Source: an uncultured Desulfatiglans sp. (GTDB lineage Bacteria; Desulfobacterota; DSM-4660; Desulfatiglandales; HGW-15). Taken from it: DNA of 64,000 bases. Of the stretch, positions 1-64,000 are shown piece after piece (the first letter of the stretch is position 1; each line of letters begins with the position of its first letter). The position numbers were made by a program, and so were the translations under genes. Under the pieces are notes generated by a model, which did no database searches, was not told the origin of the DNA, and was given only the letters and a program-made list of their open reading frames with translations. The stretch covers positions 13,872-77,871 of the forward strand of contig CAZCMD010000001.1 in the NCBI GenBank assembly GCA_964499695.1. Reading direction: 5' to 3'.

Positions 1-298
1 ACTCCCATTTCCCGAAAAAGGGTGATCCCTTTCTTATATCCACTGCCACATCATATATCTCGCCCCTTACAACATAAATGAGCTTACCCTGCGGGTGTTT
101 AAGCTGGTAGTGGAGCCCGCGCAGGGTGCCTTTAACTGAGTGTGAATGGTTATCCTGTACAAACGGTGTACTTATGCCATTTTCAGCAAACCTGGCAAAA
201 TGGTATGTCTCTAAAAAAAAGCCCCTTGCGTCATTGAATACAGAAGGTTCTATAATAACTGCACCGGGCAGGTCTGTATTAATAAATGATACTGGCAT
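1..298 (-). CDS. rfbC: dTDP-4-dehydrorhamnose 3,5-epimerase (RmlC), N-terminal part; 3' end lies outside the window
   Basis: Not in the ORF track because the window edge truncates it. My reverse-strand translation from the ATG at 298-296 gives [34 protein letters not shown]...[41 protein letters not shown], which is typical of the RmlC cupin. Its start overlaps the rmlA stop (TAATG). Confidence 0.85.
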
Positions 299-1173
299 TA
301 AGGCTGCTCCCCCTCTGCAATGGTCATAAGGTAACTGCCATATTCATTATTCCTGTATTCATTTGCCAGCTCTTTAAGCTGTTCATCGTTTATATAACCA
401 AGCTGATAGGCTATCTCCTCAATACAGGATATCTTGATCCCCTGCCGCTCCTGTATGGTCTCAACATAATTTGATGCCTGCTGAAGAGCCTCATGGGTGC
501 CTGTATCGAGCCAGGCAAATCCCCTTCCTAAAAGCTCCACCCTGAGCTGCCCGCGCCTCAAGTATTCAAGGTTAACATCGGTTATCTCATACTCGCCGCG
601 TGGAGAGGGCTTAAGGTTTTCTGCTATCTCTATCACACTGTTATCGTACATGTATAAGCCCGGTACAGCATACCTGGACTTGGGCTTTGCAGGTTTCTCC
701 TCAATGCCTATTACATTTTTATCTTTGTCAAACTCCACAACGCCATACCGTTCAGGGTCTTTAACCAGATAACCAAATATAAGGCCGCCCTTGTCCAATT
801 TTACTGCGTTCTTGAGTATGGTATCTAGATTATTGCCATAAAAGATATTATCTCCAAGTATAAGGCACACATTATCTTTTCCTATAAAATCTTTACCAAT
901 AGTAAATGCCTGTGCCAGGCCGTCCGGGCTGGGCTGCTCCTCATAGGTAAACCTGATGCCAAGTTTTGATCCGTCACCAAGCAGCCTTTTAAAACCTGGG
1001 AGATCAACCGGTGTGCTTATGATCAATATATCCCTTATCCCGGCTGTCATAAGGATGCTCAGCGGATAATATATCATTGGTTTGTCATAAAGGGGTAAAA
1101 GCTGCTTGCTCACAACCCTTGTTAACGGGTATAACCGTGTCCCTGATCCGCCAGCAAGTATAATTCCTTTCAA
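298..1173 (-). CDS. rfbA: glucose-1-phosphate thymidylyltransferase (RmlA)
   Basis: N-terminus is [18 protein letters not shown]. Full-length similarity to RmlA, including YGVVEFD and [12 protein letters not shown]. Confidence 0.95.
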
Positions 1174-1185
1174 AGTGATACTCCT

Positions 1186-2244
1186 TTATATTGGTTTCCC
1201 ATATTGTTTATCTATCCATGACTGGTATTCACCGCTTTTTACACGATCTATCCAGCCCCTGTTATCAAGGTACCATCTTATTGTCTTTTCAAGACCGGTC
1301 TCAAATGACTCTGAAGGATGCCAGCCCAGCTCCCTCTGTATTTTTGAGGAGTCTATGGCATAGCGCCTGTCATGACCGGGCCTGTCCTTTACAAATGTGA
1401 TCAATTTCCTTCTTGATTTATGATTTTTCGGTCTCTCATTTTTATCCAGGTAATCACATATCAGTTCAACAATGCGGATGTTCTCCATCTCATTATTGCC
1501 GCCGATATTGTATGTCTCACCCCTTTTACCTTTATCCATTACCATTTTAATGGCGCTGCAATGGTCCTTAACATAGAGCCAGTCACGCACGTTTTTACCA
1601 TCACCATATACCGGAAGCTGTATCTCGGAAAGGGCATTAAGGATAATCAGTGGTATCAGTTTTTCAGGAAACTGGTATGGACCATAATTATTGCTGCAAT
1701 TTGAGATAGTGACAGGAAGATTATAGGTCTTGAAATATGCCCGCACCAGGTGATCCGATGATGCCTTGGATGCAGAATAGGGGCTGTTTGGTTTATATGG
1801 TGTAGTTTCTGTAAAAAGCCCCTCCTGACCCAGGCTCCCAAAGACCTCGTCTGTGCTCACATGATGAAAGAGTTTAAGGTTATCCCGGTATTTTCTTGCA
1901 CACTCAAGCAGGTTGAATGTGCCTATGATATTTGTCTGTATAAAATCTGATGGGCCGACAATTGATCTGTCAACATGGGATTCTGCTGCAAAGTGGCAGA
2001 CCGTATCTATCTTATAGTCCCTGAACACAGGTTCTATTGCATCCATGCTGCATATGTCTGCCTTGATAAAGATGTAGCGGCCAGGGTATTTATCGTTAAG
2101 CCCCTCCAGGTTTTCCGGGTTACCCGCATAGGTGAGTTTATCAAGATTGATAATACGACCCTTGAAATCCGTATCCTCAAGCAGGTACCTGATAAAGTTA
2201 CTCCCTATAAAACCGCTCCCGCCAGTTACCAGTAGATTTTCCAT
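1186..2244 (-). CDS. rfbB: dTDP-glucose 4,6-dehydratase (RmlB)
   Basis: VTGGSGFIGSNF Rossmann motif, the HFAAESHVDRS and YSASKASSDH (YxxxK) motifs, and RmlB-like length. Confidence 0.95.
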   Translation of the reverse strand: MENLLVTGGSGFIGSNFIRYLLEDTDFKGRIINLDKLTYAGNPENLEGLNDKYPGRYIFIKADICSMDAIEPVFRDYKIDTVCHFAAESHVDRSIVGPSDFIQTNIIGTFNLLECARKYRDNLKLFHHVSTDEVFGSLGQEGLFTETTPYKPNSPYSASKASSDHLVRAYFKTYNLPVTISNCSNNYGPYQFPEKLIPLIILNALSEIQLPVYGDGKNVRDWLYVKDHCSAIKMVMDKGKRGETYNIGGNNEMENIRIVELICDYLDKNERPKNHKSRRKLITFVKDRPGHDRRYAIDSSKIQRELGWHPSESFETGLEKTIRWYLDNRGWIDRVKSGEYQSWIDKQYGKPI

Positions 2245-2249
2245 TTATC

Positions 2250-3911
2250 TCATTCCTTGAATATAGCGCCTGTATTGGCTGAGGTTACCTGTTTTGCATA
2301 CCTGTAAAGATAGCCTGTTTTTACCTTGTAGTCAGGCCTCTTCCATTCTGCGCTGCGTTTTTTGATCTCATCATCTGTCAGTTTTACATTAAGTGTTCGT
2401 TTGGGGATATTTATCTCAATTATATCCCCCTCCTTGAGTATTCCTATGGGCCCGCCCTCCTGTGCCTCAGGTGATACATGGCCGATGGCTGCGCCGCGTG
2501 TACCGCCTGAGAACCTGCCGTCTGTTATAAGTGCAACCTCTTTATCCATGCCTACACCTGCCAGCGCTGATGTTGGGGATAACATCTCCCTCATGCCAGG
2601 GCCCCCCTTAGGCCCTTCATAACGGATCACTATTACATCACCCTTTTTGATCTTTCCATCCATAATGGCCTTCATGGCATCCTCTTCGCTGTTATAGATG
2701 CGTGCAGGGCCTGAGTGGGTGAGCATTGAGGGATCAACAGCAGATTTTTTGACCACAGCGCCAAGAGGTGCAAGATTTCCAAAAAGTATTGCAAGGCCGC
2801 CGTCAGCAGAATAGGGGGCATCGATCTTTTTAATAATATCTGTGTCAAGTGACTCTGCCTTACCTACAATCTCTTTTACCTTTTTGCCGGTTACTGTGAT
2901 TACATCGGTATGAAGCAGATTTTTTTTCATGAGTTCTCCCATAACTGCCTTTACACCTCCGGCTGCATGAAGGTCTTCCATGTGTGCAGAGCCTGCCGGT
3001 GATATCTTGCAGAGGTTGGGTGTCTCTGCGCTTATCTTATTGAAGAGATCAAGGTCAAGCTTAAAGCCTGCTTCATGGGCAATGGCAGGGAGGTGCAATA
3101 CCGTATTTGTGGAGCTTCCTATGGCCATTTCAACATGCATGGCGTTTTCAAATGCCTTCATGGTGGCAATATCCCTTGGTTTTATGTCATCTGCTACAAG
3201 CTTCATTATTCGTTTACCTGCCTCCTTGGCGAGCCTCTGTCTTTCTGCCATTACCGCAGGTATTGTGCCGTTTCCAGGCAGGGCAAGGCCAAGGGCCTCG
3301 CTCAGGCAGTTCATGGAGTTTGCCGTAAACATACCTGCGCATGATCCTGCGCCGGGGCATGCGTTTTCTTCCATATCATGAAGGTCATCCTCTGTGATCT
3401 TCCCTGCCTTTCTTGCCCCGACCGCCTCAAAAACAGTTATAAGATCGATATCTCTGTCTTTGACCTTTCCTTTCAGCATGGGGCCGCCGCTTATTATCAA
3501 TGATGGGATATTAAGCCTGAGCATGGCCATGAGCATGCCCGGTACGATCTTGTCACAGTTGCACACAAGCACAAGGCCGTCAAACGGGAAGGCCGTGGCC
3601 ATTATCTCTATGGAGTCTGCAATCAGTTCCCTTGAGATCAGTGAATATTTCATGCCTTCATGGTTCATGGCAATGCCATCACATACGCCTATGGTTGGGA
3701 ACTCCAGTGGTGTGCCGCCATTCATGGCTACACCCATCTTGATTGATGTTACAAGGCTGTCTAAGTGGATATGACCCGGTATCACCTCATTGGCGGAGTT
3801 TACTATACCTATTATCGGTCTATTAAGTTCATCATCGGTAAGCCCCATTGCCTTGCATAAAGATCTGTGAGGTGCCCTTTCAAGTCCTTTTTTCATCTTG
3901 TCTGATCGCAT
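2250..3911 (-). CDS. ilvD: dihydroxy-acid dehydratase (IlvD)
   Basis: [35 protein letters not shown] and TDGRFSGGT motifs. I placed the start at the ATG at 3911 (GGAG 7 nt upstream). The longer track ORF, which runs to 3986, reads through a heptamer-repeat hairpin. Confidence 0.93.
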
Positions 3912-3930
3912 TTGTTTCTCCTTAAAATTA

Positions 3931-3994
3931 GTTCGAAGTGCGAAGTGACTAAAGTTTGAAATTAACTTCAAACTTCGAACTTCCAACTTCGCAC
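3931..3994. repeat. heptamer-array hairpin between nadE and ilvD
   Basis: Right arm AACTTCA AACTTCG AACTTCC AACTTCG (3964-3991). Left arm CGAAGTG CGAAGTG (3934-3947). Central AAGTTTGAA-attaac-TTCAAACTT is a perfect 9-bp inverted repeat. Confidence 0.8.
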
Positions 3995-3995
3995 A

Positions 3996-5636
3996 TTAAA
4001 AAAATTCACCCCCTCGAGCAATGGGATATCTTCTCCCGTATCCGAATGCCTTTGAGGTTACCTTTAGGCCGGGCGATGCCTGCCTGCGTTTGTATTCGTT
4101 AATGACTATACGTCTGAATGTATCCTTTACGATATGAGGATCATATCCCTGTTCTATTATCTCTTCAAAGGAAAGATTTCTCTCCACGATTGCCTCTATT
4201 AATTTATCAAGCATATCATAAGGAGGTAAAGAGTCCTGATCTGTCTGGTTGGGCCGCAACTCAGCAGATGGTGGACGCTCTATGATTTCCTGAGGGATTA
4301 TCTCTTTTTCCCTGTTTATATATGCTGCCACCCTGTAACAGAGGGTCTTTGGTACATCTGAAATAACCGCGAGCGCACCGCACATATCGCCATATAGAGT
4401 GCAATAACCTGTGGCTGTCTCGGATTTGTTACCGGTAGTTAAGAGCAGCGCATTAAATTTGTTTGACGTTGCCATGAGGAGGGTGCCCCTGATCCTGGCC
4501 TGCAGGTTCTCCTCTGTCTCATTCTCCTTGAGCCCCTTAAAGGAAGGTGAAAGGGAGGTCTTATAGCTGCCAAAGATATTCACAATGGGGATTTCATCAA
4601 AATGGATGCTTAAGTTTTCTGCCAGTGTTCGTGCACATCTTTTACTTAAATCAGAGGTGTACTCTGAGGGCATGCTGACCCCTGTTACATTTTCAGGGCC
4701 AAGGGCCTTTGCGGCTATATATGCCACAAGGGATGAATCCAGGCCGCCGGATAAGCCGACCAGGACCTTTTTAAAACCGCACTTTGTAACATAGTCCCTG
4801 GTACCCAGTGTAAGACAGTTGATTATAGATTCCTCTTCTCCCGGCCACGGATCAGTTACTGGCGAATAATCCTCATCACTGTCCCATATAATTGTATCAG
4901 ACTGGAATTCTTTACCACGAAGAATAAGCCTGCCTTTTTTATCAACCACCATGCTTGACCCGTCAAAGACAAGGTCATCATTTCCGCCGACCTGGTTGCA
5001 ATATATTATCGGGAGATCATATTTACTGGCAATTTTTTCAAGCACCTTCATCCTTAAGGAGGGCTTTTTTATTGTGTATGGTGAGGCAGAAATATTAACC
5101 AGAATATCAATCCCTTTTTCTGTGAGTTCAGCAACAGGGTCTATGCTGTATCTGGGGATGTTCTCTATATCACCGACATTCCATATGTCTTCACAGATAC
5201 TTACGCCAATTATTTTACCATTCAGTTCAAAAAAAAGGCCCTTTTCTGCCGGTTCAAAATACCTGGTTTCATCAAACACATCATAGCTGGGTAACAGTTT
5301 TTTTCCACCGGTGCAGATGATCTTTCCATTATGTAAGAATGCTGCCCCGTTAATAAGAGGTTTACCTTTTCCTGAATGATTTATATCAATAAAACCGCAA
5401 ATAATTCCAATAGATAACGAATTTTTTGAAAGTTTTTCAAGATATTCTGAATTTCTTTTTATGAATGCCGGTTTTTCAAGCAGGTCTTTTGGCGGATAAC
5501 CCATTAATGTGAGTTCAGGAAAAACCGCAAGATCACATCCTGATAAGGATGCTTTCCTTACCGCTTCAGCGACAATTGAAAGGTTATGCTCAAAATCACC
5601 GATAACCGGGTTTATCTGATTGATGGATATTTTCAT
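3996..5636 (-). CDS. nadE: glutamine-dependent NAD+ synthetase (CN-hydrolase domain plus NAD synthetase domain)
   Basis: N-terminal nitrilase-like domain (FPEL, ICEDIW) and C-terminal LSGGLDSS PP-loop. The ATG at 5636 is preferred over the TTG at 5651. Confidence 0.9.
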   Translation of the reverse strand: MKISINQINPVIGDFEHNLSIVAEAVRKASLSGCDLAVFPELTLMGYPPKDLLEKPAFIKRNSEYLEKLSKNSLSIGIICGFIDINHSGKGKPLINGAAFLHNGKIICTGGKKLLPSYDVFDETRYFEPAEKGLFFELNGKIIGVSICEDIWNVGDIENIPRYSIDPVAELTEKGIDILVNISASPYTIKKPSLRMKVLEKIASKYDLPIIYCNQVGGNDDLVFDGSSMVVDKKGRLILRGKEFQSDTIIWDSDEDYSPVTDPWPGEEESIINCLTLGTRDYVTKCGFKKVLVGLSGGLDSSLVAYIAAKALGPENVTGVSMPSEYTSDLSKRCARTLAENLSIHFDEIPIVNIFGSYKTSLSPSFKGLKENETEENLQARIRGTLLMATSNKFNALLLTTGNKSETATGYCTLYGDMCGALAVISDVPKTLCYRVAAYINREKEIIPQEIIERPPSAELRPNQTDQDSLPPYDMLDKLIEAIVERNLSFEEIIEQGYDPHIVKDTFRRIVINEYKRRQASPGLKVTSKAFGYGRRYPIARGGEFF

Positions 5637-5654
5637 AATAAATAAGCTCAAGGT

Positions 5655-5712
5655 TCAATGCTCAAAGCTAAAAGTTCGTGAAAACTTCGAGCTTCGAGCT
5701 TTGAGCTTCTCT
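5655..5712. repeat. heptamer-array hairpin between the KdnA-like gene and nadE
   Basis: GCTCAAA GCTAAAA ... CTTCGAG CTTCGAG CTTTGAG CTTCTCT. GCTCAAAGCT and AGCTTTGAGC form a 10-bp inverted repeat. Confidence 0.8.
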
Positions 5713-5713
5713 C

Positions 5714-6901
5714 TTATATCCCTTTCGCAGCCTTTTCGATCGCCTTTAAAAGCCCGGGCATCTTTTCTTCCATATTGAGTGTTATCTGAAAGGTAAGCGC
5801 CCTTGACATTATGGCTGCTGTTTTTGGAAGGGCTGTCTTGCTGTAGCTGCAACGGGTAGTGCCATCAGGGTTCTTAAATGGATACCCTGTTCTTGTAAGG
5901 CTTTTTCCCTCAAGCAGGTGTTCCCATCTCTCATAATAATGCCAGTCATTATCATACCAGTAAACAGCGCCATAACCCTCAGATGCCATGACCCTGTTGA
6001 ATTCCCTTGCCCTCTTTTCATCAGGCAAAAGGAATATCATGAATGTTGCCGTGTCACCGGATGGATCAGGTATATGGCGGAAGGTAATATCCTTGAACTT
6101 TGAAAGAGTCTCCTTTATACGTGCCTTGTATCCTCTATGTATTTTAAGGATGTTATCAAGTTTATTAAGCTGTGCAACGCCCAGTGCCCCCTGAAGCTCC
6201 ATCATCCTGTAATTAAAACCTGTAAAGCTGCGTTTCTCAAGCCCCCTTGAGACATTGGGGTTATGGTCGTGCCCGTGATCAGAATACTCTGATGCCTTTG
6301 TGTACAGGGTCTTGTCATTTGTAAGTATCATACCGCCTTCACCGGTAGTTATGGTTTTGACCGCATCAAATGAAAATGTTCCAAAGCTGCCAAATGTTCC
6401 AAGCGCCCTTCCGTTGCACCTGCCTCCTGTAGACTGGGCAGTATCCTCAAGCACAGGTATCCCGTGCCTGTCAGCCACCTTGATTATTTCCTCTATATTG
6501 GCGTGAGAGCCGCACATATGGACTGGTATAATGGCCTTAGTCCTGGGGGTAATCTTTTTTTCAAGATCCTTCGGGTCAAGGCAGAGGGTATCATCTATTT
6601 CTGCAAATACAGGTACTGCACCCGCATCGAAAATGGATTCCCATGTGGCTATAAAGGTGAATCCCTGTGTAATAACCTCATCACCCGGCCCTACACCAAG
6701 AGCTGCAAGGGCTACCCTTAATGCCGCAGTACCTGATGAGACAGCAAGGGCATAACCTGCACCACAGTACTTTGCAAAATTTCGCTCAAATTCCAGCACC
6801 TTGCTGTTTTCTTTATGCTCATACCTGAGCAGAATCTTTTTTGATAATGCCTTCTGTACGGCTTCAAGCTCTTCCTGGCCTATAATTTCATATCCTGGCA
6901 T
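5714..6901 (-). CDS. DegT/DnrJ/EryC1-family PLP aminotransferase, KdnA-like (candidate 8-amino-3,8-dideoxy-octulosonate transaminase)
   Basis: SSGTAAL, FSFDAVKTITTGEGG (PLP-lysine region), SDHGHDH and WHYYERWEHL. It sits immediately downstream of an Fe-ADH gene, as in the Shewanella kdnB-kdnA pair (recalled from memory, not searched). Confidence 0.8.
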   Translation of the reverse strand: MPGYEIIGQEELEAVQKALSKKILLRYEHKENSKVLEFERNFAKYCGAGYALAVSSGTAALRVALAALGVGPGDEVITQGFTFIATWESIFDAGAVPVFAEIDDTLCLDPKDLEKKITPRTKAIIPVHMCGSHANIEEIIKVADRHGIPVLEDTAQSTGGRCNGRALGTFGSFGTFSFDAVKTITTGEGGMILTNDKTLYTKASEYSDHGHDHNPNVSRGLEKRSFTGFNYRMMELQGALGVAQLNKLDNILKIHRGYKARIKETLSKFKDITFRHIPDPSGDTATFMIFLLPDEKRAREFNRVMASEGYGAVYWYDNDWHYYERWEHLLEGKSLTRTGYPFKNPDGTTRCSYSKTALPKTAAIMSRALTFQITLNMEEKMPGLLKAIEKAAKGI

Positions 6902-6916
6902 GTGTTATTCCTTTCA

Positions 6917-6983
6917 GTTATCAATGATCAATTATCAAATTTATTTTAACAATATTGTTAACTGTTCATTGATCATTGTTCAT
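6917..6983. repeat. heptamer-array hairpin at the 3' end of the Fe-ADH gene
   Basis: GTTATCA ATGATCA ATTATCA, then the perfect 16-bp palindrome TTAACAATATTGTTAA (6946-6961), then TGTTCAT TGATCAT TGTTCAT. Confidence 0.8.
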
Positions 6984-8136
6984 AGGCGTTACGATATATC
7001 TCTGCCGCAGCCTCTTCTGTCATTGGCCTGGGGTTATTTGCTATAGGTACAGCAACCTGCATGGCTGCCTTTGCCATCTCAGGTATAGAGTCCTCAGGTA
7101 TATTCAGTTCCTTCAGTGTCATGGGTACGCCTATGTCCTCTGCCAGTTCAAACACTGCATCTGCTACAAGCGACGCATATTCCCTGCCTGAAAGTTCTCC
7201 CATCTCCTGATCCATACACAGGGCCATATTGCAGAATTTGTCGATATTGCCCGGGTAATTGTATTCAAGCACATAAGGGAGGAGGAGGCCATTACCAATA
7301 CCATGGGGTACATCAAATATTGCCCCCATCGGATAGGCCATGGCATGTACAGCGCCGACACCGGCCATGGCAAGACCCATTCCGGCAAGGTAACTCCCCA
7401 TCATCATGTTCTCGCGATATTTCAGGTTTTTACCATCAAATACTGCGCCCCTGAGGTTATCCATAATTATTTCAATGGCTTTTAGGGACACAATCTCACT
7501 CATGAAATGTGCCTTAAGTGATGTATATGACTCGATCGCATGGGTGAGTGCATCCATCCCTGTATAGGCAGTTATCATAGGAGGCAGATCAATAGTCAGC
7601 TCAGGGTCAAGTATGGCAGTGTGGGGGTAAAGATAGGGGCTGTTAATACCGCCTTTTTTCTTTGTATCCCTCTGGGTAAAAACCGCGGTAAGGGTGGTTT
7701 CGCTGCCAGTTCCGGCTGTGGTTGGTATCATAATTGTGGGAATACCCGGTTTGTTTACCTTATTTTGCCCAATGTATTCAATTGCCTTTCCTTCATTTCT
7801 AACCAGCACGGAGATTGCCTTTGCAATGTCCATTGTACTGCCGCCGCCAACACCTATAACGCACTGCACCTTTTCCTTAATGGCCAGTTCTGTAGCAAGG
7901 TCTGCGATCCGCGGGTCAGGTTCAGGTGTAATATCCGAGAATATAAAAAACCTTATCCTGGAAGATTTAAGGGCTTCTTTAACATGCTCTGCTATTACAG
8001 ATTTTGCCAGACCCTGATCTATTACAAGAAGTGCCCTTGATGCGCCCAGTTTTTTACATTCGGCACCAAGTTCCATGACAGAACCTGAACCAAAAATAGT
8101 CTTTTTAACGCCTTCTATTGTCTTGATATTATTCAT
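6973..8136 (-). CDS. iron-containing alcohol dehydrogenase family protein (KdnB-like oxidoreductase candidate)
   Basis: GVGGGSTMDIAKA, PTTAGTGSE, and His-rich metal-site motifs (DALTHAIE, GVGAVHAMAYP). Confidence 0.85.
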   Translation of the reverse strand: MNNIKTIEGVKKTIFGSGSVMELGAECKKLGASRALLVIDQGLAKSVIAEHVKEALKSSRIRFFIFSDITPEPDPRIADLATELAIKEKVQCVIGVGGGSTMDIAKAISVLVRNEGKAIEYIGQNKVNKPGIPTIMIPTTAGTGSETTLTAVFTQRDTKKKGGINSPYLYPHTAILDPELTIDLPPMITAYTGMDALTHAIESYTSLKAHFMSEIVSLKAIEIIMDNLRGAVFDGKNLKYRENMMMGSYLAGMGLAMAGVGAVHAMAYPMGAIFDVPHGIGNGLLLPYVLEYNYPGNIDKFCNMALCMDQEMGELSGREYASLVADAVFELAEDIGVPMTLKELNIPEDSIPEMAKAAMQVAVPIANNPRPMTEEAAAEIYRNAYEQ

Positions 8137-8396
8137 ATATTACCCCTTTTGGTTGTTTCCCCAATGGTTGTTTAAGGCAAACATCCAACTCTTGGTTTTA
8201 AGTGCCTTTTGTCTATCATTCCAGTGAAACCGGTATCTTTTGGAAATACCATGATAAAGATAAAATGAATTACATCAATATCAATAATTTTTCAAGTCAT
8301 TAAATAGGGCTATTATGCATGTAATCCAACATATTTTTCTTAAATTATGGCCAGTATAAGAGGGGTTTTTCTTAAAAATTTTGAATAATCACAGTC

Positions 8397-8412
8397 TGGC
8401 ATAATTATCGCA
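8397..8412 (+). promoter_or_regulatory. sigma54-type promoter candidate (TGGCAT-N5-TCGCA) upstream of the Hpt/che operon
   Basis: TGGCATAATTATCGCA. GG and GC have the canonical 12-nt offset. Located 74 nt upstream of the ATG at 8486. Confidence 0.45.
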
Positions 8413-8485
8413 TAATAATTCAAAAGTAAAATATATGCATCGTTATAACATTAAAATCTGAAAAGATTTTAGATAGGAGGAATAC

Positions 8486-8812
8486 ATGGATTTTTTAACA
8501 CCCGCTCAAAGGCTTGGGCTTGAACTTGAAGAATATATTGAGCTTATAGGGTTGTTTCTGGAAACAAGCGATACTGATATAACCGGAATGGAGAAGGCCG
8601 CTATAGCTCATGATTATGGGACTCTGATAGAACGTTCCCATTCCTTAAAGGGTTCATCAGGTAATCTTGGTCTTACAGAAATATATGAAAAGGCTAAGCA
8701 GATTGAGATGAATGCCAGAGCCAATAGTCTTGAAGGCTTTGATAATCTGTTATTACTGATAAAACAACATGTTATCAAAATCAAAGAAGCTTTTAACAAG
8801 CAGGGTTCTTGA
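8486..8812 (+). CDS. single-domain Hpt histidine phosphotransfer protein
   Basis: HSLKGSSGNLG phosphotransfer motif, 108 aa, AGGAGG RBS. Confidence 0.8.
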   Translation: MDFLTPAQRLGLELEEYIELIGLFLETSDTDITGMEKAAIAHDYGTLIERSHSLKGSSGNLGLTEIYEKAKQIEMNARANSLEGFDNLLLLIKQHVIKIKEAFNKQGS

Positions 8813-8922
8813 GAAAGGTTGCAGTGTATTTAAATGTCAAAAAAGCGTCGCATTCAGTCAATCGAATGACTGGTAATCTCTGAATTTCTTATTCTGAAAG
8901 CTGTGTAAAACTGGAGGTTTAA

Positions 8923-9225
8923 ATGGTTGAAGGCAGGAAAACAAATAAAAAGACTATCAAGCCGGGTAAGGATATAGCAGGGTCAATTGTTGAGGATCTT
9001 AGAGTGAAACTTTTAAAACTGATCAATCAGGATGTTAGTGAACTGGCAATAGACATGAAGGGCATTAACATGATTGATTCAACAGGTCTGGGGGTATTGA
9101 TAGCCACCAGAAACTCCCTGGACCAGGCTGGCAGATTATTGAGACTTACGAATGTGTCTGAAAATATAATGAGTCTTTTTAAAATGATAGGGATTGACAG
9201 ATATTTAAATACTAACGCTGCATGA
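8923..9225 (+). CDS. STAS-domain protein (anti-sigma-factor antagonist, SpoIIAA/HsbA-like)
   Basis: DMKGINMIDSTGLGVLIAT, the conserved Ser/Thr-Gly region of STAS. 100 aa, GGAGG RBS. Confidence 0.75.
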   Translation: MVEGRKTNKKTIKPGKDIAGSIVEDLRVKLLKLINQDVSELAIDMKGINMIDSTGLGVLIATRNSLDQAGRLLRLTNVSENIMSLFKMIGIDRYLNTNAA

Positions 9226-9308
9226 GCCGGTAATTGCACGCAGTGATTTTAAACATATAGAAATGACAAATGATAGAACCTGTCAGATGTAAAATGGACA
9301 GGGTATAA

Positions 9309-12300
9309 ATGGCGATGGAGGAAATTATGAGTATGCAGGATGACGAGACCTTGAGACTTTATGTCGAAGAATCAATTGAGCATTTGGCAGACATTGAAAA
9401 TGATCTGCTTGCTATTGAAAAGGATGGCGCTGATATCGATGAAGAACTGGTAAACAAGGTATTTCGTGCTGCCCATTCAATAAAGGGTGGCGCCGGGTTT
9501 ATGGGGCTTAACAATATCAAGGAACTCTCCCATAAAATGGAAAATGTCCTGGGTATGATCAGAGAAAGGGAGATGGTGCCAAACCCTGAAATTGTCAATA
9601 TACTCCTGCTTGCATCAGATACACTAAGAAATCTGCTCAATAATGTCGGCGCCAGTAATGAGATGCCCATTGAAGAACATGTTAATGCCCTTGTTGCCCT
9701 TACAACAGGTGCTGTTCCTGAGAAAAAGGCTATAAAAACAGAGCAAAACATAAACCTGATCTTTGATAATGGCAGGATGACTTTTAATATTTCTGCCTCT
9801 GATCTGGCCAATTCCAGAAAAAAGGGACAATACATATATCTGGCAGAGCTGGATCTTGTTCAGGATGTTGAAAAAAAGGGTCTCACCACTATGGATCTAT
9901 TAAAAAGGCTCAGTGAAAGTGGGACGATTCTATCTAATGAGGTCGATGTACAATCGGTTGGTACACTTGAAAAGTACTCAACATCAAGCAAGGTGCCTTT
10001 TCTCGTCCTGTTCGGGACGATACTTGAACCTGAAATGGTAAACGCCCTTTTTGATATTAATGAAGAGAATATTTACCTGCTGGAAGACAATAACAGTTTT
10101 ATAAGGCTTACCGAATATGGCCAACCTCAAGAAACCGCAGAAGTCAAAAAAAGTCATGAGGAAACTCCTGTGATTCAACCTGAAGAAAAGGCTTTTAAAG
10201 AAGATACAACATCATTCTCTTCCCCTGAAACAGGTTCAACTATTGCTGCCAAAGAAACGGATATATCTGCTTCTTCCGCTTCAAAAACCGCTGATACAAG
10301 CCTGAGGGTCAATGTAAGTCTTCTTGATTCCCTGATGACACTTGCCGGAGAACTGGTACTTGGCAGAAATCAGCTCATGCAGTCTATTGGTCAGAAGGAT
10401 ATCAGGGCAATAGAAGGGACCGGTCAGAGGCTGGATCTTATAACATCAGAGATTCAGGAAGCAATCATGATGACAAGGATGCAGCCGATCGGTAATGTAT
10501 TAAACAAATTTCCAAGGGTTGTAAGAGACCTTGCCCGAAATCTGAACAAGGAGGTTAAGCTTACCATTGAAGGCGAAGGGGTTGAACTGGATAAAACAAT
10601 CCTTGAAGCAATCAATGATCCCCTTACACATCTTGTCAGAAATTCAGTTGATCACGGTATAGAACTTCCTGCTGAAAGGCAGAGGGCAGGAAAGGAATCT
10701 GTCGGTCATGTGTTGCTCAAGGCATATCATGAGGCAGGCCAGGTGAATATAGAAATCAGGGATGATGGAAAGGGCATAAATCCCAACAAGCTGACAAAGG
10801 TTGCCCTTGAGAAAAAGGTGATAACCGAAGATCAGGCAATTTCAATGTCTGATAAGGAAAAGATAAATCTGATATTCCTTCCCGGTTTTTCAACAGCGGA
10901 AAAGGTAAGCGATGTATCAGGGCGCGGTGTTGGTATGGACGTTGTTAAAACCAACCTTGATAAGCTTGGTGGTGTTGTGGATGTGGATTCTGCTATCGGT
11001 AAGGGTACAACTATAAAAATCAAACTGCCCCTTACACTGGCAATTATTCCAAGTCAGTTGATAAGTGTTTGCGGTGAAAGATATGCTATACCACAGGTCA
11101 ACCTTGAAGAACTCTTCAGGATACCTGCCAATCAGGTCAAAGACAGGATAGAAAAGGTCGGTGATGCAGAGGTTGTAAGATTAAGAGGAAGCCTTCTTCC
11201 CCTGATCAGGCTTTCCGATGTTATAGGGATTGAAAGAGAATACATTGACACCAGCGAAAAAATCAAAAAATCTGACAGAAGGGAAAGCATTTCTGACAGA
11301 AGAGGGAGAAAAAGTCCTCTTAAAAAGGCTGTAAAGGATGATATCATCCGCGGGATTAATGAGAGCAGCGAAGGATCGGAAGAAAATGATACAGAAGACG
11401 ATTACTCAAACCGGAGAAAAAAATCCACTGACCGAAGATATCATGCTTCCAGTGCGGTAAATATTGTTGTTGTCTATACCGGGGCACTTAAATACGGGCT
11501 TGTTGTGGATATATTACACGATTCCGAAGAAATCGTGGTAAAACCGCTTGGAAGGCATCTCAAACACTGCAAGGCATATGCCGGCGCCACCATAATGGGA
11601 GATGGCCGTGTAGCGCTGATTCTTGATGTTGCAGGAATTTCCAAGATGGCCCGCCTGACTTCAATGGATGGTACTGAGAGGGCTGTGCAGGTTGCCAAGG
11701 AACAGAGGATGAAGAGCCAGAAAGATATCCAGTCTCTGCTTATTTTCAGGAATGCAGAAGACGAACAGTTTGCAGTCCCCTTAGGTCTTGTTGAAAGGGT
11801 TGAGAAGATAAAACGGACTGACATAGAACATGTTGGAGGGAAAAAGGTTATACAGTACAGGGGTGCAAGCCTGCCTTTATTTGCCATAGAACAGGTAGCC
11901 AATGTAAAACCCCTTTCTGACAAGGAAGATCTGCTTGTAATTGTATTTTCTATCGGTGGAAGGGATATAGGTCTTCTCGCTACACCGCCGCTTGATTCAA
12001 CAGAAGAGGCCCTGACAGTAGATGACATGACCCTCAAGCAGACTGGGATCATGGGTTCGGCCATAATAGGGAATCAGACAACCCTCATGATAAATATCTT
12101 CGGGATTGTCGAGGCCCTTAACCCTGACTGGTTTACCAAAAAGGAAACAGTTATGGTTTCTGAAAACAAGGCCGCTACGGTTCTCTATGCTGAGGACTCC
12201 AATTTTTTCAGGGGGCAGGTTACTGAATACCTGAAGGAAGACGGGTATAATGTTATTGAGGCAGAAGATGGTCGAATCGCCCTTGATCTTATTGAAAAAC

Positions 12301-12548
12301 ATATAGATGAAATTTCCCTTGTTATAACTGACATAGAGATGCCCAATATGGATGGCTTTGAGCTTACATCATATATTAAAAAAGATGCAAGATTCAGGCA
12401 TCTCCCTGTGATTGCCCTTACAACAATGGCAAGCGACGAGGATATCCAGAAAGGGAATAAAGTCGGGATAGATGATTATCAGATAAAGTTGGATAAGGAA
12501 AAGCTGATGAAAAGTGTTTTTCAGCATCTCAAGGCAGTTACGAAATAG
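9309..12548 (+). CDS. cheA: hybrid chemotaxis histidine kinase CheA with two CheW-like domains and a C-terminal receiver
   Basis: P1 motif HSIKGGAG. Kinase boxes NSVDHGIE, DDGKGI, GRGVGMD. Two CheW-like segments separated by a charged insert with repeated DRR. REC at the C-terminus (DIEMPNMDG). The start may instead be the ATG at 9327, which has GGAGG 5 nt upstream. Confidence 0.92.
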   Translation: MAMEEIMSMQDDETLRLYVEESIEHLADIENDLLAIEKDGADIDEELVNKVFRAAHSIKGGAGFMGLNNIKELSHKMENVLGMIREREMVPNPEIVNILLLASDTLRNLLNNVGASNEMPIEEHVNALVALTTGAVPEKKAIKTEQNINLIFDNGRMTFNISASDLANSRKKGQYIYLAELDLVQDVEKKGLTTMDLLKRLSESGTILSNEVDVQSVGTLEKYSTSSKVPFLVLFGTILEPEMVNALFDINEENIYLLEDNNSFIRLTEYGQPQETAEVKKSHEETPVIQPEEKAFKEDTTSFSSPETGSTIAAKETDISASSASKTADTSLRVNVSLLDSLMTLAGELVLGRNQLMQSIGQKDIRAIEGTGQRLDLITSEIQEAIMMTRMQPIGNVLNKFPRVVRDLARNLNKEVKLTIEGEGVELDKTILEAINDPLTHLVRNSVDHGIELPAERQRAGKESVGHVLLKAYHEAGQVNIEIRDDGKGINPNKLTKVALEKKVITEDQAISMSDKEKINLIFLPGFSTAEKVSDVSGRGVGMDVVKTNLDKLGGVVDVDSAIGKGTTIKIKLPLTLAIIPSQLISVCGERYAIPQVNLEELFRIPANQVKDRIEKVGDAEVVRLRGSLLPLIRLSDVIGIEREYIDTSEKIKKSDRRESISDRRGRKSPLKKAVKDDIIRGINESSEGSEENDTEDDYSNRRKKSTDRRYHASSAVNIVVVYTGALKYGLVVDILHDSEEIVVKPLGRHLKHCKAYAGATIMGDGRVALILDVAGISKMARLTSMDGTERAVQVAKEQRMKSQKDIQSLLIFRNAEDEQFAVPLGLVERVEKIKRTDIEHVGGKKVIQYRGASLPLFAIEQVANVKPLSDKEDLLVIVFSIGGRDIGLLATPPLDSTEEALTVDDMTLKQTGIMGSAIIGNQTTLMINIFGIVEALNPDWFTKKETVMVSENKAATVLYAEDSNFFRGQVTEYLKEDGYNVIEAEDGRIALDLIEKHIDEISLVITDIEMPNMDGFELTSYIKKDARFRHLPVIALTTMASDEDIQKGNKVGIDDYQIKLDKEKLMKSVFQHLKAVTK

Positions 12549-12626
12549 AAAATAAGCGGATTACAGGTATCCTGAAATCTTTTTAAAAACTATACACCGG
12601 ATTAATGGTGCGGGAGGTAATAATAA

Positions 12627-13100
12627 ATGGCTAACCATGCTGACAATAGAAATGCAGGGAATAAAACAATGGAACTGGCAACATTTTATGTCGGTGATTC
12701 GCTGTGCGGTATGGATATATTAAAGGTCCAGGAGATAAACAAGCTCCTTGAGATGACAGAGGTGCCGCTTGCCCCTGATTATGTAAAGGGAATACTGAAC
12801 CTCAGAGGTCAGATCGTTACTGTCATAGACCTTGGAAACAAACTCAGTCTGGCAGATACGGAGATCTCCAGTGAAACCAGAAACATAATTGTCAACTCAA
12901 ATGGTGAGTATATAGGTCTTCTTGTGCACAGGATAGGAGATGTTGAAAGGACAGAAGAAGATAAAATAGAACCTCCGCCGGCAAATATCGGAGGCATTCA
13001 GGGAAGGTATTTTGAGGGTGTCTTTAAAAAGGAAAAGAGCCTGATCGGCATACTCAATGTGGAAGAGATCCTGAAGGATGACAGCAGTCAGGCCATTTAG
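12627..13100 (+). CDS. cheW: chemotaxis coupling protein CheW
   Basis: FYVGDSLCGMDILKVQEI...YVKGILNLRGQIVTVIDL. 157 aa. Confidence 0.9.
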   Translation: MANHADNRNAGNKTMELATFYVGDSLCGMDILKVQEINKLLEMTEVPLAPDYVKGILNLRGQIVTVIDLGNKLSLADTEISSETRNIIVNSNGEYIGLLVHRIGDVERTEEDKIEPPPANIGGIQGRYFEGVFKKEKSLIGILNVEEILKDDSSQAI

Positions 13101-13167
13101 GAATTAGACAGAGATTGATCCCGGGCTTGATCTTTCAATTGAAAGAAAAAAGGAATTACAGGACTTA

Positions 13168-14292
13168 ATGGAAAAAACTCCCCTCAGAGTGCTTGTGGTC
13201 GACGATACCGTGGTTTATCGTAAGACTGTGAGTGATGTGCTGGCTGAAATACCAGGTGTTGAGGTAGTCGGGACTGCCAATAATGGCAAGATTGCCATGA
13301 TGAAGATAGCCTCCCTGAAGCCAGACCTCATTACCCTTGATATCGAAATGCCTGAGATGAACGGGCTTGATGTGCTGAGGGCGTTAAAAACAGAGGCGCC
13401 TGATGTTGGCGCCATAGTATTAAGCACACTTACTCACAAGGGCGGTGACCTCACCATAAAGGCGCTTGAGCTGGGCGCCTTTGATTATATTACAAAACCG
13501 GAAACCGGAAGTATTGAAGAGAGTAAAAGAACAATAAAAAAGATACTGGATCTTTTGCTCAAGAGTTACTCCAGACATCTGGAGATGAAAAAGATTCTGC
13601 GGGGCGCAGGTTACGGAAAATCATATACTACTGAGGCAGTATCAGGTCAGGCTGATTTAAGGACATCAAGGTACACTTCAGTTTCATCAACAAGATCACA
13701 CAGAAAGGTAAAAGCGGAAATCGTAGGTATTGGAATATCAACCGGAGGTCCAAAGGCATTATCTGAAATGATGCCTATGATTCCTGCTAATATTAATGTG
13801 CCTATATTAATAGTACAGCATATGCCTCCAATGTTTACCGAATCACTTGCGAAAAGTCTCAATGCACGATGTGCCATTGAAGTTAAAGAGGCAGAGGATG
13901 GAGAGATAATCAGACCCAACGTCGCATTTATTGCACCTGGTGGAAGGCAGATGAAGGTAGTTGCAGGCGCTGACGGGTTGAGCAGGATAATCAGGATTAC
14001 GGATGATCCTCCTGAAAATAGCTGCAAGCCTTCTGTGGATTATCTGTTCAGGTCAATTGCCGAGCATTATGTGGGTCGTTCTGCCGGTGTAATAATGACA
14101 GGTATGGGTTCTGACGGCACTCTGGGTTTAAGAGTAATGAAGAAAAATGGTTCATTTATCATTGCGCAGGATGAACCAAGCTGTGTTGTATTTGGTATGC
14201 CGAAAAAGCCTATTGATGAGGGGATTGTTGATATTATCGCACCCCTGGACAGGCTCGCGGATGAGATTTCTAACAGTGTAAAAGCTATATAG
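13168..14292 (+). CDS. cheB: chemotaxis response regulator protein-glutamate methylesterase CheB
   Basis: REC (VLVVDD, DIEMPEMNG) plus the methylesterase domain (GISTGGP, QHMPPMFT, TGMGSDG). Confidence 0.93.
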   Translation: MEKTPLRVLVVDDTVVYRKTVSDVLAEIPGVEVVGTANNGKIAMMKIASLKPDLITLDIEMPEMNGLDVLRALKTEAPDVGAIVLSTLTHKGGDLTIKALELGAFDYITKPETGSIEESKRTIKKILDLLLKSYSRHLEMKKILRGAGYGKSYTTEAVSGQADLRTSRYTSVSSTRSHRKVKAEIVGIGISTGGPKALSEMMPMIPANINVPILIVQHMPPMFTESLAKSLNARCAIEVKEAEDGEIIRPNVAFIAPGGRQMKVVAGADGLSRIIRITDDPPENSCKPSVDYLFRSIAEHYVGRSAGVIMTGMGSDGTLGLRVMKKNGSFIIAQDEPSCVVFGMPKKPIDEGIVDIIAPLDRLADEISNSVKAI

Positions 14293-14314
14293 GAAAAGTG
14301 TTTGTGTATAATTC

Positions 14315-15157
14315 ATGATCAAGATTACTCCAAATGAGATAAAGGTACTTTCAAAATATATCTATGATATTTCAGGGATATTCCTTGATGAGAAAAAGGC
14401 ATATCTTCTTGAAACCAGATTAAAAATGATCATGGATGCAGAGAGGTTTACCTCTTATCAGGAGCTTTATCAGAGGGCAAAATCTGAAAAAAGCGTCCAT
14501 TTGGAAAGAAAGATAATAGATGCAGTGACCACAAATGAGACCCTGTTTTTCAGAGACAAGTCGCCTTTTGAAATGTTCAAGTATAAAGTCATGCCTGACC
14601 TAATAGATAAGCGTGCAGCCCAGAACTCCGGTATGTCACCTATTAATATCCGAATATGGAGTGCAGCCTGCTCCACTGGCCAGGAAATTTACAGTCTTGC
14701 CATTATTTTAAAGGAACTGATCCCTGATCAGAAGAAGTACAAGATCAAGCTTTTAGGTACTGATATCTCGGATGATGCTGTGGCGCAGGCAAGCTATGGC
14801 AAGTATAACAGGTTTGAGATAGAGCGGGGGCTTGAAAAGGATCAACTGCAAAGATATTTTGTTTCAAATGGGAACTCCTGGAAGATCAGGGACGATATAA
14901 GGGCAATGGCGGTCTTTCAGAAACGAAATTTAATGGGACCATTTACCGGGATAGGTCAGTTTGACATTATTTTCTGCCGTAATGTTGCCATATATTTCAG
15001 TATTGATGACAGAAAAAAGCTCTTTGAAAAGATTGCAGGTGTCCTGGCTCCTGACGGATATCTTATCATTGGTTCTACAGAATCATTAACAGGCATATGT
15101 CCGCAGTTTGAGGCACAGAGACATTTGAGGTCAGTATTTTATACAATAAAACAATAA
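14315..15157 (+). CDS. cheR: chemotaxis protein methyltransferase CheR
   Basis: TTNETLFFRD, IWSAACSTGQEIYSLA and FCRNVAIYF. Confidence 0.92.
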   Translation: MIKITPNEIKVLSKYIYDISGIFLDEKKAYLLETRLKMIMDAERFTSYQELYQRAKSEKSVHLERKIIDAVTTNETLFFRDKSPFEMFKYKVMPDLIDKRAAQNSGMSPINIRIWSAACSTGQEIYSLAIILKELIPDQKKYKIKLLGTDISDDAVAQASYGKYNRFEIERGLEKDQLQRYFVSNGNSWKIRDDIRAMAVFQKRNLMGPFTGIGQFDIIFCRNVAIYFSIDDRKKLFEKIAGVLAPDGYLIIGSTESLTGICPQFEAQRHLRSVFYTIKQ

Positions 15158-15190
15158 TCAGGCGGGATCAGGAAAGGAGAAGGATCAACT

Positions 15191-16081
15191 ATGAGACACA
15201 ATAAATCATACATAGTCTGGATGCCTCAAAATGGTTCCGGTAAAACACATCAGATTGTTATAAACCCATGGTATCTCATTGCGCTTATAATAACCTTTGT
15301 GTTATGTGTCGTTTCCATACCATTTTTCCAGCATCATGTTTTTGCGCTTAATAAGAAGATTGTCTTTCTTGAAAACTCCGGCACCAGCATGAAGTTAGAG
15401 ATAGCAAACCTCAGATACCTTAAAGATAACCTGAGACAGATAGAGGAAAAAGACCATCAACTTTCTGAATATTTCGGGCTGGACAGTGACTCAAATGATA
15501 TGGAAGGATTGCCAGGCAAGGGTGGAATATCCGATAATTCCGGATACATTGAACTGGAGAAAAGTCTATTATCTCTGCCTGATAAAAATGGCCTCTCATC
15601 CCATATTAATAACCTTGATGAAAAATTCAGGAAATATTCTGAACTACTTAAGACCCGGGATCAGATTCTTGAGGTCACCCCCAGTATACTTCCTGTTGAA
15701 AAAAACAACATATCACTCTCATCAGGTTTTGGATGGCGTGAAAATCCTTTTACAAAAACAAAAGAATTTCATGCAGCGATAGATATATCAGGGGATAAAG
15801 GTGAAAAGATCTTTGCACCGGCAAGGGGCCTTGTTCTGAAAACAGGTAATGATAAAAGGATCGGTAAATTTATCCTTATCAGGCATACAGATAGAATAAA
15901 GACCTTATTTGGTCATCTGAGCCATATATATGCAGAAGAAGGAAAAGAGGTAAAGCGCGGGGACAGGATCGGTCTTATGGGAAACACCGGGCTATCAACG
16001 GGCAGTCATCTGCACTATATGGTAATAAAAGAGGGCAGGGCAGTTAATCCCCTTGAGTACATACTTGATATGAGTAACTGA
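15191..16081 (+). CDS. membrane-anchored M23 (LytM-type) peptidase
   Basis: N-terminal TM helix, a coiled-coil segment, and the HAAIDISG...GNTGLSTGSHLHY metal-site motifs. Confidence 0.85.
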   Translation: MRHNKSYIVWMPQNGSGKTHQIVINPWYLIALIITFVLCVVSIPFFQHHVFALNKKIVFLENSGTSMKLEIANLRYLKDNLRQIEEKDHQLSEYFGLDSDSNDMEGLPGKGGISDNSGYIELEKSLLSLPDKNGLSSHINNLDEKFRKYSELLKTRDQILEVTPSILPVEKNNISLSSGFGWRENPFTKTKEFHAAIDISGDKGEKIFAPARGLVLKTGNDKRIGKFILIRHTDRIKTLFGHLSHIYAEEGKEVKRGDRIGLMGNTGLSTGSHLHYMVIKEGRAVNPLEYILDMSN

Positions 16082-16083
16082 TT

Positions 16084-16755
16084 ATGAATTATATCTTTCT
16101 TTTAAACAGGAAAAATATTATACCAGTTTCATGTTTGATTATACTCTTCGTATTGGTCTCAGCCCAATTCTCCGGTGCAGCATTAAGAATGGATAAAGAT
16201 GCTGTTTTTTGCAGCTATTTTATGATTAGTGGTAACAAGCCCTCAGAACAGGACATTGAGGAGCTGTGTTTCAACAGTGGCAGGCCTTCATATACTGCCT
16301 TCAAGCCTTCTGAGATGTTTTCAAAAAAGAGCCTGCTGTCCGAGAAAAAAAAGATAGAAAACAGGATAAATGCCATTTCCGGTGACCCTACAATTATTTG
16401 GAGTGTAAGGCTTGATTCCATGGATGCAGCCGGCATTGAGCGTTTTTTCTCTGCTGATGCCATTAATGACAGTATGCCCCGTCCCACTCCCTACATAAGC
16501 GGAAGGATATCTGAAAACGGGCCGAAGTTTATCAGAAAGACTGTGACAGCATTATTTGACAGATCTTCTGCTCAAAAATATGGGAAAGGGGTTGAGGTAT
16601 TAATCAGCCTGCGGCCTGTCAAGTCTGTATATGAGTATGAAAAGAGAAATATTGTTGAACAGGATGTTCTCCTGCCTATCAGATATGTCATTTTTCAACC
16701 AATAAAAGTCCAGATACTTGACGGAAAATTGTTAAACAATCAATTGAACAAATAA
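16084..16755 (+). CDS. secreted hypothetical protein
   Basis: Signal-peptide-like N-terminus (IILFVLVSAQFSGAA). No motif recognised. The start lies 2 nt after the M23 stop. Confidence 0.55.
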   Translation: MNYIFLLNRKNIIPVSCLIILFVLVSAQFSGAALRMDKDAVFCSYFMISGNKPSEQDIEELCFNSGRPSYTAFKPSEMFSKKSLLSEKKKIENRINAISGDPTIIWSVRLDSMDAAGIERFFSADAINDSMPRPTPYISGRISENGPKFIRKTVTALFDRSSAQKYGKGVEVLISLRPVKSVYEYEKRNIVEQDVLLPIRYVIFQPIKVQILDGKLLNNQLNK

Positions 16756-16833
16756 AACGTAATAACAGAATTGCACTTACCGCCTAATATATTGATTTAA
16801 TTGAATATAAAAAAAGGTATATGCCTGCATATT

Positions 16834-16849
16834 TGGTATATATTTTGCT
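16834..16849 (+). promoter_or_regulatory. sigma54-like promoter candidate (TGGTAT-N5-TTGCT) upstream of the cheZ-like gene
   Basis: TGGTATATATTTTGCT with correct GG/GC spacing but a C-to-T change at -24. Located 54 nt upstream of the ATG at 16903. Confidence 0.35.
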
Positions 16850-16902
16850 TTGTAATTAGAAAGATATTTTTTTGTATTGATCATTATGTGGAGGGTATTC
16901 TA

Positions 16903-17991
16903 ATGGGAAATGTGCTAATGGGTGATCTTGATGGCATGACAGAAAGACTTGCCTTTGATACACATGAGATTGAACAGATTATAACAAGGTACAAGGCCAG
17001 GGTTGTCGCAGGAACAGATGACAATGACTATATGGAATATAATGGCAAAATATTTCCGGTAAAGGGAATAAAAGATACGGAAGGATTAAAACCCTACTTT
17101 ATCATTCTGAAGTCGGGTGTTGCATTTAATGCGAGTGATTATCAGATGCTCTTCAATACAGAAGATCTCCCAAACAGCCTGATTTCCGGGATTGATTCTT
17201 CGGGCAAAAAATATCTGTGCCGTCGTTATTTGAATGGAAGCAGGTTAATGGAAACAACCGTTCAAAAGTATACTGCTGGAAATAACCAGAATCTAACCTC
17301 AGATGAGGCTGAAAAACTAAAGGATGTAATAAATAAGCTGAAAAAGGGAGAGTTTTTTGAACTGCTTACAATGGAGTTTTCCGATAAGATTAAGGGAATT
17401 GCCAAGGAACTGATAGATTTTAGAAAAGATATCCAGACCAGGATAGAGCCTGATATAGTGGAAATAGCATCAAAGGATATTCCTGAGGCAAGCAACCAGC
17501 TTGAAGGTATTAATGAAACCCTTGAAGAAAGCACTATGAAGATAATGGATATCAATGAGGCCCAGATGGAGGCTGCTAATACCCATTACAAGCTTCTCGA
17601 TCAGATACTTGCAAAAAACAGTGACGGAGATGGAAATATTTCTATGGGTTTGAGCCTTGAAGAGGCCATAGAGACCATTGAAAACCAGGTCTCTTTCCTG
17701 AAAGAGATGGAACAGCGGTCACTTACCATGATGGAGCCATTGAGTTTTCAGGACCTTGTGGGTCAGCGTATCCAGAGGATTATTAAACTTGTGAGGTCAA
17801 TGGAGGTAAAAATAGAAGAATTGATCGTCTCTTTTGGAATAAAATTAAAGAAATACAAGGAAGACCCCGAAATAACATATGAGGAACTTAATAAAGATGT
17901 CGATGAGTTCATGTATGAACTAAAAGGTCCACAAAGGTCAGGGGAAGGTCTTGATCAAAAGGCCATTGACGATCTCCTAAACAATATGTAA
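16903..17991 (+). CDS. cheZ: CheZ-like CheY-P phosphatase with a long N-terminal extension
   Basis: SFQDLVGQRIQRI matches the CheZ catalytic D/Q motif (E. coli FQDLTGQVIKR). LKGPQ and the C-terminal DQKAIDDLLNNM resemble the CheY-binding tail. Start set at the ATG with GGAGG 8 nt upstream; the track start at 16801 is a TTG. Confidence 0.8.
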   Translation: MGNVLMGDLDGMTERLAFDTHEIEQIITRYKARVVAGTDDNDYMEYNGKIFPVKGIKDTEGLKPYFIILKSGVAFNASDYQMLFNTEDLPNSLISGIDSSGKKYLCRRYLNGSRLMETTVQKYTAGNNQNLTSDEAEKLKDVINKLKKGEFFELLTMEFSDKIKGIAKELIDFRKDIQTRIEPDIVEIASKDIPEASNQLEGINETLEESTMKIMDINEAQMEAANTHYKLLDQILAKNSDGDGNISMGLSLEEAIETIENQVSFLKEMEQRSLTMMEPLSFQDLVGQRIQRIIKLVRSMEVKIEELIVSFGIKLKKYKEDPEITYEELNKDVDEFMYELKGPQRSGEGLDQKAIDDLLNNM

Positions 17992-18010
17992 TCTATAATA
18001 AAAACACAAT

Positions 18011-18032
18011 AAAGCTGGTTTTACAGCTTTTT
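18011..18032 (+). terminator. weak AT-rich hairpin plus T-run after the cheZ-like gene
   Basis: AAAGCTG-gtttta-CAGCTTT followed by TT. Confidence 0.25.
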
Positions 18033-18066
18033 CACAATATAATAGGGAATATATGGAGGAAAAAAT

Positions 18067-18444
18067 ATGGGATTTGATACTTCGATCAAGGTATTAGTGG
18101 TTGATGACTTCGCTACAATGAGAAGAATTGTTAAAGGTGTGCTCAAACAGCTCGGTTTCAATGATATAATCGAGGCCGAAGATGGTAATATGGCTCTCAA
18201 AGAACTGCAAAAAGAAAAGGTTGGTTTGATCGTATCTGACTGGAATATGCCCAACATGACAGGGCTTGACCTCCTTAAGGCAGTAAGGGCAGATGAAAAA
18301 CTTAAAAATACACCTTTCCTGATGGTAACTGCTGAAGGACAGAAGGAAAATGTTGTCCAGGCTGTACAGGCCGGTGTAAGTAATTACATTGTGAAACCCT
18401 TTACCCCTGAAACCTTTAGTGCAAAACTGGAAAAGATATTCTGA
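18067..18444 (+). CDS. cheY: chemotaxis response regulator CheY
   Basis: VLVVDDF...SDWNMPNMTGLDLL...YIVKPF. 125 aa single REC domain, GGAGG RBS. Confidence 0.93.
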   Translation: MGFDTSIKVLVVDDFATMRRIVKGVLKQLGFNDIIEAEDGNMALKELQKEKVGLIVSDWNMPNMTGLDLLKAVRADEKLKNTPFLMVTAEGQKENVVQAVQAGVSNYIVKPFTPETFSAKLEKIF

Positions 18445-18627
18445 TAAGAGAAATATTTTTCCGCTAAAAGGGGAAGATTATTCCTTCTTTACGGCAGAAG
18501 ACAAGATGTTAATTGTAATTAAAAATATAAAAAGAATTAAAGAAATAATATGTAACCTGCTGAATATACAGTATAATTTTCACGCTTATCAATGCTGTGT
18601 ATTAACGGTGTATGATCATCCGGATTA

Positions 18628-18643
18628 TGGCAAGCATATTGCA
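18628..18643 (+). promoter_or_regulatory. sigma54-type promoter (TGGCAA-N5-TTGCA)
   Basis: TGGCAAGCATATTGCA, 105 nt upstream of the ATG at 18748. Confidence 0.55.
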
Positions 18644-18747
18644 ATAGAAAAAGATAATTCATATAAAAGGAGATCATACTATTAAGTATGATTTCTGTTA
18701 AATAGTTAATCGTTGTATGATTATCTGAACCGGAAAAGGAGTTAAAA

Positions 18748-19218
18748 ATGAGAATCGATGAAAGTCAGAGAATACTACTGGAACAGCAGGGGAAGGTAAA
18801 TAAATCCAAAAATAATGAGGCTGGAAGTTTTCAGCAGATTATGGAACAATTGACCGCCCGTCCTGAAACAGGGAGGTCTTTGCCCCTGAATATCAATCCG
18901 GTTCAGATATTAGATGGATCAACAGGCATTATTCCTGTAAATGGAGCTGTATCAGGCTCCAACGAAAAGACCATGCTGCTCGATTCCCTGAAGGATACTG
19001 TTAATCTGATCGATTTTTATGCGGGAAAGCTTGAGGATACCTCTTTTCCGGCAGAAGATCTTTCATCCCTTGTTGATAAGCTCGATGAGAAGCTTACTGA
19101 AATAAAAGGCATGTCATCTATGGAAGGCATATCTGACAAACTTAAGCCTGTGATCTCTGATATTGCCGTTACAATGGGTACAGAGATAGAGCGTTTTCGC
19201 CGGGGTGATTATCTTTAA
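18748..19218 (+). CDS. hypothetical protein (possibly a DUF327/YaaR-like flagellar-associated protein)
   Basis: AAGGAG RBS, 156 aa. The N-terminus (MRIDESQR...SFQQIMEQL) only loosely resembles DUF327 proteins. The function is not supported beyond genomic context. Confidence 0.5.
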   Translation: MRIDESQRILLEQQGKVNKSKNNEAGSFQQIMEQLTARPETGRSLPLNINPVQILDGSTGIIPVNGAVSGSNEKTMLLDSLKDTVNLIDFYAGKLEDTSFPAEDLSSLVDKLDEKLTEIKGMSSMEGISDKLKPVISDIAVTMGTEIERFRRGDYL

Positions 19219-19932
19219 CTATATCGGAAAACAGATAACAATATCTGCTGACTGACCTTTTCCGGTCTTAATGATTATTCCATCAGAGTGAAATATCTTC
19301 AATATCAGCATAATGTCTGATTCATTGTCAGGTGCTGTCAGCCTGTCAGATGAAAAATCTTTTTTCAGCATGTCATTGATTATACTGGCAAGATCATTCA
19401 GCCCGGTAACAATGGTAATCTCATAGAAGCCACCATTTTTTACAGTCCTGATATGAAGTGTGCTTTTCTTATTTCTTTCTATCTCTTCTATAATTCTTTG
19501 AAGCAGCCAGCTAAAAGCCAGAATAGAATTTTCAGGAAGGCCGCTTATAAGAGGCGGCTGATCTCCCAGGTCAAGAGTCGTTTCCACGTTATGTTTGTAA
19601 TATAGATTTGTATTAAAAAATAACAATTCCTGTTCAAGGTAGTCATTGAAATTTAATAAACCGTTATATGTATGCATGATCCTGTTGGATGATGCCTTTA
19701 TTATTGTGTTCAAACGATCAAGCTCTTCTTCTATGCGTCTGAGCCTGGGCAGTATATTGCTCTCGTTACCGCCACCAGCCTCCGCCCCTTTTTTAAGCAT
19801 ATACTGAGTCATCTCAAGGTCAAGGCCGATATTCTGTAGCGGGCCGTTTAAATTGTGTATCAGACCACCAGTTACCTTTCCAAGTGAGGCAAGTTTATAT
19901 AATTCGATAAGGCTGTTAAAGGACAGTTCCAT
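19219..19932 (-). CDS. soluble histidine-kinase-like protein with an intact H-box but a degenerate ATP-binding domain
   Basis: LASLGKVTGGLIHNLNGPLQNI resembles an NtrB/AtoS-type DHp H-box. I could not find N, G1 or G2 boxes in the C-terminal half. No TM or sensor domain. Confidence 0.55.
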   Translation of the reverse strand: MELSFNSLIELYKLASLGKVTGGLIHNLNGPLQNIGLDLEMTQYMLKKGAEAGGGNESNILPRLRRIEEELDRLNTIIKASSNRIMHTYNGLLNFNDYLEQELLFFNTNLYYKHNVETTLDLGDQPPLISGLPENSILAFSWLLQRIIEEIERNKKSTLHIRTVKNGGFYEITIVTGLNDLASIINDMLKKDFSSDRLTAPDNESDIMLILKIFHSDGIIIKTGKGQSADIVICFPI

Positions 19933-19937
19933 AATTA

Positions 19938-20498
19938 TTACTCCTCCGGGTTTTTCCTGTTTCTTATGTCGATCCTCTGCTTCTGGAAAATCATTTTTAC
20001 TATTGAATCGTGGGCATCATCTCTTATACAGACTATCCTTGTCGCATAGATATTTTTATCTTTCTTTTTCGTTACCCTCAGTATTTCTGTAATCAGTTCC
20101 ATATGATACTGAACAACACCGGGCATAATAAGTTCCATTTTTAATAAGGCACCCTCTTTGAATTCTTCTTCTGAGGCAAATTTTAGCCCGGAGGCGCTTA
20201 TCTCCATTATGTTGTCATGCCCTGTACATTGGTCTGCTGGTCTGGATAATATCTGTTCGATTATATAGTCAAGCTTATTATTGAGGAGATTGAGTGCCTG
20301 AAAATATTTTTCATCTTTTGAACCCTTTACTGTTTCCTCCAGAATTGTGTCAATCGGGCTGGGTATGCCGCTCTGTTTAAAAAGGGTATTACCAAAACCA
20401 TTTTTTACCGACTGTATCTCATCCTCTGAAAGTAATTTCCACTTTACAGGGACTGTTATCTCAACCCTGAAATGTTCGCGATTGTTTATTTCTGGCAT
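19938..20498 (-). CDS. PilZ-domain protein with a long insertion between the RxxxR and xSxxG motifs
   Basis: NREHFRV (RxxxR) near the N-terminus and EISASGLKF (D/N-x-S-x-x-G-like) about 95 residues later. The ATG at 20498 has GGAG 9 nt upstream; the track start is a TTG. Confidence 0.55.
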   Translation of the reverse strand: MPEINNREHFRVEITVPVKWKLLSEDEIQSVKNGFGNTLFKQSGIPSPIDTILEETVKGSKDEKYFQALNLLNNKLDYIIEQILSRPADQCTGHDNIMEISASGLKFASEEEFKEGALLKMELIMPGVVQYHMELITEILRVTKKKDKNIYATRIVCIRDDAHDSIVKMIFQKQRIDIRNRKNPEE

Positions 20499-20635
20499 CT
20501 TAACCAACTCCTGAATTTTATTATCTTGTACGGATATAAGGACTTCGGAGTATATTATATTTTTTTAATGAATGAAAAGTAAAAACAGATGTGCTTTAAA
20601 AAGTAATATGGGATAATAATATCTCAGTAGGGTTT

Positions 20636-22141
20636 TCAGACAGCAATACTGATCTGCTCCGGAATGGTATTTTCTGTGAATATCCTGAGTGATACCTCTA
20701 CAACCTCAGGGTCAAATTGTGTGCCTTTATTTCTTATAAGCTCTTCAATACATTTATCAATTGGAATCGCCTTCCTGTATGCCCTGTCGGAACTCATTGC
20801 ATCAAAACTGTCTGCAACAATGAGAATCCTTGATAAAAAGGGAATCTCTTCTGCTGTAAGGCCATCAGGATAACCTTTGCCATCCCATCTTTCATGATGA
20901 TTTCTTATTATTGCGAGTTCATCTTTATCCAGCATAAGTGGAGTAACAATGTTTACCCCTATTAAAGGATGTGTCTTTATCTTGTCATATTCCAGTTCTG
21001 TAAGCCTTGTCTTCTTGTTCAGGATACTGTCATCTATACCAATCTTACCGATATCATGTAGAGGTGCGCACGTCCTTAGCCTGTGCAGATCGTCATCAGA
21101 GCAGCCCATTACCTTTGCTATCTCTAATGCATATTTTGTTACCCGTGAAGAATGCTGACGGGTATATTTATCTTTTGCCTCAATAGCCCCTACCAGGGAC
21201 ATCATTGATGCCATAAGGTTTTGCATAAGGTTGTCATACAGGGCCATGTTTTCTATATTCAGGGCTGTTCTTTCGGCCATAAACCTGAGTATGAACTGAT
21301 CATCAGTATCAAATCCGGTATCACCTGCCTTTTCTCCAAGTAAAAGCAGCCCAAAGGGTTCATTCCTGATATTAAATGGAATTGATAGATAATTGCCATT
21401 GTGATCTGTATCGAGGGTAATATTAAAACATCTTTCAAACAGGCGTTTATTGATCTTCTCCTCTGCCTTTTCGTGACCTGTTGAGATACGGGTTCCAGGG
21501 TCAGCATTATCAAGGCCTTTTTGTGAAAGGAGGATATAATTGCTTGCTTTATCATTATCCCTGATAAGAAAACATGCCTTTTTTGCCTGGCATATCTCTA
21601 TACTTTTATTGAGGATAAACCTGTGCAGATCTTCTGTTCTGTTAATCCTTGAAAGAGAATCAACAATGTCATACATGAGTGTCTGGGACCTGATTCTTTT
21701 CTGGAGTTCAACATTGAGCTTTTCCACCTCCTGCTTTTGTTCCAGCTCCTGGTTTAGCCTCCAGTTGTTTTCCATCAGGGTTTTAAGGCGACTGATCCTT
21801 TCAAGGATGATTTTTATATCCTGAAGACGAAAGGGTTTTACCAGAAAATCCGATGCCCCGCTGCGCATTGCATCGATAACAGTCTCCATTGTAGGATAAC
21901 CGGTCATAATTATTACATTTGTCAGTTGATGATTTTCATGTATGCGCTTGAGCGTTTCAAGGCCGCCAATGCCTGGCATCATGAGATCCATGAAGATATA
22001 GTCAAAGGATTCGCGGTCGATCTCAGCAAGGGCCTTTTCGCCGCTGTCCAGGATGGTGATATTCTTGAAATTGAGATGTTCAAAGAACATGCCCAGTGTC
22101 TCACCGACCATCGGATCATCATCGACAATCATTACACGCAT
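20636..22141 (-). CDS. response regulator with REC, GAF-like and HD-GYP domains (putative c-di-GMP phosphodiesterase)
   Basis: REC (MIVDDD, MDLMMPGIGG, VKPF). HD-GYP (PLHDIGKIGI, HHERWDGKGYPDG). The ATG at 22141 is preferred over the GTG at 22198, which would overlap the upstream gene by 37 nt. Confidence 0.85.
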   Translation of the reverse strand: MRVMIVDDDPMVGETLGMFFEHLNFKNITILDSGEKALAEIDRESFDYIFMDLMMPGIGGLETLKRIHENHQLTNVIIMTGYPTMETVIDAMRSGASDFLVKPFRLQDIKIILERISRLKTLMENNWRLNQELEQKQEVEKLNVELQKRIRSQTLMYDIVDSLSRINRTEDLHRFILNKSIEICQAKKACFLIRDNDKASNYILLSQKGLDNADPGTRISTGHEKAEEKINKRLFERCFNITLDTDHNGNYLSIPFNIRNEPFGLLLLGEKAGDTGFDTDDQFILRFMAERTALNIENMALYDNLMQNLMASMMSLVGAIEAKDKYTRQHSSRVTKYALEIAKVMGCSDDDLHRLRTCAPLHDIGKIGIDDSILNKKTRLTELEYDKIKTHPLIGVNIVTPLMLDKDELAIIRNHHERWDGKGYPDGLTAEEIPFLSRILIVADSFDAMSSDRAYRKAIPIDKCIEELIRNKGTQFDPEVVEVSLRIFTENTIPEQISIAV

Positions 22142-22161
22142 GGTATTAAAATCCTGATCTA

Positions 22162-22824
22162 TTATTGCCCTATGTTGCTGAACAGTTTCGACTTGCACAA
22201 TTCAAATTCCTTTCCTGTCAATAGCCCTCTTTCTTTAAGGTCTGAAATCCGTTCAAGATTGTCCAGTATCGAGGTCTTCACATTAGACACTGTACTTGAA
22301 TAGTAAAAGGGCAGCATACTGCCGGCAATTACCGGTCTATCATCCTCATTAGTATTCTCTTCGGGCTTGTAGCTGTTTATCTCAAGCAGTTTTTTCATCA
22401 TATTCAACTGTTCATAGGCATTTTTCAGATCATCTATGAGTTTTCTGTTTTCCCGTATAAGCCTTATCTTTTCACGGGCATTATTTACAATAATCCTTAT
22501 CTCTTCCAGCTTGAATGGCTTTGTAATATAGTCATATGCACCTTCCCTGATTGCCTGAACAGCGGTTTCAAGGGAGGCAAAACCGGTTATAAGTACGACA
22601 AGACAGTCAGGGTCGATCTTTCTGGTTTCAGTCAGGACCTCCAGTCCATTAGCGCCCGGCATCATAAGGTCTGTAATTATGAGATCAAATTTCTCATTTT
22701 TACATAAATCTATTGCCTTTTTGCCATCATTACAAACAGTTACGTCATTTTCCTGGTCAAAAACAGTTTTCAGGGCAGATAGAAGTGTCCTGTCATCATC
22801 AACAATTAACAGTTTTAGTTTCAT
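22162..22824 (-). CDS. response regulator: REC domain fused to a C-terminal SHOCT-like short domain
   Basis: REC (LLIVDDD, TDLMMPGANG, ITKPF). C-terminal LERISDLKERGLLTGKEFELCKSKLF matches the SHOCT pattern. Confidence 0.75.
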   Translation of the reverse strand: MKLKLLIVDDDRTLLSALKTVFDQENDVTVCNDGKKAIDLCKNEKFDLIITDLMMPGANGLEVLTETRKIDPDCLVVLITGFASLETAVQAIREGAYDYITKPFKLEEIRIIVNNAREKIRLIRENRKLIDDLKNAYEQLNMMKKLLEINSYKPEENTNEDDRPVIAGSMLPFYYSSTVSNVKTSILDNLERISDLKERGLLTGKEFELCKSKLFSNIGQ

Positions 22825-22863
22825 CCTTTTTCTCTAATACGGAGGTTATGATAATTTAATTCT

Positions 22864-23244
22864 CTATACCTTCTCATCAAACAAAATGCCTGTCATCTCT
22901 TCAATCCTTGCGGCAAGATCAAGCATTTCTTCAGGGGGAATTTCTCTTATAACCTTTCCGCTCTCTTTTGATATAACCTTTACCATTATTCTTCCGGTCT
23001 TTTCATCTACCTTGATTTTCAGGTCCCTCTGAATTGACTGAACGTAACTGTCCATGGTTTCTGCAATGCGGCCTATCTTGTCACTCAGAGATTCCTTAAA
23101 CTGCTGGAAACCCTGTGCCTCCTTTTTGCTGTTATTATCAGTACTTATAAGACTGCTCTTAATATTTGAAGAGGAGGAGACAGGTGTTATTGCATCAATC
23201 TGTCTTTTTGCAAAGTCTCTGGTGATATTTTGTATAGCTTCCAT
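22864..23244 (-). CDS. flaG: flagellar protein FlaG (paralog 2)
   Basis: C-terminal KIKVDEKTGRIMVKVISKESGKVIREIPPEEMLDLAARI is the FlaG signature. Confidence 0.85.
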   Translation of the reverse strand: MEAIQNITRDFAKRQIDAITPVSSSSNIKSSLISTDNNSKKEAQGFQQFKESLSDKIGRIAETMDSYVQSIQRDLKIKVDEKTGRIMVKVISKESGKVIREIPPEEMLDLAARIEEMTGILFDEKV

Positions 23245-23307
23245 TCAGGGTCCTTCCTGCTTTACATAAAAGGCGTATAAATTCCATATATACCCTATCT
23301 GTATTTT

Positions 23308-23335
23308 TTATCGGCATTAATCCCTTAAGGCTTTA
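23308..23335 (-). promoter_or_regulatory. sigma28 (FliA)-type promoter upstream of flaG paralog 2
   Basis: Reverse strand reads TAAAG-N15-GCCGATAA (TAAA-N16-GCCGATAA), with a perfect -10 element. Confidence 0.55.
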
Positions 23336-23460
23336 ATGATATCCTGATTTTTTTGATTCTAAAGGGTTTGGCCGATAAATAGAAAAACAGGAAAATCCAT
23401 TTAAAAATAAGAAATTCCTGTTTTAAGTTATTCAGGTTGATATTTTATCAGGTATTCTAA

Positions 23461-23844
23461 TTAAACCTTTTGATCAAAGAGCACACCGGAGATCTCTTCC
23501 ATCCTTGCCGCAAGCGCAAGCATTTCTTCTGAAGGAATTTCTCTTATGACCTTTCCGGTCTCTTCGGAAATGACCTTGACTAAAATATCTCCTGTATCGC
23601 TGTTGACCTGGATCTTGATGTCCTTTTGTATTGACCGTACATAATTGTCCATCAGTTCGGTAATACGGGCAATCTTCTCATCAGTGGCTCTTTTTACTTC
23701 TTTCGATCGTTTTCCTGTATTTACTGCATGGAAATTGATCTCGCTGGCACCGGAATTGAGCGGATCAGAGGTTGTCATATGAGACGGTGCAGACAATCCC
23801 TGGTCAATTGGATGATCAACCGGTTTTATTGCTGAAAATGCCAT
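23461..23844 (-). CDS. flaG: flagellar protein FlaG (paralog 1)
   Basis: KIQVNSDTGDILVKVISEETGKVIREIPSEEMLALAARM. Start at the ATG at 23844; the GGAGG RBS lies inside the longer track ORF. Confidence 0.85.
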   Translation of the reverse strand: MAFSAIKPVDHPIDQGLSAPSHMTTSDPLNSGASEINFHAVNTGKRSKEVKRATDEKIARITELMDNYVRSIQKDIKIQVNSDTGDILVKVISEETGKVIREIPSEEMLALAARMEEISGVLFDQKV

Positions 23845-23917
23845 TTTATTTACCTCCATGTACTTCCCACGACATACCTGTCATGGATTCACTAGCCTTT
23901 ATACCCTAATAGCAACG

Positions 23918-24361
23918 TCATGCTGCTACCTGATGTGAAAGCCTTCTTATTTCCTGGGGAATAGCTGCATTTACAGGGGCAGGTTCTTCCTGTTCCGGCC
24001 GTATTCCTTCCCAGCCGCTTTTTAGTTCACTCAGTATATTTATACATTCGTCAAAAATAGAAAGGTTCTTTTGAATATCAGCGAGGAGGACTCTACTGGT
24101 TAGATATGTATACAATGAATCCAGGCTTGCCGCTATCTTTCCACCCTTATCCATATTAAGATTTGCCTGTAATTCACTTATTATAGCCAGGGTCCTCTTT
24201 ATTTTTTCAGACTTCTTTATGAAATCTTTATCTTTTAGATGATCTTTTGATTGTTCAAGGCATAAAATCGCTTTTTCATAACACATTATAACAAGTTCAA
24301 GTTTGCTTGCTGTTTCAATCGATGATCTTCTGTACTGCTTAAAAGCCTTTCCGTAATCCAT
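23918..24361 (-). CDS. fliS: flagellin-specific chaperone FliS
   Basis: YRRSSIETASKLELVIMCYEKAI and overall FliS-like length. GGGGG RBS. Confidence 0.88.
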   Translation of the reverse strand: MDYGKAFKQYRRSSIETASKLELVIMCYEKAILCLEQSKDHLKDKDFIKKSEKIKRTLAIISELQANLNMDKGGKIAASLDSLYTYLTSRVLLADIQKNLSIFDECINILSELKSGWEGIRPEQEEPAPVNAAIPQEIRRLSHQVAA

Positions 24362-24441
24362 TCAATCCCCCATTAGAATAATAAATAAGTTAAAAGTTAA
24401 TATTCATCCCTGAGTAATATCCCATATTAGATTGAGATATA

Positions 24442-26733
24442 CTAAGACAGTGTGCTTAACTGGCTCGAAAGCCACTGGCCCTCCGATTGCAGCTTTGAAA
24501 GAGCCAACTCCATTGCCACAAACCGGGCAATCATCGCTTCCTGTTTTCTGCTCAGCCGCGCGTTAACATTGTCAATGAGCTCTTCCTTGTTGTCGATCTG
24601 GTCAGATAGTGAATCAATCTTGTTTGCCACATATCCGTCAATTGAATCGGTTATATTAAATAGCGCCCTGTCAAAAAGCTCGGCAACACCTACTGTGAAT
24701 TTGATATTTCCCACATTCCCTGTGGTTGAGCCTGTATATTTAATAGTAAGTCCCGCAATATTGGCTGCATCTTTATCTCCGGTAAGCCTTTGTCCACTGC
24801 CTCTGGCAGCCTCTCCGTTTATGGTGCCTGCAACATCCTGTCCATTATTTACCGTTACAGGTGAACCTGCCCAGAGTGATGAATTTATTGTAAAACTGTT
24901 ACCACTGCCATAATCATCACTGCTTAAAATCAGGTGACCGGCGCCATCGTCCGATGCACCTACGCTTATGGCATATCTTCCTTCCTGGCCATCCCCATTA
25001 CTGGTTAGGACTGTCCCGAAAACAGATGCCCCGGTGCTGTCAAATGCAAATGTAAGGTTACTTGCACCCTCTTCATTATCCGTTAAAACAAGACGGCCAT
25101 TTACGTCAATGGAAGCGGATATATCATTACCAAAGGCAGACTCTATTTCAGTGAGAAGTCCCTGGATGGTGTCTGTGGAGGCACTCTCTATGGTGTATGA
25201 TCCTGAAATAGCGGACCCATCCCGTGCAGTACCTGTAAAACTGATTGCATTTCCATCAGAGAGAGTTGCCCCATCTATTGCAGCCCATGTTGTGGAAGAT
25301 GTAACAGCAGCACCGCCCGCTTGTACAGCATTATTCCCGACCAGTTTTTCAGTATAGACTGTTTCCAGTTCACTGTTTATAGCTGTAGTAATATCCGGTA
25401 TAGTCATATCTGAGGTAAGATTGATCACTGCTGTTTGATCTCCCTGCGATATGGTCAGGGTTTGATCACTCCCTAAAGTTCCGGAAATAGCTGAACTGGG
25501 GTCGGAAATACTTTTAGTAGCGGCCTGTGTTATATTTACAGCATAGTTACCGGCTTTTGTGTCATTTGTGCTGTATGCATATTCTATAGAACCGGAGGTT
25601 GAGGAGCCGTTAGCACTGAAAAGTTTTTGTATGTCACTGAAATTTGATTCCAGATATTCCCCAAGCTCTTCACTGTCAATACTCAGTTGATTATTTGAGT
25701 CCAGATGTATGCCGGCAAGTCCCATAATTGAAAATTTTGAAGACACTCCCCATACAGGATCAACGAGCAGAGATGCGAGGTCTGATTTTATAGATGAAAG
25801 TGTTCCGTCACCAAAGAGTACCGCCTGCGAATCTTTATCACTTTCATTATAGGTCTGCTGTTTATTAATATAGGAAGATACCTCATTATATGCATCCACA
25901 AATGTCTGTAGCTTTTTTTCAATCCCACTTGTATCTCTATCTATATTTAGGGTGATGGTTGTAGATGTATCCTCACCTGTAAGTTTAAAAGTTACACCTG
26001 TTAACACATCGTCTATGATATTATCCTCGCTTGTTACCGCTATTCCGTCCAGTAAAAATGAGGCATCCTTGCCTTCAACTAACGTATTTACCGTACCTAT
26101 TGAGTCTGTCCACCCCATAGCCTGTAGAATATCTGTGGCTGACCCGTTTTCAAGGCTTATCCCTTCTGCACCTGTATCGTCGCTTGTAAGGTTAAGGCGG
26201 TAGTCTGTATCACTGTATCGTATCAGGCTGGCTGTAACACCTGCACCTGCGTTGTTAATTTTATTTCTTAAATCATCAAGACCATCAGTCGCTGATACAG
26301 TTATGGTTTTGCCGTTTATAATTATATTGCCGTTGAATTCCGACCCAAGGTCATTTGTACCGCTTGTAAATGAAGCAGAACCAATTTTATGAGCTGTGGC
26401 TATATTATTAATGGTAATAGTATATGATCCTTTAACTGCAGAAGAGTCAGTTGATACACTTAGAAGATCTTCTGCATCAATATCTGCGTTGTCTGAGGTC
26501 ATGGAAGAGGAAAAGGTGTTAAAATTATCGGGTTTAGAAAGTGCAGCAGCAGCAGTTTTTAGAGAAAGAAGCTGGGTATTAAAAGAGCGCCATTCCGTAA
26601 GCTGGGTCTCATACTGGGTCTTCTGCTTTTCTAACATATTCACTGGCCTCTTTTCAATGGCCATCAATTGATCAACCATTGTTCTCCAGTCAAAACCGCT
26701 TGAAAGACCACTTATCTGATTTGTACTTGCCAT
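24442..26733 (-). CDS. fliD: flagellar filament cap protein FliD (HAP2), long form
   Basis: N-terminal ISGLSSGFDWRTMVDQLMAIEKRP, C-terminal RFVAMELALSKLQSEGQWLSSQL, and a long S/T/G-rich centre. AGGAG RBS. Confidence 0.9.
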   Translation of the reverse strand: MASTNQISGLSSGFDWRTMVDQLMAIEKRPVNMLEKQKTQYETQLTEWRSFNTQLLSLKTAAAALSKPDNFNTFSSSMTSDNADIDAEDLLSVSTDSSAVKGSYTITINNIATAHKIGSASFTSGTNDLGSEFNGNIIINGKTITVSATDGLDDLRNKINNAGAGVTASLIRYSDTDYRLNLTSDDTGAEGISLENGSATDILQAMGWTDSIGTVNTLVEGKDASFLLDGIAVTSEDNIIDDVLTGVTFKLTGEDTSTTITLNIDRDTSGIEKKLQTFVDAYNEVSSYINKQQTYNESDKDSQAVLFGDGTLSSIKSDLASLLVDPVWGVSSKFSIMGLAGIHLDSNNQLSIDSEELGEYLESNFSDIQKLFSANGSSTSGSIEYAYSTNDTKAGNYAVNITQAATKSISDPSSAISGTLGSDQTLTISQGDQTAVINLTSDMTIPDITTAINSELETVYTEKLVGNNAVQAGGAAVTSSTTWAAIDGATLSDGNAISFTGTARDGSAISGSYTIESASTDTIQGLLTEIESAFGNDISASIDVNGRLVLTDNEEGASNLTFAFDSTGASVFGTVLTSNGDGQEGRYAISVGASDDGAGHLILSSDDYGSGNSFTINSSLWAGSPVTVNNGQDVAGTINGEAARGSGQRLTGDKDAANIAGLTIKYTGSTTGNVGNIKFTVGVAELFDRALFNITDSIDGYVANKIDSLSDQIDNKEELIDNVNARLSRKQEAMIARFVAMELALSKLQSEGQWLSSQLSTLS

Positions 26734-26790
26734 GATCCACTCCTTACAAGGTGTATCGTTAAAGGAAAATCTTTCCTTATGCTGTTCATT

Positions 26791-26818
26791 TAATCGGAAA
26801 AAAATACCAGAAACTTAA
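26791..26818 (-). promoter_or_regulatory. weak sigma28-like motif upstream of fliD
   Basis: Reverse strand reads TAAG-N15-TCCGATTA, matching 6 of 8 positions in the -10 element. Confidence 0.25.
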
Positions 26819-26844
26819 ATAAAACTATCGTGATATTAGAGATT

Positions 26845-26860
26845 TGCAAGATATTTGCCA
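26845..26860 (-). promoter_or_regulatory. sigma54-type promoter upstream of fliD-fliS-flaG
   Basis: Reverse strand reads TGGCAAATATCTTGCA (TGGCA-N6-TTGCA), about 112 nt upstream of the fliD ATG. Confidence 0.55.
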
Positions 26861-26862
26861 TT

Positions 26863-26897
26863 TTTAAGGTTTTAGGTGTGCGGTTTAAGGTCTAAGG
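26863..26897. repeat. tandem degenerate heptamers (TTTAAGG TTTTAGG TGTGCGG TTTAAGG TCTAAGG)
   Basis: Five consecutive 7-nt units ending in GG, read directly from the sequence. Confidence 0.8.
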
Positions 26898-26898
26898 T

Positions 26899-26953
26899 AA
26901 AAAAAATAAAAAACCCCGCAACCGGGGATCCGGAAGCGGGGTTTTTTATTTTT
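26899..26953 (-). terminator. rho-independent (bidirectional) terminator downstream of fliC
   Basis: A-run, then CCCCGC-16 nt-GCGGGG, then a T-run. On the minus strand the stem is followed by TTTTTTATTTTTTT. Confidence 0.8.
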
Positions 26954-26956
26954 CTC

Positions 26957-26984
26957 TTTGAGCTTTCAGCCTTCAGCTTACAGC
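26957..26984. repeat. tandem degenerate heptamers (TTTGAGC TTTCAGC CTTCAGC TTACAGC)
   Basis: Four consecutive 7-nt units followed by AAAATGCT. The same unit type and the same trailing AAAATGCT occur at 62903-62945. Confidence 0.8.
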
Positions 26985-26993
26985 TCTAAAATG

Positions 26994-27752
26994 CTAGCCG
27001 AACAGAGAGAGTACACCCTGTGAAGACATATTAGCCTGGGCAAGCATTGCAGTACCTGCCTGCAGTAGTATCTGGCTCTTTGTAAAGCTTGACATCTCAG
27101 CCGCCATATCAACATCCCTGATTACAGATTCAGCCGCAGTCTTGTTTTCAATGGTTGTTGCAAGGTTAGCTGCTGCATAAGAAAGCCTGTTCTGTGCAGC
27201 GCCGAGGCTGGCACGGGAATCACTTAATGTACCAGCAGCGGCTGTAACTAGCTCAATATCAGCGGCACCCAAACTTGTTGCACTAAGACCATCAAGACCC
27301 AAATCGGCTGAACTTACGGCGGACGCAGTATAACTTATCTGGCTAAAGGTTGTAGCATCTGCACCAACCTGAATGGTTCCGCTAAGTGATATACTATTCC
27401 CGATTCTGTCTATTTCAGAGAGAAGCTCCTGTGCTTCATCAGCGGCAGTACTACCACCCTGTGTGGCAAGTTCGCCAAGCCTGCTAAGGATATTTGCTAT
27501 CTGGTCATAGGCACCTTCAGCTACCTGAATACCGGCATTTGCCTGTTCAACGTTTCTTGCTGCCTGGGTCAGAGAGGCGATTTCAACCCTTGCTGCTGTA
27601 GAAATTGCCAGACCTGTTGCATCATCAGATGCTTTATTGATTCTGTAACCAGATGACAGCCTTTCCAGTGATTTAGCCATCATATTGCTGGAAATGGTTA
27701 AATTTTTGTGTGCGTTCAATGCCTCGATGTTGTGTTGTATTCTTAATCCCAT
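26994..27752 (-). CDS. fliC: flagellin (short, 252 aa)
   Basis: N-terminal LRIQHNIEALNAHKNL...LSSGYRINKASDDATGLAIS. C-terminal AESVIRDVDMAAEMSSFTKSQILLQAGTAMLAQAN. GGAGG RBS. Confidence 0.95.
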   Translation of the reverse strand: MGLRIQHNIEALNAHKNLTISSNMMAKSLERLSSGYRINKASDDATGLAISTAARVEIASLTQAARNVEQANAGIQVAEGAYDQIANILSRLGELATQGGSTAADEAQELLSEIDRIGNSISLSGTIQVGADATTFSQISYTASAVSSADLGLDGLSATSLGAADIELVTAAAGTLSDSRASLGAAQNRLSYAAANLATTIENKTAAESVIRDVDMAAEMSSFTKSQILLQAGTAMLAQANMSSQGVLSLFG

Positions 27753-27817
27753 AGTTTTAATCCTCCATGATTAAAAAAGTTTTTATTTTCGGTTATTAAA
27801 TAACCGGTGTAAATGTT

Positions 27818-27829
27818 GGCATCCTTGCC
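27818..27829 (-). promoter_or_regulatory. candidate CsrA-binding hairpin in the fliC 5' leader
   Basis: Reverse strand reads GGCA-AGGA-TGCC, with the GGA in a 4-nt loop. A second GGA motif overlaps the SD (CATGGAGGA). Confidence 0.3.
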
Positions 27830-27898
27830 TTTGGGTTTTGTGGGATATTACAGTTTTTTTCACCTGCCTTTCATCCACTTACCCTGTGTTTGAAATTA

Positions 27899-27926
27899 TT
27901 ATCGGGATAGGCTTGAATAAACTTTA
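27899..27926 (-). promoter_or_regulatory. sigma28 (FliA)-type promoter of fliC
   Basis: Reverse strand reads TAAAGTTT-N12-CCCGATAA, about 145 nt upstream of the fliC ATG. Confidence 0.7.
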
Positions 27927-28061
27927 AATATTTTTTAGAGAGAGATGAAAAAAATGATAGGAGGGTAGGTCAGATTATTTGGAGTGATTTTTTTTTGTTA
28001 ATGTTTTAATGCCCAATATAAGGCAAAGTGGAAAAAAATAAAATAAATTAATGGGTTATCG

Positions 28062-29948
28062 TCAGACTGCAGGGGATATACATGATTCAAGTTTGTTGAT
28101 AATATTGTTAATCTTAGATGAACCATCAATACCGCTATTATTAATTGAATTCCCTATTTCGATAAAAATATTTTTTAGATCGTTAAAATTATCAATTGTC
28201 CTGTCCCTGTCAAGACCGAGGATTTCCAGTATTTTATCACAATATTTAACATGTGATTCAATATCACCTGATTTAAGTTTTATTTCACACATTGTAAGAA
28301 GATTTGACAAATCATTACCCTTGATGGCAAGTGCCTTTTCCAGAAAAATCTGTGCATCTTCATATTTCCCTATTGAAAAAGTTATCTCAGCCAGGATACT
28401 CCATGCTTCAGGGCTGTCGGGTCTAGATTCTGCAGCCTTCATAAAACATTGCAGGGCATATTCCAGTTTTCCTGAAGCTAAATAATAATTACCTAGTTTC
28501 AGAAGATCAGAATATGAGGAGCCATTTATATTTTTTGATGATCTTAATATTTCATATGCCTTACCATAATTCTCCTTCCCGAGGTATAATGAAAAAAGAC
28601 GATTTATAACCGTTTCACCTGTCCCCCCTGTTTCAACTACTCTTTCAAGTGCTCTAATTTCATCATCTGTGGAACCGCATTTCTTACTGTACTCAGCCAG
28701 CATATAGTTTGCGCCATACTCTTCCGGAACTTCTTTTAATGTCAGATCAAGATACTCCTTTGCGCAATCCATATCACCTGATTCATCTATATGATAAACA
28801 ACTATACCCCATAATGTCTTCCATCTGGTTTCAGACATGTTGCAGGCCTTTTTATAGTATTCCCGCATCTGGGAAAAATTATTTGTTGCATGGTATGCAT
28901 GGCCTATTAATACTTCTATGGCAGGCCCTTCATTCATCTGAATATGAGGTGATAAAGCTTCTTCCGGGCTGTTTTTTAAAAAAAGTTCCATATGGTAAAG
29001 AAATAATTTTCCAAAATTAATTACATTATGCCATTCACCCATAACTCTCGCAACAAATGTTAGTATATAATATGAGTCCATATGACCGGGATATCTTTCG
29101 AGAGCCTCATATGCATATTTTTTCGCTTGCTCATATTGTTTCAGTGAAAAAAATGCAGATGATATAATAAAATAAGTCCATGAGAAAATCGGATTTTTTA
29201 AATGGTGAGGTTTCAATAGATTGATACTTTTTTTAGCTTCTTCTATTGCTTCCTCAAATCTTTTACTTGAAAGGTATGATGCGCTAAGATAATGTCTGTT
29301 AAGAGGATTATCAGGATCATTTTCAATTTCTTTTTCTAAGAGCATTGTTGTCCTTAAAAATTTTTGCTCAGCCTTTATTTCGTCAAGGTCATAACCATAG
29401 TGCCATAGTTCAATGTCAGAATAGAATGATTTGGTGACTCCGAATATTATTTCATGAATGTCCCGCTCATAATGAATTTTTCGATTATTCCTGAACAACC
29501 TACCAACATTATGAATTGACTTCGATTTTCCTTTCATGCTTGGTGAATTGATTTTTACTAAAATCAAATCTGCATCTTTTGCTTTTTTAATTGCCGGTAG
29601 TATTTTTTCACCACTTCCCTTCATAAGCTCTTCATCGGCATCTACCTGGAATATCCAGTCACCTGTAGCATATTCAAAATAATGGTTTCTTGCCTCGCTG
29701 AAACTGTCCTGCCATGGATGAAGGTAGACCTTGTCAGTATATTTTTTGGCTATGTTAAGAGAATTGTCCTGCGAACCGGTATCTATGATGATTATTTCAT
29801 GCGCAATATCTTTTACACTTTTGAGACAGTTTTCCAGAAACCGCTCTTCATCCTTCACAATAAGACACACTGAGATGGCGGGCCTCTGATTTGATATTTC
29901 TCTCCTTGCCTTAACCTTATTCGATATTTTTTTATTTTTTTTTGTCAT
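28062..29948 (-). CDS. GT2 glycosyltransferase fused to C-terminal TPR repeats (GmaR-like; candidate protein/flagellin glycosyltransferase)
   Basis: N-terminal ISVCLIVKDEERFL...IIIIDTGSQDNS...WQDSFSEARN...QVDADEEL (GT-A, DxD). The C-terminal ~400 aa are repeated TPR-like helices. It is the gene immediately adjacent to fliC. Confidence 0.8.
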   Translation of the reverse strand: MTKKNKKISNKVKARREISNQRPAISVCLIVKDEERFLENCLKSVKDIAHEIIIIDTGSQDNSLNIAKKYTDKVYLHPWQDSFSEARNHYFEYATGDWIFQVDADEELMKGSGEKILPAIKKAKDADLILVKINSPSMKGKSKSIHNVGRLFRNNRKIHYERDIHEIIFGVTKSFYSDIELWHYGYDLDEIKAEQKFLRTTMLLEKEIENDPDNPLNRHYLSASYLSSKRFEEAIEEAKKSINLLKPHHLKNPIFSWTYFIISSAFFSLKQYEQAKKYAYEALERYPGHMDSYYILTFVARVMGEWHNVINFGKLFLYHMELFLKNSPEEALSPHIQMNEGPAIEVLIGHAYHATNNFSQMREYYKKACNMSETRWKTLWGIVVYHIDESGDMDCAKEYLDLTLKEVPEEYGANYMLAEYSKKCGSTDDEIRALERVVETGGTGETVINRLFSLYLGKENYGKAYEILRSSKNINGSSYSDLLKLGNYYLASGKLEYALQCFMKAAESRPDSPEAWSILAEITFSIGKYEDAQIFLEKALAIKGNDLSNLLTMCEIKLKSGDIESHVKYCDKILEILGLDRDRTIDNFNDLKNIFIEIGNSINNSGIDGSSKINNIINKLESCISPAV

Positions 29949-30085
29949 TTTTTTATGGTTTTAAGAGGCTGCTTTTAAGCTAAATCTCATTGATTATTCC
30001 ATAATCAAAAACATCAATGACATCTCTATCTATGGATTAATAATGGGTTCTCTTCAAAAGAATCAAGTTATTCGAATCATATCTG

Positions 30086-30829
30086 TTAACTACTGATTTG
30101 CCTTGTACAAAAATAAATTTCGCCTGATGCTGGTGTTAATCCCATTTTGATAGCATCATTATAATTAACAAGATCGCCTGATTTTATGACTTTTACAGTA
30201 AATCCTGAACCACGAAGTCGGTCTGCGTAATCCGGGCCGTAACGTCTAACATGATCATCCTGACCAAATGCCTTTAATCGTTCTTCAGGAGCAATTATTG
30301 ATGCATCTTCGAATGTTTTTTTACTGGTAATCGGAACATTCAGTACAGCCCATCCGTTTGTTTTAAGAACTCGAAAGAGTTCTTTCATTGCCTTTTTATC
30401 ATCTAGGATATGTTCCAATACATGGCTGCAGTAAATTATATCAAATGATCTGTCAGGATATTTAATATCACAAATATCCATTTTAACCATGGCTCTGGGA
30501 TTAAATAGATCCGCAGTCAGGTAATCATTCCCTAAGCGTTCTTTTAGTATTGATATAAAACAAAACTCTGGCGCTATGTGAAGCATTTTTTTTGATTTTC
30601 CATCAAAAATATCAGTATTGTTTTGAAAGAACAACCATGCAAGGCGATGGCGTTCAAGAGCGCCACAGTTAGGACATTGTGCATCTTTACGCGGTACTAT
30701 CCCAAATGGCTTAAAATATTGTGATGACTCACCGCACACCGGGCAGTATTTCTCATTATCGCCAGTTAACCCTTCTGTTGTTCCAAGTGATTTGATTTCA
30801 CATTTTTTACTATAAGAACGATTACCCAT
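30086..30829 (-). CDS. class I SAM-dependent methyltransferase with an N-terminal zinc ribbon
   Basis: CPVCG...CPNCG, then MLHIAPE and IIYCSHVLEHILDDKKAMKELFRVLKTNGWAV (Methyltransf_11-like). Confidence 0.75.
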   Translation of the reverse strand: MGNRSYSKKCEIKSLGTTEGLTGDNEKYCPVCGESSQYFKPFGIVPRKDAQCPNCGALERHRLAWLFFQNNTDIFDGKSKKMLHIAPEFCFISILKERLGNDYLTADLFNPRAMVKMDICDIKYPDRSFDIIYCSHVLEHILDDKKAMKELFRVLKTNGWAVLNVPITSKKTFEDASIIAPEERLKAFGQDDHVRRYGPDYADRLRGSGFTVKVIKSGDLVNYNDAIKMGLTPASGEIYFCTRQISS

Positions 30830-30951
30830 TATATGCTCTCCTTTAGTGATGCTTAGAAATAATGAAAGCCTTTTTCTGATGCTACAAGCTTGAATCTAAA
30901 ATTAGTTTTCTTTAACTTAAATACATTAGACATCCTATTTTTTAACGGTGC

Positions 30952-31290
30952 TTACCGGGTAAATATTTTAAAACCAAGAAATATTAGATTTTTATTAATT
31001 TCAGCATGGTAAGGCTCTGAAGTCGATATAAGAACCAGAGCTTCTTTTCTGTGTTGCTTAAATCTCTCTATTGAGAGAATTGGCACATCTAATAGTTTGT
31101 TTACACGAATCCTGTTATCTTTTAGAGAATACTGATCCAATATGGCAGGAGAGTTATCAATTGATCCATCATTAACACATATAATTTCGATATCTTGCAT
31201 TGGTTGTGCGAGCACGCTGTCAAGGCATTGATATATATATTTTTCTGCATTGTATACGGGTATTACAACGCTAACTTTTGGATTGTTCAT
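30952..31290 (-). pseudogene. truncated duplicate of the N-terminus of the downstream-facing GT2 gene (remnant)
   Basis: The first ~63 aa (MNNPKVSVVIPVYNAEKYIYQCLDSV...VNDGSIDNSPAILDQYS) parallel 31316-32677 (MNNPKISVVIPVYNGEKYLCQCLDSV...). About 155 nt are ~80% identical by eye (31131-31290 vs 32517-32677). The DxD region and everything after it are missing. Confidence 0.55.
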
Positions 31291-31315
31291 ATTCTATTTT
31301 TCCCCATATTTGTAA

Positions 31316-32677
31316 TTATCCCTTGATCCAGATATTTAATTCATTATCACGCCAGACAATTTTGTTTCGTGGAATACCATTGTTCTGGAGAAACTTATGT
31401 ACATCCTTAATAATACCTTTATCTGCAATTGTAATAACAATGTAATCGATGTTGTGTTTAATAATTTCAGTTGGGCTGCTTATTTCATGGGTTTCATCGG
31501 ATAATCGTTTGTAATTTTTATCTACCCAGATACATGGCTTACCATAACCCATTTCATTCATTACAGAAACAGCAATTTTGCCAAAACCACCAGCACCATA
31601 TATCGCAATTTTAGAATCCTTTTTGAGTAAATCGAGAGGAAACTGCTGCTCATAGTAGGCTTTTTGAAGAATGAAAATCTTTTGATTTTCTGATTTTGAA
31701 TCTTTCAGTAATAATGGATATGTACCAGCTAAATTTTTCTGATAATAGTTATTCCAGCGTTCTGTTTGGATGATTTTGATGAAATCTGATGAATCAATTT
31801 CATCAATGAAACGTTGGGTTTCAAATCTTATATTTTCCCAATTGTGACCTGATTCTCTGGAACGGTTGTACCAATAAAACATTTCTTTCAGTTCAATTCC
31901 GAGAATCAAATAACGCAATGAATGAGGTAAAAAATGTGTCCTTTCATCTAAAAGCCGGTACACCTCAAACAAGCATTCGAAATGATTCAAACAACCGCTA
32001 AAAAGCGATGTGGGGATATTTTTACGATACATAAGAACATAGTTATCTGAAAAGACTACTCTGGCTGCTTTCATAAGAACCAAATAATAAAATGTGTGAT
32101 CCTCGAAAGTATGCATAAAATCAAATTGTATTTTATTGTTTTGAATAAATGATAGTTTATATAAGCCATTCCATGGGGGGTAGCAAATACCATCGGGTGT
32201 AAAAGCCTCTGGATAATTTACAAAATTTATCACTTTGCCAAAGTATTCTTTGGGAATTTGAGATAAATTGTACGCAGTTTCATGTAAATTTTCTCCAGTT
32301 ATGGTATCCATTGTATGTACACGAAATTTTAAAATGTCTGCATCATATCTTTTAGCCTCTTCATAAACTGCTTCGTAGGCGTTATCTACGAGAAAATCAT
32401 CAGAGTCCAGAAAGTGGATATATTCGCCAGTGGCTATCTTCATTCCATTGTTACGGGCTGGCCCAAGATGCTGATTGTTTTGATGAATGACTTTTATTTG
32501 TTTATATTTTCGAGAGTACTCATCCAATATGGCTGGAGAATTATCAGTAGAGCCGTCATTAACACCGATTATCTCTATGCCTTTCATTGGTTGCATAATG
32601 ACACTATCTAGGCATTGACAAAGGTATTTTTCTCCGTTGTATACGGGTATCACAACGCTAATCTTTGGGTTATTCAT
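31316..32677 (-). CDS. GT2 glycosyltransferase with a C-terminal GxGxxG Rossmann-like module
   Basis: VVIPVYNGEKYL...NDGSTDNS...FLDSDDF. The C-terminal ~115 aa (KIAIYGAGGFGK...ISSP...IVWRD) are shared with 32702-33934. Confidence 0.8.
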   Translation of the reverse strand: MNNPKISVVIPVYNGEKYLCQCLDSVIMQPMKGIEIIGVNDGSTDNSPAILDEYSRKYKQIKVIHQNNQHLGPARNNGMKIATGEYIHFLDSDDFLVDNAYEAVYEEAKRYDADILKFRVHTMDTITGENLHETAYNLSQIPKEYFGKVINFVNYPEAFTPDGICYPPWNGLYKLSFIQNNKIQFDFMHTFEDHTFYYLVLMKAARVVFSDNYVLMYRKNIPTSLFSGCLNHFECLFEVYRLLDERTHFLPHSLRYLILGIELKEMFYWYNRSRESGHNWENIRFETQRFIDEIDSSDFIKIIQTERWNNYYQKNLAGTYPLLLKDSKSENQKIFILQKAYYEQQFPLDLLKKDSKIAIYGAGGFGKIAVSVMNEMGYGKPCIWVDKNYKRLSDETHEISSPTEIIKHNIDYIVITIADKGIIKDVHKFLQNNGIPRNKIVWRDNELNIWIKG

Positions 32678-32701
32678 AATCTACCTATTTCTTTTAAAAA
32701 A

Positions 32702-33934
32702 TTATTCTCTGATCCAAGCATTAGAATCGATATCACGCCATACAAGCTTATTAAATGGAACACCAATGTTCGTGAGGAACTCACGCACCTCTTTAATAAT
32801 ATTTTTATCTTCAATTGCAATAATAATAAAATCAAATTTATATTTTTCTATTAGATCTGGGCTGCTTATTTGATACCCATCAACAAATATACTTTTAAAA
32901 TTTCTGTCTGCCCAAACACAAGGTTTTCCATAACCTACTTTATACATTGCTGAAACAGTTCTTTTACCAAAAGCGCCAGCGCCATAAATTGCTATCTTAT
33001 TCTCCTTTTTAACTATACTGATAGGGAACTGCATCTCCCAGTAAAGTTTTTGACGAAGGAAAAATTGATCATTTACTTCTTTTGACTTTTCCGTTGATAG
33101 TTGACGAATACCAGCCAACCGCTTCATATAATAATGGTTCAAAGGGTTTCTTTGGATACTCTTATTGAAATCAGATATATTTATTTTACTTAAGGAATTT
33201 TTTATAATATCAAACTCCACATGATCCTGTACTTTTATATTATATTGTTCTTTTATTTGTTCCCAAATTTTTTTTCTTATCGGGGTTTCTTGAAGAAGAT
33301 CAATTTCTCGCTGACCTCCTTTCAATAAATTATGTGGATTAATACACGATATTGCATCAATTACTGCTACTTTTCCCTTAATATTTGGCCCTAAAACATT
33401 TAAAAACCAGTAATCAACCCCCCATCCTATTAAGACTGGATCATATACTTCCATGAATGCATCAAGCTTATCCTTCCGAAATAATGGACATGTAACCTCA
33501 ACAAAATTTGTATATCTCAAAAAGGTAAATGGGTTTGCCTTTGTTATAGGATGGCTGATTTTGCCTATGGGATCAAAGCTTGGTTGAAGCAACCACAGAT
33601 CATATTGTTCAAGAATTTTAAATAAATTACTAATACTGGCACTATCTATAATAATATCGTCATCAATTACTAAAATTCCTTTATAATGATTTAGAATATT
33701 TTTCCAGTGTTGGTAAACATAGTGTAGATTAGGAAATTTGCCCCCTTTTCTAGAAATGTAAAAATCGGTAATATCTTTATATCGGTTTTTCTCATCCCCA
33801 TAATAACATACCCATAAGTCAAAGCTTCGAGGTCCTTGTATCCAACGATATATTTGGGCATTATCTCCTGCCGAGGTAAAAACCAAAAACTTGTAATTGG
33901 GACTATCAATATTTTTAATCAGTAAGTTTGTCAT
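32702..33934 (-). CDS. DUF707-like putative glycosyltransferase with the same C-terminal GxGxxG module
   Basis: FTSAGD...FDLWVCYYG...VIDDDIII...LLQPSFDP...FVEVTCPLFRKD...GWGVDYW aligns by eye with plant and bacterial DUF707. C-terminal KIAIYGAGAFGK...ISSP...LVWRD. Confidence 0.6.
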   Translation of the reverse strand: MTNLLIKNIDSPNYKFLVFTSAGDNAQIYRWIQGPRSFDLWVCYYGDEKNRYKDITDFYISRKGGKFPNLHYVYQHWKNILNHYKGILVIDDDIIIDSASISNLFKILEQYDLWLLQPSFDPIGKISHPITKANPFTFLRYTNFVEVTCPLFRKDKLDAFMEVYDPVLIGWGVDYWFLNVLGPNIKGKVAVIDAISCINPHNLLKGGQREIDLLQETPIRKKIWEQIKEQYNIKVQDHVEFDIIKNSLSKINISDFNKSIQRNPLNHYYMKRLAGIRQLSTEKSKEVNDQFFLRQKLYWEMQFPISIVKKENKIAIYGAGAFGKRTVSAMYKVGYGKPCVWADRNFKSIFVDGYQISSPDLIEKYKFDFIIIAIEDKNIIKEVREFLTNIGVPFNKLVWRDIDSNAWIRE

Positions 33935-34123
33935 GTTATCTTTTTTTCATAATGATTCAGATAATTGTAAGTTTTTAAGTTTAATTTTTAAGTAATAGAC
34001 TTTTTTTGATAGTAAATTATTTTTTTGTTAGGTGTTTTTCACCGAGATAGGTACAGTATACTGAGTGAGATAGAAGCTAAGCATTATATAAGGAACAGTA
34101 ACTATACTTTAATCAAGAACATC

Positions 34124-35401
34124 TTAATATCCGCTAAATAGTTTGTACCAAATCAGGTCAGCTATATTCCAGATTGCTGTCTCATCCAGACATCCATTAT
34201 CGTTGCATACTTCATCCGGAAAGATTGTGATAGCCTTGGGAAGGAATTTTGTGAGTTCGTCATATTGTTTTTTTAATATTTTTTCTCTGTGTGCCTCCAG
34301 TAAGCGGACAATAACTTGTTTATCAATCTTGAGTTTGCATAAATCGTTTTGAATGATAGCTTTATCAACATCAAGTAGATCCAAAAATGTATAGTTGTAT
34401 CTTTTTCTGCTATCCATCTTACAATCGGCATCTTTAAATAAAAAGGTCGATACTATTTTTCTTAAAGTGTCGCTGCCGCAAACGCAAACATTCAACCCGT
34501 TTGGATTTACCCAATTCGGAAAGTATTCCTTCATAACTAAAAAGAGGGATTGCTTAAGTGATTTTATATATTGTTTCTGACCGGACATAGCAATATCATC
34601 CATCCTTTTAATTGCAAAGCGTAACTGACTAAATGCCATCTTTTCTATATACATAGAATAAGCATCAAAAAGTTTGAGCCTTTTAAAATTTTCTACCATG
34701 TTTCTGATTGAATCTGGAATACTACCAAGTGCAGACAAATAGTTAATCGTGCTGTCCTTGCGGTTTCTGAAATAAAAATACATGGGCCGGTTTACACGGC
34801 AAACAGACCGGGAAAAAGCTACTAAAGCTGACGTTACCGGAAAATCTTCATATTTTTGCTTTGACTGTTTAAGACCACTTTTAATGTAAAGAGAACGGCG
34901 AAATACTTTTCCCCAAAGGAAAGCCCTCATACGGTTTATTGAATCCGGAAATTCTATTGGTATGATTTTTTTATATTCGGGTAATCTTATTTGTGAAATT
35001 GACTGTTTTTGATTATGGTTGTTTTCTTCGATGTAATATATGTCACAAACAGCAATATCCGCATTTAATTTGCTTATTGTTTTAATCATTTCCTCACAAT
35101 AATCTGTTGACCACCAGTCATCAGCATCTAAAAAAGTGATGTATTTTCCCTTCGCAAGTTTTACTCCAATATCCCTTGCGGGGCCCTGGCCTTCGTTGTC
35201 TTTATAGATATATTGAATTTTTTTTGAATTAGTTGATGTAAATTTTTTGCAAATTTCGCCGGAACTATCCGTTGATCCATCATCTATCAAAAATAACTCA
35301 TAATCTTGGAATGTCTGGGATGCAACAGAATTAAGGCATCTTTCAATATATGATTCAACATTGTAAACGGGAAGAATAATGCTTAAGATAGGGTGATTCA
35401 T
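34124..35401 (-). CDS. GT2 glycosyltransferase
   Basis: LSIILPVYNVESYIERCL...IDDGSTDSS...FLDADDWW. The ATG at 35401 is preferred over the TTG at 35410. Confidence 0.8.
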   Translation of the reverse strand: MNHPILSIILPVYNVESYIERCLNSVASQTFQDYELFLIDDGSTDSSGEICKKFTSTNSKKIQYIYKDNEGQGPARDIGVKLAKGKYITFLDADDWWSTDYCEEMIKTISKLNADIAVCDIYYIEENNHNQKQSISQIRLPEYKKIIPIEFPDSINRMRAFLWGKVFRRSLYIKSGLKQSKQKYEDFPVTSALVAFSRSVCRVNRPMYFYFRNRKDSTINYLSALGSIPDSIRNMVENFKRLKLFDAYSMYIEKMAFSQLRFAIKRMDDIAMSGQKQYIKSLKQSLFLVMKEYFPNWVNPNGLNVCVCGSDTLRKIVSTFLFKDADCKMDSRKRYNYTFLDLLDVDKAIIQNDLCKLKIDKQVIVRLLEAHREKILKKQYDELTKFLPKAITIFPDEVCNDNGCLDETAIWNIADLIWYKLFSGY

Positions 35402-35566
35402 ATTAATCAATCTATTTTATGAGATAATCTCATCGGAAAACATATAAGCTTTCATTAAAAAGTTTGCGTTTATTCTTGTCTAGTGGGAAAAATATTATTA
35501 AAAACAATTGATATCGATGGTCCCTTGATATCCTTTATTGTGGACATACTTAATTGCTGTTATGTT

Positions 35567-36229
35567 TTATTTTATTGCATTTACATAAAGTGTGCCTAGC
35601 TTTCGATCTATACTATCCAATTCATCATCGAATTCACGACGCTGGATTTTTTTGAAGCCTGAATTGCACAAAGCCCGAGAGAGTGTTTTGAAATCATATG
35701 CAAATTTATGTTGATCACCTTGGCGAAAATGATAGTTGATATGTTCAATTTCTGTTTGGCACCATTCTGGATGCCACCTTTCTTTCGCAATTTTATAGTA
35801 ACCATCAGATTTGTTTGTATTGTACTCTATAATAGGCCACTCTGTGTCTGGCACGCCAACGCTGAATAGCCCCCCGTTCTCAAGGACTCGATAACATTCT
35901 CTAAGAAATGAATTAGCGACCTTTGGATAGTCAAGATGCTCTAGAAAGTGCTCTGAATATACTATAGAACAAGAATTATCAGAAAAAGGGAGAGGTTCTC
36001 TCATGTCAAGTGCAATTTCCGCTTTTGAAGATAGATCAATGTTTATCCAATCTTTTTTAATTTTAGGACCACACCCAATATTTAGTTTCAGATGCATCTG
36101 ATTGGAAATTTTACGAGCCTTTCGAACTCCTTTTCTATGGTTACGGAGTGTATCAAATTCGAGCTTTAAAATTTTAAGCGATGATATAAAACCATGAGTC
36201 GTATATTTTTCTAACAATTTCATGATCAT
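35567..36229 (-). CDS. class I SAM-dependent methyltransferase
   Basis: LNIGCGPK...VYSEHFLEHLDYP...LENGGLFSVGVPD. Confidence 0.7.
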   Translation of the reverse strand: MIMKLLEKYTTHGFISSLKILKLEFDTLRNHRKGVRKARKISNQMHLKLNIGCGPKIKKDWINIDLSSKAEIALDMREPLPFSDNSCSIVYSEHFLEHLDYPKVANSFLRECYRVLENGGLFSVGVPDTEWPIIEYNTNKSDGYYKIAKERWHPEWCQTEIEHINYHFRQGDQHKFAYDFKTLSRALCNSGFKKIQRREFDDELDSIDRKLGTLYVNAIK

Positions 36230-36394
36230 TTTTTAATCCTTCATAGTTATAGGGTGGCAAAGCAAAATATTAAGCAGAAAATGTTTAGATTGCTACTTTA
36301 CATATAAACTGGGTGGTAAATTAATTGAAGCAAAAGTAAACTTGGCATGGATGTCCAAATAAGGTAAAGAGTTACTGTGTGGGAGATATAACAA

Positions 36395-38884
36395 TTAGCA
36401 CAACTGGCTTTTGATTTTCTGAAAGATATTTTTTCCTGCAGAACTGTCATTTATATTGGCATGCCTATGATATGCTTTTTGCCTTGACCCATTATCACCA
36501 TTATCGAACATGGCGAAAGCAAGATATTCAAGTAAAGCAGACTTGTCATTTTCATATATAATTGATTCAAAATATTTTTTGCATTTCTGATAAACAATTT
36601 TATTCTTGATAATAAACTCATCATCTTTTTTAATTGTTAGATCAATAGTTTCTACTCCTGTATCCGGCGAATATTTAAACAAAAATGGATAATTTTCAGA
36701 GAAAATGTAAATAAACTGATTATCTGTCCAGGCAAGTTTGACTTTTCCTCCACCCCCCCTATTATCGAGTAAAGCTTTTGACAGATCCGTTACTGTTTGC
36801 AGCTTTCTGGAAATAGGATCAAAACGTAATACCACGTTATGATAATGCGGGAAAAGGAAGATTTCATTTTTATAAATAACTGGTGTTACGAACTGACTTA
36901 AGTTGCCCGAGTCTGCCAGAGGAGATGGTGGAAGAGGGACAGCAGCATATGCTTTTCGTGTTTCTCTATTCCAGCATAGTAAAGAACCAGGACCCTTTGG
37001 AGTAATCCAATTGTTTTTGCCATCGAAACATATCCCTATAAAACCTAATTCAGATTTTGAAATAAAAATGATTTCTGCGGATTTGGATTCCATATCCAAT
37101 ACAAGTAATCTCCCATGAGTTTGAAGCGTTGCAACAGTATATTTTCCACATACATGTACTTGAGCAAAAAAGGGGATGGAATTTGAATCTATTTGCTTGT
37201 CTATACCCTCAATATTACTAAATTCACCTGTTGAGGAGTCATAACAAAGAATATCCGGATACAGCAAGCCAAAAAAGAAGATCATATTATTGTAAGTTGA
37301 ACATTTGGAAAATTTCCAATTCAGACGGTATGATTTTATTTTGGTGAAAAAAGATTTGGGTAACTCAATGCTGGAAAATTCTCCAGTTGCTATTGAATAT
37401 TTTGCAATCGACTTGGCAGACATAGGACAAAAATAGATATCGTCCTTTATTTTAACAGCAAAGCTGAATAGTCTTTTTTGATCAATATCTTCCCCAGGAA
37501 AGCTTCCCATATACTGCGGTTCCAGGGTTTTTTTATCAATCCTGAACAACCCGTTAAAATGATAAGCTGATACCCAATAAGCCCCATCATAATCTATAAA
37601 GCATTCAAAGCAGGCAGTATATTTGTCCATATCATCAAGATGCTCTTGAATGGCATGGTTTTGAATCATGACCGGTTTTCCAGTTAGGCCATACATCATT
37701 AGTAAAGATCCCCCATCCCCATAATAGGCATCAGTCAATGCAATAGCTCTGTGGAGATCAGATGTATCATCATAAATGCCCCAGCCATCGTTTATGTAAT
37801 TCGAAATGATTTGTTTATAGTCGTTTAGCAGTTGTGGCCGCATTGACTTATATGTAGCCTCATTGAGAGGATGAGGGCGCCACCACAAGGCTACATCGTC
37901 TCGGTTTTTAAAGGTTTCAAGAACATGGCGCAGTTTATTCAGATACTGTTCGTTGCCCGCAAGCAACGAACCTATGCTTGTGTTGTAAAAGATAACCTTC
38001 CTGCCATTGATTATCTTATGCCATTCATCAGGAAGATTGCAGTCTTCTTTCTTTGTGTTAATGACTTTGTCGAATTTTGGTGAACCCAGTGCAACAAACT
38101 TATCCTTGGGATTTCCGAATTTATTTCCATAAGCTTTTTTAAAAGCATGTATGTAAGTATTGCGTATTTTCTCGGATTGCACTATTACCGTGTGGGCATA
38201 CACACATCCGGGAAGGGTGCAGAAATGATCCGGCAGAGGAGCATTTTCATCAACCACGAAATATGGGACATAAACAAGCATATCAGTAAGGTTACGCAAC
38301 CGCTCAAAATAGAAATCGGGATGGACTGTAGTCACAAAATTATTTGCATCATAGGGCGCGAAGGATACTATAACATCAGGGTGGCGGGCAGCAATGTCAT
38401 ACGACTCCCAATCTGTGCACTCAATGTTATTTGAATAGCAGTCCGAACCTTCAAAGTGAGGTGTTCCTAATGAACCATCACTGTTCCTTTCAAACCAGGG
38501 AATTGGTATCCAGTAGGGATCACAGTTTGGATCATCTTTGGCTGCAAGATAAATGCTCTCTATACTATCACTCATGCTTGCATTATAAGATAAAAATGCT
38601 ATTTCAATTCTGTCAGGTTTAAGTTCGTCCTTTATACAGTTTTCAATTTTGAACAGATGCTTTATCAAGTCTTTGCTGTCAATTTCTCCGTTGTTTGCTT
38701 TGAATAATGCCTCATAGTAATCTTTCAAGAGCACTGCAGTTTGAGTTCCTTCACCTTTTATGCTTTCGATAAAATCATATATTGCCGATACAGCATCCTG
38801 ACAATCAGCATACAAACCGGATGACTGTGCCTGTTTAGTTTTTTGAAGCAGATCTAAAATTTGCCGCTGTTGATACTTTCGCAT
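36395..38884 (-). CDS. large two-part protein: TagF-like (CDP-glycerol glycerophosphotransferase-family-like) region plus a C-terminal ~7-bladed beta-propeller-like repeat region
   Basis: GSPKFD, VIFYNTS, WWRPHPL and LTDAYYGDGGSL parallel GFPRND, IIWMPTF, IIKPHPV and LITDYSSVAF in the clear TagF-like protein at 49381-50526. The C-terminal half has seven ~45-aa repeats of the type hhhhP...hhhhD..TGE...I. Confidence 0.45.
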   Translation of the reverse strand: MRKYQQRQILDLLQKTKQAQSSGLYADCQDAVSAIYDFIESIKGEGTQTAVLLKDYYEALFKANNGEIDSKDLIKHLFKIENCIKDELKPDRIEIAFLSYNASMSDSIESIYLAAKDDPNCDPYWIPIPWFERNSDGSLGTPHFEGSDCYSNNIECTDWESYDIAARHPDVIVSFAPYDANNFVTTVHPDFYFERLRNLTDMLVYVPYFVVDENAPLPDHFCTLPGCVYAHTVIVQSEKIRNTYIHAFKKAYGNKFGNPKDKFVALGSPKFDKVINTKKEDCNLPDEWHKIINGRKVIFYNTSIGSLLAGNEQYLNKLRHVLETFKNRDDVALWWRPHPLNEATYKSMRPQLLNDYKQIISNYINDGWGIYDDTSDLHRAIALTDAYYGDGGSLLMMYGLTGKPVMIQNHAIQEHLDDMDKYTACFECFIDYDGAYWVSAYHFNGLFRIDKKTLEPQYMGSFPGEDIDQKRLFSFAVKIKDDIYFCPMSAKSIAKYSIATGEFSSIELPKSFFTKIKSYRLNWKFSKCSTYNNMIFFFGLLYPDILCYDSSTGEFSNIEGIDKQIDSNSIPFFAQVHVCGKYTVATLQTHGRLLVLDMESKSAEIIFISKSELGFIGICFDGKNNWITPKGPGSLLCWNRETRKAYAAVPLPPSPLADSGNLSQFVTPVIYKNEIFLFPHYHNVVLRFDPISRKLQTVTDLSKALLDNRGGGGKVKLAWTDNQFIYIFSENYPFLFKYSPDTGVETIDLTIKKDDEFIIKNKIVYQKCKKYFESIIYENDKSALLEYLAFAMFDNGDNGSRQKAYHRHANINDSSAGKNIFQKIKSQLC

Positions 38885-38928
38885 ATTTTGATTCTATCCA
38901 TTTCTCATTTTAATCAGTCACGCTACTG

Positions 38929-39981
38929 CTAGCGATCCTGCCAGTCTGCAAGCATTCTTCGATACATATCACTTAACCCATACTTGTATATCCAACCCAA
39001 TGCCTTTAACTTGTCAATATTAAGTCTGTAACCCGTCTCTGACGCGTAGCCGTATTTATGTGTATCAGTTGCTGCTTTTAAGACAACTTTGATATTTCCA
39101 TCATAAACATCTTTCGCTATAATTTCCGCCATTTCCCGTATTGTTACACTGGCAGACGGGTTGGCTATGTTATAGGCCTCAATGTCCTTGCCCTTAATTA
39201 AAATTGTAAAAAGAGCCCTAACAGAATCTGAAATGTAGCAATAATTACCGCGTGATTTACCTTCTGTATGAAGCTCGATATCTGAACCTGCCAGTACGCT
39301 CCTCGCAAATTGCCCGAATATCCGAGTGTCATCTCTCGGGGTTCCTGCGCCGAAAGTTTGTGCCAACCGGGCAATTTTTACAGGAAGTCCATATTGATTT
39401 GCCCATGCAGTACACAATGCCTCGCATAACCTCTTACTTTCAGGATAACTGCTTCTAGGGTTTGAAAGGTCCAGGTAACCTAGATCACTTTCTGCTACTT
39501 CAGGAAGGTCTGTCTGGCCGTAAACCTCCATAGATGACAGGTACAGGAAACCGCTGCAGTAGTACTTGTGTGCCAGTTCCAGCATATTCCTTGTTCCATC
39601 GACAGATATCGAAATGACATCGGCAGGCCTTGCCACCATATCTGAGGATTTTGTATTCGCTGCACAGTGGAAGATATAATCAATCCGGCTGGGGAATTTG
39701 CTTGTATTTAACGGTTTGCGAATATCGCCAATTACGGTTATTATGCCAAAATCTTTTTCGAGCCTGGCACATTTTTCTATGTCTCGACCATGGGCAATAA
39801 TCAGTAGATTCAGGTTATATTTGGTATTTGCGGAAGCAAGGACATGAACAAGCATTCCGCCTATAAGTCCGGTTGCCCCGGTCACCATGACCGTAGTGCC
39901 ATAGAACTCATTCCAGGAGATGTTAGTATCGGACAATATTTCGTTTATGTCTGCTTTAAGCGTTGGTCCGTTCAAACTCAT
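38929..39981 (-). CDS. NAD-dependent epimerase/dehydratase-family (extended SDR) protein
   Basis: VTGATGLIGG and YPESK (YxxxK). Located 3 nt downstream of the cytidylyltransferase gene. Confidence 0.8.
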   Translation of the reverse strand: MSLNGPTLKADINEILSDTNISWNEFYGTTVMVTGATGLIGGMLVHVLASANTKYNLNLLIIAHGRDIEKCARLEKDFGIITVIGDIRKPLNTSKFPSRIDYIFHCAANTKSSDMVARPADVISISVDGTRNMLELAHKYYCSGFLYLSSMEVYGQTDLPEVAESDLGYLDLSNPRSSYPESKRLCEALCTAWANQYGLPVKIARLAQTFGAGTPRDDTRIFGQFARSVLAGSDIELHTEGKSRGNYCYISDSVRALFTILIKGKDIEAYNIANPSASVTIREMAEIIAKDVYDGNIKVVLKAATDTHKYGYASETGYRLNIDKLKALGWIYKYGLSDMYRRMLADWQDR

Positions 39982-39984
39982 CTG

Positions 39985-40704
39985 CTAACCTAATATCTCA
40001 GCATTTTCTTCGGCATCATAAAGTGCTTTAAAAATATAAAAATCAGAGGGAAGGGTTACCTTTATATTATTGCTGCCACATTCTACTGTGTGGAGTTTAA
40101 CGCCATAATGGAACATCATTGATGCTGTATCAATAAATGATGACTTTCCATCTGTTCTCGCTTTTTCATGATATTTCAGGATTTCATTAAAATAGAATGA
40201 TTGGGGAGCTTTAGCAACTCTCATTGTTTCACGGTTGCCCATGTCGTCAATACAGCTTTTTTTATTGATATGAATAAACGTTTCATGTTCACGGGCAACT
40301 GTAACGCAGTTTCCGTATTGTTTTACCATCTCAATATTTTTTGAAATAAGACTCTTATCAATAAAAGGTCTGACACCGTCATTTATCAATATAATGGAAT
40401 CTCCTGTTGTTCCTGATTCTCTTAATGTGCACAAACCATTATATATGGACTGCTGGCTTGTATCACCCCCGGTTGTCAGCCATTTGACTTTTTCAATCTG
40501 CCAGCGCTTGATTTCCTTTTTCAGTTCTTTTTCCCATCCGGAAATGCACACGACAGCAATTGAATCAATGTCGGGGTGCATTTCAAAACGCTCAAGTGTA
40601 TATATCAATATTGGTTTGCCAGCATATTTTAAAAATTGCTTAGGTAAAGATTTGCTGCTCATACGTATGCCGGTGCCGCCTGCAAAAATAAGAGCAATGT
40701 TCAT
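39985..40704 (-). CDS. IspD/TarI-family cytidylyltransferase (candidate CDP-alditol synthase)
   Basis: MNIALIFAGGTGIRMSS..PKQFL..GKPIL. 239 aa, the length and pattern of TarI/IspD. Confidence 0.75.
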   Translation of the reverse strand: MNIALIFAGGTGIRMSSKSLPKQFLKYAGKPILIYTLERFEMHPDIDSIAVVCISGWEKELKKEIKRWQIEKVKWLTTGGDTSQQSIYNGLCTLRESGTTGDSIILINDGVRPFIDKSLISKNIEMVKQYGNCVTVAREHETFIHINKKSCIDDMGNRETMRVAKAPQSFYFNEILKYHEKARTDGKSSFIDTASMMFHYGVKLHTVECGSNNIKVTLPSDFYIFKALYDAEENAEILG

Positions 40705-40813
40705 TTAGTTGGACCTCTCATTGTCTGATAGGTTATTGAACTCAAAACAGATAATATTTACATCATTAAATTTATAATAACGAGTTAAAATTATATACCC
40801 TATATTATAATTA

Positions 40814-41887
40814 TTATAAAGCGTATAATATGGTGTCAACTGTCCAATTTGTATAATGGCGGATAAAAAATTTGTAATCCATATTTAAATCTATAATATA
40901 TTCGGGTATTTCTATTATATCTTCAGATTTGTGGTATATGCTTATCGCTAATTTGGGTTTAAAGCGTTTTATGGTCTTTTTTGCTCCCTTTAATGCCTCA
41001 AGCTCAGCGCCTTCAATATCCATCTTAATAAAAGTTACACCATCTTCTTCAACAATATCATCAAGAGCTACAACCGGAATCCGGGCATTTCCGGATTCCA
41101 CGATACAAGAACCTCCTCCACCGTATGAATTAAAGTCTAAAGTGTCATTACCATTCCACAAACCGGCCTCATATAATTTGACTTCACATGCGTTAAATTC
41201 ATTAACTTGTTTTTGGCAAATCTCTATATTTTTTTTATCCGGCTCAAAGGCATATATCTTTTTAAGGGTTTTGCATTGCCGGGCCAATCGGTTACTGCTA
41301 GTAAAATCAAAACTCCCGGCATCAACAAAGATTTCATCGTTCACATAATTTACCAAGCTCGGTTCAAAATATTGATCATTATGATTTGCCTGAAAATTTA
41401 TCCAATCCAGACCATTAATTATATCTTCTTCATCTATGCCATGCCCGGTAAAGAACTCTATCAAGTCTCTGTGATATTGCTTCCAGACAGCCAGGATTAT
41501 AATAGAGTTTTCGGAATATTTTGAAACAAGGGTTTGTGGGGATATTACCGGTATTCCATTAACACTGCTTGCCTGTAAATCACCATTTACATCTGAAAAG
41601 CATTCTATTTTTGCATTTTTAAGCAGATTTTCTATGATCTGTCCAACCTTGCCGGCGCCATAAATGATTATTCTTTTCCTGTTTTTTAATGACTCATCAA
41701 TATAGTCGACAAATTGCCTGACTTTTTCATTTAAAAATAAAGATGGCATCGAAGGTAAATTTTTTTTTACCATGTTTTCTATATGCACTATGTCATTGGT
41801 AATAGAATAGAGAAGCCGGTATACAAAAATATCTTTCGACTCCTTGTCTTCCAGCTCTCTATATATTTTTATTGCTGTTTTAATCAT
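40814..41887 (-). CDS. FkbM-family methyltransferase with an N-terminal GxGxxG module
   Basis: FVDAGSFDF...AFEPDKKN...IKMDIEGAELEALKGAKKTIKRFKPKLAISIYHK. N-terminal IIIYGAGKVGQ...ISP module. The ATG at 41887 overlaps the stop of the upstream gene (ATGA); the track start is a TTG. Confidence 0.8.
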   Translation of the reverse strand: MIKTAIKIYRELEDKESKDIFVYRLLYSITNDIVHIENMVKKNLPSMPSLFLNEKVRQFVDYIDESLKNRKRIIIYGAGKVGQIIENLLKNAKIECFSDVNGDLQASSVNGIPVISPQTLVSKYSENSIIILAVWKQYHRDLIEFFTGHGIDEEDIINGLDWINFQANHNDQYFEPSLVNYVNDEIFVDAGSFDFTSSNRLARQCKTLKKIYAFEPDKKNIEICQKQVNEFNACEVKLYEAGLWNGNDTLDFNSYGGGGSCIVESGNARIPVVALDDIVEEDGVTFIKMDIEGAELEALKGAKKTIKRFKPKLAISIYHKSEDIIEIPEYIIDLNMDYKFFIRHYTNWTVDTILYAL

Positions 41888-43095
41888 GATCGATTTAACA
41901 AAACTTTCCCGACACAATTTTTTCCACGAGTATAGTCATTCTGATTTATTCCTGAGACAAGAAATGAATAAAGCCTGTCATTCAGTTTTATTATGTCGAA
42001 TTCATCCTTTACTCTTGCCTCGGCATTTTTGCTTAAATCCATACGTAGATCCATATCAGAAGCTATTTTAAGCATGTTTTCGGCTATTGAATCGATATCT
42101 TTTTCAGGTGAAAGAAGCCCTGTTTTTTTATGAATTACAAGTTCAGGTATTCCTGAGTGATATGTGCTTACAACCGGAAGTCCTATAGCGTGTGCTTCGG
42201 TTAGTGCTACGGGCACACCCTCTGAATCGCCATTTTTTGCTACTACACTGGTTAGAACAAATACATCAGCATTCTGCATCTCTTGAATCACTTCAGTCTT
42301 TGTTTTAGGGCCCAGAAATGTTACATGTTCTCCAATCCCTTCCTTTTTCACAATCTCCTGACACTCTTCATATAGTTCTCCTCCACCAATAATCCTGTAT
42401 TCTGATTTAATTTTCTTATGGATTTTAGCAAAAGCCTTTAAAGAAAATTCGATTCCCTTTTTCTCAACAAAGCGGCCTACGGTAAGAAATGTGATTTTAT
42501 CTTTCATGAAAATACGATTTTTACATGAGAATCTTTCGAGGTCTATGCCATAACGGTGAATAATTACCTTGTCAGGGTTACATCCTCTTTTAACCAGTTC
42601 ATTTTTCATAAAATGACTCGGAGTGGTTATTAGATCAGCCCTTTCAAATAAATAATTATAGCAGTTATCACCTTTTTCTAAGAAATATCTGGATGCATCA
42701 TAGCCATGAAACGAAACCAAAATAAATGTGTTACATAATCGAAAAAGTGGCTCAAACATATTAAAAATTTCACCGAAATGAACATGAAAAGCGCTAATAT
42801 CATTTAAATTGTTAATTTTATTAATATCTATAAAAGAACAAAGCCATGCGTCAGGATCGTTTTTTATTTTTTCTGGCGGAGCTTTTATAAATTTTGTTTT
42901 TTTCAGCAAATCATATGTCTCGATTTCTTCATGAATGGTTTTCGTCCTGGTGGTATAAGTAGACCAGTTTTCTATATCAAATCCCCTGTCAATCAAGCCG
43001 GTCATCTGGTCTAATATAAAAGTAGCAGATACTGCAGGAAACTCCCCCTGCATAATCATAATTTTCTTTTTATTTTGAATCGGTTTATTAATCAT
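41884..43095 (-). CDS. GT4 (GT-B, group 1) glycosyltransferase
   Basis: FLTVGRFVEKKG...DVFVLTS......EGVPVALTEAHAIGLPVVSTYHSGIPELV. Confidence 0.85.
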   Translation of the reverse strand: MINKPIQNKKKIMIMQGEFPAVSATFILDQMTGLIDRGFDIENWSTYTTRTKTIHEEIETYDLLKKTKFIKAPPEKIKNDPDAWLCSFIDINKINNLNDISAFHVHFGEIFNMFEPLFRLCNTFILVSFHGYDASRYFLEKGDNCYNYLFERADLITTPSHFMKNELVKRGCNPDKVIIHRYGIDLERFSCKNRIFMKDKITFLTVGRFVEKKGIEFSLKAFAKIHKKIKSEYRIIGGGELYEECQEIVKKEGIGEHVTFLGPKTKTEVIQEMQNADVFVLTSVVAKNGDSEGVPVALTEAHAIGLPVVSTYHSGIPELVIHKKTGLLSPEKDIDSIAENMLKIASDMDLRMDLSKNAEARVKDEFDIIKLNDRLYSFLVSGINQNDYTRGKNCVGKVLLNRS

Positions 43096-43097
43096 TT

Positions 43098-46000
43098 CTA
43101 TCTCGCTTTTTTTGATAGATATTGGTTCTTGAAGGCTGTCCCTGAAAATCCGGCTGTCATTATCTGGTCTTGAAAAGCCTGCGGAGTGTAATCACTTTGA
43201 AGCAAATGGTTATAAAAGGTAAACAAATCTTTTGTGAAAAAGTCTGTCTGTTCCTTGTTCAATCCACTCCTCTTTACCCAAAGACCTATCATTTGAGCGA
43301 GGCTAGCATTCCATCCGCCCAATGCATTTATCGATATATCGGTAAAGTCTGCTGCCTTCAAATGTCTTTCCAGGGAGAAAGGAGTGTAACGGTATTCATC
43401 GTGGGGGGCATCATGCAAAGGCCAAAGAAACGGGACTGTAAAAAACAACAATCCGCCCGGTTTGAGTACCCTGTTTATTTCTTTTAAGACCGACTCGATA
43501 TCCGGCAGGTGTTCGAATAATTCGGTAGCCATAACAGTATCGACAGTATTGTCATCGAGCGGGATCTTTCTGCCATCCCAGAACATATCAGGCTTGCCGT
43601 TTTGCTGGTAGGTTGGGTTTTCGATATCCAGGCCGATATATTTTTCAACCTTGCTGTTGGATAAAATATATTGTTTATAGGGCATTTCACCGCAACCGAG
43701 ATCAAGCAAAGTGCCTTTAAAAATGTTAAGCTTTTCATCAATGGATTTTTTTATTGAAGATCTCATATAATATAGATCCATGTTTTCCGGTGTAAGGGGG
43801 ATGTTGATAAAATTATTTTGACGTGTAGAGTTAGATAAATTCTCCGAAATTCTTTTTTCTACCCAATTAATTGCTACTTTCGTTCTTTTGAGATTCTTAT
43901 ATTTATCGTTTATCTCTATCAATGACTGTTGAGCTTCCAGTACGCCGAGTAATGATAGTTTAAGAATAGCCCTTGCACATTCGAGTTCAACAAGATCACC
44001 TTTCTCAAGAAATTTCTCATATCTATTGATAGCACTATCCATCAAGCTTAGTTTTTCTTGAGCAGAAAGGCTCGAAATAATATTGTGCCTAATCTTAGAA
44101 TATGGAATTTTCTTTTTAAGTATAAAAACCACGGAGTTGTTAGGTACATAAATAATAGGTTCGAAATATTCTGAGAAAAATTCCATTGTGATTGCCAACC
44201 AAGGGCATGTCGGATGAATAAAATCCTGTTGAATGATAATTGAATGATTAGGTATCAAATTCGGAAAAAACTCACGTACAATAAAGTCATTTATCTCCCA
44301 AGACTTGGAAACGTCAATAAACAGCAATTCAATTGCTGTTTTATCCCAGGGGAAAGAGGTTATGTCCCCTTCATGAATATCCAAAATGTTTTTAATCTCA
44401 AATGTGTTCTGATCAAAGATTGATCTTATAGAATCTCCTGGTGAGTAGTCTCCATATTTTTTCAGATACTTATCAGATTGATGCTTATCAGCTATAAATA
44501 AATCATATGAATGAATAACTTTAAATTTTGATTCATTGATTTTGTTCTCCGATACCCCCATAGCCAGTGAAAGCGTAGAGCCACCTAAAAAACATCCGGC
44601 ATCAATAATAGCGCCAACACCTTTCCAATATTCTTTACCAAGCATATAAAGGAGTTGACGTTCCTCAACTGATAACATTGTTGTAATCAACTTAATTTTC
44701 TCCGGAAGTATAATCCTACGCCAATCAGAACTTATACCATCTAACGCTGCCGGATATTCATGTTTTTTCTTGTTTTTAAAAGAAGTTTTTTTATGCAATG
44801 GTATCCTTTTATCTTCTCGTGCAATACCATTATCAGTGATTTTAATTTGTGGTAGATTCATTGAATCTGATGCTGGGATCTTTATCTCACTTTTAATGGA
44901 TGTTCTCAGGACCATTTTTTTAATGAAATCAGCCCATCTGTCAGCACATACTTTAATCGTGTATTCCTTTTCAACTGTTTTACGCGCGGCTTTTGATAGT
45001 CTTCGCCAGAGACCTTTTTCATTTTGTAATCTTACTATAGTATTAAGGAAGTCTTCTTCACGATTGTCAACAAGCAGACCGTTCTCGTCGTGTTTAATAA
45101 TTTCAGTTGCACCACTCTTGGTTTTTGTGCAGACAGGTACCAATCCGCATCCCATGGCTTCCATTAATGAAATAGACATACCTTCATAGTCTGACAGCAA
45201 AACAAATACATGGTTCTGAAGCAATGCGGGAAAGATTTCATCAACTGCCAACAATCCACCATATCTAAGCCTGTTACCAAATTGCGCAGTATTTATAGCC
45301 TCAATAGCATTTCCCTGCTCCCTGTCCTCGCCATAAAGAGTTGCACTGGTGCCGGGGATTTTATCAAGTACCTTCTTTAATGATTCTATAACATCGAAGA
45401 TTCTCTTTTGACGCTGTATTAATCTCCCGGTATATACAAGATTTAATTCTCTGCCCGGTTTATCGACTGTTTTATCCGGCAGACTAATACCATAAGGACA
45501 TTTAAGCATTTCTACATCGGGGACATTTTGAGCTTCTACAAGACCTTTAATATATTCGGATACACATACAATTCCGGACAGGCGATAATCCATATCTCCT
45601 GAAACAAAATATTCAATCAGCTCATGATGAAAATTATCATCCGAGTGCAAAATGCCGACTGTCGGGATGCCTGCTTCTTTTATCCACCGTGACGCAAAAT
45701 ATGCGGGCACACTTAAATTGGGGACAAAAAGATCCGGCGGATCAGGTTTTAAGATATTTAATAATTGCAGAATATTCTGCTCAGTATATTGCTGTCGAGG
45801 CACAACGATGCAGGGTATGCCGTTCCGTTGGAGATTACGGAGAACCGTACATTCAGAATCTGCATTCATTAAGAAAATTACTTCCGGTTTTATCCCGCGA
45901 GCAGCCAATTCCGGTAAAATGCGCTGAAGCCAGATATTAGGGCCATTGATCTGATTCGGCCCATATGCTACGAACGTAACCTTTAACGGGGCTTTATGAT

Positions 46001-46946
46001 TAACCTCTATTTGAGCTTTTTTATCAGCAAAGTATTCAGGTATTAAGTTGAACAGTTTAAGCCTGTCATTTTTCTCAATAGATGATAGATTGTTGATATT
46101 GTCCAGATGATGAATAAGCATCTTCTTTATATCATCTCCATATTTACCGTTAAAGTGTTCGAGTATTCTCAGGTACATAAAGATTCTTCCGGCATGTATA
46201 TAATCTCCTTTATGATTTACAGTTATGCCACCTGAATGTTTTCTATATACTGCCCAATTCTCATCAAAATATTTAATTTTCTTATCACCACAAATAAGCA
46301 TAACAAGGGCCATATCCCTGCTTGGAACTTTAAAATACCAATCAGGTATATTAAGATTTTCAGGTCTCTTACAAACTATACTGACCGTGGGGCAAAGCGG
46401 TGAAGAAATTAAATCAGACATTGTGTAAACATCTCTATTCCTGTCAATCCCATTCCATGGGAAATCAGAATATAAAAGACCTTCTTTATTCGGATTATCA
46501 AACTCGACAACCGTGTTATGAAAAGAGATAACATAATCTGGGTTGGCTTCCAAAAAATCCACCTGCTTTTGCAGTTTATGAGGGTCTGTCCAATAGTCAT
46601 CCCCCTCGCATAAGGCACTGTATTTACCTTTTGTCCTGTCTCGCTGGATTCGCCCGATTGTACCATCTTTTTTTTGAAACTGGTTTTCTGTCTGATAGAT
46701 CGGCTTTATCAGGTTGGGATATCTTGCTTCGTATTCCCGGATAATATCGGCTGTCCTATCAGTTGACGCATCATCATGAATAAGTATCTCAAATGGAAAA
46801 TCTGTTTCCTGGATCAAAAAGCCCTCAAGCGCATCTTCAATATACTTTTCGTGATTATAACTCATGCATTTGATACTTACTATTGGTTTGGCAGCCTCAC
46901 CTTTCCAACTTTTCATTATCTCTTGTTCTGACCGTAATATTCTCAA
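43098..46946 (-). CDS. 1282-aa multidomain enzyme: GT2, GT4, methyltransferase-like domain, and a class I SAM methyltransferase
   Basis: GT2 (VSIKCMSYNHEKYI, IHDDASTDRT, CEGDDYW; ~46200-46890). GT-B (EGMSISLMEAMGCGLVPV; ~44930-45990). IIDAGCFLGGST region (~44155-44710). LLDLGCGEMP...ELFEHLPD...LKPGGLLFFTVPF (~43345-43765). The track start is a TTG; an ATG at 46916 is an alternative. Confidence 0.8.
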   Translation of the reverse strand: MRILRSEQEIMKSWKGEAAKPIVSIKCMSYNHEKYIEDALEGFLIQETDFPFEILIHDDASTDRTADIIREYEARYPNLIKPIYQTENQFQKKDGTIGRIQRDRTKGKYSALCEGDDYWTDPHKLQKQVDFLEANPDYVISFHNTVVEFDNPNKEGLLYSDFPWNGIDRNRDVYTMSDLISSPLCPTVSIVCKRPENLNIPDWYFKVPSRDMALVMLICGDKKIKYFDENWAVYRKHSGGITVNHKGDYIHAGRIFMYLRILEHFNGKYGDDIKKMLIHHLDNINNLSSIEKNDRLKLFNLIPEYFADKKAQIEVNHKAPLKVTFVAYGPNQINGPNIWLQRILPELAARGIKPEVIFLMNADSECTVLRNLQRNGIPCIVVPRQQYTEQNILQLLNILKPDPPDLFVPNLSVPAYFASRWIKEAGIPTVGILHSDDNFHHELIEYFVSGDMDYRLSGIVCVSEYIKGLVEAQNVPDVEMLKCPYGISLPDKTVDKPGRELNLVYTGRLIQRQKRIFDVIESLKKVLDKIPGTSATLYGEDREQGNAIEAINTAQFGNRLRYGGLLAVDEIFPALLQNHVFVLLSDYEGMSISLMEAMGCGLVPVCTKTKSGATEIIKHDENGLLVDNREEDFLNTIVRLQNEKGLWRRLSKAARKTVEKEYTIKVCADRWADFIKKMVLRTSIKSEIKIPASDSMNLPQIKITDNGIAREDKRIPLHKKTSFKNKKKHEYPAALDGISSDWRRIILPEKIKLITTMLSVEERQLLYMLGKEYWKGVGAIIDAGCFLGGSTLSLAMGVSENKINESKFKVIHSYDLFIADKHQSDKYLKKYGDYSPGDSIRSIFDQNTFEIKNILDIHEGDITSFPWDKTAIELLFIDVSKSWEINDFIVREFFPNLIPNHSIIIQQDFIHPTCPWLAITMEFFSEYFEPIIYVPNNSVVFILKKKIPYSKIRHNIISSLSAQEKLSLMDSAINRYEKFLEKGDLVELECARAILKLSLLGVLEAQQSLIEINDKYKNLKRTKVAINWVEKRISENLSNSTRQNNFINIPLTPENMDLYYMRSSIKKSIDEKLNIFKGTLLDLGCGEMPYKQYILSNSKVEKYIGLDIENPTYQQNGKPDMFWDGRKIPLDDNTVDTVMATELFEHLPDIESVLKEINRVLKPGGLLFFTVPFLWPLHDAPHDEYRYTPFSLERHLKAADFTDISINALGGWNASLAQMIGLWVKRSGLNKEQTDFFTKDLFTFYNHLLQSDYTPQAFQDQIMTAGFSGTAFKNQYLSKKAR

Positions 46947-47015
46947 TTCAACCTCTCAATAAAATATTGCACCCGCTTCCGTTATGGTTCATTTTAATTC
47001 AATCTTCATTTGCGG

Positions 47016-47747
47016 TTACTCTATAATATCAATAAGCTTTAGCCGCCGCGAAATCTCAGCGATTTCATCTATCGTGTTTTCCCCTATATCTTCAGAGAGG
47101 AGAATAGCATTCTCCTTCAGTATATTTACCGGCCAGTCCCACCATTTTGATGAGTCGATCCTTCTTTCGGTTTCATCATTGAAGCGCATTTTCAGCTTTT
47201 TAGCCGGTGCACCTGCAACCACGGAATAAGCCGGAACATTTTTTGTAACAACGGATCCAGCCCCTATTACAGCGCCGTTGCCAACAGACACACCCGCCAA
47301 TATGATAGCACCGGCCCCAATCCAAACCCCATTACCTATGATCGTGCGATCCCGCGGAGGGGATGGTATGTCAATCCCAAATTTTTCCTTCCAGTTGATG
47401 CCGGTCTGCATGCTTACACTGCGCATATTGTGATTAACCGCCCCAATGCTGACATTCCATGACAAAGAACACATCCGCCCGATTTGTGAATGTATAACTC
47501 GAGTATTCTTGTTTGTTGAAGAACCAAGACCGATTTCTGAAAATGAAATTAAACAATCCATATCTATACGATTGTGTCCTTCGAGTTTTGAATAGGCAAT
47601 ACGGGACCTGTCACATAATTTCGCGTCATTGCCGATTTCCGAACATGTTATATATATATCATTATATATGATGACATCCTGGCCTACAGTAGTGTCTTTA
47701 ACAACAGTATTTCTACCAATGTCTAAATTATTTTTTAAATTATTCAC
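47016..47747 (-). CDS. hexapeptide-repeat (LbH) acetyltransferase
   Basis: [50 protein letters not shown] start overlapping the upstream stop (GTGA). Confidence 0.8.
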
Positions 47748-49384
47748 TGTACCGGCATCCTTTCAGAGTTCATTTCTCTAACTCCAAAAATTATATCAAG
47801 CACCACGATCCATTCTTCAGCTCTTTTAAAGTTATCATCCCTCCAGGAAATTGCGCCAAAAATCATCGACACAATGTCAATAAATACGGCGTCGTCAAGC
47901 ATTGAGCGGTCCGCATGCATGCCAAAAAAATCTTTCAATTCCTCAAAATAATCCTTTCTGTTACCGCCGAAGTGCAAGAGTTCATATGCAATAAAGCGGG
48001 AGAACTCCATTACAAACGGGGCGTAATATCCCAAGGGATCTATAAGTTTAATATCATCGTTTTCAATCAGGGCATTGTTCCCTGATATATCGCCATGGAT
48101 GAGAAATCTTTCAGACGGCAGTCCGCGATACTTCAAGAGTGCGCTCTCAAGGAGTTGCCTGCAAAATGCTTTTTTATATCCTACTGTAAGAGCCATACGG
48201 TATTTATCCTCCAACTCGACAACATAATCCTGAATGCAGGTATCAATACCGCCTTCCGGGGCCATCTTCATAGAGGAACAGATTCGCCTAAATAGACCTT
48301 CCAGCAAGTAGCGGTGTTTTGAAAAAGCCGTATAGTCACCTGGTATAATTCTTTTAAGCAACATGGCATAACGTTCATCGTCGCTGTCTATAAGCTTCGC
48401 TGTAATATCAGATGATAGGGTTTCTAAAGTGAACTTTTCCCGTTCATATCGTCCAGTGAATGGAGGTATTACCTTAATAATAACCGCACCAAATCTTTCA
48501 GAAGATGCCTCAAAAACCAGCCCAAAATTCGATGCCGGGTGAAGCGTGTAGTCGGTTATATCCCATTTTGCCAACAAATATTCCACATCAGCATCCAATG
48601 TCCTAGCCCACTCCCGAACTTCCTTACGCCATACTATGCGCAACCTCTGAAAAAGGTCTAAAGCAACATCATTGCTATGAGCTCTGAACTGACGCTTTTT
48701 TTCACGATGGGCCAGTAACGCTTCTACAATCGCAATATCATGGGGGTATATTATCTTAATGTAGTCAGTAAAATCCCAATAAAGCTTTGTTTTGACATTT
48801 GAAGGCAGTTGGTGCGCAATGACAGTCAAAAGTGAATTTTCATTAAAATGTTTCACCAGCATGTCGAAGTGATATCCGTGTGGATTTTGTATCATGTAGT
48901 ACCTTGAACGGTCCACGCTGGGCGTGTCATAGCACCCGAGACTGGTTGGGATTTTTGATGTGGTTAGCACTACGTCATATCGGTCCAAATACTCAAAAAA
49001 CTTATCAAACAACGCGCCGGTAACCAATGGATTGACTGCATCTGTCACAACTAGCTTATCGCAATCGTAATGATTTCCAATGTAATGAAGGACTTTATTG
49101 AAAGACTTATTCCTTTCCTCACCGCCCTCAATAATCACGATGCCATATGTATGTCGGAGTTTATTTATATAATCCCCTCTGGCTGCTACGATAATCTCAT
49201 CAGCTTTGCGTGATGCAAGGGCAGCACGGATCGTGTATTCAATTACCGGCCTACCGTTGACCAAGTGATACTGCTTTGGAACTGGATCACCGAACCTGTT
49301 GCCTACACCGCTTGCAAGTATCACAATCAAGTTATTTTTCATGGATGCTATACCCTGCCTTCTTAAATTATGTTGACCTGTCAC
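47744..49384 (-). CDS. bifunctional IspD-like cytidylyltransferase plus APH/choline-kinase-like phosphotransferase
   Basis: N-terminal [18 protein letters not shown]...GRPVI. C-terminal [23 protein letters not shown] (HGDxxxxN kinase loop). The start is either the GTG at 49384 (GTGA overlap) or the ATG at 49342. Confidence 0.7.
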
Positions 49385-50526
49385 AAATCAAGAATATCCA
49401 GGAGCCTTGCGGAATTCCGATTATCTTGATAGGTGTGAATGTAGTTTTTTAGTTTTGCCCTTTGGTCAGCAAAAATGTCATTTCCATTTGCCACATCGCT
49501 CATGAATTCGATTAAATCCTTTGTGGACCAAATTTTCTTTCCGGGCATATAGTCTAAAGGGTTTTCAACAATAAAACCGGGCGTATATTCATTAAAATCA
49601 TCTAATGTGTAACCGATCGGCCTGTCGAGGAGGAGATAATCGAAAGCGACAGAGGAGTAATCAGTTATCAAAGCATCTGTTTCGGCCATTAATTGATATA
49701 GGTTGATTCCTCGTTTGCGCAGTATTTCATTTGACATCAGGAGGATATTTTCTGACTGAACGATGGTGATGGCAGAAAGGTCTTGAACCGGGTGCGGTTT
49801 AATGATCAATAAAATGTCCTTCTGACTAAGACAGTCATCTAACAGTTCTAAGTCTCCTGCAGTACTCAGCACAGGAAGTCCCAAAGCATTTCCTTTCCCC
49901 GAATCATTACAGTCTATGTAACGGTGTTTTCTGAAAGTTGGCATCCATATAATAGTTATTGTATGCTGTCTTCCGCATGTTATTTTTGCTAGTTGTCCGT
50001 TGGGGGAAAACAGATCGTCATTGCGCGGAAAACCACAGACAAAGTACTTTGACGGATTAACACCAAACCTTTCCGAGGATCCGGCAATCAGATTTTTAGA
50101 GGTGCATAGAAAACGGTCGACATTTTCATCGTAATCACTGAGATACTTTGTAGCATTTTTTAGCCCAAAAGCACCATGAGTAAGGAAGATGCCAATTTGG
50201 CTTTTTTTTCTCTTTCCTATGACCATACCGTCGGCGATCAAATATCTTGCCCTTGTCAGCAAAATTAGATCAGCTATGGTTTTGTGGCTTCTTCGGCTTC
50301 TATCCATGACGGTGACATTAGATACGTTGATGTTTTGCCACTCTAGAACGTCACGAACAAGCCACACCAGTCTGTATTTTTTGTTAAGACCCCGACGCAG
50401 CATCTCTCTATAAAGAGCGCCAGTATTACTGTCAAAATCATCTTCACTTTCAAGGATGATAATATTTCCAAGTGGCAGATATTTTAACAAATTATCAAGG
50501 CAAAATATTTTATTCATTATAGTCAT
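49381..50526 (-). CDS. CDP-glycerol glycerophosphotransferase (TagB/TagF) family protein
   Basis: CGFPRNDDL, IIWMPTFR, IIKPHPV and LITDYSSVAFDYLLLDRP. Confidence 0.8.
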   Translation of the reverse strand: MTIMNKIFCLDNLLKYLPLGNIIILESEDDFDSNTGALYREMLRRGLNKKYRLVWLVRDVLEWQNINVSNVTVMDRSRRSHKTIADLILLTRARYLIADGMVIGKRKKSQIGIFLTHGAFGLKNATKYLSDYDENVDRFLCTSKNLIAGSSERFGVNPSKYFVCGFPRNDDLFSPNGQLAKITCGRQHTITIIWMPTFRKHRYIDCNDSGKGNALGLPVLSTAGDLELLDDCLSQKDILLIIKPHPVQDLSAITIVQSENILLMSNEILRKRGINLYQLMAETDALITDYSSVAFDYLLLDRPIGYTLDDFNEYTPGFIVENPLDYMPGKKIWSTKDLIEFMSDVANGNDIFADQRAKLKNYIHTYQDNRNSARLLDILDL

Positions 50527-50571
50527 TCGTAAATTCGTTTGGTGCGTATTATATTGTCTTTGTTCACTGTC

Positions 50572-51915
50572 TCATGACCGAAGGATCTTAGCTAAATCAA
50601 AGGCGAGTTCCACCGCCTGTTCAGCATTCAGACGGGGGTCGCAGTTCGTCTGGTAATTAAGATACAGATCCTTATCGATAAGTTGTCGATTGCCGCCGAT
50701 ACATTCCGTAACATTGTCGCCTGTCAGCTCAAGATGAACACCGCCTCCAACTGTTTGCTCAGCCTGGTGGATCTGCCAGAACATTTTGATTTCCCCAAGT
50801 ATGTCTTCGTATTTTCTGGTCTTATGCGAAAGTCCATTGGTGTATGTGTTTCCGTGCATGGGATCACAGATCCATAGAACCCTGAATCCCTCTTTTTTAA
50901 ATTCCCGAAGCAGAGGTGGAAGAAATGATTCGATTTTTGTCGAACCGAAGCGTGTAATAAGCGTTAGACGTCCTACATCATTATCAGGGTTAAGCAATTG
51001 TATGAGACGTTTTATTTCGTCGATATTGTGATCCGGCCCGATTTTTACGCCGATGGGATTACCGACGCCTCTTAAAAATTCCACATGAGCCCCTTCAAGC
51101 TGGCGTGTCCGATCACCGATCCATACCATATGGGCGCTTGTGTCGTACCATTTGCCTGTAGTCGTATCGATTCTTGTCAGGGCCTCTTCGTATTCAAGCA
51201 GAAGGGCTTCATGAGAGGTGTACACCGTGATTTCGTTTAACTGGGGGGCCTTGATATCTATACCAATCGCGGTCATAAAGTTCGCGGCCTTTCTGATCCC
51301 GTTAACAAGCTCATCATATTTCTGGTTGGCAGGGAAGGAACCGAAACTGGCCTCGCTCCATGATTGAATTTTATCCAGCGCGGCGTAGCCGCCTCGGGTA
51401 AATGCCCTTACGAGATTAAGGGTTGCGGTGGACCGGAAATATCCCTCCAGTATCCTGCGAGGATCAGGTGTTCTCGCCTCCGGTGTCGGATCAGGGCTGT
51501 TAATCATATCTCCCCGATAACTGGGAATCTCGATGCCATCGACCGTTTCAGTGGTGGAAGAACGGGGTTTGGCATATTGCCCTGCCATTCTGCCGATTTT
51601 TATAATTTTCTTCTCTCCAGCGTAGGCAAGGATTATGGACATCTTAAGTATGACCTTCAGGAGATCATGGATACGCGGGCCGTTGCAACGTGAGAAATTT
51701 TCGGCGCAATCTCCAGCCTGAAGGACAAATGCCTTGCCTTCGATTACCTCAGCAAGCTGCTGCTTCAACGCTCGTGTTTCTCCGGCGAAGACCAGCGCAG
51801 GCAACTGAGAGAGCTTTTGCAGCATATCTTCGCAAACACGGGCATCAGGCCAGTTCGGCTGTTGTCGTATTGGAAAAGAACGCCAGCTTGATTTCGACCA
51901 TTCAGGAGTTCTCAT
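50572..51915 (-). CDS. class II 3-deoxy-7-phosphoheptulonate (DAHP) synthase
   Basis: Collinear by eye with M. tuberculosis/plant-type DAHPS: QQPNWPD, LQAGDCAE, GRMAGQYAKPRS, SYRGDMIN, WIGDRTRQ, CDPMHGN, CDPRLN. Confidence 0.9.
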   Translation of the reverse strand: MRTPEWSKSSWRSFPIRQQPNWPDARVCEDMLQKLSQLPALVFAGETRALKQQLAEVIEGKAFVLQAGDCAENFSRCNGPRIHDLLKVILKMSIILAYAGEKKIIKIGRMAGQYAKPRSSTTETVDGIEIPSYRGDMINSPDPTPEARTPDPRRILEGYFRSTATLNLVRAFTRGGYAALDKIQSWSEASFGSFPANQKYDELVNGIRKAANFMTAIGIDIKAPQLNEITVYTSHEALLLEYEEALTRIDTTTGKWYDTSAHMVWIGDRTRQLEGAHVEFLRGVGNPIGVKIGPDHNIDEIKRLIQLLNPDNDVGRLTLITRFGSTKIESFLPPLLREFKKEGFRVLWICDPMHGNTYTNGLSHKTRKYEDILGEIKMFWQIHQAEQTVGGGVHLELTGDNVTECIGGNRQLIDKDLYLNYQTNCDPRLNAEQAVELAFDLAKILRS

Positions 51916-51937
51916 GTTATATCCTTAACTACCCGAT

Positions 51938-53083
51938 CTAATTATAAACAGGCTGCCAGGTCATGGTATCTTTTGATTTGACCATGGATTCAATCATATG
52001 AATTCCTTCTAGCGCCAGTTCGATCCCAAACACATTTTCAGAGTGCCAATGCCCGGTTGCCCTGTACTGACAGAGACAATCGGCAATATCCATATAAAGA
52101 TTGGCAAATGCCTCTATAAAACCGGCAGGGTGCCCGGCCTTAAACCTGTTATACCGTCTCATATTTGCAACCTCCACATAAGAGGCTCTATCCATAATTA
52201 CCCTGCGCCCATCAGCGTATGATACTAGCAGTTCCTCAGGACGCATCTGATACCATTCAGCAGAGGCTTCTGAGCCATATATCCTGAGTCTTAATCCGTT
52301 TCTTTGACCCAACGCTGACTTGCTGAACCATATCTGGCCCTGAATGCCTTCCGAATAGCGACAAAGACATGTGACGTTATCAATAACCTGTGAAAACCAT
52401 CCGTAACTGTTCTGATCGGCAATAACCTCAAGGGGTTTTTGTCCCACCAGATAGTGAATCAGCTGATGAAGATGAGACCCCAGGTCAAGGTGAATCACGG
52501 GTACATGTCCGTCGGTAAGCCTCCATGACTGGGGCGCCGGCTTATTCCCATGTGCATCCACCCTGATATAGCCTTCCTGAGGCATTTCAGCCTGAAAGTG
52601 CAGTATCCTGCCAAGCATACCCTTTTGGATCATTTTTTTCAGTTCACGCACCATCGGGTACCCCGAGTAATTATAGGTCACTGCAAGGAAACTATTTCTT
52701 TGACTGCAAAGGTCCAGGACTGTTTTGGCATCGGCGCTGTTTGTAACCAGGGTTTTCTCACAGATTACCGGGTAACCCGCCTCCAGACAGGTCATGACAA
52801 TCTCATAATGGGATGGGGTCGGTGTCAGAATGGTGATAGCATCCAGACGGCCTTTTTCTTTTTTCAACAGTTCCTGCCAGTTGTCATATGCCCTGTCAGA
52901 GGCTACCCCGTAAGCCTGTGCTGTCTCAAGATTCCGCTTTTCATCTGTACTGAAACAACCGGCCTTGACAGCCCAGCGATTATCCATGGTAGAGGATACG
53001 GCATGTGCATATCCAACCGCGGAATATAAAGAACCACCTATAAAACCTAGTGACATTGGTGAGGACACTGTCGGCTTATCCAT
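51938..53083 (-). CDS. Gfo/Idh/MocA-family NAD(P)-dependent oxidoreductase
   Basis: LGFIGGS...ILTPTPSHYEIVMTCLEAGYPVICEKTL. GGGAG RBS. Confidence 0.8.
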   Translation of the reverse strand: MDKPTVSSPMSLGFIGGSLYSAVGYAHAVSSTMDNRWAVKAGCFSTDEKRNLETAQAYGVASDRAYDNWQELLKKEKGRLDAITILTPTPSHYEIVMTCLEAGYPVICEKTLVTNSADAKTVLDLCSQRNSFLAVTYNYSGYPMVRELKKMIQKGMLGRILHFQAEMPQEGYIRVDAHGNKPAPQSWRLTDGHVPVIHLDLGSHLHQLIHYLVGQKPLEVIADQNSYGWFSQVIDNVTCLCRYSEGIQGQIWFSKSALGQRNGLRLRIYGSEASAEWYQMRPEELLVSYADGRRVIMDRASYVEVANMRRYNRFKAGHPAGFIEAFANLYMDIADCLCQYRATGHWHSENVFGIELALEGIHMIESMVKSKDTMTWQPVYN

Positions 53084-53101
53084 TATAATCTCCCTTTAAT
53101 T

Positions 53102-54262
53102 TCATTGAGTTTGGTTAATCGTATACAGGTTTCTGTTGAGAGTCTTTTTGTATAAATCCAGTAGCTCTTTCTCTGAATTATTCCTTGAAAACAATAACGC
53201 AATCCTGCTAAAAGGACTGGCTTTAATCATATCGCCCGCTAAGCTTATGGGGACCATCTTTTCTATCAGAATTGGAAAATGGAACTGGATTGATCCCAAA
53301 ACACCTTCAACAGGCTGAGAAATGGTATGCCTCATTATCCAGGCTTGCTTCATAGTTACTTTTTCAAATGTGAAATTTTGTTTTACAAAGGATCTGGCAT
53401 ATGTTTCTGCATAGCTAAATCCGGTTGAGAGTTCGATCAATTGACTGTACAGATCGCCGGGACAGCGTCTTGTCACCTCAATCAACCAGAATGATTCCCC
53501 GTTTTTTATGAATTGCGTGTGGACAAGCCCATCAACCATCTTCAACTCTTTTGAAAGTAAGGTAATACTTTTTCGTATGCGATTCAGCATTTCGGAAGGA
53601 AAGTCATAAATCACACGACTGGTGTCAACCACAAATGGGTTTGCCGTACTGTTCTCTTCGACAATAAAGTCTGCTACTATTCTGCCGCTGGTAATAAACG
53701 CTGAATGGCTGTATAGCTGACCTTCAACATATTCTTCGATTATGCATGTCTTTAAACGGGAGAATTCCTTTGCACGGTTGATGGCTGATTGCAGAGCCCG
53801 TTTTTCCGGCCTTTTAAGGACAGTCATGCCGTGACCGCTGTAAGCATCAATAGGCTTGACAATCAAAGGCCTCATTTCGTCCGAATGCTCGCCCGAGATT
53901 AGAGCCGGAACCGGAAGGCCGATCTGTTTTGCGAATCTTCGAAATTTATCTTTTTTATTGATAATGTCGGTTGTCTCCGGTGTATCCAGGCCATGATAGC
54001 TCCCTTTTGAGTTAAGCTCTGCGCACACCTGGTATGAACGGTCATTACACCCGGGGACGATGTAATCAATATTTAATTTTGCTATCAATTCTTCGGTTTG
54101 TTTAACATCGGAATAATCCATATTGATATAATTTCTGACTGATTTAGCCAGAAAATCCTTTGGGTTTCCGCCAATAACAAAGACCTCGAAACCGGACTTG
54201 ATCAAATAATTATAGATCGGCGCTGATGAAAAATTGGTGTCAACTAAAAGTACTTTATTCAT
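53102..54262 (-). CDS. ATP-grasp domain protein
   Basis: NKKDKFRRFAKQIGLPVP...LIVKPIDAYSGHGMTVL...IIEEYVEG... pattern of ATP-grasp ligases. Confidence 0.7.
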   Translation of the reverse strand: MNKVLLVDTNFSSAPIYNYLIKSGFEVFVIGGNPKDFLAKSVRNYINMDYSDVKQTEELIAKLNIDYIVPGCNDRSYQVCAELNSKGSYHGLDTPETTDIINKKDKFRRFAKQIGLPVPALISGEHSDEMRPLIVKPIDAYSGHGMTVLKRPEKRALQSAINRAKEFSRLKTCIIEEYVEGQLYSHSAFITSGRIVADFIVEENSTANPFVVDTSRVIYDFPSEMLNRIRKSITLLSKELKMVDGLVHTQFIKNGESFWLIEVTRRCPGDLYSQLIELSTGFSYAETYARSFVKQNFTFEKVTMKQAWIMRHTISQPVEGVLGSIQFHFPILIEKMVPISLAGDMIKASPFSRIALLFSRNNSEKELLDLYKKTLNRNLYTINQTQ

Positions 54263-54298
54263 TATTTGTACTCACCGGGGTGTTTGAATTTAAGAAAA

Positions 54299-55372
54299 TT
54301 ATTGAGCTTTCGCATACAATACCGTCTCTTCATAATGCTTTGTAAAGTGATCTAAATAAAATTTATATCCAAGATTTAAGTTGTTTATCAAGTGAACTAT
54401 GTTAGCAAAATCATTCATGTTATGATAAATGGAGATGGCTAGCTCCGGTTTAAATCTTCTCAATGTTTGTTCGGCGCCTCTCAGTGCATTTTGTTCCGCC
54501 CCTTCTATATCCATTTTTATAAGGTCAATTTTGGCTAATTGCTCCTGATCAACGAAATCGTCTATGGTTATCGTATATATGTTATTCTCGTGTCCTTCAA
54601 ACGGTGTTAACGACACCTTACTGCCTGGACCATTATCCCGATAAAACATCCTGATACCTGATTTATCCCATAACGGATTTTCAACTATTTTTATTATATT
54701 TTTAAAATGAGGATTAAGATTAATATTTTTGTAAGCTACCTGTAGATTATTCGGAATAAACTCAAAGGAATATACTTTTCCATTCCCTTTTACCTTATTA
54801 GCAAAAAATAATGTTGTATCGCCCCAACAGGCTCCACAATCTATAACAATATTGCCGTTCTTCGCACCAATGATTATTTGATCATCCGTTATATATTCAT
54901 AGGGCTTCAGTAAAAATTGACTGAATATGGTTCCAGGCGCAGTATATAGCTTAACCGGCAAATCAAGAGGCGACAAGTCCGCGAAAAAAAGATTTTTTTT
55001 CATGGAGCTTACATAATTAACTTCTACCTTATCTTCGGGATCTATCAATGATGACAACTCATCAATTTTTTTAGAATAATCCGTTGCCGAAAGGGGCAGT
55101 CGTATTTTCCTATGACCAAGAACCCTGAATGCGAGTAAATGGAGCAGGAGCTTTTTTGATCGAAAATCATCGAGGAGATAAAAAAAGGATTCAAACTCAT
55201 CCAGGAAATTTTCTATTTCAAAAAGATTTTCCTGCCCATCAACTATTTCTCTTTCCGGTTCCCCGAATCTGGAAAAAGAAAAATTATCTTTAAAATTATT
55301 TTTCCAGGCTTTAGCAAGGGTCTGTAAAAATGCATGGAAGAAGAAATTGTCTTTAGTATCGCCATCTGCCAT
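54299..55372 (-). CDS. FkbM-family methyltransferase
   Basis: VIDCGACWGDTTLFFA...SFEFIPNN...IKMDIEGAEQNALRGAEQTLRRFKPELAISIYHN. Confidence 0.8.
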   Translation of the reverse strand: MADGDTKDNFFFHAFLQTLAKAWKNNFKDNFSFSRFGEPEREIVDGQENLFEIENFLDEFESFFYLLDDFRSKKLLLHLLAFRVLGHRKIRLPLSATDYSKKIDELSSLIDPEDKVEVNYVSSMKKNLFFADLSPLDLPVKLYTAPGTIFSQFLLKPYEYITDDQIIIGAKNGNIVIDCGACWGDTTLFFANKVKGNGKVYSFEFIPNNLQVAYKNINLNPHFKNIIKIVENPLWDKSGIRMFYRDNGPGSKVSLTPFEGHENNIYTITIDDFVDQEQLAKIDLIKMDIEGAEQNALRGAEQTLRRFKPELAISIYHNMNDFANIVHLINNLNLGYKFYLDHFTKHYEETVLYAKAQ

Positions 55373-55373
55373 T

Positions 55374-56540
55374 TTATTCTTCTCCAGCGATTATATTTAG
55401 GATTCTTTTTATGTCTGATTTGTCGATCTCAGGATAAATCGGCAGACAGAGAATTTTCTCGGTAACGGTTTCCGCTACGTGCAGAATGCCGGGTTGTGCC
55501 GATTCAAGGCCCCTGTATGTTGGGAACTGGCTTATAAGAGGATAAAAATACCGTCTTGAAAAGATGTTCTGTTTCTTTAATGCGTTATAAATATCATCCC
55601 TTGATTTTCCGAAGGTGTTTTCATCAATTACGATCGGGAAATACTGATAATTATGCCTTACTTCAGGAATGTCTTCAAAGAATGAAATTCCGGGCAGGTC
55701 TCTGAGGCGCTTACTGTAATATTCCGCTATCTCTTTTCTTTTCTGAATGGACTGGTCAATATATTTTAATTGTAGTATGCCCAAGGCGGCCTGGAACTCA
55801 TTCATCTTTGCGTTTATTCCGGGTGCTACTACAGTAGTCTCGCCGGCAAAGCCGAAGTTCTTTAAAAAATCTATCCTTTTTTTCGTTGTCTCGTCATGGC
55901 AGATTATTGCGCCTCCCTCGAAGGTCGTGAATACCTTTGTCGCGTGAAAGCTTAAAACTGAAAGGTCGCCGAAATTTAAAACTGAGTTGCCGTTAATAGT
56001 TACACCAAAGGCATGGCAGGCGTCATAGATAACCTTTAAACCATAAGTCCCGGCTATCTCCTGGATAGCCTCAACATGACACGGATTACCATATACATGA
56101 ACGGGAAGGATAGCTGTTGTTTTAGGGGTAATAGCCGCCTCGATCTTTTTGGGGTCCAGATTGTATGTCACAGGGTCAATATCACAGAACACCGGTTTGA
56201 TGCCGTTCCAGTTAAGGGCATGGGTTGTGGCTACAAAACTAAAAGGGGTTGTTATGACTTCACCAGTTATTCTAAGTGTCTGAAGAGCGCTTATAAGTGC
56301 CAGTGTGCCATTGGAGAAAAGACAGACATATTTAACTCCAAGATATTCAGCCAGTTCTTTTTCAAAACGCTCATGATATGGGCCCTTATTGGTGAGTTGT
56401 TTTGATTCCCAGATTTGTTCAAGGTACTCATAAAATTCTTCAAGCGGTGGAAGAAAAGGTCTAGTAACATATATCGGTTCTTTATTATCAATATTATCTG
56501 CAATCACATCATCTGATATTTGTGGTGTATTCGTTGTCAT
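55374..56540 (-). CDS. DegT/DnrJ/EryC1-family sugar aminotransferase
   Basis: FSNGTLALISAL...PFSFVATTHA...SFHATKVFTTFEGGAI (PLP-lysine). Confidence 0.88.
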   Translation of the reverse strand: MTTNTPQISDDVIADNIDNKEPIYVTRPFLPPLEEFYEYLEQIWESKQLTNKGPYHERFEKELAEYLGVKYVCLFSNGTLALISALQTLRITGEVITTPFSFVATTHALNWNGIKPVFCDIDPVTYNLDPKKIEAAITPKTTAILPVHVYGNPCHVEAIQEIAGTYGLKVIYDACHAFGVTINGNSVLNFGDLSVLSFHATKVFTTFEGGAIICHDETTKKRIDFLKNFGFAGETTVVAPGINAKMNEFQAALGILQLKYIDQSIQKRKEIAEYYSKRLRDLPGISFFEDIPEVRHNYQYFPIVIDENTFGKSRDDIYNALKKQNIFSRRYFYPLISQFPTYRGLESAQPGILHVAETVTEKILCLPIYPEIDKSDIKRILNIIAGEE

Positions 56541-56561
56541 ATTTTTCCGTTATAAAAGTTA

Positions 56562-57203
56562 TTAATTGTTTGTGAATTGTCTTTCATAGTTATGTTTACA
56601 GATATTGCTATGTTTATTAATCTCTTCATGCCACGACAGGGTTGATATCAACTGACCAACCCAATATTTTATAATTTGCATATGACAGAGACTGGCATTT
56701 AAACGGTTTTCAGCAGGGATATAAAAATTTATTGAGCCGAGGGTTTTTAAAGTGTTGTTAGAGTTCATTGCAGAGAGAGTGCAGACATTGTTACCGGTTC
56801 TTTGTGCTTCCATTGCAGCATTGATGATATTCCTTGATTCACCTGAACTGCTTATTGCTACAAGCATATCCCCCGTGACCATTTTTTTTCTTAGGGGTTC
56901 AGCAAATATTTCATCATACCCTGAATCTCTCGCTACCGCTGTTAACAGTGAAAAATTATTAAATGATTCAGTATCTATTCCGGTGTTTTTTGCAAGGGTT
57001 GATGCGGTGTCACTGGCGATTGAAGCGCTGCTGCCATTGCCTATAAAATATATGGTTTTTTTCCTCTCAAACACCCCAAGGGCATAATTATGCAATTGTT
57101 TAAAAGCAATGTCAGTATCTATAATATTTCCGCTTATATCACTCACGGACATTGAAAGAAGGTGCTCTTTAAGATGATTTATATGTGTTTTCCAGTTAGT
57201 CAT
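56562..57203 (-). CDS. SIS-domain sugar-phosphate isomerase (GmhA/DiaA-like)
   Basis: IYFIGNGSSASIASDTA...LVAISSSGESRNII. 213 aa. ATGA overlap with the upstream MerR-like gene. Confidence 0.75.
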   Translation of the reverse strand: MTNWKTHINHLKEHLLSMSVSDISGNIIDTDIAFKQLHNYALGVFERKKTIYFIGNGSSASIASDTASTLAKNTGIDTESFNNFSLLTAVARDSGYDEIFAEPLRKKMVTGDMLVAISSSGESRNIINAAMEAQRTGNNVCTLSAMNSNNTLKTLGSINFYIPAENRLNASLCHMQIIKYWVGQLISTLSWHEEINKHSNICKHNYERQFTNN

Positions 57204-57544
57204 TTCATACCTAAAAATTTTGTTACTTCCATTTTAACCAGGTCAGAGATCCTTTTGGTGAGCATATCTATCTCACTTTCAGGTGACTTCGTAATACTGC
57301 TGCCATTATTGAAATACTCCTTTACCTGTGAGATACTCTTGCCTGCATTTCTCAGGTTTTTTATCTTTTCAAATACCGGGATATGAGATTCTGTATACCT
57401 TCGCTGTCCACCCGGAGTTCTTGAAGTCACAATTATTCCTTTCAGCTCCTTTTCCCAGAATCGTAAAGTTGGTTTTGGAACATCTAATATTTCGCTCAGT
57501 TGTTGAATGGTAAGCTGAGGTGTGTCTTGGTCTATATTGCTCAT
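57200..57544 (-). CDS. small MerR-family HTH protein
   Basis: LTIQQLSEILDVPKPTLRFWEKE...RTPGGQRRY, a MerR-type winged HTH. 114 aa. Confidence 0.7.
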   Translation of the reverse strand: MSNIDQDTPQLTIQQLSEILDVPKPTLRFWEKELKGIIVTSRTPGGQRRYTESHIPVFEKIKNLRNAGKSISQVKEYFNNGSSITKSPESEIDMLTKRISDLVKMEVTKFLGMK

Positions 57545-57599
57545 AAAATGAACCCTTTAAGTTTATGAATAAATGTTTTTTATGGGGAAGAATGGGTTA

Positions 57600-57616
57600 C
57601 TGGTAAAATATACCAG
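57600..57616. promoter_or_regulatory. perfect palindrome CTGGTA-N5-TACCAG upstream of the MerR-like gene (possible operator)
   Basis: Read directly from the sequence. Lies 56-72 nt upstream of the ATG at 57544 and just downstream of the galE stop. Confidence 0.25.
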
Positions 57617-57649
57617 CGTGTTCATTTATTGGATAATTTGAATAACAGT

Positions 57650-58642
57650 CTATTTATAACCGGTTGGATTGGATTTATGCCATCGCCATGCGGTTTCAAC
57701 GATACTTTCGAGATCGGTGTATTGAGGTTTCCAACCTAAATCACTAATAATCCTCTCGCTTGAACCTATCAACTTTGCGGGATCTCCAGCTCTTTTATTA
57801 TCTATCTTAAACGGGATGAATTTTCCGGTTATTTTTTCGGTTGTCTCTATTACCTGTTTAACTGAATAGCCTTCTCCATTTCCCAGGTTAAAAATAACTC
57901 CCTTTTTAACATCTGATAGTTTTTCCATGGCTAAAAAATGTGCCTGTGCCAAATCTGTTACATGAATGTAATCCCTTATGCATGTCCCGTCTTTTGTAGG
58001 GTAATTGTCACCGAATATACTGATATAATCTCTCTGACCCAGAGCAGTCTGGATTGCCAGCGGTATAATATGTGTTTCAGGGTTGTGGTCTTCGCCTATT
58101 TCACCATCAGGGTCTGCGCCAGCGGCATTAAAATATCTCAAGGCAATATAATTGAGACCATAAGCTTTATGATAATCATTCAGGATTTGTTCCACCATTA
58201 ATTTACTTCTTCCATAGGGATTTATAGGGCACTGAGGATGTTCTTCTGTTATTGGAATTTCAGATGGTTCACCATATGTTGCACAGGAAGAAGAGAAAAT
58301 CAAATTATTAACATTATTTTTTCTCATGGATTCAAGAAGAGAAATGGTCGCCGCAACATTATTAAAATAATATTTGCCCGGATCACTTATTGATTCACCC
58401 ACATATGCAAATGCAGCAAAGTGCATTACTATAAAGATATTATTTTCTTTAAAAATCGTGGATAAAAGCGAATGGTCTTCAATAGAACCTTTTATAAAGG
58501 TGCCCCATTTCACTGCTTCAATATGTCCAAAGACCAGGTTATCAAGTATAATTGGATTATATCCTCTTTGATAAAGGTATTTGGACATATGGGACCCGAT
58601 ATAGCCTGCCCCTCCAACAATCAGAACGTCAACTTTTTTCAT
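57650..58642 (-). CDS. galE: UDP-glucose 4-epimerase
   Basis: VGGAGYIGSH, SSSCATYG and YGRSK (YxxxK), with GalE-like length and C-terminus. Confidence 0.88.
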   Translation of the reverse strand: MKKVDVLIVGGAGYIGSHMSKYLYQRGYNPIILDNLVFGHIEAVKWGTFIKGSIEDHSLLSTIFKENNIFIVMHFAAFAYVGESISDPGKYYFNNVAATISLLESMRKNNVNNLIFSSSCATYGEPSEIPITEEHPQCPINPYGRSKLMVEQILNDYHKAYGLNYIALRYFNAAGADPDGEIGEDHNPETHIIPLAIQTALGQRDYISIFGDNYPTKDGTCIRDYIHVTDLAQAHFLAMEKLSDVKKGVIFNLGNGEGYSVKQVIETTEKITGKFIPFKIDNKRAGDPAKLIGSSERIISDLGWKPQYTDLESIVETAWRWHKSNPTGYK

Positions 58643-58830
58643 AATAATTATTTTTGTTTTTAAAGGTTTATTCCCAGATTACAGGGCAGGCTCCGCCCCT
58701 TTGGTTTACATACCCTGGTAATGTCTTAAATATTTGGTTTCCAAAATTGATAAATCCTTTAGGGAAAGAAGAGGCTTTATTACCTCATCCCATGAAGAAT
58801 TAACTTAAGCTTTAACTTTTACTTGAAACT

Positions 58831-58846
58831 TGCAATATGAGTGCCA
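58831..58846 (-). promoter_or_regulatory. consensus sigma54 promoter in front of galE and the glycosylation island
   Basis: Reverse strand reads TGGCACTCATATTGCA (TGGCAC-N5-TTGCA), about 190 nt upstream of the galE ATG. Confidence 0.7.
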
Positions 58847-58976
58847 CAAAATAATACTAATGAAAATACTCGTTATAACAATAGGTTATATCTTTTTTAT
58901 ATTGTTTATTGGGTGTTAAAGGTCAAGCGATTGACGCTTAAAGTTGAAAAATTTGCCGGATAGTTTTAGGTGTCAG

Positions 58977-59012
58977 AAAATTGACCTTGCTGAAAAATGC
59001 ATGGCAGGTCAA
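58977..59012 (-). terminator. rho-independent terminator candidate after the SBP/hybrid-kinase operon
   Basis: Reverse strand reads TTGACCTGC-loop-GCAAGGTCAA (one bulge) followed by TTTT, starting 19 nt after the kinase stop codon. Confidence 0.45.
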
Positions 59013-59030
59013 CGGAGATTAGAAAGAGGT

Positions 59031-61706
59031 TTACCTTGCCAGTGCATCCCGTATGGCCCGCCCTATCTTTTCTATATTGTAGGGTTTTTTGATATATGTA
59101 AAGGCGCCAAGTCGCAATGTCTCTCTTACCTGTTCTGTCTCTGAAAACCCGCTTGCGATAACAGCCTTCTGGCCAGGGTGTATTTCAAGTATCTGTCTGT
59201 ATGTCTCAAGGCCGTTAATCCCCGGTTCCATGATCATATCAAGGACAACAAGATCGGCAGAGTTGTTTTTCATATATTCTATGGCCTCCTCGCCACCTGA
59301 AACCGCAGTTACCCTGTATCCCAGTTTATCTAATATCCGGGAGAGGATTATCCTCTGCTCTTCTACATCATCAACAATAAGTATGGATTCACCCTTTGAT
59401 ATATATACATCAAGTGGTATAGAGGTTTTTTTTGCTGCCACATTCTCCCTGCTGGCCGGAAAATAGAGCCTGATAGTAGTTCCCCTGTTTTCTTCACTCC
59501 TTATATCAACATACCCTTTGTGGTCTTTAACTGTTCCCCATACAACGGTCATGCCCAAACCTGTGCCGCTTCTACCCATCTTCTTTTTGGTATAAAAGGG
59601 TTCAAAAATATTTATGAGATCCGTTTCCGGTATACCATCACCTGTATCCGATACAGTGAGTGTAACATACTCCCCCTCTTTGATATTTTCATAACCTGAA
59701 ACAGGTTTGTCCAGGTATTGATTTTCTGTTGATATCTGAATCCTCCCGCCATGAGGCATGGCCTCTGCGCTGTTGGATACAAGGTTCATGATTATCTTTG
59801 AGAGGTGAAAGCCTGACCCCATTATATTGAACAGGCCCTCATCAAGGTTTATATCCACCTCGATAGTTGGATGAAAGGAGAGGATATTTTCACATTCAGG
59901 GCTTTTCAAAAACTCGGTGATTATACTGTTCAGGTTTAAAACCTCATTTACAGAAACCCCTCTTCTTGCAAGGGTAAGAAGGTCCTGCACGATTGCGGCT
60001 GCCTTTTCACCGGCCTTTTTTATTGTAAGGAGCGGGCCTTTAAGGGGATTGGTGTCAGGCATGTCTAATGTCAAAAGTTCAGGATAGCTAACTACACCGC
60101 CAAGGATATTGTTCAGGTCATGGGCCACCCCGGCTGCAAGTGTGCCTATGACCTCCATTTTCTGGGCGCGCATAAGTTTTGATTGCAACTCCTTTGATTC
60201 GGATATGTCTATCACGGTAAGTATCATACCCTTTGAAAGGTCTTTTGAATCAAGGGCGCAGGCACCTAAAATACAGTCAAGTACAGCGCCATTTTTTCTG
60301 GCCCATTGTGTTTCAATGTTGATAGTATCCCCATTAGTATCTGCAAAAAGTCGTTTATCTACGCGCTCATATTCTGTCTCATTAGTGAAAAGTATAGATA
60401 TGTTTTGTCCAATCAGGGATCCTTCTTCGTAGCCGGACATGGTAAACAGTGTTTCATTTGCCCATTCAAGTCTTGCATTGTTTATGAGCCCTATCCCTAT
60501 AGGTGAGGCCATAAGGATGGCCTTCATCTTCTGCTCGCTTTCCAGCAGCACCTTTTCTACCTGCTTTCGTTCTGCAACCTCCTTTTCAAGGGCATCCCTT
60601 GATACTGTTGTGGTTTTCAGGTCATTCACCATCAAGCTGAAACTTTTTGCAAGGTCACCGATCTCATTATTGGAGCGGATATCTATCTCAAGTGATAATT
60701 GGCCTTTACCAATCTTTTTTGCTGCATCCCTGAGTTCTATAACCGGTTTTGTAAGCCTTCTTGACAGGAATACGCCTGATATTACCGCCAGTATAAGGCT
60801 CAGGAGCATGACAGATCCTGAAAGTATAAGGGTCATTACCACAGGCTGATAAGCCTCAAGAACAGGCAATTCAACAATCACAGCCCATTCAGGTGATGAA
60901 AGCGGGACATGGCTTGCAACCACAAGCCTATTGTTAATACCCCGCGATATCCTGGGTGAAATATCAGTCATGTGTGTCTTTTCTTTTACAAAGATATCCA
61001 CCTCCCTGAGATGAGACAGGTTCTCTCTCTTTAATACAGGGGCTATATCCCGATATGCAATCAGGTATCCCTGCTTTTCCACCACATAGGCTACGCCATT
61101 TTCACCGATCCTGATCCTCCCCATCAGGTCCCACATGAATTTAAGATTCAGGTCAGCTATCAGTGTGCCAAGAAAATCGCCAAATACATCTGTTACAGGC
61201 ACTGCCATGATCATCATTGGCTCACTTGTTGTTTCATCAATATATACAGGGCCGATATAGGTTTCATTGTTTTTCGTTTTTTGAAACAATTCATCCCTGT
61301 TGAAGTGCTCAGGTTGTGTGGAATTGATTTTGGTAATACGGGCTATCCTTGCTGTCTCTTCTTTTCCTGAGTCAAAAAGGATCAACTGGCGAAATGCCGG
61401 TTCAAGCCCCATTAATCTTTCAAGGGTTGGTTCCTGTGCCTTTTTTGGGGTAATCGGCATATTTCTGCGTCTTGAGGCGGATTCCAGTTTGGTAAATTTT
61501 TCTTGTATAAAATATTCAACCGCGTTTGCTGCATCCTTTGCTATAAATTTTTGATTTGTCAGTATAATTTTTTGCTGTGCCTGGAAGCTGAAATACATCT
61601 GCAGGGTGGTGGCAATAACAAGGGCCGCCATAGTCAGCACAGAAAACCCTGTGGCCAGTGTAACTGCAAGACTTCTGAATTTTTCTGATTTTTTATTTGC
61701 TGACAA
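59031..61706 (-). CDS. hybrid sensor histidine kinase (TM, periplasmic Cache-like domain, HAMP, PAS, HisKA, HATPase, REC)
   Basis: Two TM helices flank a ~270-aa extracytoplasmic region. AAGVAHDLNNIL H-box, NLVSNSAEAM, SDTGDGI, GTGLGM. C-terminal REC (ILIVDD...LDMIMEPGING...KKPY). TTG start 1 nt after the SBP stop. Confidence 0.88.
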   Translation of the reverse strand: MSANKKSEKFRSLAVTLATGFSVLTMAALVIATTLQMYFSFQAQQKIILTNQKFIAKDAANAVEYFIQEKFTKLESASRRRNMPITPKKAQEPTLERLMGLEPAFRQLILFDSGKEETARIARITKINSTQPEHFNRDELFQKTKNNETYIGPVYIDETTSEPMMIMAVPVTDVFGDFLGTLIADLNLKFMWDLMGRIRIGENGVAYVVEKQGYLIAYRDIAPVLKRENLSHLREVDIFVKEKTHMTDISPRISRGINNRLVVASHVPLSSPEWAVIVELPVLEAYQPVVMTLILSGSVMLLSLILAVISGVFLSRRLTKPVIELRDAAKKIGKGQLSLEIDIRSNNEIGDLAKSFSLMVNDLKTTTVSRDALEKEVAERKQVEKVLLESEQKMKAILMASPIGIGLINNARLEWANETLFTMSGYEEGSLIGQNISILFTNETEYERVDKRLFADTNGDTINIETQWARKNGAVLDCILGACALDSKDLSKGMILTVIDISESKELQSKLMRAQKMEVIGTLAAGVAHDLNNILGGVVSYPELLTLDMPDTNPLKGPLLTIKKAGEKAAAIVQDLLTLARRGVSVNEVLNLNSIITEFLKSPECENILSFHPTIEVDINLDEGLFNIMGSGFHLSKIIMNLVSNSAEAMPHGGRIQISTENQYLDKPVSGYENIKEGEYVTLTVSDTGDGIPETDLINIFEPFYTKKKMGRSGTGLGMTVVWGTVKDHKGYVDIRSEENRGTTIRLYFPASRENVAAKKTSIPLDVYISKGESILIVDDVEEQRIILSRILDKLGYRVTAVSGGEEAIEYMKNNSADLVVLDMIMEPGINGLETYRQILEIHPGQKAVIASGFSETEQVRETLRLGAFTYIKKPYNIEKIGRAIRDALAR

Positions 61707-61707
61707 T

Positions 61708-62724
61708 TTATCGGATTATCTCCCTGGCCCTGCTCAATAGACCCTCGCTCACAGGGAGCCCCAGCTCTTTCATCACCCTGTAATTAATCCTGAGGTGGCT
61801 CTCAGGTGATGCAACAGGTATTGTGCCGGCAGGTGTGCCTTTGAATATCTTATCTATCATTGTGGCTGCAAGCGTGCCTGTTTCAAAAAAATCAGGATGA
61901 AATGTATAAATGGCGCCCTGATCTACAGTAAATGGGGCGCCGCCCCCAAGGGGTATCCTGTGTTTATTTGTAAAATCTACTATAGTCTGAAAACCTTCGG
62001 GTGTGTGATTGATAAACTCTGGCATAATCAGGATGGCATCTATGCCGATATCACCCTGTGCACTTCTCTTCGCAAGGGTATCCTTAAGGCTTTCAACACT
62101 TGTTATGTGATCCTCGAGCAGTGTTATGCCAAACGATGGGGCGGCCTCACGCAGGGCCTCTGCCGCCTTTTGTGTTGTAGGATAATTTGGGTCATAGAGT
62201 ATCAGGATGCGCTTTGCATTGGGAACGAACTTTGGAAAAAAACTGAGGCGCATGACATCGTTATCTGACCCCGGAAACCGGACACCTGTAATATTGCCGC
62301 CTGGCTGACGTATGCTTTCTATAAGGCCTGTTCCTTCTATATTTGCATTGGCAAAAACAACCGGGATATCTGTTCCAAGGGTTGCCTCTTTTGCTGCGAT
62401 GCTCGCCTCTGTTGGAAATGTGAAAATAAGATCAACATTGACCTTTACAAAATCCTTAGCAGCCTGCTTCTCCTGTTCTGGGTCCATATTGGCAATTTTA
62501 ACATCATAGGCAATGTTTTTTCCTTCTACATAGCCTAGCTCAGCCATTTTTGCCTTGAATCCATCTGCTATTATTGTAAAGGAGTCTACCTCGGAAAGAA
62601 TACCCACCTTATATACCTTCTCACCCCTGTCGCCACAACCGCAAAGGGATATACAGATTGCAAACAGGATCATTGAGAATAGTATTTTCCATATTGATTT
62701 TTTATGTCTGTATCTATGCATCAT
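61708..62724 (-). CDS. lipoprotein, ABC-transporter-type substrate-binding protein (ABC_sub_bind family-like)
   Basis: Lipobox ISLCGC. VGILSE...FKAKMAELGYVEGKNI...PVVFA... pattern of the BMP/ABC_sub_bind family that often pairs with sensor kinases. Confidence 0.65.
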   Translation of the reverse strand: MMHRYRHKKSIWKILFSMILFAICISLCGCGDRGEKVYKVGILSEVDSFTIIADGFKAKMAELGYVEGKNIAYDVKIANMDPEQEKQAAKDFVKVNVDLIFTFPTEASIAAKEATLGTDIPVVFANANIEGTGLIESIRQPGGNITGVRFPGSDNDVMRLSFFPKFVPNAKRILILYDPNYPTTQKAAEALREAAPSFGITLLEDHITSVESLKDTLAKRSAQGDIGIDAILIMPEFINHTPEGFQTIVDFTNKHRIPLGGGAPFTVDQGAIYTFHPDFFETGTLAATMIDKIFKGTPAGTIPVASPESHLRINYRVMKELGLPVSEGLLSRAREIIR

Positions 62725-62902
62725 GCCACCATAAATAAAGGTTTTATTTCCGGTTGACCTGCATCGTTAACCCGGAATTTTCAGTATCGCCAGGTTAATA
62801 TGAAGTATAAAATTATTCAAATTTCATGCCAGTTTAACTCAATTAATAAATTTTTAAAATGTAATATTATTTAATGCCCATCCAAAAACTGTCGTTTTTG
62901 AA

Positions 62903-62997
62903 TGGCAGCGGTCAGCCATCAGCGTTCAGCTTTCAGCAAAATGCTTTTAAAACGGGGTCTTTGCTCACGGCTGACAGCTGAATGCTGAAAGCTCCAT
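62903..62997. repeat. inverted pair of heptamer arrays (5 x NNNCAGC, 25-nt spacer, 5 x GCTNNNN) forming a long imperfect hairpin
   Basis: Left arm TGGCAGC GGTCAGC CATCAGC GTTCAGC TTTCAGC. Right arm GCTCACG GCTGACA GCTGAAT GCTGAAA GCTCCAT. Confidence 0.8.
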
Positions 62998-63091
62998 CCG
63001 GGTTTTTGTTATTTCTGTATGGGCACTGCTTAAATCTGCCTTAACTATATCGGCTTATGGGGAATATTTCATTATTTCTTAATTTTATCCC

Positions 63092-63120
63092 TTGACTTAC
63101 AGTTTTAATTACAGTATTAT
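63092..63120 (+). promoter_or_regulatory. sigma70-type promoter of lexA
   Basis: TTGACT-17 nt-TATTAT, about 70 nt upstream of the lexA ATG. Confidence 0.6.
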
Positions 63121-63135
63121 TTTGCAAACTGTAAG
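63096..63135. promoter_or_regulatory. repeat set overlapping the lexA promoter (candidate LexA operator)
   Basis: TTACAGT at 63097-63103 and 63109-63115 (direct repeat, 12-nt period) and the inverted copy ACTGTAA at 63128-63134. CTTACAGTT and AACTGTAAG form a perfect 9-nt inverted repeat. Confidence 0.35.
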
Positions 63136-63188
63136 TTTAACTGAAAGAAGCGTTGCTTTGCATGTAAACAAACAAAAAGGGGCAGGGA

Positions 63189-63791
63189 ATGAAACTCACA
63201 GATAAACAGAAGGATGTTCTTACCTATATATCCGGCTATATTAGTGAATGGGGGCAGTCCCCCAGTTTTGATGAGATATGCGCCCGTTTCGGGTTCAGTT
63301 CCTACAACACCGTAACCACATATCTCAAACTGCTTGAAAAAAAGGGGTATATACGCCTACCTGAAAAAAACATGAAACGTTCCATAGAGGTAATAAGCCC
63401 TGTTGAGACAAAACGGCTTGAACTCCCACTATTAGGAAAGGTTGCAGGTGGAAAGCCCATAGAGGCCATAGAAAACTATGATGTTATTGAGGTGCCTCCA
63501 TCCATGCTTGGCGGGGGGGATCACTTTGTCCTGGAGGTTCAGGGGTTTTCCATGCAGGAAGAGGGGATACTGGATGGTGATTTTGTCATAGTCAGAAAAC
63601 AGTCTGGGGCTGAGAATGGCGAAACAGTGGTTGCCCTTATAGGTAACGAGGCAACCGTAAAAAAGTATTACAAAACAGGCAAACATGTGGAACTGAGGCC
63701 TGCCCATGAGGGCATGGAATCCATATTTGTGGAAAAGGGAGACGTGCGTATAGAGGGCAAGGTGGTTGGGGTGTTGAGGTATTATAAATAA
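63189..63791 (+). CDS. lexA: SOS repressor LexA
   Basis: N-terminal wHTH (LTDKQKDVLTYI...SPSFDEI), the cleavage region VAGG, and the S24 peptidase motifs GFSMQEEGILDGDFVIV and ATVKKYY. Confidence 0.92.
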   Translation: MKLTDKQKDVLTYISGYISEWGQSPSFDEICARFGFSSYNTVTTYLKLLEKKGYIRLPEKNMKRSIEVISPVETKRLELPLLGKVAGGKPIEAIENYDVIEVPPSMLGGGDHFVLEVQGFSMQEEGILDGDFVIVRKQSGAENGETVVALIGNEATVKKYYKTGKHVELRPAHEGMESIFVEKGDVRIEGKVVGVLRYYK

Positions 63792-63793
63792 AG

Positions 63794-63828
63794 GCACGGT
63801 ATACGGTGTACGGTTTGAGGTATAAGGA
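63794..63828. repeat. tandem degenerate heptamers (GCACGGT ATACGGT GTACGGT TTGAGGT ATAAGGA)
   Basis: Five 7-nt units between lexA and the four-helix-bundle gene. The last unit supplies the AAGGAGG RBS. Confidence 0.75.
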
Positions 63829-63837
63829 GGGATTGTT

Positions 63838-64000
63838 ATGGGAGATTTTCAGAAGCTTAAAGTCTGGCAACGCGCTAAGGGTCTGGCTGTTTCCATTTAT
63901 AAAATAATCAATCAGGGCCCTCTAAAAAGGGATTATTGCTTAAAAGATCAGATTTGGAGATCAGCAATTTCCATACCGAGTAATATAGCTGAGGGTGATG
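63838..64000 (+). CDS. four-helix-bundle protein (23S rRNA intervening-sequence protein family), N-terminal part
   Basis: Not in the ORF track because the window edge truncates it. My translation gives MGDFQKLKVWQRAKGLAVSIYKIINQGPLKRDYCLKDQIWRSAISIPSNIAEGD, the family hallmark (VWQ.A..L, R.A.SI.SNIAEG). Confidence 0.8.
   Translation, partial: MGDFQKLKVWQRAKGLAVSIYKIINQGPLKRDYCLKDQIWRSAISIPSNIAEGD

Follow-up and report, generated by a model that had tools for sequence, protein, structure and literature searches.

Intergenic hairpins built from opposed heptamer arrays in a deltaproteobacterium: probable arms of PF05635 gene cassettes

Introduction

Three successive gene junctions of an uncultured Desulfatiglans sp. 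each hold two opposed arrays of tandem, degenerate heptamers, which raises the question of what these arrays are and why they are able to pair. The window, i.e. the whole stretch of 64,000 nucleotides that was analysed, comes from a Desulfatiglandales-like deltaproteobacterium. An earlier note on this DNA had correctly named the genes at the three junctions as coding for NAD synthase (nadE), IlvD, a DegT-type aminotransferase (termed 'KdnA-like') and Fe-ADH, and had considered 3'-end or processing signals, a protein-binding scaffold and footprints of a slippage or insertion process as possible roles. Here, we examine the arrays in the window, the orthologous junctions in relatives (loci numbered with the prefix L) and homologues of a gene that adjoins one of the arrays.

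Results

Heptamer arrays accumulate between genes

Tandem Repeats Finder detected period-7 arrays at positions 3964-3990, 5644-5674, 5685-5709, 6920-6938, 26863-26898, 26956-26985, 62906-62937, 62970-62993 and 63796-63814 of the window. In a lag-scan with a threshold score of at least 9 and 40 first-order Markov shuffles as control, 11 period-7 arrays were found versus 0.6 expected, the maximum in any shuffle being 3; with the threshold raised to 13, 3 arrays remained versus 0 expected. The other periods scanned in the window (5, 6 and 8-14) gave 0-4 arrays apiece, at or near background. Ten of the 11 arrays are intergenic, yet intergenic DNA makes up 8.8% of the window; the sole coding array, at 13495-13510, looks like a chance occurrence. 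The arrays and hairpins in the window are non-random, and the 7-nt period, the opposed arrangement and the potential to form hairpins described before were all reproduced by Tandem Repeats Finder, lag-scan and folding, including in the shuffled-control scan that the earlier note had proposed, here carried out at the scale of the window. The units are of the types GAAGTTN, GAAGCTN, ATGATCA, TCAGCNN and ACGGTNT. All sites described below lie between protein-coding genes and none within a 23S rRNA gene (helix 25 or 45), and a search of the whole window against Rfam returned no rRNA and no other RNA family.

Hairpins at three consecutive junctions

Site A (3931-3994, minus strand) is an ORF-less hairpin that lies between the stop codon of nadE and the ribosome-binding site of ilvD. 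On the gene strand, its 5' arm consists of four GAAGTTN units and its 3' arm includes AACTTTAGTCACTTCGCACTTCGAACT; the predicted fold has -23.5 kcal/mol (z -3.9). Site B (5644-5710, minus strand), equally ORF-less, lies between the stop codon of the aminotransferase gene and the ATG of nadE (about 5636), is composed of GAAGCTC/AAAGCTC units and folds with -28.8 kcal/mol (z -4.7). At the ORF-less site C (6914-6983, minus strand), between the Fe-ADH and aminotransferase genes, ATGAACA/ATGATCA units stand opposite TTGATAA/TTGATCA, the 5' arm shares sequence with the final codons and stop codon of Fe-ADH (6973-6984), and the gene strand folds with -16.2 kcal/mol (z -4.0). All three sites are located within apparent operons and immediately precede the ribosome-binding site or the ATG of the gene that follows. 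The previous statement that the unit differs at every locus holds in part: the units of sites A (GAAGTTN) and B (GAAGCTN) are related, and a 19-nt motif of site A, ACTTTAGTCACTYCGAACT, recurs 16 times across this clade, where it is conserved as a terminal motif, dispersed over several junctions and confined to the clade.

In total, imperfect hairpins were predicted at five sites of the window, with z-scores of -4 to -6.6. Sites A, B, C and E (3931-3994, 5644-5710, 6914-6983 and 62903-62997) form them on both the plus and the minus strand, with z-scores of -3.9 to -5.0 except for the plus strand of site C (-2.0). The stems are built of 5-6 bp helices split by symmetric internal loops of 1-2 nt, in phase with the heptamers. 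Among 17 solo hairpins, the folds of gene strand and antisense strand did not differ significantly.

Stable stem-loops 3' of stop codons could be transcription terminators or attenuators, and one array pair (site D) does enclose a genuine terminator. We nevertheless regard this explanation as highly improbable, since a terminator scan called none of sites A-C, none of these has a proper U-tract, the hairpins stand inside apparent operons just ahead of the next ribosome-binding site or ATG, and, in relatives, a translated gene lies between these same arms. The features of an intrinsic terminator or a REP-like 3' stabiliser were thus not found at sites A-C, the core of site D being the only genuine terminator, and the suggestion of ordinary 3'-end signals is left without support.

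Further sites and a PF05635 gene at the window end

Site D, between fliC and fliD, comprises a left array of five TTTAAGG-like units (26863-26898), a core with a bidirectional intrinsic terminator consisting of an A-tract, a CCCCGC...GCGGGG stem and a T-tract (26899-26955), and a right array of four CTTTCAG-like units (26956-26985), all three without assigned strand. The fold of the region (-50 kcal/mol) is dominated by the enclosed terminator, and the arrays pair on the plus strand only, via G-U pairs. Site D is tentatively grouped with the other sites on its architecture, its arms barely pairing. Site E (62903-62997, no strand assigned) is a hairpin, likewise ORF-less, located where the gene of an ABC substrate-binding protein and lexA diverge; four NNTCAGC units here face four opposed GCTGANN units. 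It is the clearest case of 5-bp helices with 2x2 internal loops between them, and its two strands fold with -43.2 kcal/mol (z -5.0) and -41.6 kcal/mol (z -4.3). Complementary arrays of the site E type (GCTGAAA/TTTCAGC) surround an ordinary 433-aa DHH-CBS gene in L001 and L003, which fits poorly with a simple cassette of one gene and two arms.

Site F (63796-63827, plus strand) starts 5 nt past the lexA stop codon, consists of ACGGTNT/GAGGTAT heptamers and ends 10 nt ahead of the start of a gene for a four-helix-bundle protein, whose first 54 codons (63838-64000, plus strand) are cut by the window end. Site F is a single arm within the window, namely the 5' arm of an ORF-bearing cassette whose 3' arm would fall past the window end. 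Of the further copies listed in the earlier note, site E was verified as a hairpin, site D pairs on the plus strand only and site F is a single arm. The gene starting at 63838, a key neighbour, was absent from that note. Its product matches Pfam PF05635 (E 2.5e-16) and TIGR02436 (E 1.1e-14), a family related to the DGR accessory protein Avd. A homologue of this gene in L178 (Prolixibacteraceae) lies between opposed heptamers, GAGTTAC/GAGCTTC on one side and ACTCGAA on the other.

The same junctions in relatives

At the aminotransferase/nadE junction (site B in the window), L001 and L008 carry a complete 120-aa PF05635/TIGR02436 gene within heptamer arms (679-1041 in L001, E 1.2e-19), the window, L003, L002 and L005 a hairpin without the gene, and L004 a mere stub of about 11 nt, AGTGGGAACTT. 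The nadE/ilvD junction is clean of any hairpin in L005 and L006, has one arm grown to about 26 units in L001, and in L009 shows arms that enclose an in-frame, internally deleted four-helix-bundle ORF (MDNKE...ELLAVFTTIGKKKQK*). At the Fe-ADH/aminotransferase junction, an orthologous, rearranged copy of site C is present in L003, and L004 and L005 have GAAGT-type arms instead. Unit type and copy number do vary between relatives, as the earlier note had asked to be checked: at one junction, the copy number spans 0 to about 26 with the genes unchanged. Full (L001, L008), internally deleted (L009) and arms-only forms (window, L003 and others) were all found, as for MITE-like internal deletion; for the direction of change, i.e. 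loss or gain of the ORF, L009 is the single intermediate.

The four-helix-bundle genes of L001 and L008 differ with a dS of 0.35, while the flanking nadE and aminotransferase genes have 72-77% protein identity and saturated dS. Judged by this divergence, the cassette is much younger than the flanking genes, pointing to mobility or exchange. Hairpin A shares 66 of 69 nt (96%) with its counterpart at this junction in L008, compared to 73-78% identity for the coding flanks; this near-identity in distant relatives could also reflect host-level selection on the hairpin instead of mobility. Comparison of filled and empty junctions gave at best an ambiguous repeat of 3-4 nt (TAAT), and neither a transposase nor a target-site duplication nor any other mechanism of insertion could be identified for the cassettes, the encoded protein matching PF05635/TIGR02436 only.

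Paired arms accompany PF05635 genes in many phyla

In a search of the window and L001-L080 (about 1.45 Mb), three PF05635 genes were detectable, including the one at 63838, and all three abut heptamer arrays. Tandem complementary arms were present at most of 80 metagenomic homologues, the gene being preceded by CTAAAGTG(N1-2) units and followed by CACTTTAG units. Close to the gene (up to 150 nt away), array coverage was higher than elsewhere in the loci, by factors of 6.5 (period 7), 26 (period 9) and 28 (period 10). For 72 cassettes, the upstream and downstream flanks folded together with -61.9 kcal/mol versus -41.4 kcal/mol with the downstream flank shuffled, the difference being larger than 3 sd in 56 of them; gene strand and antisense strand were not significantly different in these cassettes (41 vs 30, p = 0.12). 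Cassettes are co-oriented with the upstream neighbour in 51/53 and with the downstream neighbour in 59/66 cases. The four-helix-bundle protein has a dN/dS of 0.08-0.14, indicative of purifying selection. The gene is frequently found inside defence operons; PADLOC models matched none of four four-helix-bundle proteins submitted.

On finished plasmids, all 16 inspected homologues have heptamer arrays on both sides, related as reverse complements, although three of them show either a nested arrangement or a short, degenerate downstream arm. These plasmids belong to five phyla, mostly cyanobacteria: three come from Nostoc, one each from Aulosira, Dolichospermum, Anabaena, Planktothrix, Pseudanabaena, Gloeocapsa, Euhalothece, Chlorohelix, Bernardetia, Chondrinema, Treponema and Monoglobus, and one is a second N. 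flagelliforme plasmid with the identical protein. The Chondrinema gene is flanked by units similar to those of site C, GTGAACA GTGATCA ... TAACTGATCACTG, and a 40-kb Nostoc stretch contains solo hairpins that share their unit with a nearby cassette. On sequence grounds, sites C, D and E would be tied to the gene family by architecture and unit resemblance rather than by an orthologous ORF-bearing copy.

The repeat unit co-varies with protein similarity: two proteins with 79% identity both have TTCAAAA arms, three with 72-78% identity have AATTCGC, AATTCGT and AAGTCGC arms, and three with 66-71% identity have arms of the ATTTTGG/ATTTTAG type. These data bear on two further explanations. If the arrays were neutral slippage microsatellites, whose inverted symmetry arose by chance and which are unrelated to genes or elements, their rapidly shifting copy number would be expected, and heptanucleotides are reported, in a survey cited in PMC4679880, as the commonest repeats of 5-11 nt in the majority of the prokaryotic genomes examined. 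This explanation is highly unlikely, as it is already contradicted by the complementarity of partner arrays far above shuffled controls, by the strong and specific link to PF05635 genes seen in gene-proximal coverage and on plasmids, and by the conserved 19-nt terminal motif present at several junctions in this clade only.

Alternatively, the opposed arrays could be binding sites of a global regulator or a nucleoid protein (IHF, HU); short tandem repeats are typical of protein-binding arrays, and very similar paired sites of Geobacter metallireducens have been read in this way (PMC2700814). We consider this very unlikely, because the units vary from site to site in a single genome and, from one genome to another, follow the four-helix-bundle protein encoded alongside, which a conserved host regulator would not permit. 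Moreover, the sites lie between stop and start of co-transcribed genes, away from promoters, and their copy number at one junction ranges from none to about 26 without alteration of the genes.

Discussion

A cassette model

We propose, with a probability of roughly 0.7, that the hairpins are the paired and mostly gene-less arms of selfish cassettes resembling the ORF-bearing intervening sequences (IVS) of 23S rRNA. Among the roles suggested earlier, footprints of an insertion process come nearest to this, in that the hairpins would be cassette arms whose gene is usually missing. A complete cassette consists of a four-helix-bundle gene of roughly 120 aa placed tightly between a 5' array and a reverse-complementary 3' array, with short units of usually 7 nt and at times 8-10 nt. 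Such cassettes occupy spacers of co-directional genes in the same orientation and are therefore probably transcribed within host operons. The arms would pair into a long, periodically mismatched stem with the ORF in its loop, internal deletion of the ORF would leave the hairpin on its own, the state proposed for sites A, B and C and probably for E, and the arrays would grow and shrink through slippage. By analogy with published experiments on 23S rRNA IVS, the stem may form in RNA and be cut by RNase III, and such a cut would separate the cassette from the messages on either side. The arms may offer homology or protein-recognition sites for moves into or between existing arm pairs. The analogy to IVS stems makes a function of the hairpins as transcript processing signals plausible (PMC4990558).

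The 23S rRNA IVS of Leptospira and Coxiella burnetii likewise contain a PF05635-type ORF enclosed by stem-forming terminal inverted repeats, are considered selfish and have an ORF able to decay, as do the elements described here. In Coxiella, this ORF (S23p) follows two to three tandem GACAGAT heptamers whose number differs among strains, and RNase III cuts the stem at the first repeat (PMC4990558). The cassette form shares the PF05635 protein with the IVS (63838-63999 in the window, and L001), while the solo hairpins A-E have no ORF; paired terminal repeats around the ORF stood out by more than 3 sd in 56 of the 72 folded cassettes and were seen at the 16 plasmid copies. Unlike IVS, which reside in helix 25 or 45 of 23S rRNA, the present elements lie in spacers of protein-coding genes, most copies in the window lack the ORF, and both arms are multi-unit tandem arrays.

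A different order of events is conceivable, in which the hairpins came first, as intercistronic RNA or DNA elements of the host that were born by slippage and kept by selection, and the genes homed into them later as landing pads. Hairpins without an ORF are far more numerous than those with one in the window, in relatives and, going by the accessible part of the published description, in Geobacter metallireducens, and hairpin A is better conserved than the surrounding coding DNA. The cassette shared by L001 and L008 is more recent than the flanking genes, though many relatives already have arms at this junction, and a young cassette at an arm-bearing junction is the outcome expected of repeated homing into existing arms. 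In addition, about one in nine metagenomic cassettes has the order arm-ORF-arm-loop-arm, as expected after integration beside a complete hairpin. On the other hand, the arms travel with the gene, CTAAAGTG-type arms being found with one protein subfamily at most of the 80 loci in different organisms, and the unit follows protein similarity across phyla. Furthermore, the ORF of L009 is decaying within its arms, and the close relatives L005 and L006 have hairpin-free junctions, so that the hairpin is not essential to the host. On balance, we hold the landing-pad order of events to be possible but rather unlikely, and prefer the cassette model.

Relation to other repeats

The short tandemly repeated repetitive (STRR) sequences of heterocystous cyanobacteria are defined as direct repeats with the consensus units CCCCAGT, TTGGTCA and CAACAGT; to our knowledge, this definition includes neither hairpin symmetry nor a gene partner. 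They resemble the present arrays as intergenic tandem heptamers of many unit types and variable copy number. The comparison with STRR made in the earlier note is apt because four-helix-bundle genes on plasmids of Nostoc, Anabaena and Planktothrix carry such heptamers; those of Nostoc, Aulosira, Anabaena and Dolichospermum are heptamer-flanked with solo opposed arrays nearby. The window, in contrast, derives from a Desulfatiglandales-like deltaproteobacterium and not from a cyanobacterium, and the STRR consensus units are not among its array units; TTGGTCA (STRR2) was found at L009 18455-18529 only. The searchable literature yielded no link between STRR and PF05635.

MITEs, as short derivatives without an ORF, retain just the inverted ends of a longer element, and in the eukaryotic Foldback transposons the terminal inverted repeats themselves consist of short, tandemly arrayed units that vary in copy number. 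Both may serve as analogies for how the cassettes work rather than as groups to which they belong; unlike in MITEs, the cassette protein is a small helical bundle and not a recombinase, and no transposase is known for the cassette family.

The statement that an equivalent had not been described needs correction, as heptamers are described in Coxiella (PMC4990558) and opposed arrays are catalogued for Geobacter metallireducens (PMC2700814). The sites of classes 1-3 of Aklujkar et al. (2009) are opposite-strand pairs of three to five tandem repeats of 7-9 nt with units GTTGCTYN, TCTCCGTS[Y] and MTYCTGA and variable pair spacing, separate neighbouring genes that often run in one direction, for example proB/proA and those of the pyruvate dehydrogenase E1 alpha and beta subunits, were read as putative sites of a global regulator or of IHF/HU, and in some cases hold IS110-family insertions (PMC2700814). 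Sites A, B, C and E have the same paired-site architecture as in this published description, and the accessible part of that report mentions no enclosed four-helix-bundle gene (PMC2700814).

The TAACTGA heptamers of marine Beggiatoaceae, cyanobacteria and Bacteroidetes are also intergenic and tandem, located directly 5' of starts (MacGregor 2015, PMC4679880), and are scattered over the very phyla in which four-helix-bundle genes abound; TAACTGA-containing units are present in the arms of the Chondrinema cassette and in L003. They differ in being nearly all direct (with one inverted case), in having been proposed as sites of a translational regulator and in that no gene partner was noted (PMC4679880). 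A link between paired arrays and the PF05635 gene family was not found described in the searchable literature. Heptamer repeats that have so far lacked an explanation in several bacterial phyla may, at least in part, be explained by this cassette family.

Period-7 arrays and hairpins in the window

Tandem Repeats Finder called period-7 arrays at all six places of the window for which the earlier note had proposed them. With a minimum score of 9, a lag-scan of the whole window yielded 11 arrays of period 7, compared to a mean of 0.6 and a maximum of 3 in the background of 40 first-order Markov shuffles of the window, and 3 compared to 0 at the strictest score threshold. The other periods (5, 6 and 8-14) gave 0-4 arrays each, which is at or near background. 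Ten of the 11 period-7 arrays are intergenic, though intergenic DNA makes up 8.8% of the window; the eleventh is located in coding sequence (13495-13510) and looks like a chance occurrence.

The arrays form six sites, referred to here as A to F. On folding, sites A (3931-3994), B (5644-5710), C (6914-6983) and E (62903-62997) form hairpins; site E is located upstream of lexA in a divergent region. The z-scores lie between -3.9 and -5.0, except for the weaker + strand of site C (-2.0). Their stems are composed of 5-6 bp helices separated by symmetric internal loops of 1-2 nt, in phase with the heptamer. At site D (26863-26985), between fliC (26994-27752) and fliD (24442-26733), one array lies on either side of a strong bidirectional terminator; the two pair on the + strand alone, which is antisense to the genes, and via G-U pairs. 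The terminator itself (26899-26955) is of the intrinsic type with an A-tract, a CCCCGC...GCGGGG stem and a T-tract. Site F (63796-63827) comprises one arm only, which starts 5 nt past the lexA stop codon and ends 10 nt ahead of an ORF running off the window. This ORF matches PF05635 (E 2.5e-16) and TIGR02436 (E 1.1e-14), i.e. a 'four-helix-bundle' or '23S rRNA intervening-sequence' protein. No RNA family of Rfam matched in the window at gathering thresholds.

Pfam backed the gene names of the earlier note around sites A-C, where the order on the minus strand is Fe-ADH, DegT-type ("KdnA-like") aminotransferase, NAD synthase (nadE) and IlvD, with gaps of 60-80 nt. Since neither terminator-like nor gene-strand promoter-like sites were called in these three gaps by a promoter/terminator scan, hairpins A-C are located within what looks like a single operon. 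The nadE ORF as listed begins at a TTG (5651) within hairpin B; judged against relatives, the true start is the ATG at about 5636, which follows the 3' arm by only 7 nt and has no obvious Shine-Dalgarno sequence in front of it. Hairpin C overlaps the Fe-ADH gene, whose final three codons plus stop (Y-E-Q-stop, 6973-6984; Y-E-G-stop or Y-E-R-stop in relatives) fall within the hairpin's first heptamers, so this gene now terminates inside the element.

Orthologous junctions with and without a four-helix-bundle gene

A genome scan with the NAD synthase placed the window among Desulfatiglandales-like Desulfobacterota, the best match having 87% protein identity; the loci used for comparison are numbered L001-L080. 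The closest loci (L001, L003-L005, L008, L009 and L013) show an enrichment that is specific to period-7 arrays, which sit at the same junctions as in the window. At the aminotransferase/nadE junction, L001 and L008 carry a complete PF05635 gene of 120 aa between heptamer arms, the window, L003, L002 and L005 carry the hairpin only, and L004 retains an 11-nt stub. At the nadE/ilvD junction, the hairpin is nearly identical in the window and L008 (66/69 nt), one of its arms has grown to about 26 units in L001, L003 has one arm only, and L005 and L006 are empty. In L009, the arms at this junction (11625-11990) enclose an in-frame, internally deleted ORF, MDNKE...ELLAVFTTIGKKKQK, a four-helix-bundle gene remnant of 22 codons (MDNKECGELLAVFTTIGKKKQK). 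This remnant appears to be an intermediate in the decay of a full cassette, i.e. the gene between opposed tandem-repeat arms, to a solo hairpin. Full, decaying, arms-only and empty states are thus all present in a small set of orthologous junctions, and this comparison is the core of the argument for the cassette reading. The direction of change, loss rather than gain of the ORF, would follow from the one intermediate in L009.

The expanded arm in L001 (2769-2949) comprises about 26 CTTTGAG/CTTCGAG units over 181 nt and faces an opposite arm of no more than about 2 units; just beyond, the putative start of ilvD follows, and a TTG-initiated frame crosses part of the array. The earlier note had regarded the unit sequences as specific to each locus, which is correct in part only: the 16 copies of ACTTTAGTCACTYCGAACT, a 19-nt motif from the 3' arm, all lie in the window and L001-L009, and since this motif recurs at several different junctions, the arms constitute a repeat family dispersed in this clade. 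Comparison of filled and empty junctions for a target-site duplication gave an ambiguous TAAT at best.

Two further arrangements were seen in these relatives. L009 carries an 11-unit array (18455-18529) of TTTATCA, TTTGTCA, TTGGTCA and TTGATCA, in a deltaproteobacterial genome; the TTGGTCA unit is what we take to be the consensus of STRR2, one of the cyanobacterial short tandemly repeated repetitive (STRR) sequences. In L001 (9317-9350 and 10784-10822) and L003 (13414-13451 and 14888-14925), complementary GCTGAAA/TTTCAGC arrays about 1.45 kb apart bracket an ordinary DHH-CBS-type gene of 433 aa, which does not fit the model of a one-gene cassette.

The four-helix-bundle gene and the other genes at the L001/L008 junction differ in divergence. 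Between these loci, dS of the four-helix-bundle gene is 0.35, while synonymous sites of the flanking nadE and aminotransferase genes (72-77% protein identity) are saturated. The cassette is younger than the genes surrounding it and, because constraint at the protein level cannot account for the low dS, it was exchanged or re-acquired at the same junction.

Cassettes on finished plasmids and in metagenomes

Heptamer arrays in reverse-complement relation were present on both sides of the gene in all 16 homologues inspected on finished plasmids of cultured organisms, three of which had a nested layout or a short, degenerate downstream arm. The repeats are CAATTCG versus CGAATTG in Nostoc punctiforme, TTCAAAA versus TTTTGAA in N. 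flagelliforme and Aulosira, 15 copies of TTAGTGA versus TCACTAA in Bernardetia, and about 40 GAAAGNN units versus CCGCTCT-type units in Treponema. The remaining hosts are Nostoc ATCC 53789, Dolichospermum, Anabaena, Planktothrix, Pseudanabaena, Gloeocapsa, Euhalothece, Chlorohelix, Chondrinema, Monoglobus (an unannotated copy) and a second N. flagelliforme plasmid (an identical protein). One Nostoc plasmid holds a cassette and solo opposed arrays together in a stretch of 40 kb, and one of these solo arrays shares its AATTCAA unit with the cassette 2.4 kb away.

Across the plasmid cassettes, repeat units follow protein similarity. The proteins of N. flagelliforme and Aulosira (79% identity) have the same unit (TTCAAAA), those of N. 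punctiforme, Dolichospermum and Nostoc ATCC 53789 (72-78%) have AATTCGC, AATTCGT and AAGTCGC, and those of Planktothrix, Chlorohelix and Gloeocapsa (66-71%, two phyla) have units of the ATTTTGG/ATTTTAG type. Arm complementarity is kept within every cassette while the unit differs between lineages, which amounts to compensatory change on a large scale; therefore, either the pairing itself or a process of copying is maintained. The four-helix-bundle protein is under purifying selection (dN/dS 0.08-0.14), and the cassette has the same orientation as its neighbours in 51 of 53 cases upstream and 59 of 66 downstream.

Plasmid cassettes are often located inside defence loci (L174, L175, L184, L185, L187 and L188), e.g. 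between DISARM drmD and the gene of an MmeI-type enzyme. In both Chlorohelix and Gloeocapsa, the neighbours are DUF1156 and a Swt1-HEPN gene; other cassettes are found between hsdS and hsdR or beside cas1/cas2. No PADLOC model matched the four-helix-bundle protein.

The protein of L001 has more than 5,700 homologues; the best 120 of them share about 70% identity or more, belong to Desulfobacterales, Scalindua/Brocadiales and other groups, and are in many cases located on very short contigs. Most copies in 80 metagenomic loci (L092-L171) are preceded by tandem CTAAAGTG(N1-2) units and followed by CACTTTAG units, with arms that often directly abut the start and stop codons. Jointly folded flanks gave -61.9 kcal/mol compared to -41.4 kcal/mol with the downstream flank shuffled, and for 56 loci out of 72 this gap was larger than 3 sd. 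Within 150 nt of the gene, coverage by arrays was 6.5-fold (period 7), 26-fold (period 9) and 28-fold (period 10) that of the remainder of the loci. The repeat period is usually 7, and 8-10 in some subfamilies. Strict detection of a constant period recovered two-sided arrays at just 38 of the 83 loci; as 9- and 10-nt units alternate, it undercounts arrays, and pairing energy is the better measure of arms. In the window plus L001-L080 (about 1.45 Mb), a profile search detected three PF05635 genes, all touching heptamer arrays. The profile was seeded with diverse plasmid and metagenome sequences, profiles from the closest homologues alone being so narrow that they missed the gene fragment of the window itself.

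In some metagenomic cassettes of the MDNKEF subfamily (L092, L108, L111, L118, L124 and L127), the ATG is separated from the 5' arm by a small stem-loop that is conserved, GCGCTTTCAGCGC or GCGCGCCTTCGGCGC. For the window's second four-helix-bundle gene, the homologue from Prolixibacteraceae (L178, 1001-1350) has a stop after 78 codons with homologous-looking sequence running on to the 3' arm, and is likely a pseudogene within intact arms. Many gene-bearing metagenomic contigs are very short or end in or beside arrays (e.g. L092, L119 and L148), so that such repeats seem to break short-read assemblies.

Relation to known elements

The closest experimentally studied relatives of the window elements are the ORF-bearing intervening sequences (IVS) of 23S rRNA. 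Since the window elements lie outside rRNA, the defining location of an IVS, they are a variant of the IVS kind rather than members of it. In the Coxiella IVS, an ORF of the PF05635 family is preceded by 2-3 GACAGAT heptamers, the number of which varies between strains, and RNase III cuts at the first repeat (PMC4990558).

The earlier note knew of no described equivalent of the solo hairpins. The 'paired global regulator binding sites' of Geobacter metallireducens (PMC2700814), however, are such an equivalent, interpreted differently: they share the architecture, with opposed sets of 3-5 tandem repeats of 7-9 nt, and are located between neighbouring genes that are often co-directional, e.g. 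proB/proA and the genes of the pyruvate dehydrogenase E1 alpha and beta subunits. ISGme8 and ISGme9, of the IS110 family, are reported to lie at a constant spacing from the class 1 sites (PMC2700814), which suggests that the Geobacter hairpins are themselves insertion targets.

A literature search, mostly of journals outside subscription, found no published link of PF05635 genes to STRR, TAACTGA repeats or the Geobacter sites beyond the Coxiella report, and an earlier description may exist. STRR have been on record since about 1990. Like the TAACTGA repeats (PMC4679880), they have the heptamer habit and taxa in common with the cassettes.

Interpretation and possible mechanism

The window elements are best regarded as derivatives, without the gene, of a widespread 23S-IVS-type cassette that carries a four-helix-bundle gene. 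The observation of the earlier note stands, and its interpretation does so in part. The element consists of two arms with an ORF between them, and is found with and without this ORF; the cassette is mobile or exchangeable and co-directional inside operons, and its arrays change length fast. Sites C, D and E are putatively placed in this family by architecture and unit resemblance only, D weakly so.

By analogy to published work on 23S rRNA IVS, the arms may pair in the transcript and RNase III may cut the stem, which, in an operon, would free the cassette message and separate the flanking messages, with less harm to the host. A stem of tandem units could begin pairing in several registers, which may help arms 400 nt apart to find each other. 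Existing arm pairs may also provide homology for entry or exchange of cassettes, as suggested by the young cassette in L001/L008 and by arm-ORF-arm-loop-arm layouts in metagenomic loci. Fold energies and G-U counts of gene-strand and antisense folds showed no significant asymmetry in 72 cassettes and 17 solo hairpins, so they do not separate a role at the RNA level from one at the DNA level; the orientation of solo hairpins relative to host genes was not used because a hairpin and its reverse complement share the same arm order. The closest solved relative of the four-helix-bundle protein is the uncharacterised 2RLD, and the PF05635 family is related to Avd, an accessory protein of diversity-generating retroelements (DGR) (PMC10053308).

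On a wider scale, we put forward a speculative proposal, to which we give well short of even odds: STRR, the TAACTGA repeats known from Beggiatoaceae and Bacteroidetes, the Geobacter 'global regulator sites' and the window hairpins would all derive from a single selfish intra-operon superfamily, consisting of a PF05635 gene and opposed tandem arms. Its protein would recognise its own arm units, as covariation of unit and protein suggests, and would drive either RNA processing or the copying of cassettes into other arm pairs.

Tandem heptamers of bacteria such as STRR, TAACTGA and the Geobacter paired sites have been described time and again, and no consensus exists on where they come from or what they do; PF05635/TIGR02436 is among the most abundant families of small proteins without a known function, with the above number of homologues for one subfamily and the ORF-bearing 23S rRNA IVS as the only experimentally studied examples. 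The window elements may link this abundant family with that long-unexplained class of repeats. If so, the whole class would have a testable origin, the protein might act on its own repeat arms, and both the breaking of metagenome assemblies at such repeats and the presence of the gene in operons of unrelated kinds, restriction, DISARM and CRISPR loci among them, would be accounted for. In annotation, such hairpins would then not be taken as regulatory sites of the host unless there is evidence for it.

Follow-up and report, generated by a model that had tools for sequence, protein, structure and literature searches.

The locus is a flagellar chemotaxis operon from a sulfate reducer resembling Desulfatiglans, and we judge it probable that the Hpt and STAS proteins encoded by its first two genes still form a second output branch. 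By comparison with related genomes, the window (the whole 64-kb stretch of DNA that we analysed) contains a reduced form of a partner-switch module that is complete elsewhere. Given that two parts of the partner switch have been kept, the sensor kinase of this operon probably has, besides the motor, a second output.

The chemotaxis operon and its motor output

The gene content and order given in the initial annotation agree with our ORF calls and with Pfam and NCBIfam. On the plus strand, hpt and stas are followed by cheA, cheW, cheB, cheR, an M23 peptidase gene, orf223, cheZ and cheY. The cheA gene (9309-12548, +) encodes a hybrid kinase with the architecture P1(Hpt)-linker-P3-P4-P5-CheW-like-REC. 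Its P5 domain is interrupted by a charged insert of ~70 aa, the second CheW-like domain covers approximately residues 825-945 and the REC domain covers residues 958-1070. Pfam recognizes Hpt/P1, H-kinase_dim, HATPase_c, CheW and REC. The phospho-accepting His of P1 is present in an HSIKGG motif, the acceptor Asp of the REC domain sits in VITDIEMPNMDG, and the core is 37% identical to E. coli CheA. This CheA-CheW-REC family is widespread, occurring in Desulfobacterota, Planctomycetota and other phyla.

Pfam also finds the rest of the chemosensory pathway set, i.e. CheW, CheB, CheR and CheY. The cheW gene (12627-13100, +) matches with an E-value of 3e-33, cheB (13168-14292, +) encodes a REC domain plus a methylesterase and is 37% identical to E. 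coli CheB, and cheR (14315-15157, +) encodes a methyltransferase with CheR_N and CheR domains. The cheY gene (18067-18444, +) encodes a motor-type response regulator (NCBIfam CheY, 166 bits; dN/dS 0.012) that shows equivalents of D12/D13/D57/T87/Y106/K109 in its sequence.

The CheZ phosphatase gene (16903-17991, +) encodes 362 aa from the ATG at 16903, including an N-terminal extension of ~165 aa. The Pfam match is confined to the C-terminal half, at residues 203-395 of a longer TTG-started ORF (45.6 bits versus a cutoff of 30.7). The FQDLVGQ sequence (QDLxGQ catalytic motif) aligns with D143/Q147 of E. coli CheZ, and DDLLNNM aligns with the CheY-binding C-terminal peptide. A start at TTG 16801 had been proposed for cheZ. 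However, the 5′ part of that ORF contains a sigma54-type element and the orthologues have 362-369 aa, so we place the start at ATG 16903 instead.

Judging by these proteins, the main output of the operon is motor control, since CheY is 60% identical to its E. coli counterpart over 122 aa and CheZ keeps the catalytic Asp and Gln. Flagellar filament genes and sigma28 promoters adjoin the operon, and the position of the filament genes likewise points to the motor as the primary output. The earlier proposal of an output “rather than pure motor control” was thus overstated.

Neither an MCP nor CheC, CheD or CheV had been noticed in the operon, and this holds for the entire 64 kb. A tblastn search with the Tsr/Tar core as query detected no MCP signalling domain in the window, while the same query detected 34 MCP ORFs in related loci, and no operon protein matches CheC, CheD or CheV. 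The genes for the receptors must therefore lie elsewhere. One or two MCP genes are located between cheA and cheW in those relatives that do not belong to the Desulfatiglans clade. The MCP-less state of the operon is ordinary; receptor genes are also missing from F6 clusters (PMC7184735). The relatives’ cluster receptors all measure 147 aa (21 heptads) between hairpin tip and C-terminus; the corresponding length for Tar of E. coli is 126 aa (18 heptads). By our own count, which is not that of a published classifier, the 21-heptad length does not fit 34H (F8), 36H (F7) or 40H (F6).

Three further genes accompany the che genes. The M23 (LytM-type) peptidase gene (15191-16081, +; Pfam Peptidase_M23, dN/dS 0.19) encodes a membrane-anchored protein with both the HxxxD and HxH motifs. 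It is missing between cheR and cheZ in loci L004 and L083, and is a lineage-specific insertion in the operon, together with orf223. The latter (16084-16755, +; dN/dS 0.20) has a hydrophobic segment near its N-terminus and matches no family in Pfam or NCBIfam; its C-terminal ~85 aa have a homologue in a 93-aa ORF preceding cheZ in L085. A conserved gene, orf156 (18748-19218, +), follows cheY. It has no family match in Pfam, and is kept after cheY even in the distant members L090 and L091.

Partner-switch genes in related loci

The hpt gene (8486-8812, +) encodes a stand-alone phosphotransfer protein of 108 aa (PF01627, E 5e-13). Its His52, in HSLKGSS, is invariant across nine homologues, and several homologues are named HptB by JGI. 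The nearest solved structure is 7c1i, a 116-aa protein that we take to be P. aeruginosa HptB. Hpt and the P1 domain of the CheA from its own operon share only 30% identity. The stas gene (8923-9225, +) encodes a single-domain STAS protein of the RsbV/SpoIIAA type, with 100 aa (PF01740, STAS_2). Its Ser53 lies in MIDSTGLGV, of which the best solved relative, RsbV (6m36), has an identical DSTGLGV, and the Ser is conserved in 34 of 36 single-domain orthologues. Both proteins are under purifying selection, with a dN/dS of about 0.15 (0.157 for Hpt, versus L002, and 0.146 for STAS) at a dS of 0.55-0.86, and their rate of evolution is approximately double that of the core Che proteins. STAS is intact in every locus compared. 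The hpt gene is deleted in L003, and Hpt is therefore dispensable in at least one lineage.

We compared relatives of the CheA-REC protein in 80 loci, 67 of which are informative. In 35 of these 67 loci the STAS gene is upstream of cheA, with a median gap of 81 bp (83 bp in the window), and 11 further loci have a CheY-like REC-STAS fusion at this position. Genes for a REC-PP2C protein and an RsbW-like Ser kinase occur directly before the STAS gene in 11-14 loci (Pfam; HMM). Operon-borne genes of these types are found in L085, L007, L056, L074 and others. The clades bearing them are distant; when the CheA tree is rooted at its midpoint, such clades lie on either side of the root. The distance matrix of CheA correlates with those of STAS, RsbW and PP2C (r = 0.71-0.86, permutation p = 0.0005).

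A transition series leads from a complete module to the window, with a common upstream synteny of ADH, DegT, NadE and IlvD. The syntenic relative L085 has hpt, REC-PP2C, rsbW, stas, cheA, cheW, cheB, cheR, REC191, the 93-aa ORF and cheZ. L005 has hpt, rsbW, stas and cheA, and L083 has a window-like operon with REC-PP2C and rsbW genes ~9 kb away. Two close relatives, L006 and L064, have nothing PP2C-like at the position used in L083. The 64 kb of the window itself contain no PP2C or Ser kinase gene, and a scan of ~50 of its ORFs revealed no anti-sigma factor, sigma factor or FlgM, so a second branch would depend on genes outside the window.

The idea of a phosphorelay or partner switch that was put forward in the initial annotation gains comparative support from the relatives’ REC-PP2C and RsbW genes before stas. 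The specific Hpt route and the FlgM/sigma28 target proposed there are not supported. The link from STAS to FlgM/sigma28 is speculative: the window lacks genes for FlgM, anti-sigma factors, Ser kinases and PP2C alike. Nor can the need of hybrid kinases for a separate Hpt be simply transferred to CheA, which has an Hpt domain in P1.

These arrangements suggest the following history. The CheA-CheW-REC family would originally have been accompanied by a module encoded directly before cheA and made up of a REC-PP2C, an RsbW-like Ser kinase and a STAS antagonist. In the Desulfatiglans lineage, an HptB-like Hpt would have been gained at the 5′ end of the operon, and the phosphatase and kinase genes would subsequently have been lost from it. 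This lineage would also have acquired cheZ-cheY at the 3′ end; other clades do not have this pair, and we infer its gain only from that absence.

Knowledge of the family suggests how the motor branch would work. Receptors encoded elsewhere would control CheA, whose P1 domain would phosphorylate CheY, acting on the motor, and CheB, acting in adaptation jointly with CheR. Phosphorylated CheY would be dephosphorylated by CheZ. The second output branch is most likely what the retained Hpt and STAS proteins form, given the comparative evidence. Here, the phosphorylated REC domain of CheA would pass phosphate to Hpt, which would in turn phosphorylate an unlinked REC-PP2C. The opposition of this phosphatase and an unlinked RsbW-like kinase would set the phosphorylation of STAS Ser53, and the phosphorylation state would then select the STAS binding partner.

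In favour of this relay, hpt has a REC-PP2C gene as its neighbour in L085 and in L073, a Phycisphaerae locus. The role of Hpt could nevertheless be different, since many relatives have a REC-PP2C without any Hpt. CheA-P1 may therefore phosphorylate REC-PP2C directly, and Hpt may serve another kinase. In L056, Hpt is paired with a separate hybrid kinase, and the window encodes a dCache hybrid kinase at 59031-61706.

Comparison with known systems

The P. aeruginosa HptB-HsbR-HsbA system (PMC5085249) resembles the window in its HptB-like stand-alone Hpt and its RsbV-type STAS protein with a phosphorylatable Ser, and resembles the relatives’ loci in its REC-PP2C phosphatase and RsbW-type Ser kinase. 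It is also fed by kinases with a C-terminal receiver, and is encoded among flagellar/chemotaxis genes (PMC5085249). However, the donors in that system are orphan hybrid sensor kinases, whereas the presumed donor here is the CheA-REC of the same operon. In addition, HsbR fuses REC, PP2C and kinase, whereas the relatives have separate phosphatase and kinase genes, both absent from the window, and neither FlgM nor an HsbD-like partner was identified.

A CheA fused to a C-terminal receiver, as found here, is also present in CheAY of Helicobacter and Campylobacter (F3) and in the Wsp and Frz systems. F3 systems also have a divergent CheZ. By contrast with the window, these systems are not known to have Hpt, STAS or the second CheW-like domain, and F3 uses CheV. 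In Bacillus cereus, RsbY is a REC-PP2C phosphatase. The RsbK-RsbM-RsbY pathway for sigmaB in this organism leads from a hybrid kinase that is modulated by methylation and ends in a REC domain, via the phosphatase, to an RsbV/RsbW switch (PMC4574943). However, RsbK is a classical sensor kinase without motor output, and not a CheA with CheW, CheB and receptors (PMC4574943).

We also compared the ancestral stage 1/2 F7 clusters of Vibrio, Pseudomonas and Shewanella, including Che1 with CrsR/CrsA (PMC7184735, PMC9855816). Their history is similar, in that control of the motor passed to a system whose output was originally non-motor, after it had gained cheY/cheZ (PMC7184735, PMC9855816). However, the lineage and architecture differ: the CheA studied here has an extra CheW-like domain and a REC domain, there is no CheD, and by our count the relatives’ cluster receptors have 21-heptad arms, in contrast to the 36H receptors of F7.

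A tentative alternative, to which we give clearly less credence, is that the STAS protein is a CheS-like accessory. It would bind CheA and tune phosphotransfer or dephosphorylation, CheA-REC and Hpt would be phosphate sinks or buffers, and all output would go to the motor. The CheA-REC domains of Helicobacter are phosphate sinks, which counts for this model. So do the lack of a gene for a STAS kinase or phosphatase in the window and the fact that stas stays beside cheA in the 35 loci with or without rsbW/PP2C, e.g. in all Desulfovibrionales loci. There is also a precedent in Sinorhizobium meliloti and Agrobacterium fabrum, where CheS, likewise a single-domain STAS protein with its gene near cheA in che operons, forms a CheA/CheS complex (PMC12654446). 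However, CheS acts by binding CheA in a CheZ-less system with two CheYs, and no link to PP2C or RsbW is described there (PMC12654446); the operon studied here has CheZ and a single CheY. Moreover, the conservation of Ser53 in an RsbV-identical motif makes little sense without a Ser kinase, and the full PP2C/RsbW module appears to be the ancestral context of this CheA family.

Promoters and the probable downstream sigma28 operon

The sigma28-type promoters that were reported before the flagellin gene and flaG are confirmed by a pattern search, which gave two matches in the window versus 0.07 expected. One is in front of the flagellin gene (27899-27926, -), and the other, TAAAGCCT-N12-GCCGATAA (23308-23335, -), is in front of flaG. 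Based on gene spacings of 5-128 nt, the latter probably drives flaG and the genes for a 220-aa REC protein (REC220), a REC-HD-GYP protein, a PilZ-domain protein and a histidine-kinase-fold (HK-fold) protein.

REC220 (22162-22824, -) has a coiled-coil C-terminal region and matches only Response_reg in Pfam; it had been described as REC-SHOCT, but no SHOCT match is found in the C-terminus at E<=1. It is a paralogue, not an orthologue, of the ~190-aa REC protein encoded after cheR in relatives, as both occur in L090. The REC-(GAF-like)-HD-GYP gene (20636-22198, -; Pfam Response_reg, HD_5) has intact PLHDIGK and HHERWDGKGYP motifs, and its true start is probably Met20, at 22141. The PilZ gene (19938-20507, -; Pfam PilZ, E 5e-5) is always paired with the HK-fold gene in the loci compared.

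The HK-fold gene (19219-19932, -) is the last of the sigma28 operon and is convergent with the che genes. The family always adjoins cheZ-cheY in the loci compared, and none of its 51 members gives any Pfam match, HATPase_c and HisKA included. An AF2 model (pLDDT 84, pTM 0.79) matches histidine-kinase cores at E ~1e-8 (Foldseek), with the best TM-scores for ChpT structures 4fpp and 4qpk (0.48-0.54). His26 is invariant in 23 sequences and is matched to the H-box His when the family is compared with a genuine kinase using hhalign; the H-box is the only part that aligns. We predict from this model a previously undescribed ChpT-like, histidine-kinase-fold protein with a DHp plus CA-like fold. It would resemble the ChpT/Spo0B phosphotransferases in fold, in its conserved His and in having no recognizable ATP-binding motifs, but it has no detectable sequence similarity to them and is encoded with PilZ beside cheZ-cheY. 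The protein could also be a divergent kinase or phosphatase.

According to the initial annotation, CheA-REC could pass phosphate via Hpt to REC-HD-GYP or REC220, which are encoded 2-4 kb downstream. Such a route, to one or both of these proteins, would link chemosensing with PilZ and the turnover of c-di-GMP. We regard it as unlikely, even though the PilZ, REC-HD-GYP and REC220 block keeps its synteny with the che operon in the whole of the Desulfatiglans clade. L087 encodes a 44%-identical Hpt from the same subfamily beside PilZ, a hybrid kinase, MotAB and REC-HD-GYP. The REC domains of REC-HD-GYP and REC220 are also the window’s closest to the ~190-aa REC protein that ends the che operon of other clades. 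However, both proteins are encoded in a separate sigma28-type operon that has its own HK-fold protein with a conserved His, and the receiver adjacent to Hpt in relatives, where present, is REC-PP2C. L003 keeps REC-HD-GYP and REC220 and has lost hpt, and L091 has the PilZ and HK-fold pair beside cheZ-cheY without REC-HD-GYP or REC220.

The sigma54-type promoter that had been noted before the operon is real. This -24/-12 element, TGGCATAATTATCGCA (8397-8412, +), lies in front of hpt and is conserved in seven loci (the window, L002, L003, L004, L005, L006 and L064), in all of which CTGGCATNNNTATCGCA is invariant, while its flanks diverge in the alignment. The sigma54-type pattern has four matches in the window versus 0.55 expected. 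A second such element, TGGTATATATTTTGCT (16834-16849, +), lies before cheZ, inside the over-long TTG-started ORF, and is conserved in L002, L003, L004 and L006. With it, cheZ-cheY has a promoter of its own. Thus, as far as promoter sequences can tell, there are two transcription units from sigma54-type promoters: hpt-stas-cheA-cheW-cheB-cheR-M23-orf223 and cheZ-cheY.

That Hpt and STAS are decaying, functionless relics of a lost partner-switch module is very improbable: the operon has lost the kinase and phosphatase genes, hpt is deleted in one locus and both proteins evolve faster than the core, but their ORFs are intact and under purifying selection, the catalytic His and Ser are conserved, and hpt and stas are the first genes behind a conserved promoter.

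Two other elements are conserved near hpt and stas. An upstream element, ATTACATCAAT ... TTTCAAGTNATTAAA (8269-8304, +), is located ~100-130 bp upstream of the sigma54 promoter and is kept in the seven loci amid diverging surroundings in the alignment; it is a candidate enhancer-binding-protein site. The intergenic element ATGTCAAAAAAGCGTCGCATTCAGTCAATCGAATGACTG (8834-8872, +) contains the inverted repeat CAGTCA-N6-TGACTG. It shows no stable RNA hairpin (z = -0.57) and no Rfam match. Occurring once in the window and nearly invariant across seven loci, it is probably a DNA-binding site.

Gene content and promoters of the che operon

In annotation terms, these genes are a normal sigma54-dependent operon for flagellar chemotaxis, with some additions. 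What makes the locus informative is the natural series that it offers for Che-linked partner switches; it also contains an undescribed protein family with a predicted histidine-kinase (HK) fold. ORF calls give ten genes with short spacers at 8486-18444 (+), identified using Pfam and NCBIfam. The first two encode an Hpt protein (108 aa, motif HSLKGSS) and a single-domain STAS protein (100 aa). In the 1079-aa CheA, the domains P1, P3, P4 and P5 are followed by another CheW-like domain and then, at the C-terminus, by a receiver whose acceptor motif is VITDIEMPNMDG; a charged insert of ~70 aa splits P5. CheW, CheB and CheR follow, then an M23 peptidase that is anchored in the membrane and retains its HxxxD and HxH motifs, the 223-aa product of orf223, for which neither Pfam nor NCBIfam gave a family match, CheZ and CheY. 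CheY shares 60% identity with its E. coli counterpart. The CheZ sequence FQDLVGQ aligns to FQDLTGQ in E. coli CheZ (D143, Q147), and DDLLNNM is by alignment the counterpart of the latter's C-terminal CheY-binding peptide. The N-terminal extension of CheZ (~165 aa) has no family match.

With the Tsr/Tar signalling core as query, tblastn found no receptor in the 64 kb; in related loci it retrieved 34 MCP ORFs. No operon protein matched CheC, CheD or CheV. Given these results and the gene identities, the initial annotation was correct in describing an operon of this content without MCP, CheC, CheD or CheV. Between cheR and cheZ, the M23 and orf223 genes (15191-16755, +) constitute an insertion that is lineage-specific. 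Among related loci (numbered L002 onwards), the pair is present in L002, L003, L006 and L090 and absent from L004 and L083. In L085, cheZ is preceded by a 93-aa ORF with homology to the C-terminal ~85 aa of orf223.

The operon is preceded by a sigma54-type element at 8397-8412, CTGGCATNNNTATCGCA, that is invariant in seven related loci although the flanking DNA has diverged, which bears out the promoter originally proposed there. A second such element, TGGTATATATTTTGCT at 16834-16849 (+), precedes cheZ and is equally conserved. It falls within the ORF called from TTG 16801, and CheZ orthologues are 362-369 aa long. We therefore place the cheZ start at ATG 16903, and cheZ-cheY under their own sigma54 promoter. 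The sigma54 pattern has 4 matches in the window, versus 0.55 expected.

Sigma28-type promoters (TAAAG-N-CCGATAA), which had also been predicted, were found by pattern search before the flagellin gene and before flaG, two sites versus 0.07 expected; a pattern with a 14-16 nt spacer misses them. The flaG promoter probably also drives the closely spaced minus-strand genes for a 220-aa receiver protein (REC220; 22162-22824), REC-HD-GYP (20636-22198), a PilZ protein and a 237-aa protein (19219-19932). The HD and HHERWDGKGYP motifs of REC-HD-GYP are intact. REC220 had been labelled REC-SHOCT, but its C-terminus has no SHOCT match in Pfam. REC220 is also not the relocated orthologue of the ~190-aa REC protein that follows cheR in other clades, because L090 has both proteins.

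Two further conserved elements surround hpt. One, of ~40 nt, lies between hpt and stas (8834-8872, +; ATGTCAAAAAAGCGTCGCATTCAGTCAAYNGAATGACTG), contains the inverted repeat CAGTCA-N6-TGACTG and is near-invariant in 7 loci. In L003-L006 it is upstream of an extra sigma54 promoter before stas, which is missing from the window, L002 and L064. We rejected this element as an RNA motif: it has no Rfam match, its fold is not stable (z-score -0.57) and its arms are invariant, so there is no covariation. The other is a bipartite sequence at 8269-8304 (+), ATTACATCAAT ... TTTCAAGTNATTAAA, that precedes the sigma54 promoter of hpt by ~100-130 bp and is a possible enhancer-binding-protein site.

CheA-REC relatives and the partner-switch module

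Che clusters with antagonist and Ser-phosphatase genes are known from stage 1 and 2 F7 clusters (PMC7184735) and from Shewanella Che1 with CrsR/CrsA (PMC9855816), and the locus is therefore a variant of a known arrangement. The alpha-proteobacterial CheS is a further case of a Che-linked antagonist gene, while B. cereus RsbK-RsbM-RsbY (PMC4574943) is a non-Che analogue. In Campylobacterota, the gene orders of certain F classes include STAS genes, and in Arcobacter cheZY are reported to have been incorporated into a foreign class (PMC9239204). The window brings together a CheA-CheW-REC kinase and an HptB-like Hpt with a STAS protein that lacks its kinase and phosphatase; cheZ and cheY have a sigma54 promoter of their own. 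The papers on F8 and F9 that we consulted do not describe a CheA-CheW-REC/Hpt/STAS architecture. Cluster receptors in the relatives have a constant arm of 147 aa (21 heptads), versus 126 aa in Tar, and our own heptad count argues against the 34H, 36H and 40H receptor types, which are tied to F8, F7 and F6. All of these MCPs (e.g., L007 13271-15310) end exactly 147 residues after the hairpin-tip Glu, mostly in F-(K/T/R)-(V/I/L) or a close variant.

Scanning genomes with CheA yielded 80 loci, onto which we mapped all window proteins by tblastn, followed by iterated HMM searches of the six-frame ORF set. The closest (72-90% identity) are from Desulfatiglans/Desulfatiglandales MAGs, and the remoter ones (44-63%) from Desulfobacterales, Desulfobulbales, Desulfovibrionales, Syntrophobacteraceae and Planctomycetota. 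All loci share cheA(REC), an optional MCP gene, cheW, cheB and cheR. Among the 67 loci with enough upstream sequence, 35 have a single-domain STAS gene upstream of cheA (median gap 81 bp), 11 from Desulfobacteraceae have a 248-aa CheY-like REC-STAS fusion in its place, and 21, mostly in Desulfobulbales, have neither.

Directly before STAS, Pfam identifies a REC-SpoIIE/PP2C phosphatase (369-459 aa) and an RsbW-type HATPase_c_2 protein (133-166 aa) in 11-14 loci. These full partner-switch modules occur in Planctomycetota, Desulfobulbaceae/Desulfurivibrionaceae, Desulfonauticus and the Syntrophobacteraceae-like L007 and L008. In a neighbour-joining tree of CheA, full-module loci are on both sides of the midpoint root, and L007 and L008 form the sister group of the Desulfatiglans clade. 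Distances correlate with those of CheA for STAS (r = 0.71), the RsbW-like protein (0.74) and REC-PP2C (0.86; permutation p = 0.0005), which fits co-inheritance, although shared species phylogeny contributes too. The module is an inherited companion of the kinase in the CheA-REC family.

The REC-STAS fusions (L010-L022; e.g., L010 9050-9796) are directly upstream of cheA and have lost the phosphorylatable Ser. L021, from the cultivable Desulfatitalea alkaliphila, has this form. An origin of the fusions by simple deletion within REC-[PP2C-RsbW]-STAS is not supported, as their REC domain is 42% identical to Desulfatiglans CheY versus 35-39% to the REC of REC-PP2C.

Nine Hpt orthologues, used as a profile, retrieved 1244 relatives, and the key loci came from reading the contigs of selected matches. 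The upstream synteny of L085 (Fe-ADH, DegT, NAD synthase, IlvD) matches that of the window, and its gene order is hpt, REC-PP2C, rsbW-like, stas, cheA-REC, cheW, cheB, cheR, REC191, the 93-aa ORF and cheZ. The order in L005 is hpt, rsbW-like, stas, cheA, where the rsbW-like start overlaps the hpt stop. L083 has a window-like operon without M23/orf223; there, REC-PP2C and the rsbW-like gene are found ~9 kb upstream, on the opposite strand and beyond rmlC. The window starts inside rmlC, so this position is off-window, and no RsbW-like or PP2C sequence occurs anywhere in its 64 kb. To look past this left edge, a metagenome scan was run with RmlA, and it recovered relatives of at most 71% identity only. 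In L006 and L064, there is no PP2C gene adjoining rmlC as in L083.

Taken together, these loci offer a natural dissection of the system in a single synteny block: the complete hpt, REC-PP2C, rsbW, stas, cheA form, a kinase-only form, a relocated form, the window's Hpt-plus-STAS form, the CheY-like REC-STAS fusion and loci without any module. The series shows experimenters which proteins merit phosphotransfer or binding assays, and it may be a second example of a Che system moving from regulatory output to motor control.

The Hpt subfamily also occurs in other settings. One member adjoins REC-PP2C in a Phycisphaerae locus (L073), and others are near another CheA-REC (L084), beside PilZ, a hybrid kinase, MotAB and REC-HD-GYP (L087), or near hybrid kinases and an rsbW/STAS pair (L089). 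In L056, a Desulfobulbaceae MAG, Hpt is in a convergent operon (13831-20945, -) with HDOD, a separate hybrid kinase, CheB, CheR, PilZ and HEAT-REC. This operon adjoins REC-PP2C, RsbW, STAS, CheA and CheW, such that CheB and CheR are separated from cheA and united with a second kinase.

A predicted histidine-kinase-fold family beside cheZ-cheY

The most original item in the locus is the 237-aa protein at 19219-19932 (-), which has no Pfam or NCBIfam match and belongs to a previously undescribed family. The family has 51 clusters, all of ~240 aa, and 0/51 match Pfam. A sequence-only PDB search gave no clear answer, and we used a fold search. The AlphaFold2 model (23 sequences; pLDDT 84, pTM 0.79) matches histidine-kinase cores in Foldseek (DesK, HK853, WalK and others, E ~1e-8), with the best TM-scores (0.48-0.54) to the ChpT phosphotransferases 4fpp and 4qpk. 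The predicted fold of the family is thus a histidine-kinase core (DHp and CA). In an alignment to the genuine hybrid kinase encoded in the window, the invariant His26 (GGLIHNxNGPLQN) matches the H-box His, but nothing else aligned, and the family has no recognisable ATP-binding boxes. Candidate roles for the protein are ChpT-like phosphotransferase, divergent kinase and phosphatase.

The members in L090 (10001-10744) and L091 (10001-10741) are 38-40% identical to it, and there the PilZ and HK-fold pair is convergent with cheZ, cheY and orf156, an ORF found after cheY in the window (18748-19218, +). The HK-fold gene always comes with a PilZ gene and has so far been found only beside cheZ-cheY. 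This family without a Pfam match is a concrete new target. Small ORFs of L090 between cheY and orf159 (11512-12903, -) match CheA and CheD fragments and look like pseudogene debris of another che cluster; the window contains nothing comparable.

Possible outputs and remaining genes

The strong family membership of the Che proteins, the flagellar context and the sigma54/sigma28 promoter logic give us high confidence in motor control via CheA-P1, CheY, CheZ, CheB and CheR. The Hpt/STAS branch we infer from gene neighbourhoods. Where Hpt has a neighbouring receiver, the receiver is REC-PP2C. The best solved match of Hpt is 7c1i (116 aa), which we take to be P. aeruginosa HptB; Hpt is not a recent duplicate of CheA-P1, with 30% identity over 70 aa to the P1 of its own CheA.

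By analogy, the simplest reading is the HptB-HsbR-HsbA logic (PMC5085249) with CheA-REC as the donor. Phosphorylated CheA-REC would pass phosphate to Hpt, which would phosphorylate REC-PP2C. Opposed by the RsbW-like kinase, REC-PP2C would control the state of Ser53 in STAS and, through it, the binding partner that STAS chooses. In the window's organism, REC-PP2C and the RsbW-like kinase would be encoded outside the 64 kb. We consider motor control combined with such a partner-switch branch via off-window genes to be reasonably probable. The partner-switch link that had been suggested for Hpt and STAS thus draws support from comparative evidence; the specific targets named with it do not.

STAS could instead bind CheA, in a role like that of CheS (PMC12654446). 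This would explain the strict adjacency of STAS and cheA even in loci without rsbW and PP2C, but it leaves unexplained the conserved Ser53, which lies in DSTGLGV, a motif identical to that of RsbV (PDB 6m36), and is kept in 34/36 single-domain orthologues.

An extended version of the partner-switch reading appears improbable to us. Here, one chemoreceptor-controlled CheA-REC would have three outputs. CheY and CheZ would act on the flagellar motor, and Hpt would act via an unlinked REC-PP2C on the state of the STAS switch and so on gene expression or another target. The predicted ChpT-like protein (19219-19932) would pass phosphate from CheA-REC or CheY-P to REC-HD-GYP or REC220, linking chemosensing to c-di-GMP and PilZ. 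If this were true, the Desulfatiglans lineage would contain the second, independent partner-switch-coupled system repurposed for the motor, after F7, with intermediate forms still extant.

The route proposed in the initial annotation, from Hpt to REC-HD-GYP or REC220, is weakened by several arrangements. These regulators share a probable sigma28 operon with their own HK-fold protein, L091 retains the HK-fold gene and PilZ beside cheZ-cheY without either regulator, and L003 has lost hpt but kept REC-HD-GYP/REC220. That Hpt and STAS are relics is contradicted by their dN/dS versus L002 (0.157 and 0.146; core Che proteins 0.07-0.09, CheY 0.012), values which, with the invariant Hpt His52 and the conserved Ser53, indicate that both are maintained by selection.

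The remaining genes of the window encode FliS, FliD, flagellin, a large glycosylation island and a dCache hybrid kinase. The island (~30 kb; 28062-58642, -) is beside flagellin and contains GT2/GT4 glycosyltransferases, methyltransferases, sugar-nucleotide enzymes and a 1282-aa multidomain GT-methyltransferase. It probably serves flagellin glycosylation. A sigma54-type element (58831-58846, -) precedes the epimerase gene at 58642. The hybrid sensor kinase (59031-61706, -) has the architecture dCache-HAMP-PAS-HisKA-HATPase-REC; it would need an Hpt too, and could be an alternative phosphodonor for the Hpt at 8486.

Follow-up and report, generated by a model that had tools for sequence, protein, structure and literature searches.

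A conserved cassette of four c-di-GMP and two-component signalling genes next to flagellar and chemotaxis genes in Desulfatiglans-like Desulfobacterota

Tetrameric PilZ (tPilZ) proteins are defined by an alpha2-alpha3 insert between strands beta1 and beta2 (10.1101/814665; 10.1101/2020.02.11.943704), and the known members XCC6012, PA2989 and FlgX are stand-alone proteins of about 185 residues combining a PilZ barrel with a basic C-terminal helix. In the passages cited, tPilZ proteins are described as often no longer binding c-di-GMP (10.1101/814665), PA2989 as binding it despite a serine as first motif residue (PMC11725899; 10.1101/814665), and Campylobacter FlgX, the closest flagellar precedent, as a stator-binding tPilZ protein (PMC11725899). 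In Pseudomonas aeruginosa, the stand-alone PilZ adaptor HapZ acts as a gate on phosphotransfer from SagS and is proposed in the cited text to steer two-component phosphoryl flow by c-di-GMP (10.1101/2020.02.11.943704). Other points of comparison are REC-HD-GYP regulators of the RpfG type, the GAF-HD-GYP enzyme PmGH, and the phosphotransferases Spo0B (Bacillus) and ChpT (Caulobacter, Brucella), the latter resembling a histidine kinase (PMC3433190). The locus described here brings together component types that are already known, in a conserved four-gene combination without earlier description.

Layout, distribution and promoters of the cassette

The stretch of DNA analysed (the window, 64 kb from an uncultured Desulfatiglans sp.) carries four genes on the minus strand downstream of flaG, with flagellar filament genes on one side and a chemotaxis cluster on the other. 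In order, their products are a REC-SHOCT protein, a REC-GAF-HD-GYP protein, a PilZ protein interrupted by a long insert, and a protein resembling a kinase. The main features of the locus are as follows.

23308..23335, minus strand: sigma-28-type promoter motif TAAAG-N15-GCCGATAA, ahead of flaG copy 1 (consensus match)
22864..23244, minus strand: flaG copy 1, 126 aa, at the head of proposed unit 1 (Pfam FlaG, E 1e-24)
22162..22824, minus strand: REC-SHOCT single-domain response regulator, 220 aa (Pfam Response_reg, E 2e-28, residues 6-113)
20636..22141, minus strand: REC-GAF-HD-GYP response regulator, predicted c-di-GMP phosphodiesterase (Pfam and PDB alignments)
20554..20583, minus strand: promoter-like TTTACT-18-TATAAT before the PilZ gene (consensus match, 10/12 matches)
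19938..20498, minus strand: stand-alone tetramer-type PilZ protein (tPilZ-like), 186 aa (motifs, model, PDB match)
20229..20432, minus strand: PilZ insert, aa 23-90, between beta1 and beta2 (secondary structure of the model)
19219..19932, minus strand: pseudo-histidine kinase, 237 aa, with a DHp hairpin (aa 5-86) and a CA-like alpha/beta domain (aa 95-237)
19855..19857, minus strand: codon of the invariant phospho-acceptor-type His26 (alignment of relatives)
18748..19218, plus strand: convergent conserved gene, 156 aa, its stop codon abutting that of the pseudo-kinase
18628..18643, plus strand: sigma-54-type promoter TGGCAAGCATATTGCA, ahead of the 156-aa gene (consensus match)

A preliminary description had recognised four co-directional genes after flaG, and Pfam and NCBIfam searches combined with reading of the sequence confirmed their boundaries, content and motifs. 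This minus-strand set is a conserved unit: about 20 full copies in the same gene order were found among 37 related loci of species-representative genomes, several of the remaining loci being interrupted by contig ends, and the tPilZ/kinase-like gene pair is present in 30 of the 37. The unit is kept next to flagellar and chemotaxis genes in the related loci, and its carriers are uncultured MAGs, almost all from Desulfobacterota and chiefly Desulfatiglans-like. The locus is a conserved c-di-GMP/two-component cassette of this group.

The same description had treated the module as appended to the filament (fliD-fliS-flaG) operon, with no obvious terminator after flaG. Terminator-like sites are indeed absent between flaG and the REC gene, as they are after the HD-GYP gene, but the PilZ gene is set off from the HD-GYP gene by 137 nt that contain a conserved promoter-like element, and a sigma-28-type motif precedes flaG. 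The layout and the consensus promoter matches suggest two transcription units with predicted promoters of their own. Unit 1 would consist of the sigma-28-type promoter, flaG, REC-SHOCT and REC-GAF-HD-GYP, and unit 2 of a separate conserved promoter, the tPilZ gene and the tightly adjoining pseudo-kinase gene. The sigma-28-type pattern occurs twice in the window, against 0.31 occurrences expected by chance, the second time upstream of the flagellin gene; the motif before flaG copy 1 is also kept in three related loci (L005, L006 and L010), and in most related loci flaG is the immediate neighbour on the upstream side of the REC gene. Between the HD-GYP and tPilZ genes every locus compared has an intervening 37-598 nt, whereas the tPilZ stop and the kinase-like start overlap or lie <=3 nt apart in most loci. 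The element before the PilZ gene sits inside a block (20569-20588) conserved in the window's clade, and is replaced in more distant loci by TGGCAT-N5-TTGCA, of sigma-54 type.

The two response regulators

The REC-SHOCT protein consists of a REC domain (aa 6-113) with a readable phospho-acceptor set (D9/D10, D52, T80 and K102), a helical linker, a conserved IAGSMLPFYY motif and a SHOCT-like tail (aa ~190-214). In the window this tail is weak, reaching 13.3 bits against a Pfam cut-off of 27 and only when scanned alone; it is conserved in all 23 orthologues, and of nine orthologous tails, three score above the cut-off (31.9, 29.2 and 27.5 bits).

The open reading frame of the REC-GAF-HD-GYP protein reaches a GTG at 22198 that overlaps the upstream gene, and the ATG at 22141 (MRVMIVDD) is the likelier start. 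Pfam recognises Response_reg (1.3e-27), HD_5 (2e-35) and HD (2.4e-21), with GAF below threshold (18.9-19.8 bits vs 27); residues 160-486 align with PmGH (4MCW) from PmGH residue 15 onwards (E 7.8e-38), which likewise has a GAF-like domain ahead of HD-GYP. The HD (HDIGKIG) and GYP (HHERWDGKGYPDG) motifs read earlier in this protein are both present, and the HD, HHExxDGxGYP and RAYRK motifs are kept in 25 orthologues. As in RpfG-type proteins and PmGH, the HD, HHExxDGxGYP and RxY[K/R] motifs occur and the binuclear metal ligands are complete, all catalytic and metal-binding residues being retained except the optional third-metal Glu. From its sequence, the domain should be an active enzyme of the binuclear class converting c-di-GMP to pGpG; pGpG rather than GMP is the predicted product because the third-metal Glu (PmGH E185) is a Tyr here (10.1101/2021.11.05.467447). 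The protein also differs from these enzymes in joining REC and GAF in one chain and in the replacement of KPG by KKT in the window's clade.

An enzyme acting on 3'3'-cGAMP instead of c-di-GMP, for which PilZ would not be the read-out, might be envisaged, given that V-cGAP3 (5Z7C, E 1.8e-41), a cGAMP phosphodiesterase, tops the individual PDB sequence matches and that the KPG replaced by KKT contacts the second base. Yet cGAMP-shifted enzymes carry RxxQ or RxxN (10.1101/2021.11.05.467447), whereas RAYRK is the c-di-GMP-type RxY[K/R] motif, most orthologues have an intact KPG and a c-di-GMP-type receptor is co-encoded, which makes this specificity extremely improbable.

A predicted tPilZ-like receptor

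The PilZ gene starts with an ATG behind GGAG, and the Pfam PilZ match of its product (24 bits) spans residues 96-172 only. The preliminary description had read RxxxR (REHFR) and xSxxG (ISASG) motifs around an unusually long insert. The motifs stand, as R7-E-H-F-R11 and E99-I-S-A-S-G104 (the second opening with Glu, not Asp or Asn), but the insert is not unusual, matching the one that defines tPilZ proteins. The model (pLDDT 77) is built of six strands and has a basic helix at the C-terminus; the stretch separating beta1 from beta2 forms short helices and then a long one (61-84) bearing the interlock motif NNKLD. This motif (N73-N-K75-L-D77) is conserved across orthologues, fits the interlock pattern [DENH]x[KR]h[DEN] given in the cited passage (10.1101/814665) and has DAKLD as its counterpart in XCC6012. 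Tetrameric XCC6012 (3PH1/3RQA) is also the best PDB structural match, over the full length (E 6e-6), ahead of MotI and YcgR, the similarity to solved tPilZ being moderate (TM about 0.47). The window protein has no match to Pfam tPilZ PF16823 and no sequence match to any solved tPilZ structure; profile-profile comparison connects it with a sister subfamily (probability 99.6%, E 6e-24), one member of which passes PF16823 (27.9 bits vs 25). As modelled, the insert is the two-helix insert of the known tPilZ class, with the same spacing of about 90 residues between the c-di-GMP motifs; it differs in that the alpha2-equivalent region is longer and split into short helices.

The PilZ protein had previously been seen as a flagellar brake- or clutch-type effector reading out c-di-GMP set by the phosphorylated HD-GYP protein, possibly fed by the neighbouring Che/Hpt system; spelled out as a YcgR/MotI-like model, this makes the kinase-like protein an inert remnant and Che/Hpt the phosphoryl source. 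YcgR, MotI and FlgZ do share the PilZ barrel, the c-di-GMP motifs and the flagellar context, the barrel's structural matches include MotI and YcgR, the neighbourhood is flagellar and chemotactic, and CheA in the window has a C-terminal REC domain. However, such a brake or clutch belongs to the wrong family because the PilZ protein lacks a PilZN domain, Pfam, model and PDB matches agreeing on a single tPilZ-type domain. Membership of the YcgR/MotI/FlgZ family was accordingly rejected, the insert and a probable tetramer being predicted instead. The proposed Che/Hpt input comes down to adjacency, CheA being without REC in related loci that carry the same cassette, and the supposedly inert partner is strongly conserved and always coupled to the PilZ gene. 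We consider this reading distinctly unlikely.

Nor does a constitutive structural role at the stator, unresponsive to c-di-GMP as for FlgX and with the HD-GYP protein serving general c-di-GMP turnover, appear other than very improbable. Loss of binding is frequent in tPilZ proteins. On the other hand, RxxxR and [E/D]hSxxG, missing from both FlgX and XCC6012, are kept in all cassette copies (~30 species-level genomes) down to 23% tPilZ identity, the motifs being retained as in PA2989. A predicted c-di-GMP phosphodiesterase is always co-encoded, and motAB genes were not found within the window. Like FlgX, the window tPilZ protein is encoded among flagellar genes; what sets it apart from known ones is the constant company of a (pseudo-)kinase gene and an HD-GYP gene, neighbours that the cited passages of the tPilZ literature do not mention.

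The pseudo-histidine kinase and a possible phosphorelay

The last gene had been called kinase-like without recognisable ATP-binding boxes, and this was borne out: the N, G1, F and G2 boxes were not found and the ATP site is absent, while the H-box GGLIHNLNGPLQN is present and the model (pLDDT 84) shows a DHp hairpin and an alpha/beta domain. Pfam assigns the protein to no family, and NCBIfam histidine-kinase models match just residues 6-80, and those weakly; Foldseek relates the model to histidine kinases (E about 1e-8), with the ChpT phosphotransferases 4FPP/4QPK giving the top TM scores (0.45-0.53) and rmsd (6-7 A). Sequence and model thus describe a kinase fold without ATP site. In about 55 clusters of relatives (E <= 1e-30) the phospho-acceptor His is present in all and the four boxes in none; neither His26 nor the HNxNGPLQ box varies, and the DHp/His region is the best-conserved part, the CA domain being degenerate. 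This pattern indicates strong purifying selection.

Four distant cassettes (L033, L036, L037 and L039) have in last position an intact small kinase without sensor domain, whose N, G1, F and G2 boxes are intact, as in the next-best matches, and the window gene therefore descends, in kinase-dead form, from the kinase native to the cassette. Such descent and the invariance of His and DHp argue against a passive remnant. No PilZ-kinase fusion was found among the best 150 kinase relatives.

ChpT and Spo0B similarly possess a DHp hairpin with a conserved His and a CA-like domain unable to bind ATP. In the Spo0F-Spo0B-Spo0A system, the relay protein stands alongside one single-domain receiver and one output receiver, and the pseudo-kinase is co-encoded with the same two kinds of receiver. 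A sequence relationship to ChpT or Spo0B was not detected; the pseudo-kinase differs from them in stemming independently from an 'HNxNxPL' kinase subfamily, in having orthologues with a working ATP site that persist in the cassette, and in that its phosphotransfer is putative.

We propose, with evenly balanced confidence, that the cassette brings together a c-di-GMP phosphodiesterase under phosphorelay control, a receptor of tPilZ type and a histidine relay of the Spo0B/ChpT kind. The His-bearing DHp protein would still exchange phosphoryl groups with both co-encoded receivers, either as a relay from REC-SHOCT through His26 to REC-GAF-HD-GYP or as a phosphatase of both, an unlinked kinase being the presumed phosphoryl source. 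Once late flagellar genes are switched on, phosphorylation of REC-GAF-HD-GYP would set phosphodiesterase activity and with it the local c-di-GMP level, to be sensed by the tPilZ tetramer. Because the two genes are always directly coupled and the ancestral kinase lacks a sensor domain, tPilZ probably docks on the (pseudo-)kinase, where it would gate phosphoryl flow and close a feedback loop; it may also, or alternatively, bind the stator as FlgX does. HapZ and SagS offer a partial parallel, although HapZ, in the text cited, is a canonical monomeric PilZ protein whose target is a hybrid kinase's REC domain, and the partner of the window tPilZ is proposed from gene coupling.

An invariant His is what a phosphatase or a purely structural DHp domain would show as well. 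A dedicated phosphatase or sequestering partner of both receivers, with phosphoryl groups from an unlinked kinase or acetyl phosphate, would suit a protein whose DHp/His region outlasts its CA domain, and DHp domains of the HisKA type carry phosphatase activity in bifunctional kinases. However, HisKA-type phosphatase motifs usually have Thr, Asn or Gln at H+4, a position at which the pseudo-kinase relatives invariably have Gly, and several kinases retain phosphatase activity without the conserved His, which would then be dispensable; we regard this alternative as unlikely.

The convergent 156-aa gene is a neighbour whose membership of the cassette is uncertain. Its product matched no Pfam or NCBIfam family, and the sigma-54-type motif before it is also present in 24 of 25 related loci.

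A cassette fixed in the flagellar locus

On the minus strand, downstream of flaG, four genes lie head to tail and code for two response regulators, a PilZ protein and a kinase-like protein. Domain and motif scans bear out the preliminary description of four co-directional genes with these domains following flaG.

Genes of the cassette (window positions)
22824..22162, minus strand: REC-SHOCT gene, 220 aa, Pfam receiver match at E 2e-28
22141..20636, minus strand: REC-GAF-HD-GYP gene
20498..19938, minus strand: PilZ gene, 186 aa, with ATG at 20498 after GGAG; product length is that of the form in public data
19932..19219, minus strand: pseudo-kinase gene, 237 aa, no Pfam family

Exact look-ups combined with a scan of one genome per species allowed us to identify 37 related loci, carried almost exclusively by MAGs labelled Desulfatiglans, Desulfatiglandales, Desulfobacteraceae or Thermodesulfobacteriota, the nearest of them 84% identical to the window locus at the PilZ protein. 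Every carrier is uncultured. When the window proteins were placed on these loci by tblastn, the order REC, REC-HD-GYP, PilZ, kinase-like was found in about 20 full copies and the PilZ/kinase-like pair in 30 of the 37, several other loci being cut by contig ends; identity of the PilZ protein falls as low as 23%. Six related loci carry only a shorter stand-alone PilZ relative. The usual surroundings of the cassette are fliD, fliS and flaG upstream, and a convergent 156-aa gene with cheY/cheZ downstream.

Each part of the cassette is of a known kind. As far as the searched literature shows, what is new is (i) the conserved combination of the four genes, (ii) a subfamily of tetrameric PilZ proteins (tPilZ) and a family of pseudo-kinases, neither recognised by current models, and (iii) the presence of live and dead kinase states at one orthologous position. 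The second point is also an annotation gap, both families falling outside current Pfam models.

Two receivers and a predicted c-di-GMP phosphodiesterase

In the REC-SHOCT regulator, a helical linker and then a conserved IAGSMLPFYY stretch come after the receiver; the C-terminal tail is LERISDLKERGLLTGKEFELCKSKLF. When scanned by itself, the window tail reaches 13.3 bits on Pfam SHOCT (PF09851, cut-off 27); three of nine orthologous tails pass this cut-off (31.9, 29.2 and 27.5 bits) and the tail is kept in 23/23 extracted orthologues, and a SHOCT-like identity is accepted on grounds of orthology. A homologue search with the tail alone returned just three proteins and was uninformative. Both cassette receivers (Pfam E 2e-28 and 1.3e-27) possess the acidic pocket, phospho-acceptor Asp, Thr/Ser and Lys, as DD, the D of DLMMPG, the T of (L/M)TG and the K of KPF, and they are 35% identical to each other over REC plus linker.

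The second gene encodes a REC domain, a middle domain and an HD-GYP domain (Pfam Response_reg 1.3e-27, HD_5 2e-35, HD 2.4e-21). The ORF list starts it at a GTG overlapping the preceding gene, but translation more probably begins at the ATG at 22141 (MRVMIVDD). The middle domain, GAF-like, scores 18.9-19.8 bits on Pfam GAF_3 (cut-off 27), and at 160-486 the protein aligns with PmGH (4MCW), a GAF-HD-GYP phosphodiesterase, from PmGH residue 15 onwards, at E 7.8e-38. The HD and HHExxDGxGYP motifs and the binuclear metal ligands are present, and HD, HHERWDGKGYPDG, a downstream Asp and RAYRK are kept across 25 orthologues, in agreement with the earlier claim that both the HD and the GYP motifs are intact. 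Judged by these residues, the enzyme looks active. In the trinuclear class, whose reaction proceeds to GMP, the position of PmGH E185 is occupied by Glu (10.1101/2021.11.05.467447); because this position is Tyr in 25/25 orthologues, the protein is predicted to be a binuclear enzyme making pGpG. Specificity for cGAMP was considered, V-cGAP3 being the best PDB match. A survey of HD-GYP proteins associates RxY[K/R] with c-di-GMP specificity and RxxQ or RxxN with cGAMP (10.1101/2021.11.05.467447); the motif here reads R-A-Y-R-K, which makes a cGAMP-specific enzyme unlikely. The KPG motif, which contacts the second base, is intact in most other orthologues and reads KTS in near relatives and KKT in the window, a small deviation confined to the window's clade.

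A predicted tetramer-type PilZ protein and a kinase that lost its ATP site

A 189-aa version of the PilZ ORF has no exact public match, since translation in fact begins at the downstream ATG, giving 186 aa. Pfam PilZ covers residues 96-172 alone (24 bits). The AlphaFold monomer model (pLDDT 77) places strands at 12-22, 92-100, 104-109, 118-125, 131-145 and 148-158 and a C-terminal helix at 160-182, so that Pfam, model and Foldseek together describe a six-stranded barrel with its C-terminal helix. The insert between beta1 and beta2, residues 23-90, is modelled as helical, its long helix spanning 61-84. Published definitions of the tetrameric class (10.1101/814665; 10.1101/2020.02.11.943704; PMC11725899) name two extra helices between beta1 and beta2, which put the c-di-GMP motifs more than 90 residues apart, and an interlock motif, [DENH]x[KR]h[DEN], in the long helix. 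The model and its match to XCC6012, the Xanthomonas tetrameric PilZ, agree on a two-helix insert of the ~60-aa kind. Four XCC6012 chains (3PH1/3RQA) are the best PDB matches (Foldseek E 6e-6 to 6e-5, 172-180 columns, the top ones 177-178), followed by MotI, YcgR and Alg44, which match the PilZ barrel. The interlock motif is found in the long inserted helix as N73-N74-K75-L76-D77, with K75 invariant across the family and the other positions at least 90% conserved.

None of the 28 family members (the window protein and 27 relatives) matches Pfam tPilZ (PF16823), even at E <= 10, and a profile of the family searched against solved structures found no solved tPilZ by sequence, returning chance-level matches alone. 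Since Pfam gives no tPilZ match within the family, membership is argued from structure, from the interlock motif and from a sister subfamily, formed by the stand-alone PilZ relatives of the genome scan. The sister-subfamily member of locus L040 passes PF16823 (27.9 bits, cut-off 25), and cassette and sister proteins align over their full length (probability 99.6%, E 6e-24). On this combination of model and profile evidence, the cassette protein is a predicted tetramer-type PilZ.

Both c-di-GMP motifs of the preliminary description, RxxxR (REHFR) and xSxxG (ISASG), are present; the insert between them, held to be unusual, is a known hallmark of tPilZ. R7 and R11 of R7-E-H-F-R11 are invariant, and these residues and hSxxG are kept in every cassette copy. 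The second motif, E99-I-S-A-S-G104, begins with Glu, or with Asp in some orthologues, where the consensus is [D/N]hSxxG; PA2989, a tPilZ described with Ser at this position, binds c-di-GMP (10.1101/814665). The 186-aa protein has no match to PilZN (YcgR_N), its RxxxR beginning at residue 7, and is therefore not of the YcgR/MotI type, which speaks against the proposed brake or clutch-type effector. By the account of the FlgX study (PMC11725899), more than 3,000 tPilZ proteins are known and a function is given for one alone, the Campylobacter stator partner FlgX; the authors raise the question of a link between tPilZ proteins and flagella in other phyla. The cassette offers a candidate c-di-GMP-binding tPilZ, recognised by its motifs, fixed in the flagellar locus of a phylum other than that of FlgX, and with defined candidate partners.

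The first such partner is the product of the adjacent gene, which some sources label "sensor kinase". Its residues 6-80 have weak NCBIfam matches to histidine-kinase models and nothing more, and Pfam finds no HATPase_c. The model (pLDDT 84, pTM 0.79) consists of a two-helix DHp hairpin (helices 5-52 and 57-86) and an alpha/beta domain; the H-box GGLIHNLNGPLQN, with invariant H26, lies within the hairpin. Invariant in the family are His26 in GGLIHNxNGPLQN and a family-specific NLYxKHN block. Foldseek places the model with the histidine kinases DesK, HK853 and WalK at about 1e-8; by TM score and rmsd, the phosphotransferase ChpT (4FPP, 4QPK; structure in PMC3433190) is the best match. In an alignment of the family profile with FixL (E 2e-4), which takes in both the DHp and the catalytic domain, conservation is lacking at the N-box Asn and at the G1 box, and a search of all PDB sequences with this profile recovered the kinases FixL and ZraS and neither ChpT nor Spo0B. 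The protein thus combines a His-bearing DHp with a CA-like domain that has lost ATP binding, and is an analogue of ChpT and Spo0B by fold and ATP-site loss but not a member of their family, sequence homology not having been found.

When the proteins at this gene position were aligned across all loci, the ATP boxes appeared in four related loci, L033, L036, L037 and L039, as LNHILQNAIEA (N), DTGCGI (G1), FTPFYTTK (F) and GLGLFL (G2), in a complete kinase of ~265 aa without a sensor domain. N, G1, F and G2 are absent from all other aligned loci including the window, as the preliminary description had noticed for the window protein. When 1.8 billion representatives were searched exhaustively with the profile, 55 clusters came up at E <= 1e-30, the full-length ones nearly all of ~240-250 aa; ATP boxes occur in 0 of the ~55, and the His is kept in all clusters covering the site. 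Beyond them scores drop to about 1e-23 and real kinases follow, small sensorless ones included, which share an HNxNxPL box. The Asn after the His was rejected as an argument against kinase activity, a large subfamily of intact kinases having this same box. NCBI assigns one partial homologue, P0115, to Methanosarcina sp.; it probably comes from a Desulfobacterota genome through contamination at the binning step. From these alignments, the pseudo-kinase is best described as a kinase-dead descendant of the cassette's own kinase. The cassette holds a natural series at one gene position, from a working sensorless kinase to a kinase-dead protein retaining its His, useful for asking how Spo0B/ChpT-like relays arise.

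A scheme to which we give about an even chance connects the four products. The DHp protein would still handle phosphoryl groups, since no parts are better conserved than its His and DHp now that the ATP site is gone. Its gene always occurs with two receivers, only one of them linked to an output. The same layout is found in Spo0F-Spo0B-Spo0A and in ChpT with CtrA and CpdR. Phosphorylation would tune the HD-GYP phosphodiesterase, and the tPilZ protein would bind c-di-GMP and act on the DHp protein, on the stator or on both: strict gene coupling, a sensorless ancestral kinase and the HapZ-SagS precedent suggest the former target, the flagellar setting and FlgX the latter. A more specific version, rather unlikely on present grounds, puts tPilZ and the kinase-dead DHp protein in a complex, where the c-di-GMP-loaded tetramer would gate phosphoryl flow between the receivers and so control the phosphodiesterase of its own ligand. 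If correct, the cassette would supply the first known instance of phosphorelay control by a tPilZ, and a case of a histidine kinase converted into a Spo0B/ChpT-like relay, live and dead states surviving in different lineages. No PilZ-kinase fusion occurs among the 150 best kinase relatives, whose N-terminal domains are REC or PAS-like. Possible phosphoryl sources within the window are a CheA-REC protein and a dCache-HAMP-kinase-REC hybrid (59031..61706), for neither of which was a link to the cassette found. Input from the Che/Hpt system, as earlier suggested, has adjacency alone in its favour, the CheA-REC fusion not being conserved with the cassette.

Transcription signals and neighbouring genes

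Promoters are called here as consensus matches, not mapped starts. A sigma-28-type motif, TAAAG-N15-GCCGATAA, lies at 23335..23308 (minus strand) in the 216-nt gap before the adjacent flaG copy (22864..23244) and recurs there in close relatives. The pattern occurs twice in the 64-kb window against 0.31 expected, the second time before the flagellin gene. A gap between the HD-GYP and PilZ genes is always present (37-598 nt). In the window's clade it holds a conserved block with TTTACT-18-TATAAT, and in at least 10 of 28 more distant loci TGGCAT-N5-TTGCA. The tPilZ/pseudo-kinase pair appears to have changed promoter type: distant relatives have a sigma-54-type motif before it, the window's clade a conserved sigma-70-like block. 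A riboswitch or other RNA in this conserved gap was rejected, Rfam yielding nothing at the gathering threshold in the full window and nothing at E <= 1 in 18300-23600. PilZ stop and pseudo-kinase start overlap or lie at most 3 nt apart in most loci; in the window they are separated by 5 nt, with GGAGGAG inside the PilZ gene. The earlier view of a single flaG-linked set without a terminator stands in part: no terminator-like site was found inside the cassette, but by its promoter motifs it is read as two putative units, flaG with REC-SHOCT and HD-GYP (late flagellar class) and tPilZ with the pseudo-kinase. The sigma-54-type sites upstream of PilZ, to be compared with window 20554-20588, are those of loci L002, L015, L016, L018, L020-L023, L027 and L028.

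The 156-aa gene (18748-19218, plus strand) is conserved, belongs to no Pfam or NCBIfam family and ends in a conserved ...KFRRGDY. It converges on the pseudo-kinase gene with abutting stop codons and zero spacer, and a sigma-54-type motif, TGGCA-N6-TTGC, precedes it (18628-18643, plus strand); 24 of 25 related loci have this motif. The gene probably has a flagellar or chemotaxis function that has gone unrecognised. The two flaG paralogues of the window are separated by 216 nt (23245-23460). Between those of L001, a related locus in a 4.1 Mb genome, lie a REC-PAS-HATPase_c kinase (568 aa) and a 277-aa REC protein (2503-5042), and weak REC-type matches occupy the same place in loci L006 (about 1814-2194) and L010 (about 2618-3064); these inserted genes are possible kinase partners, missing from the window.

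Further features of the window
9309-12548 and 15191-17991, plus strand: CheA/che operon regions
26845-26860, minus strand: sigma-54-type motif before fliD-fliS-flaG, behind the flagellin terminator
26908-26927, minus strand: GC-rich hairpin and T run after the flagellin gene
27899-27926, minus strand: sigma-28-type motif before the flagellin gene
36395-38884: 829-aa ORF without Pfam match, in the low-GC stretch
43098-46946: 1282-aa GT2-GT4-GT1-methyltransferase fusion, in the low-GC stretch
50572-51915: class-II DAHP synthase, in the low-GC stretch
58831-58846: third sigma-54-type motif

The flagellin ORF (26994-27752, minus strand), at 252 aa, is short and nearly or wholly lacks the variable middle domain, and FliD is long, 763 aa in the window and more than 1000 aa in relatives. 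A probable flagellin glycosylation island lies upstream of the flagellin gene, from about 28000 to 58700 (minus strand). It is a long run of low-GC DNA (0.32-0.37 from 28 to 38 kb) packed with genes for glycosyltransferases, methyltransferases, sugar-nucleotide enzymes and aminotransferases, with a glycerophosphotransferase among them. The hybrid histidine kinase at 59031-61706 (minus strand; dCache_1-HAMP-PAS-like-kinase-REC, 891 aa) would, with its C-terminal receiver, itself require a histidine phosphotransfer partner. CheA in the window has 1079 aa, three CheW-like stretches and a C-terminal REC domain, and in related loci 725 aa without REC. The che operon also includes an M23 peptidase, a 223-aa protein of no family and a 396-aa CheZ, of which the C-terminal half alone matches CheZ.
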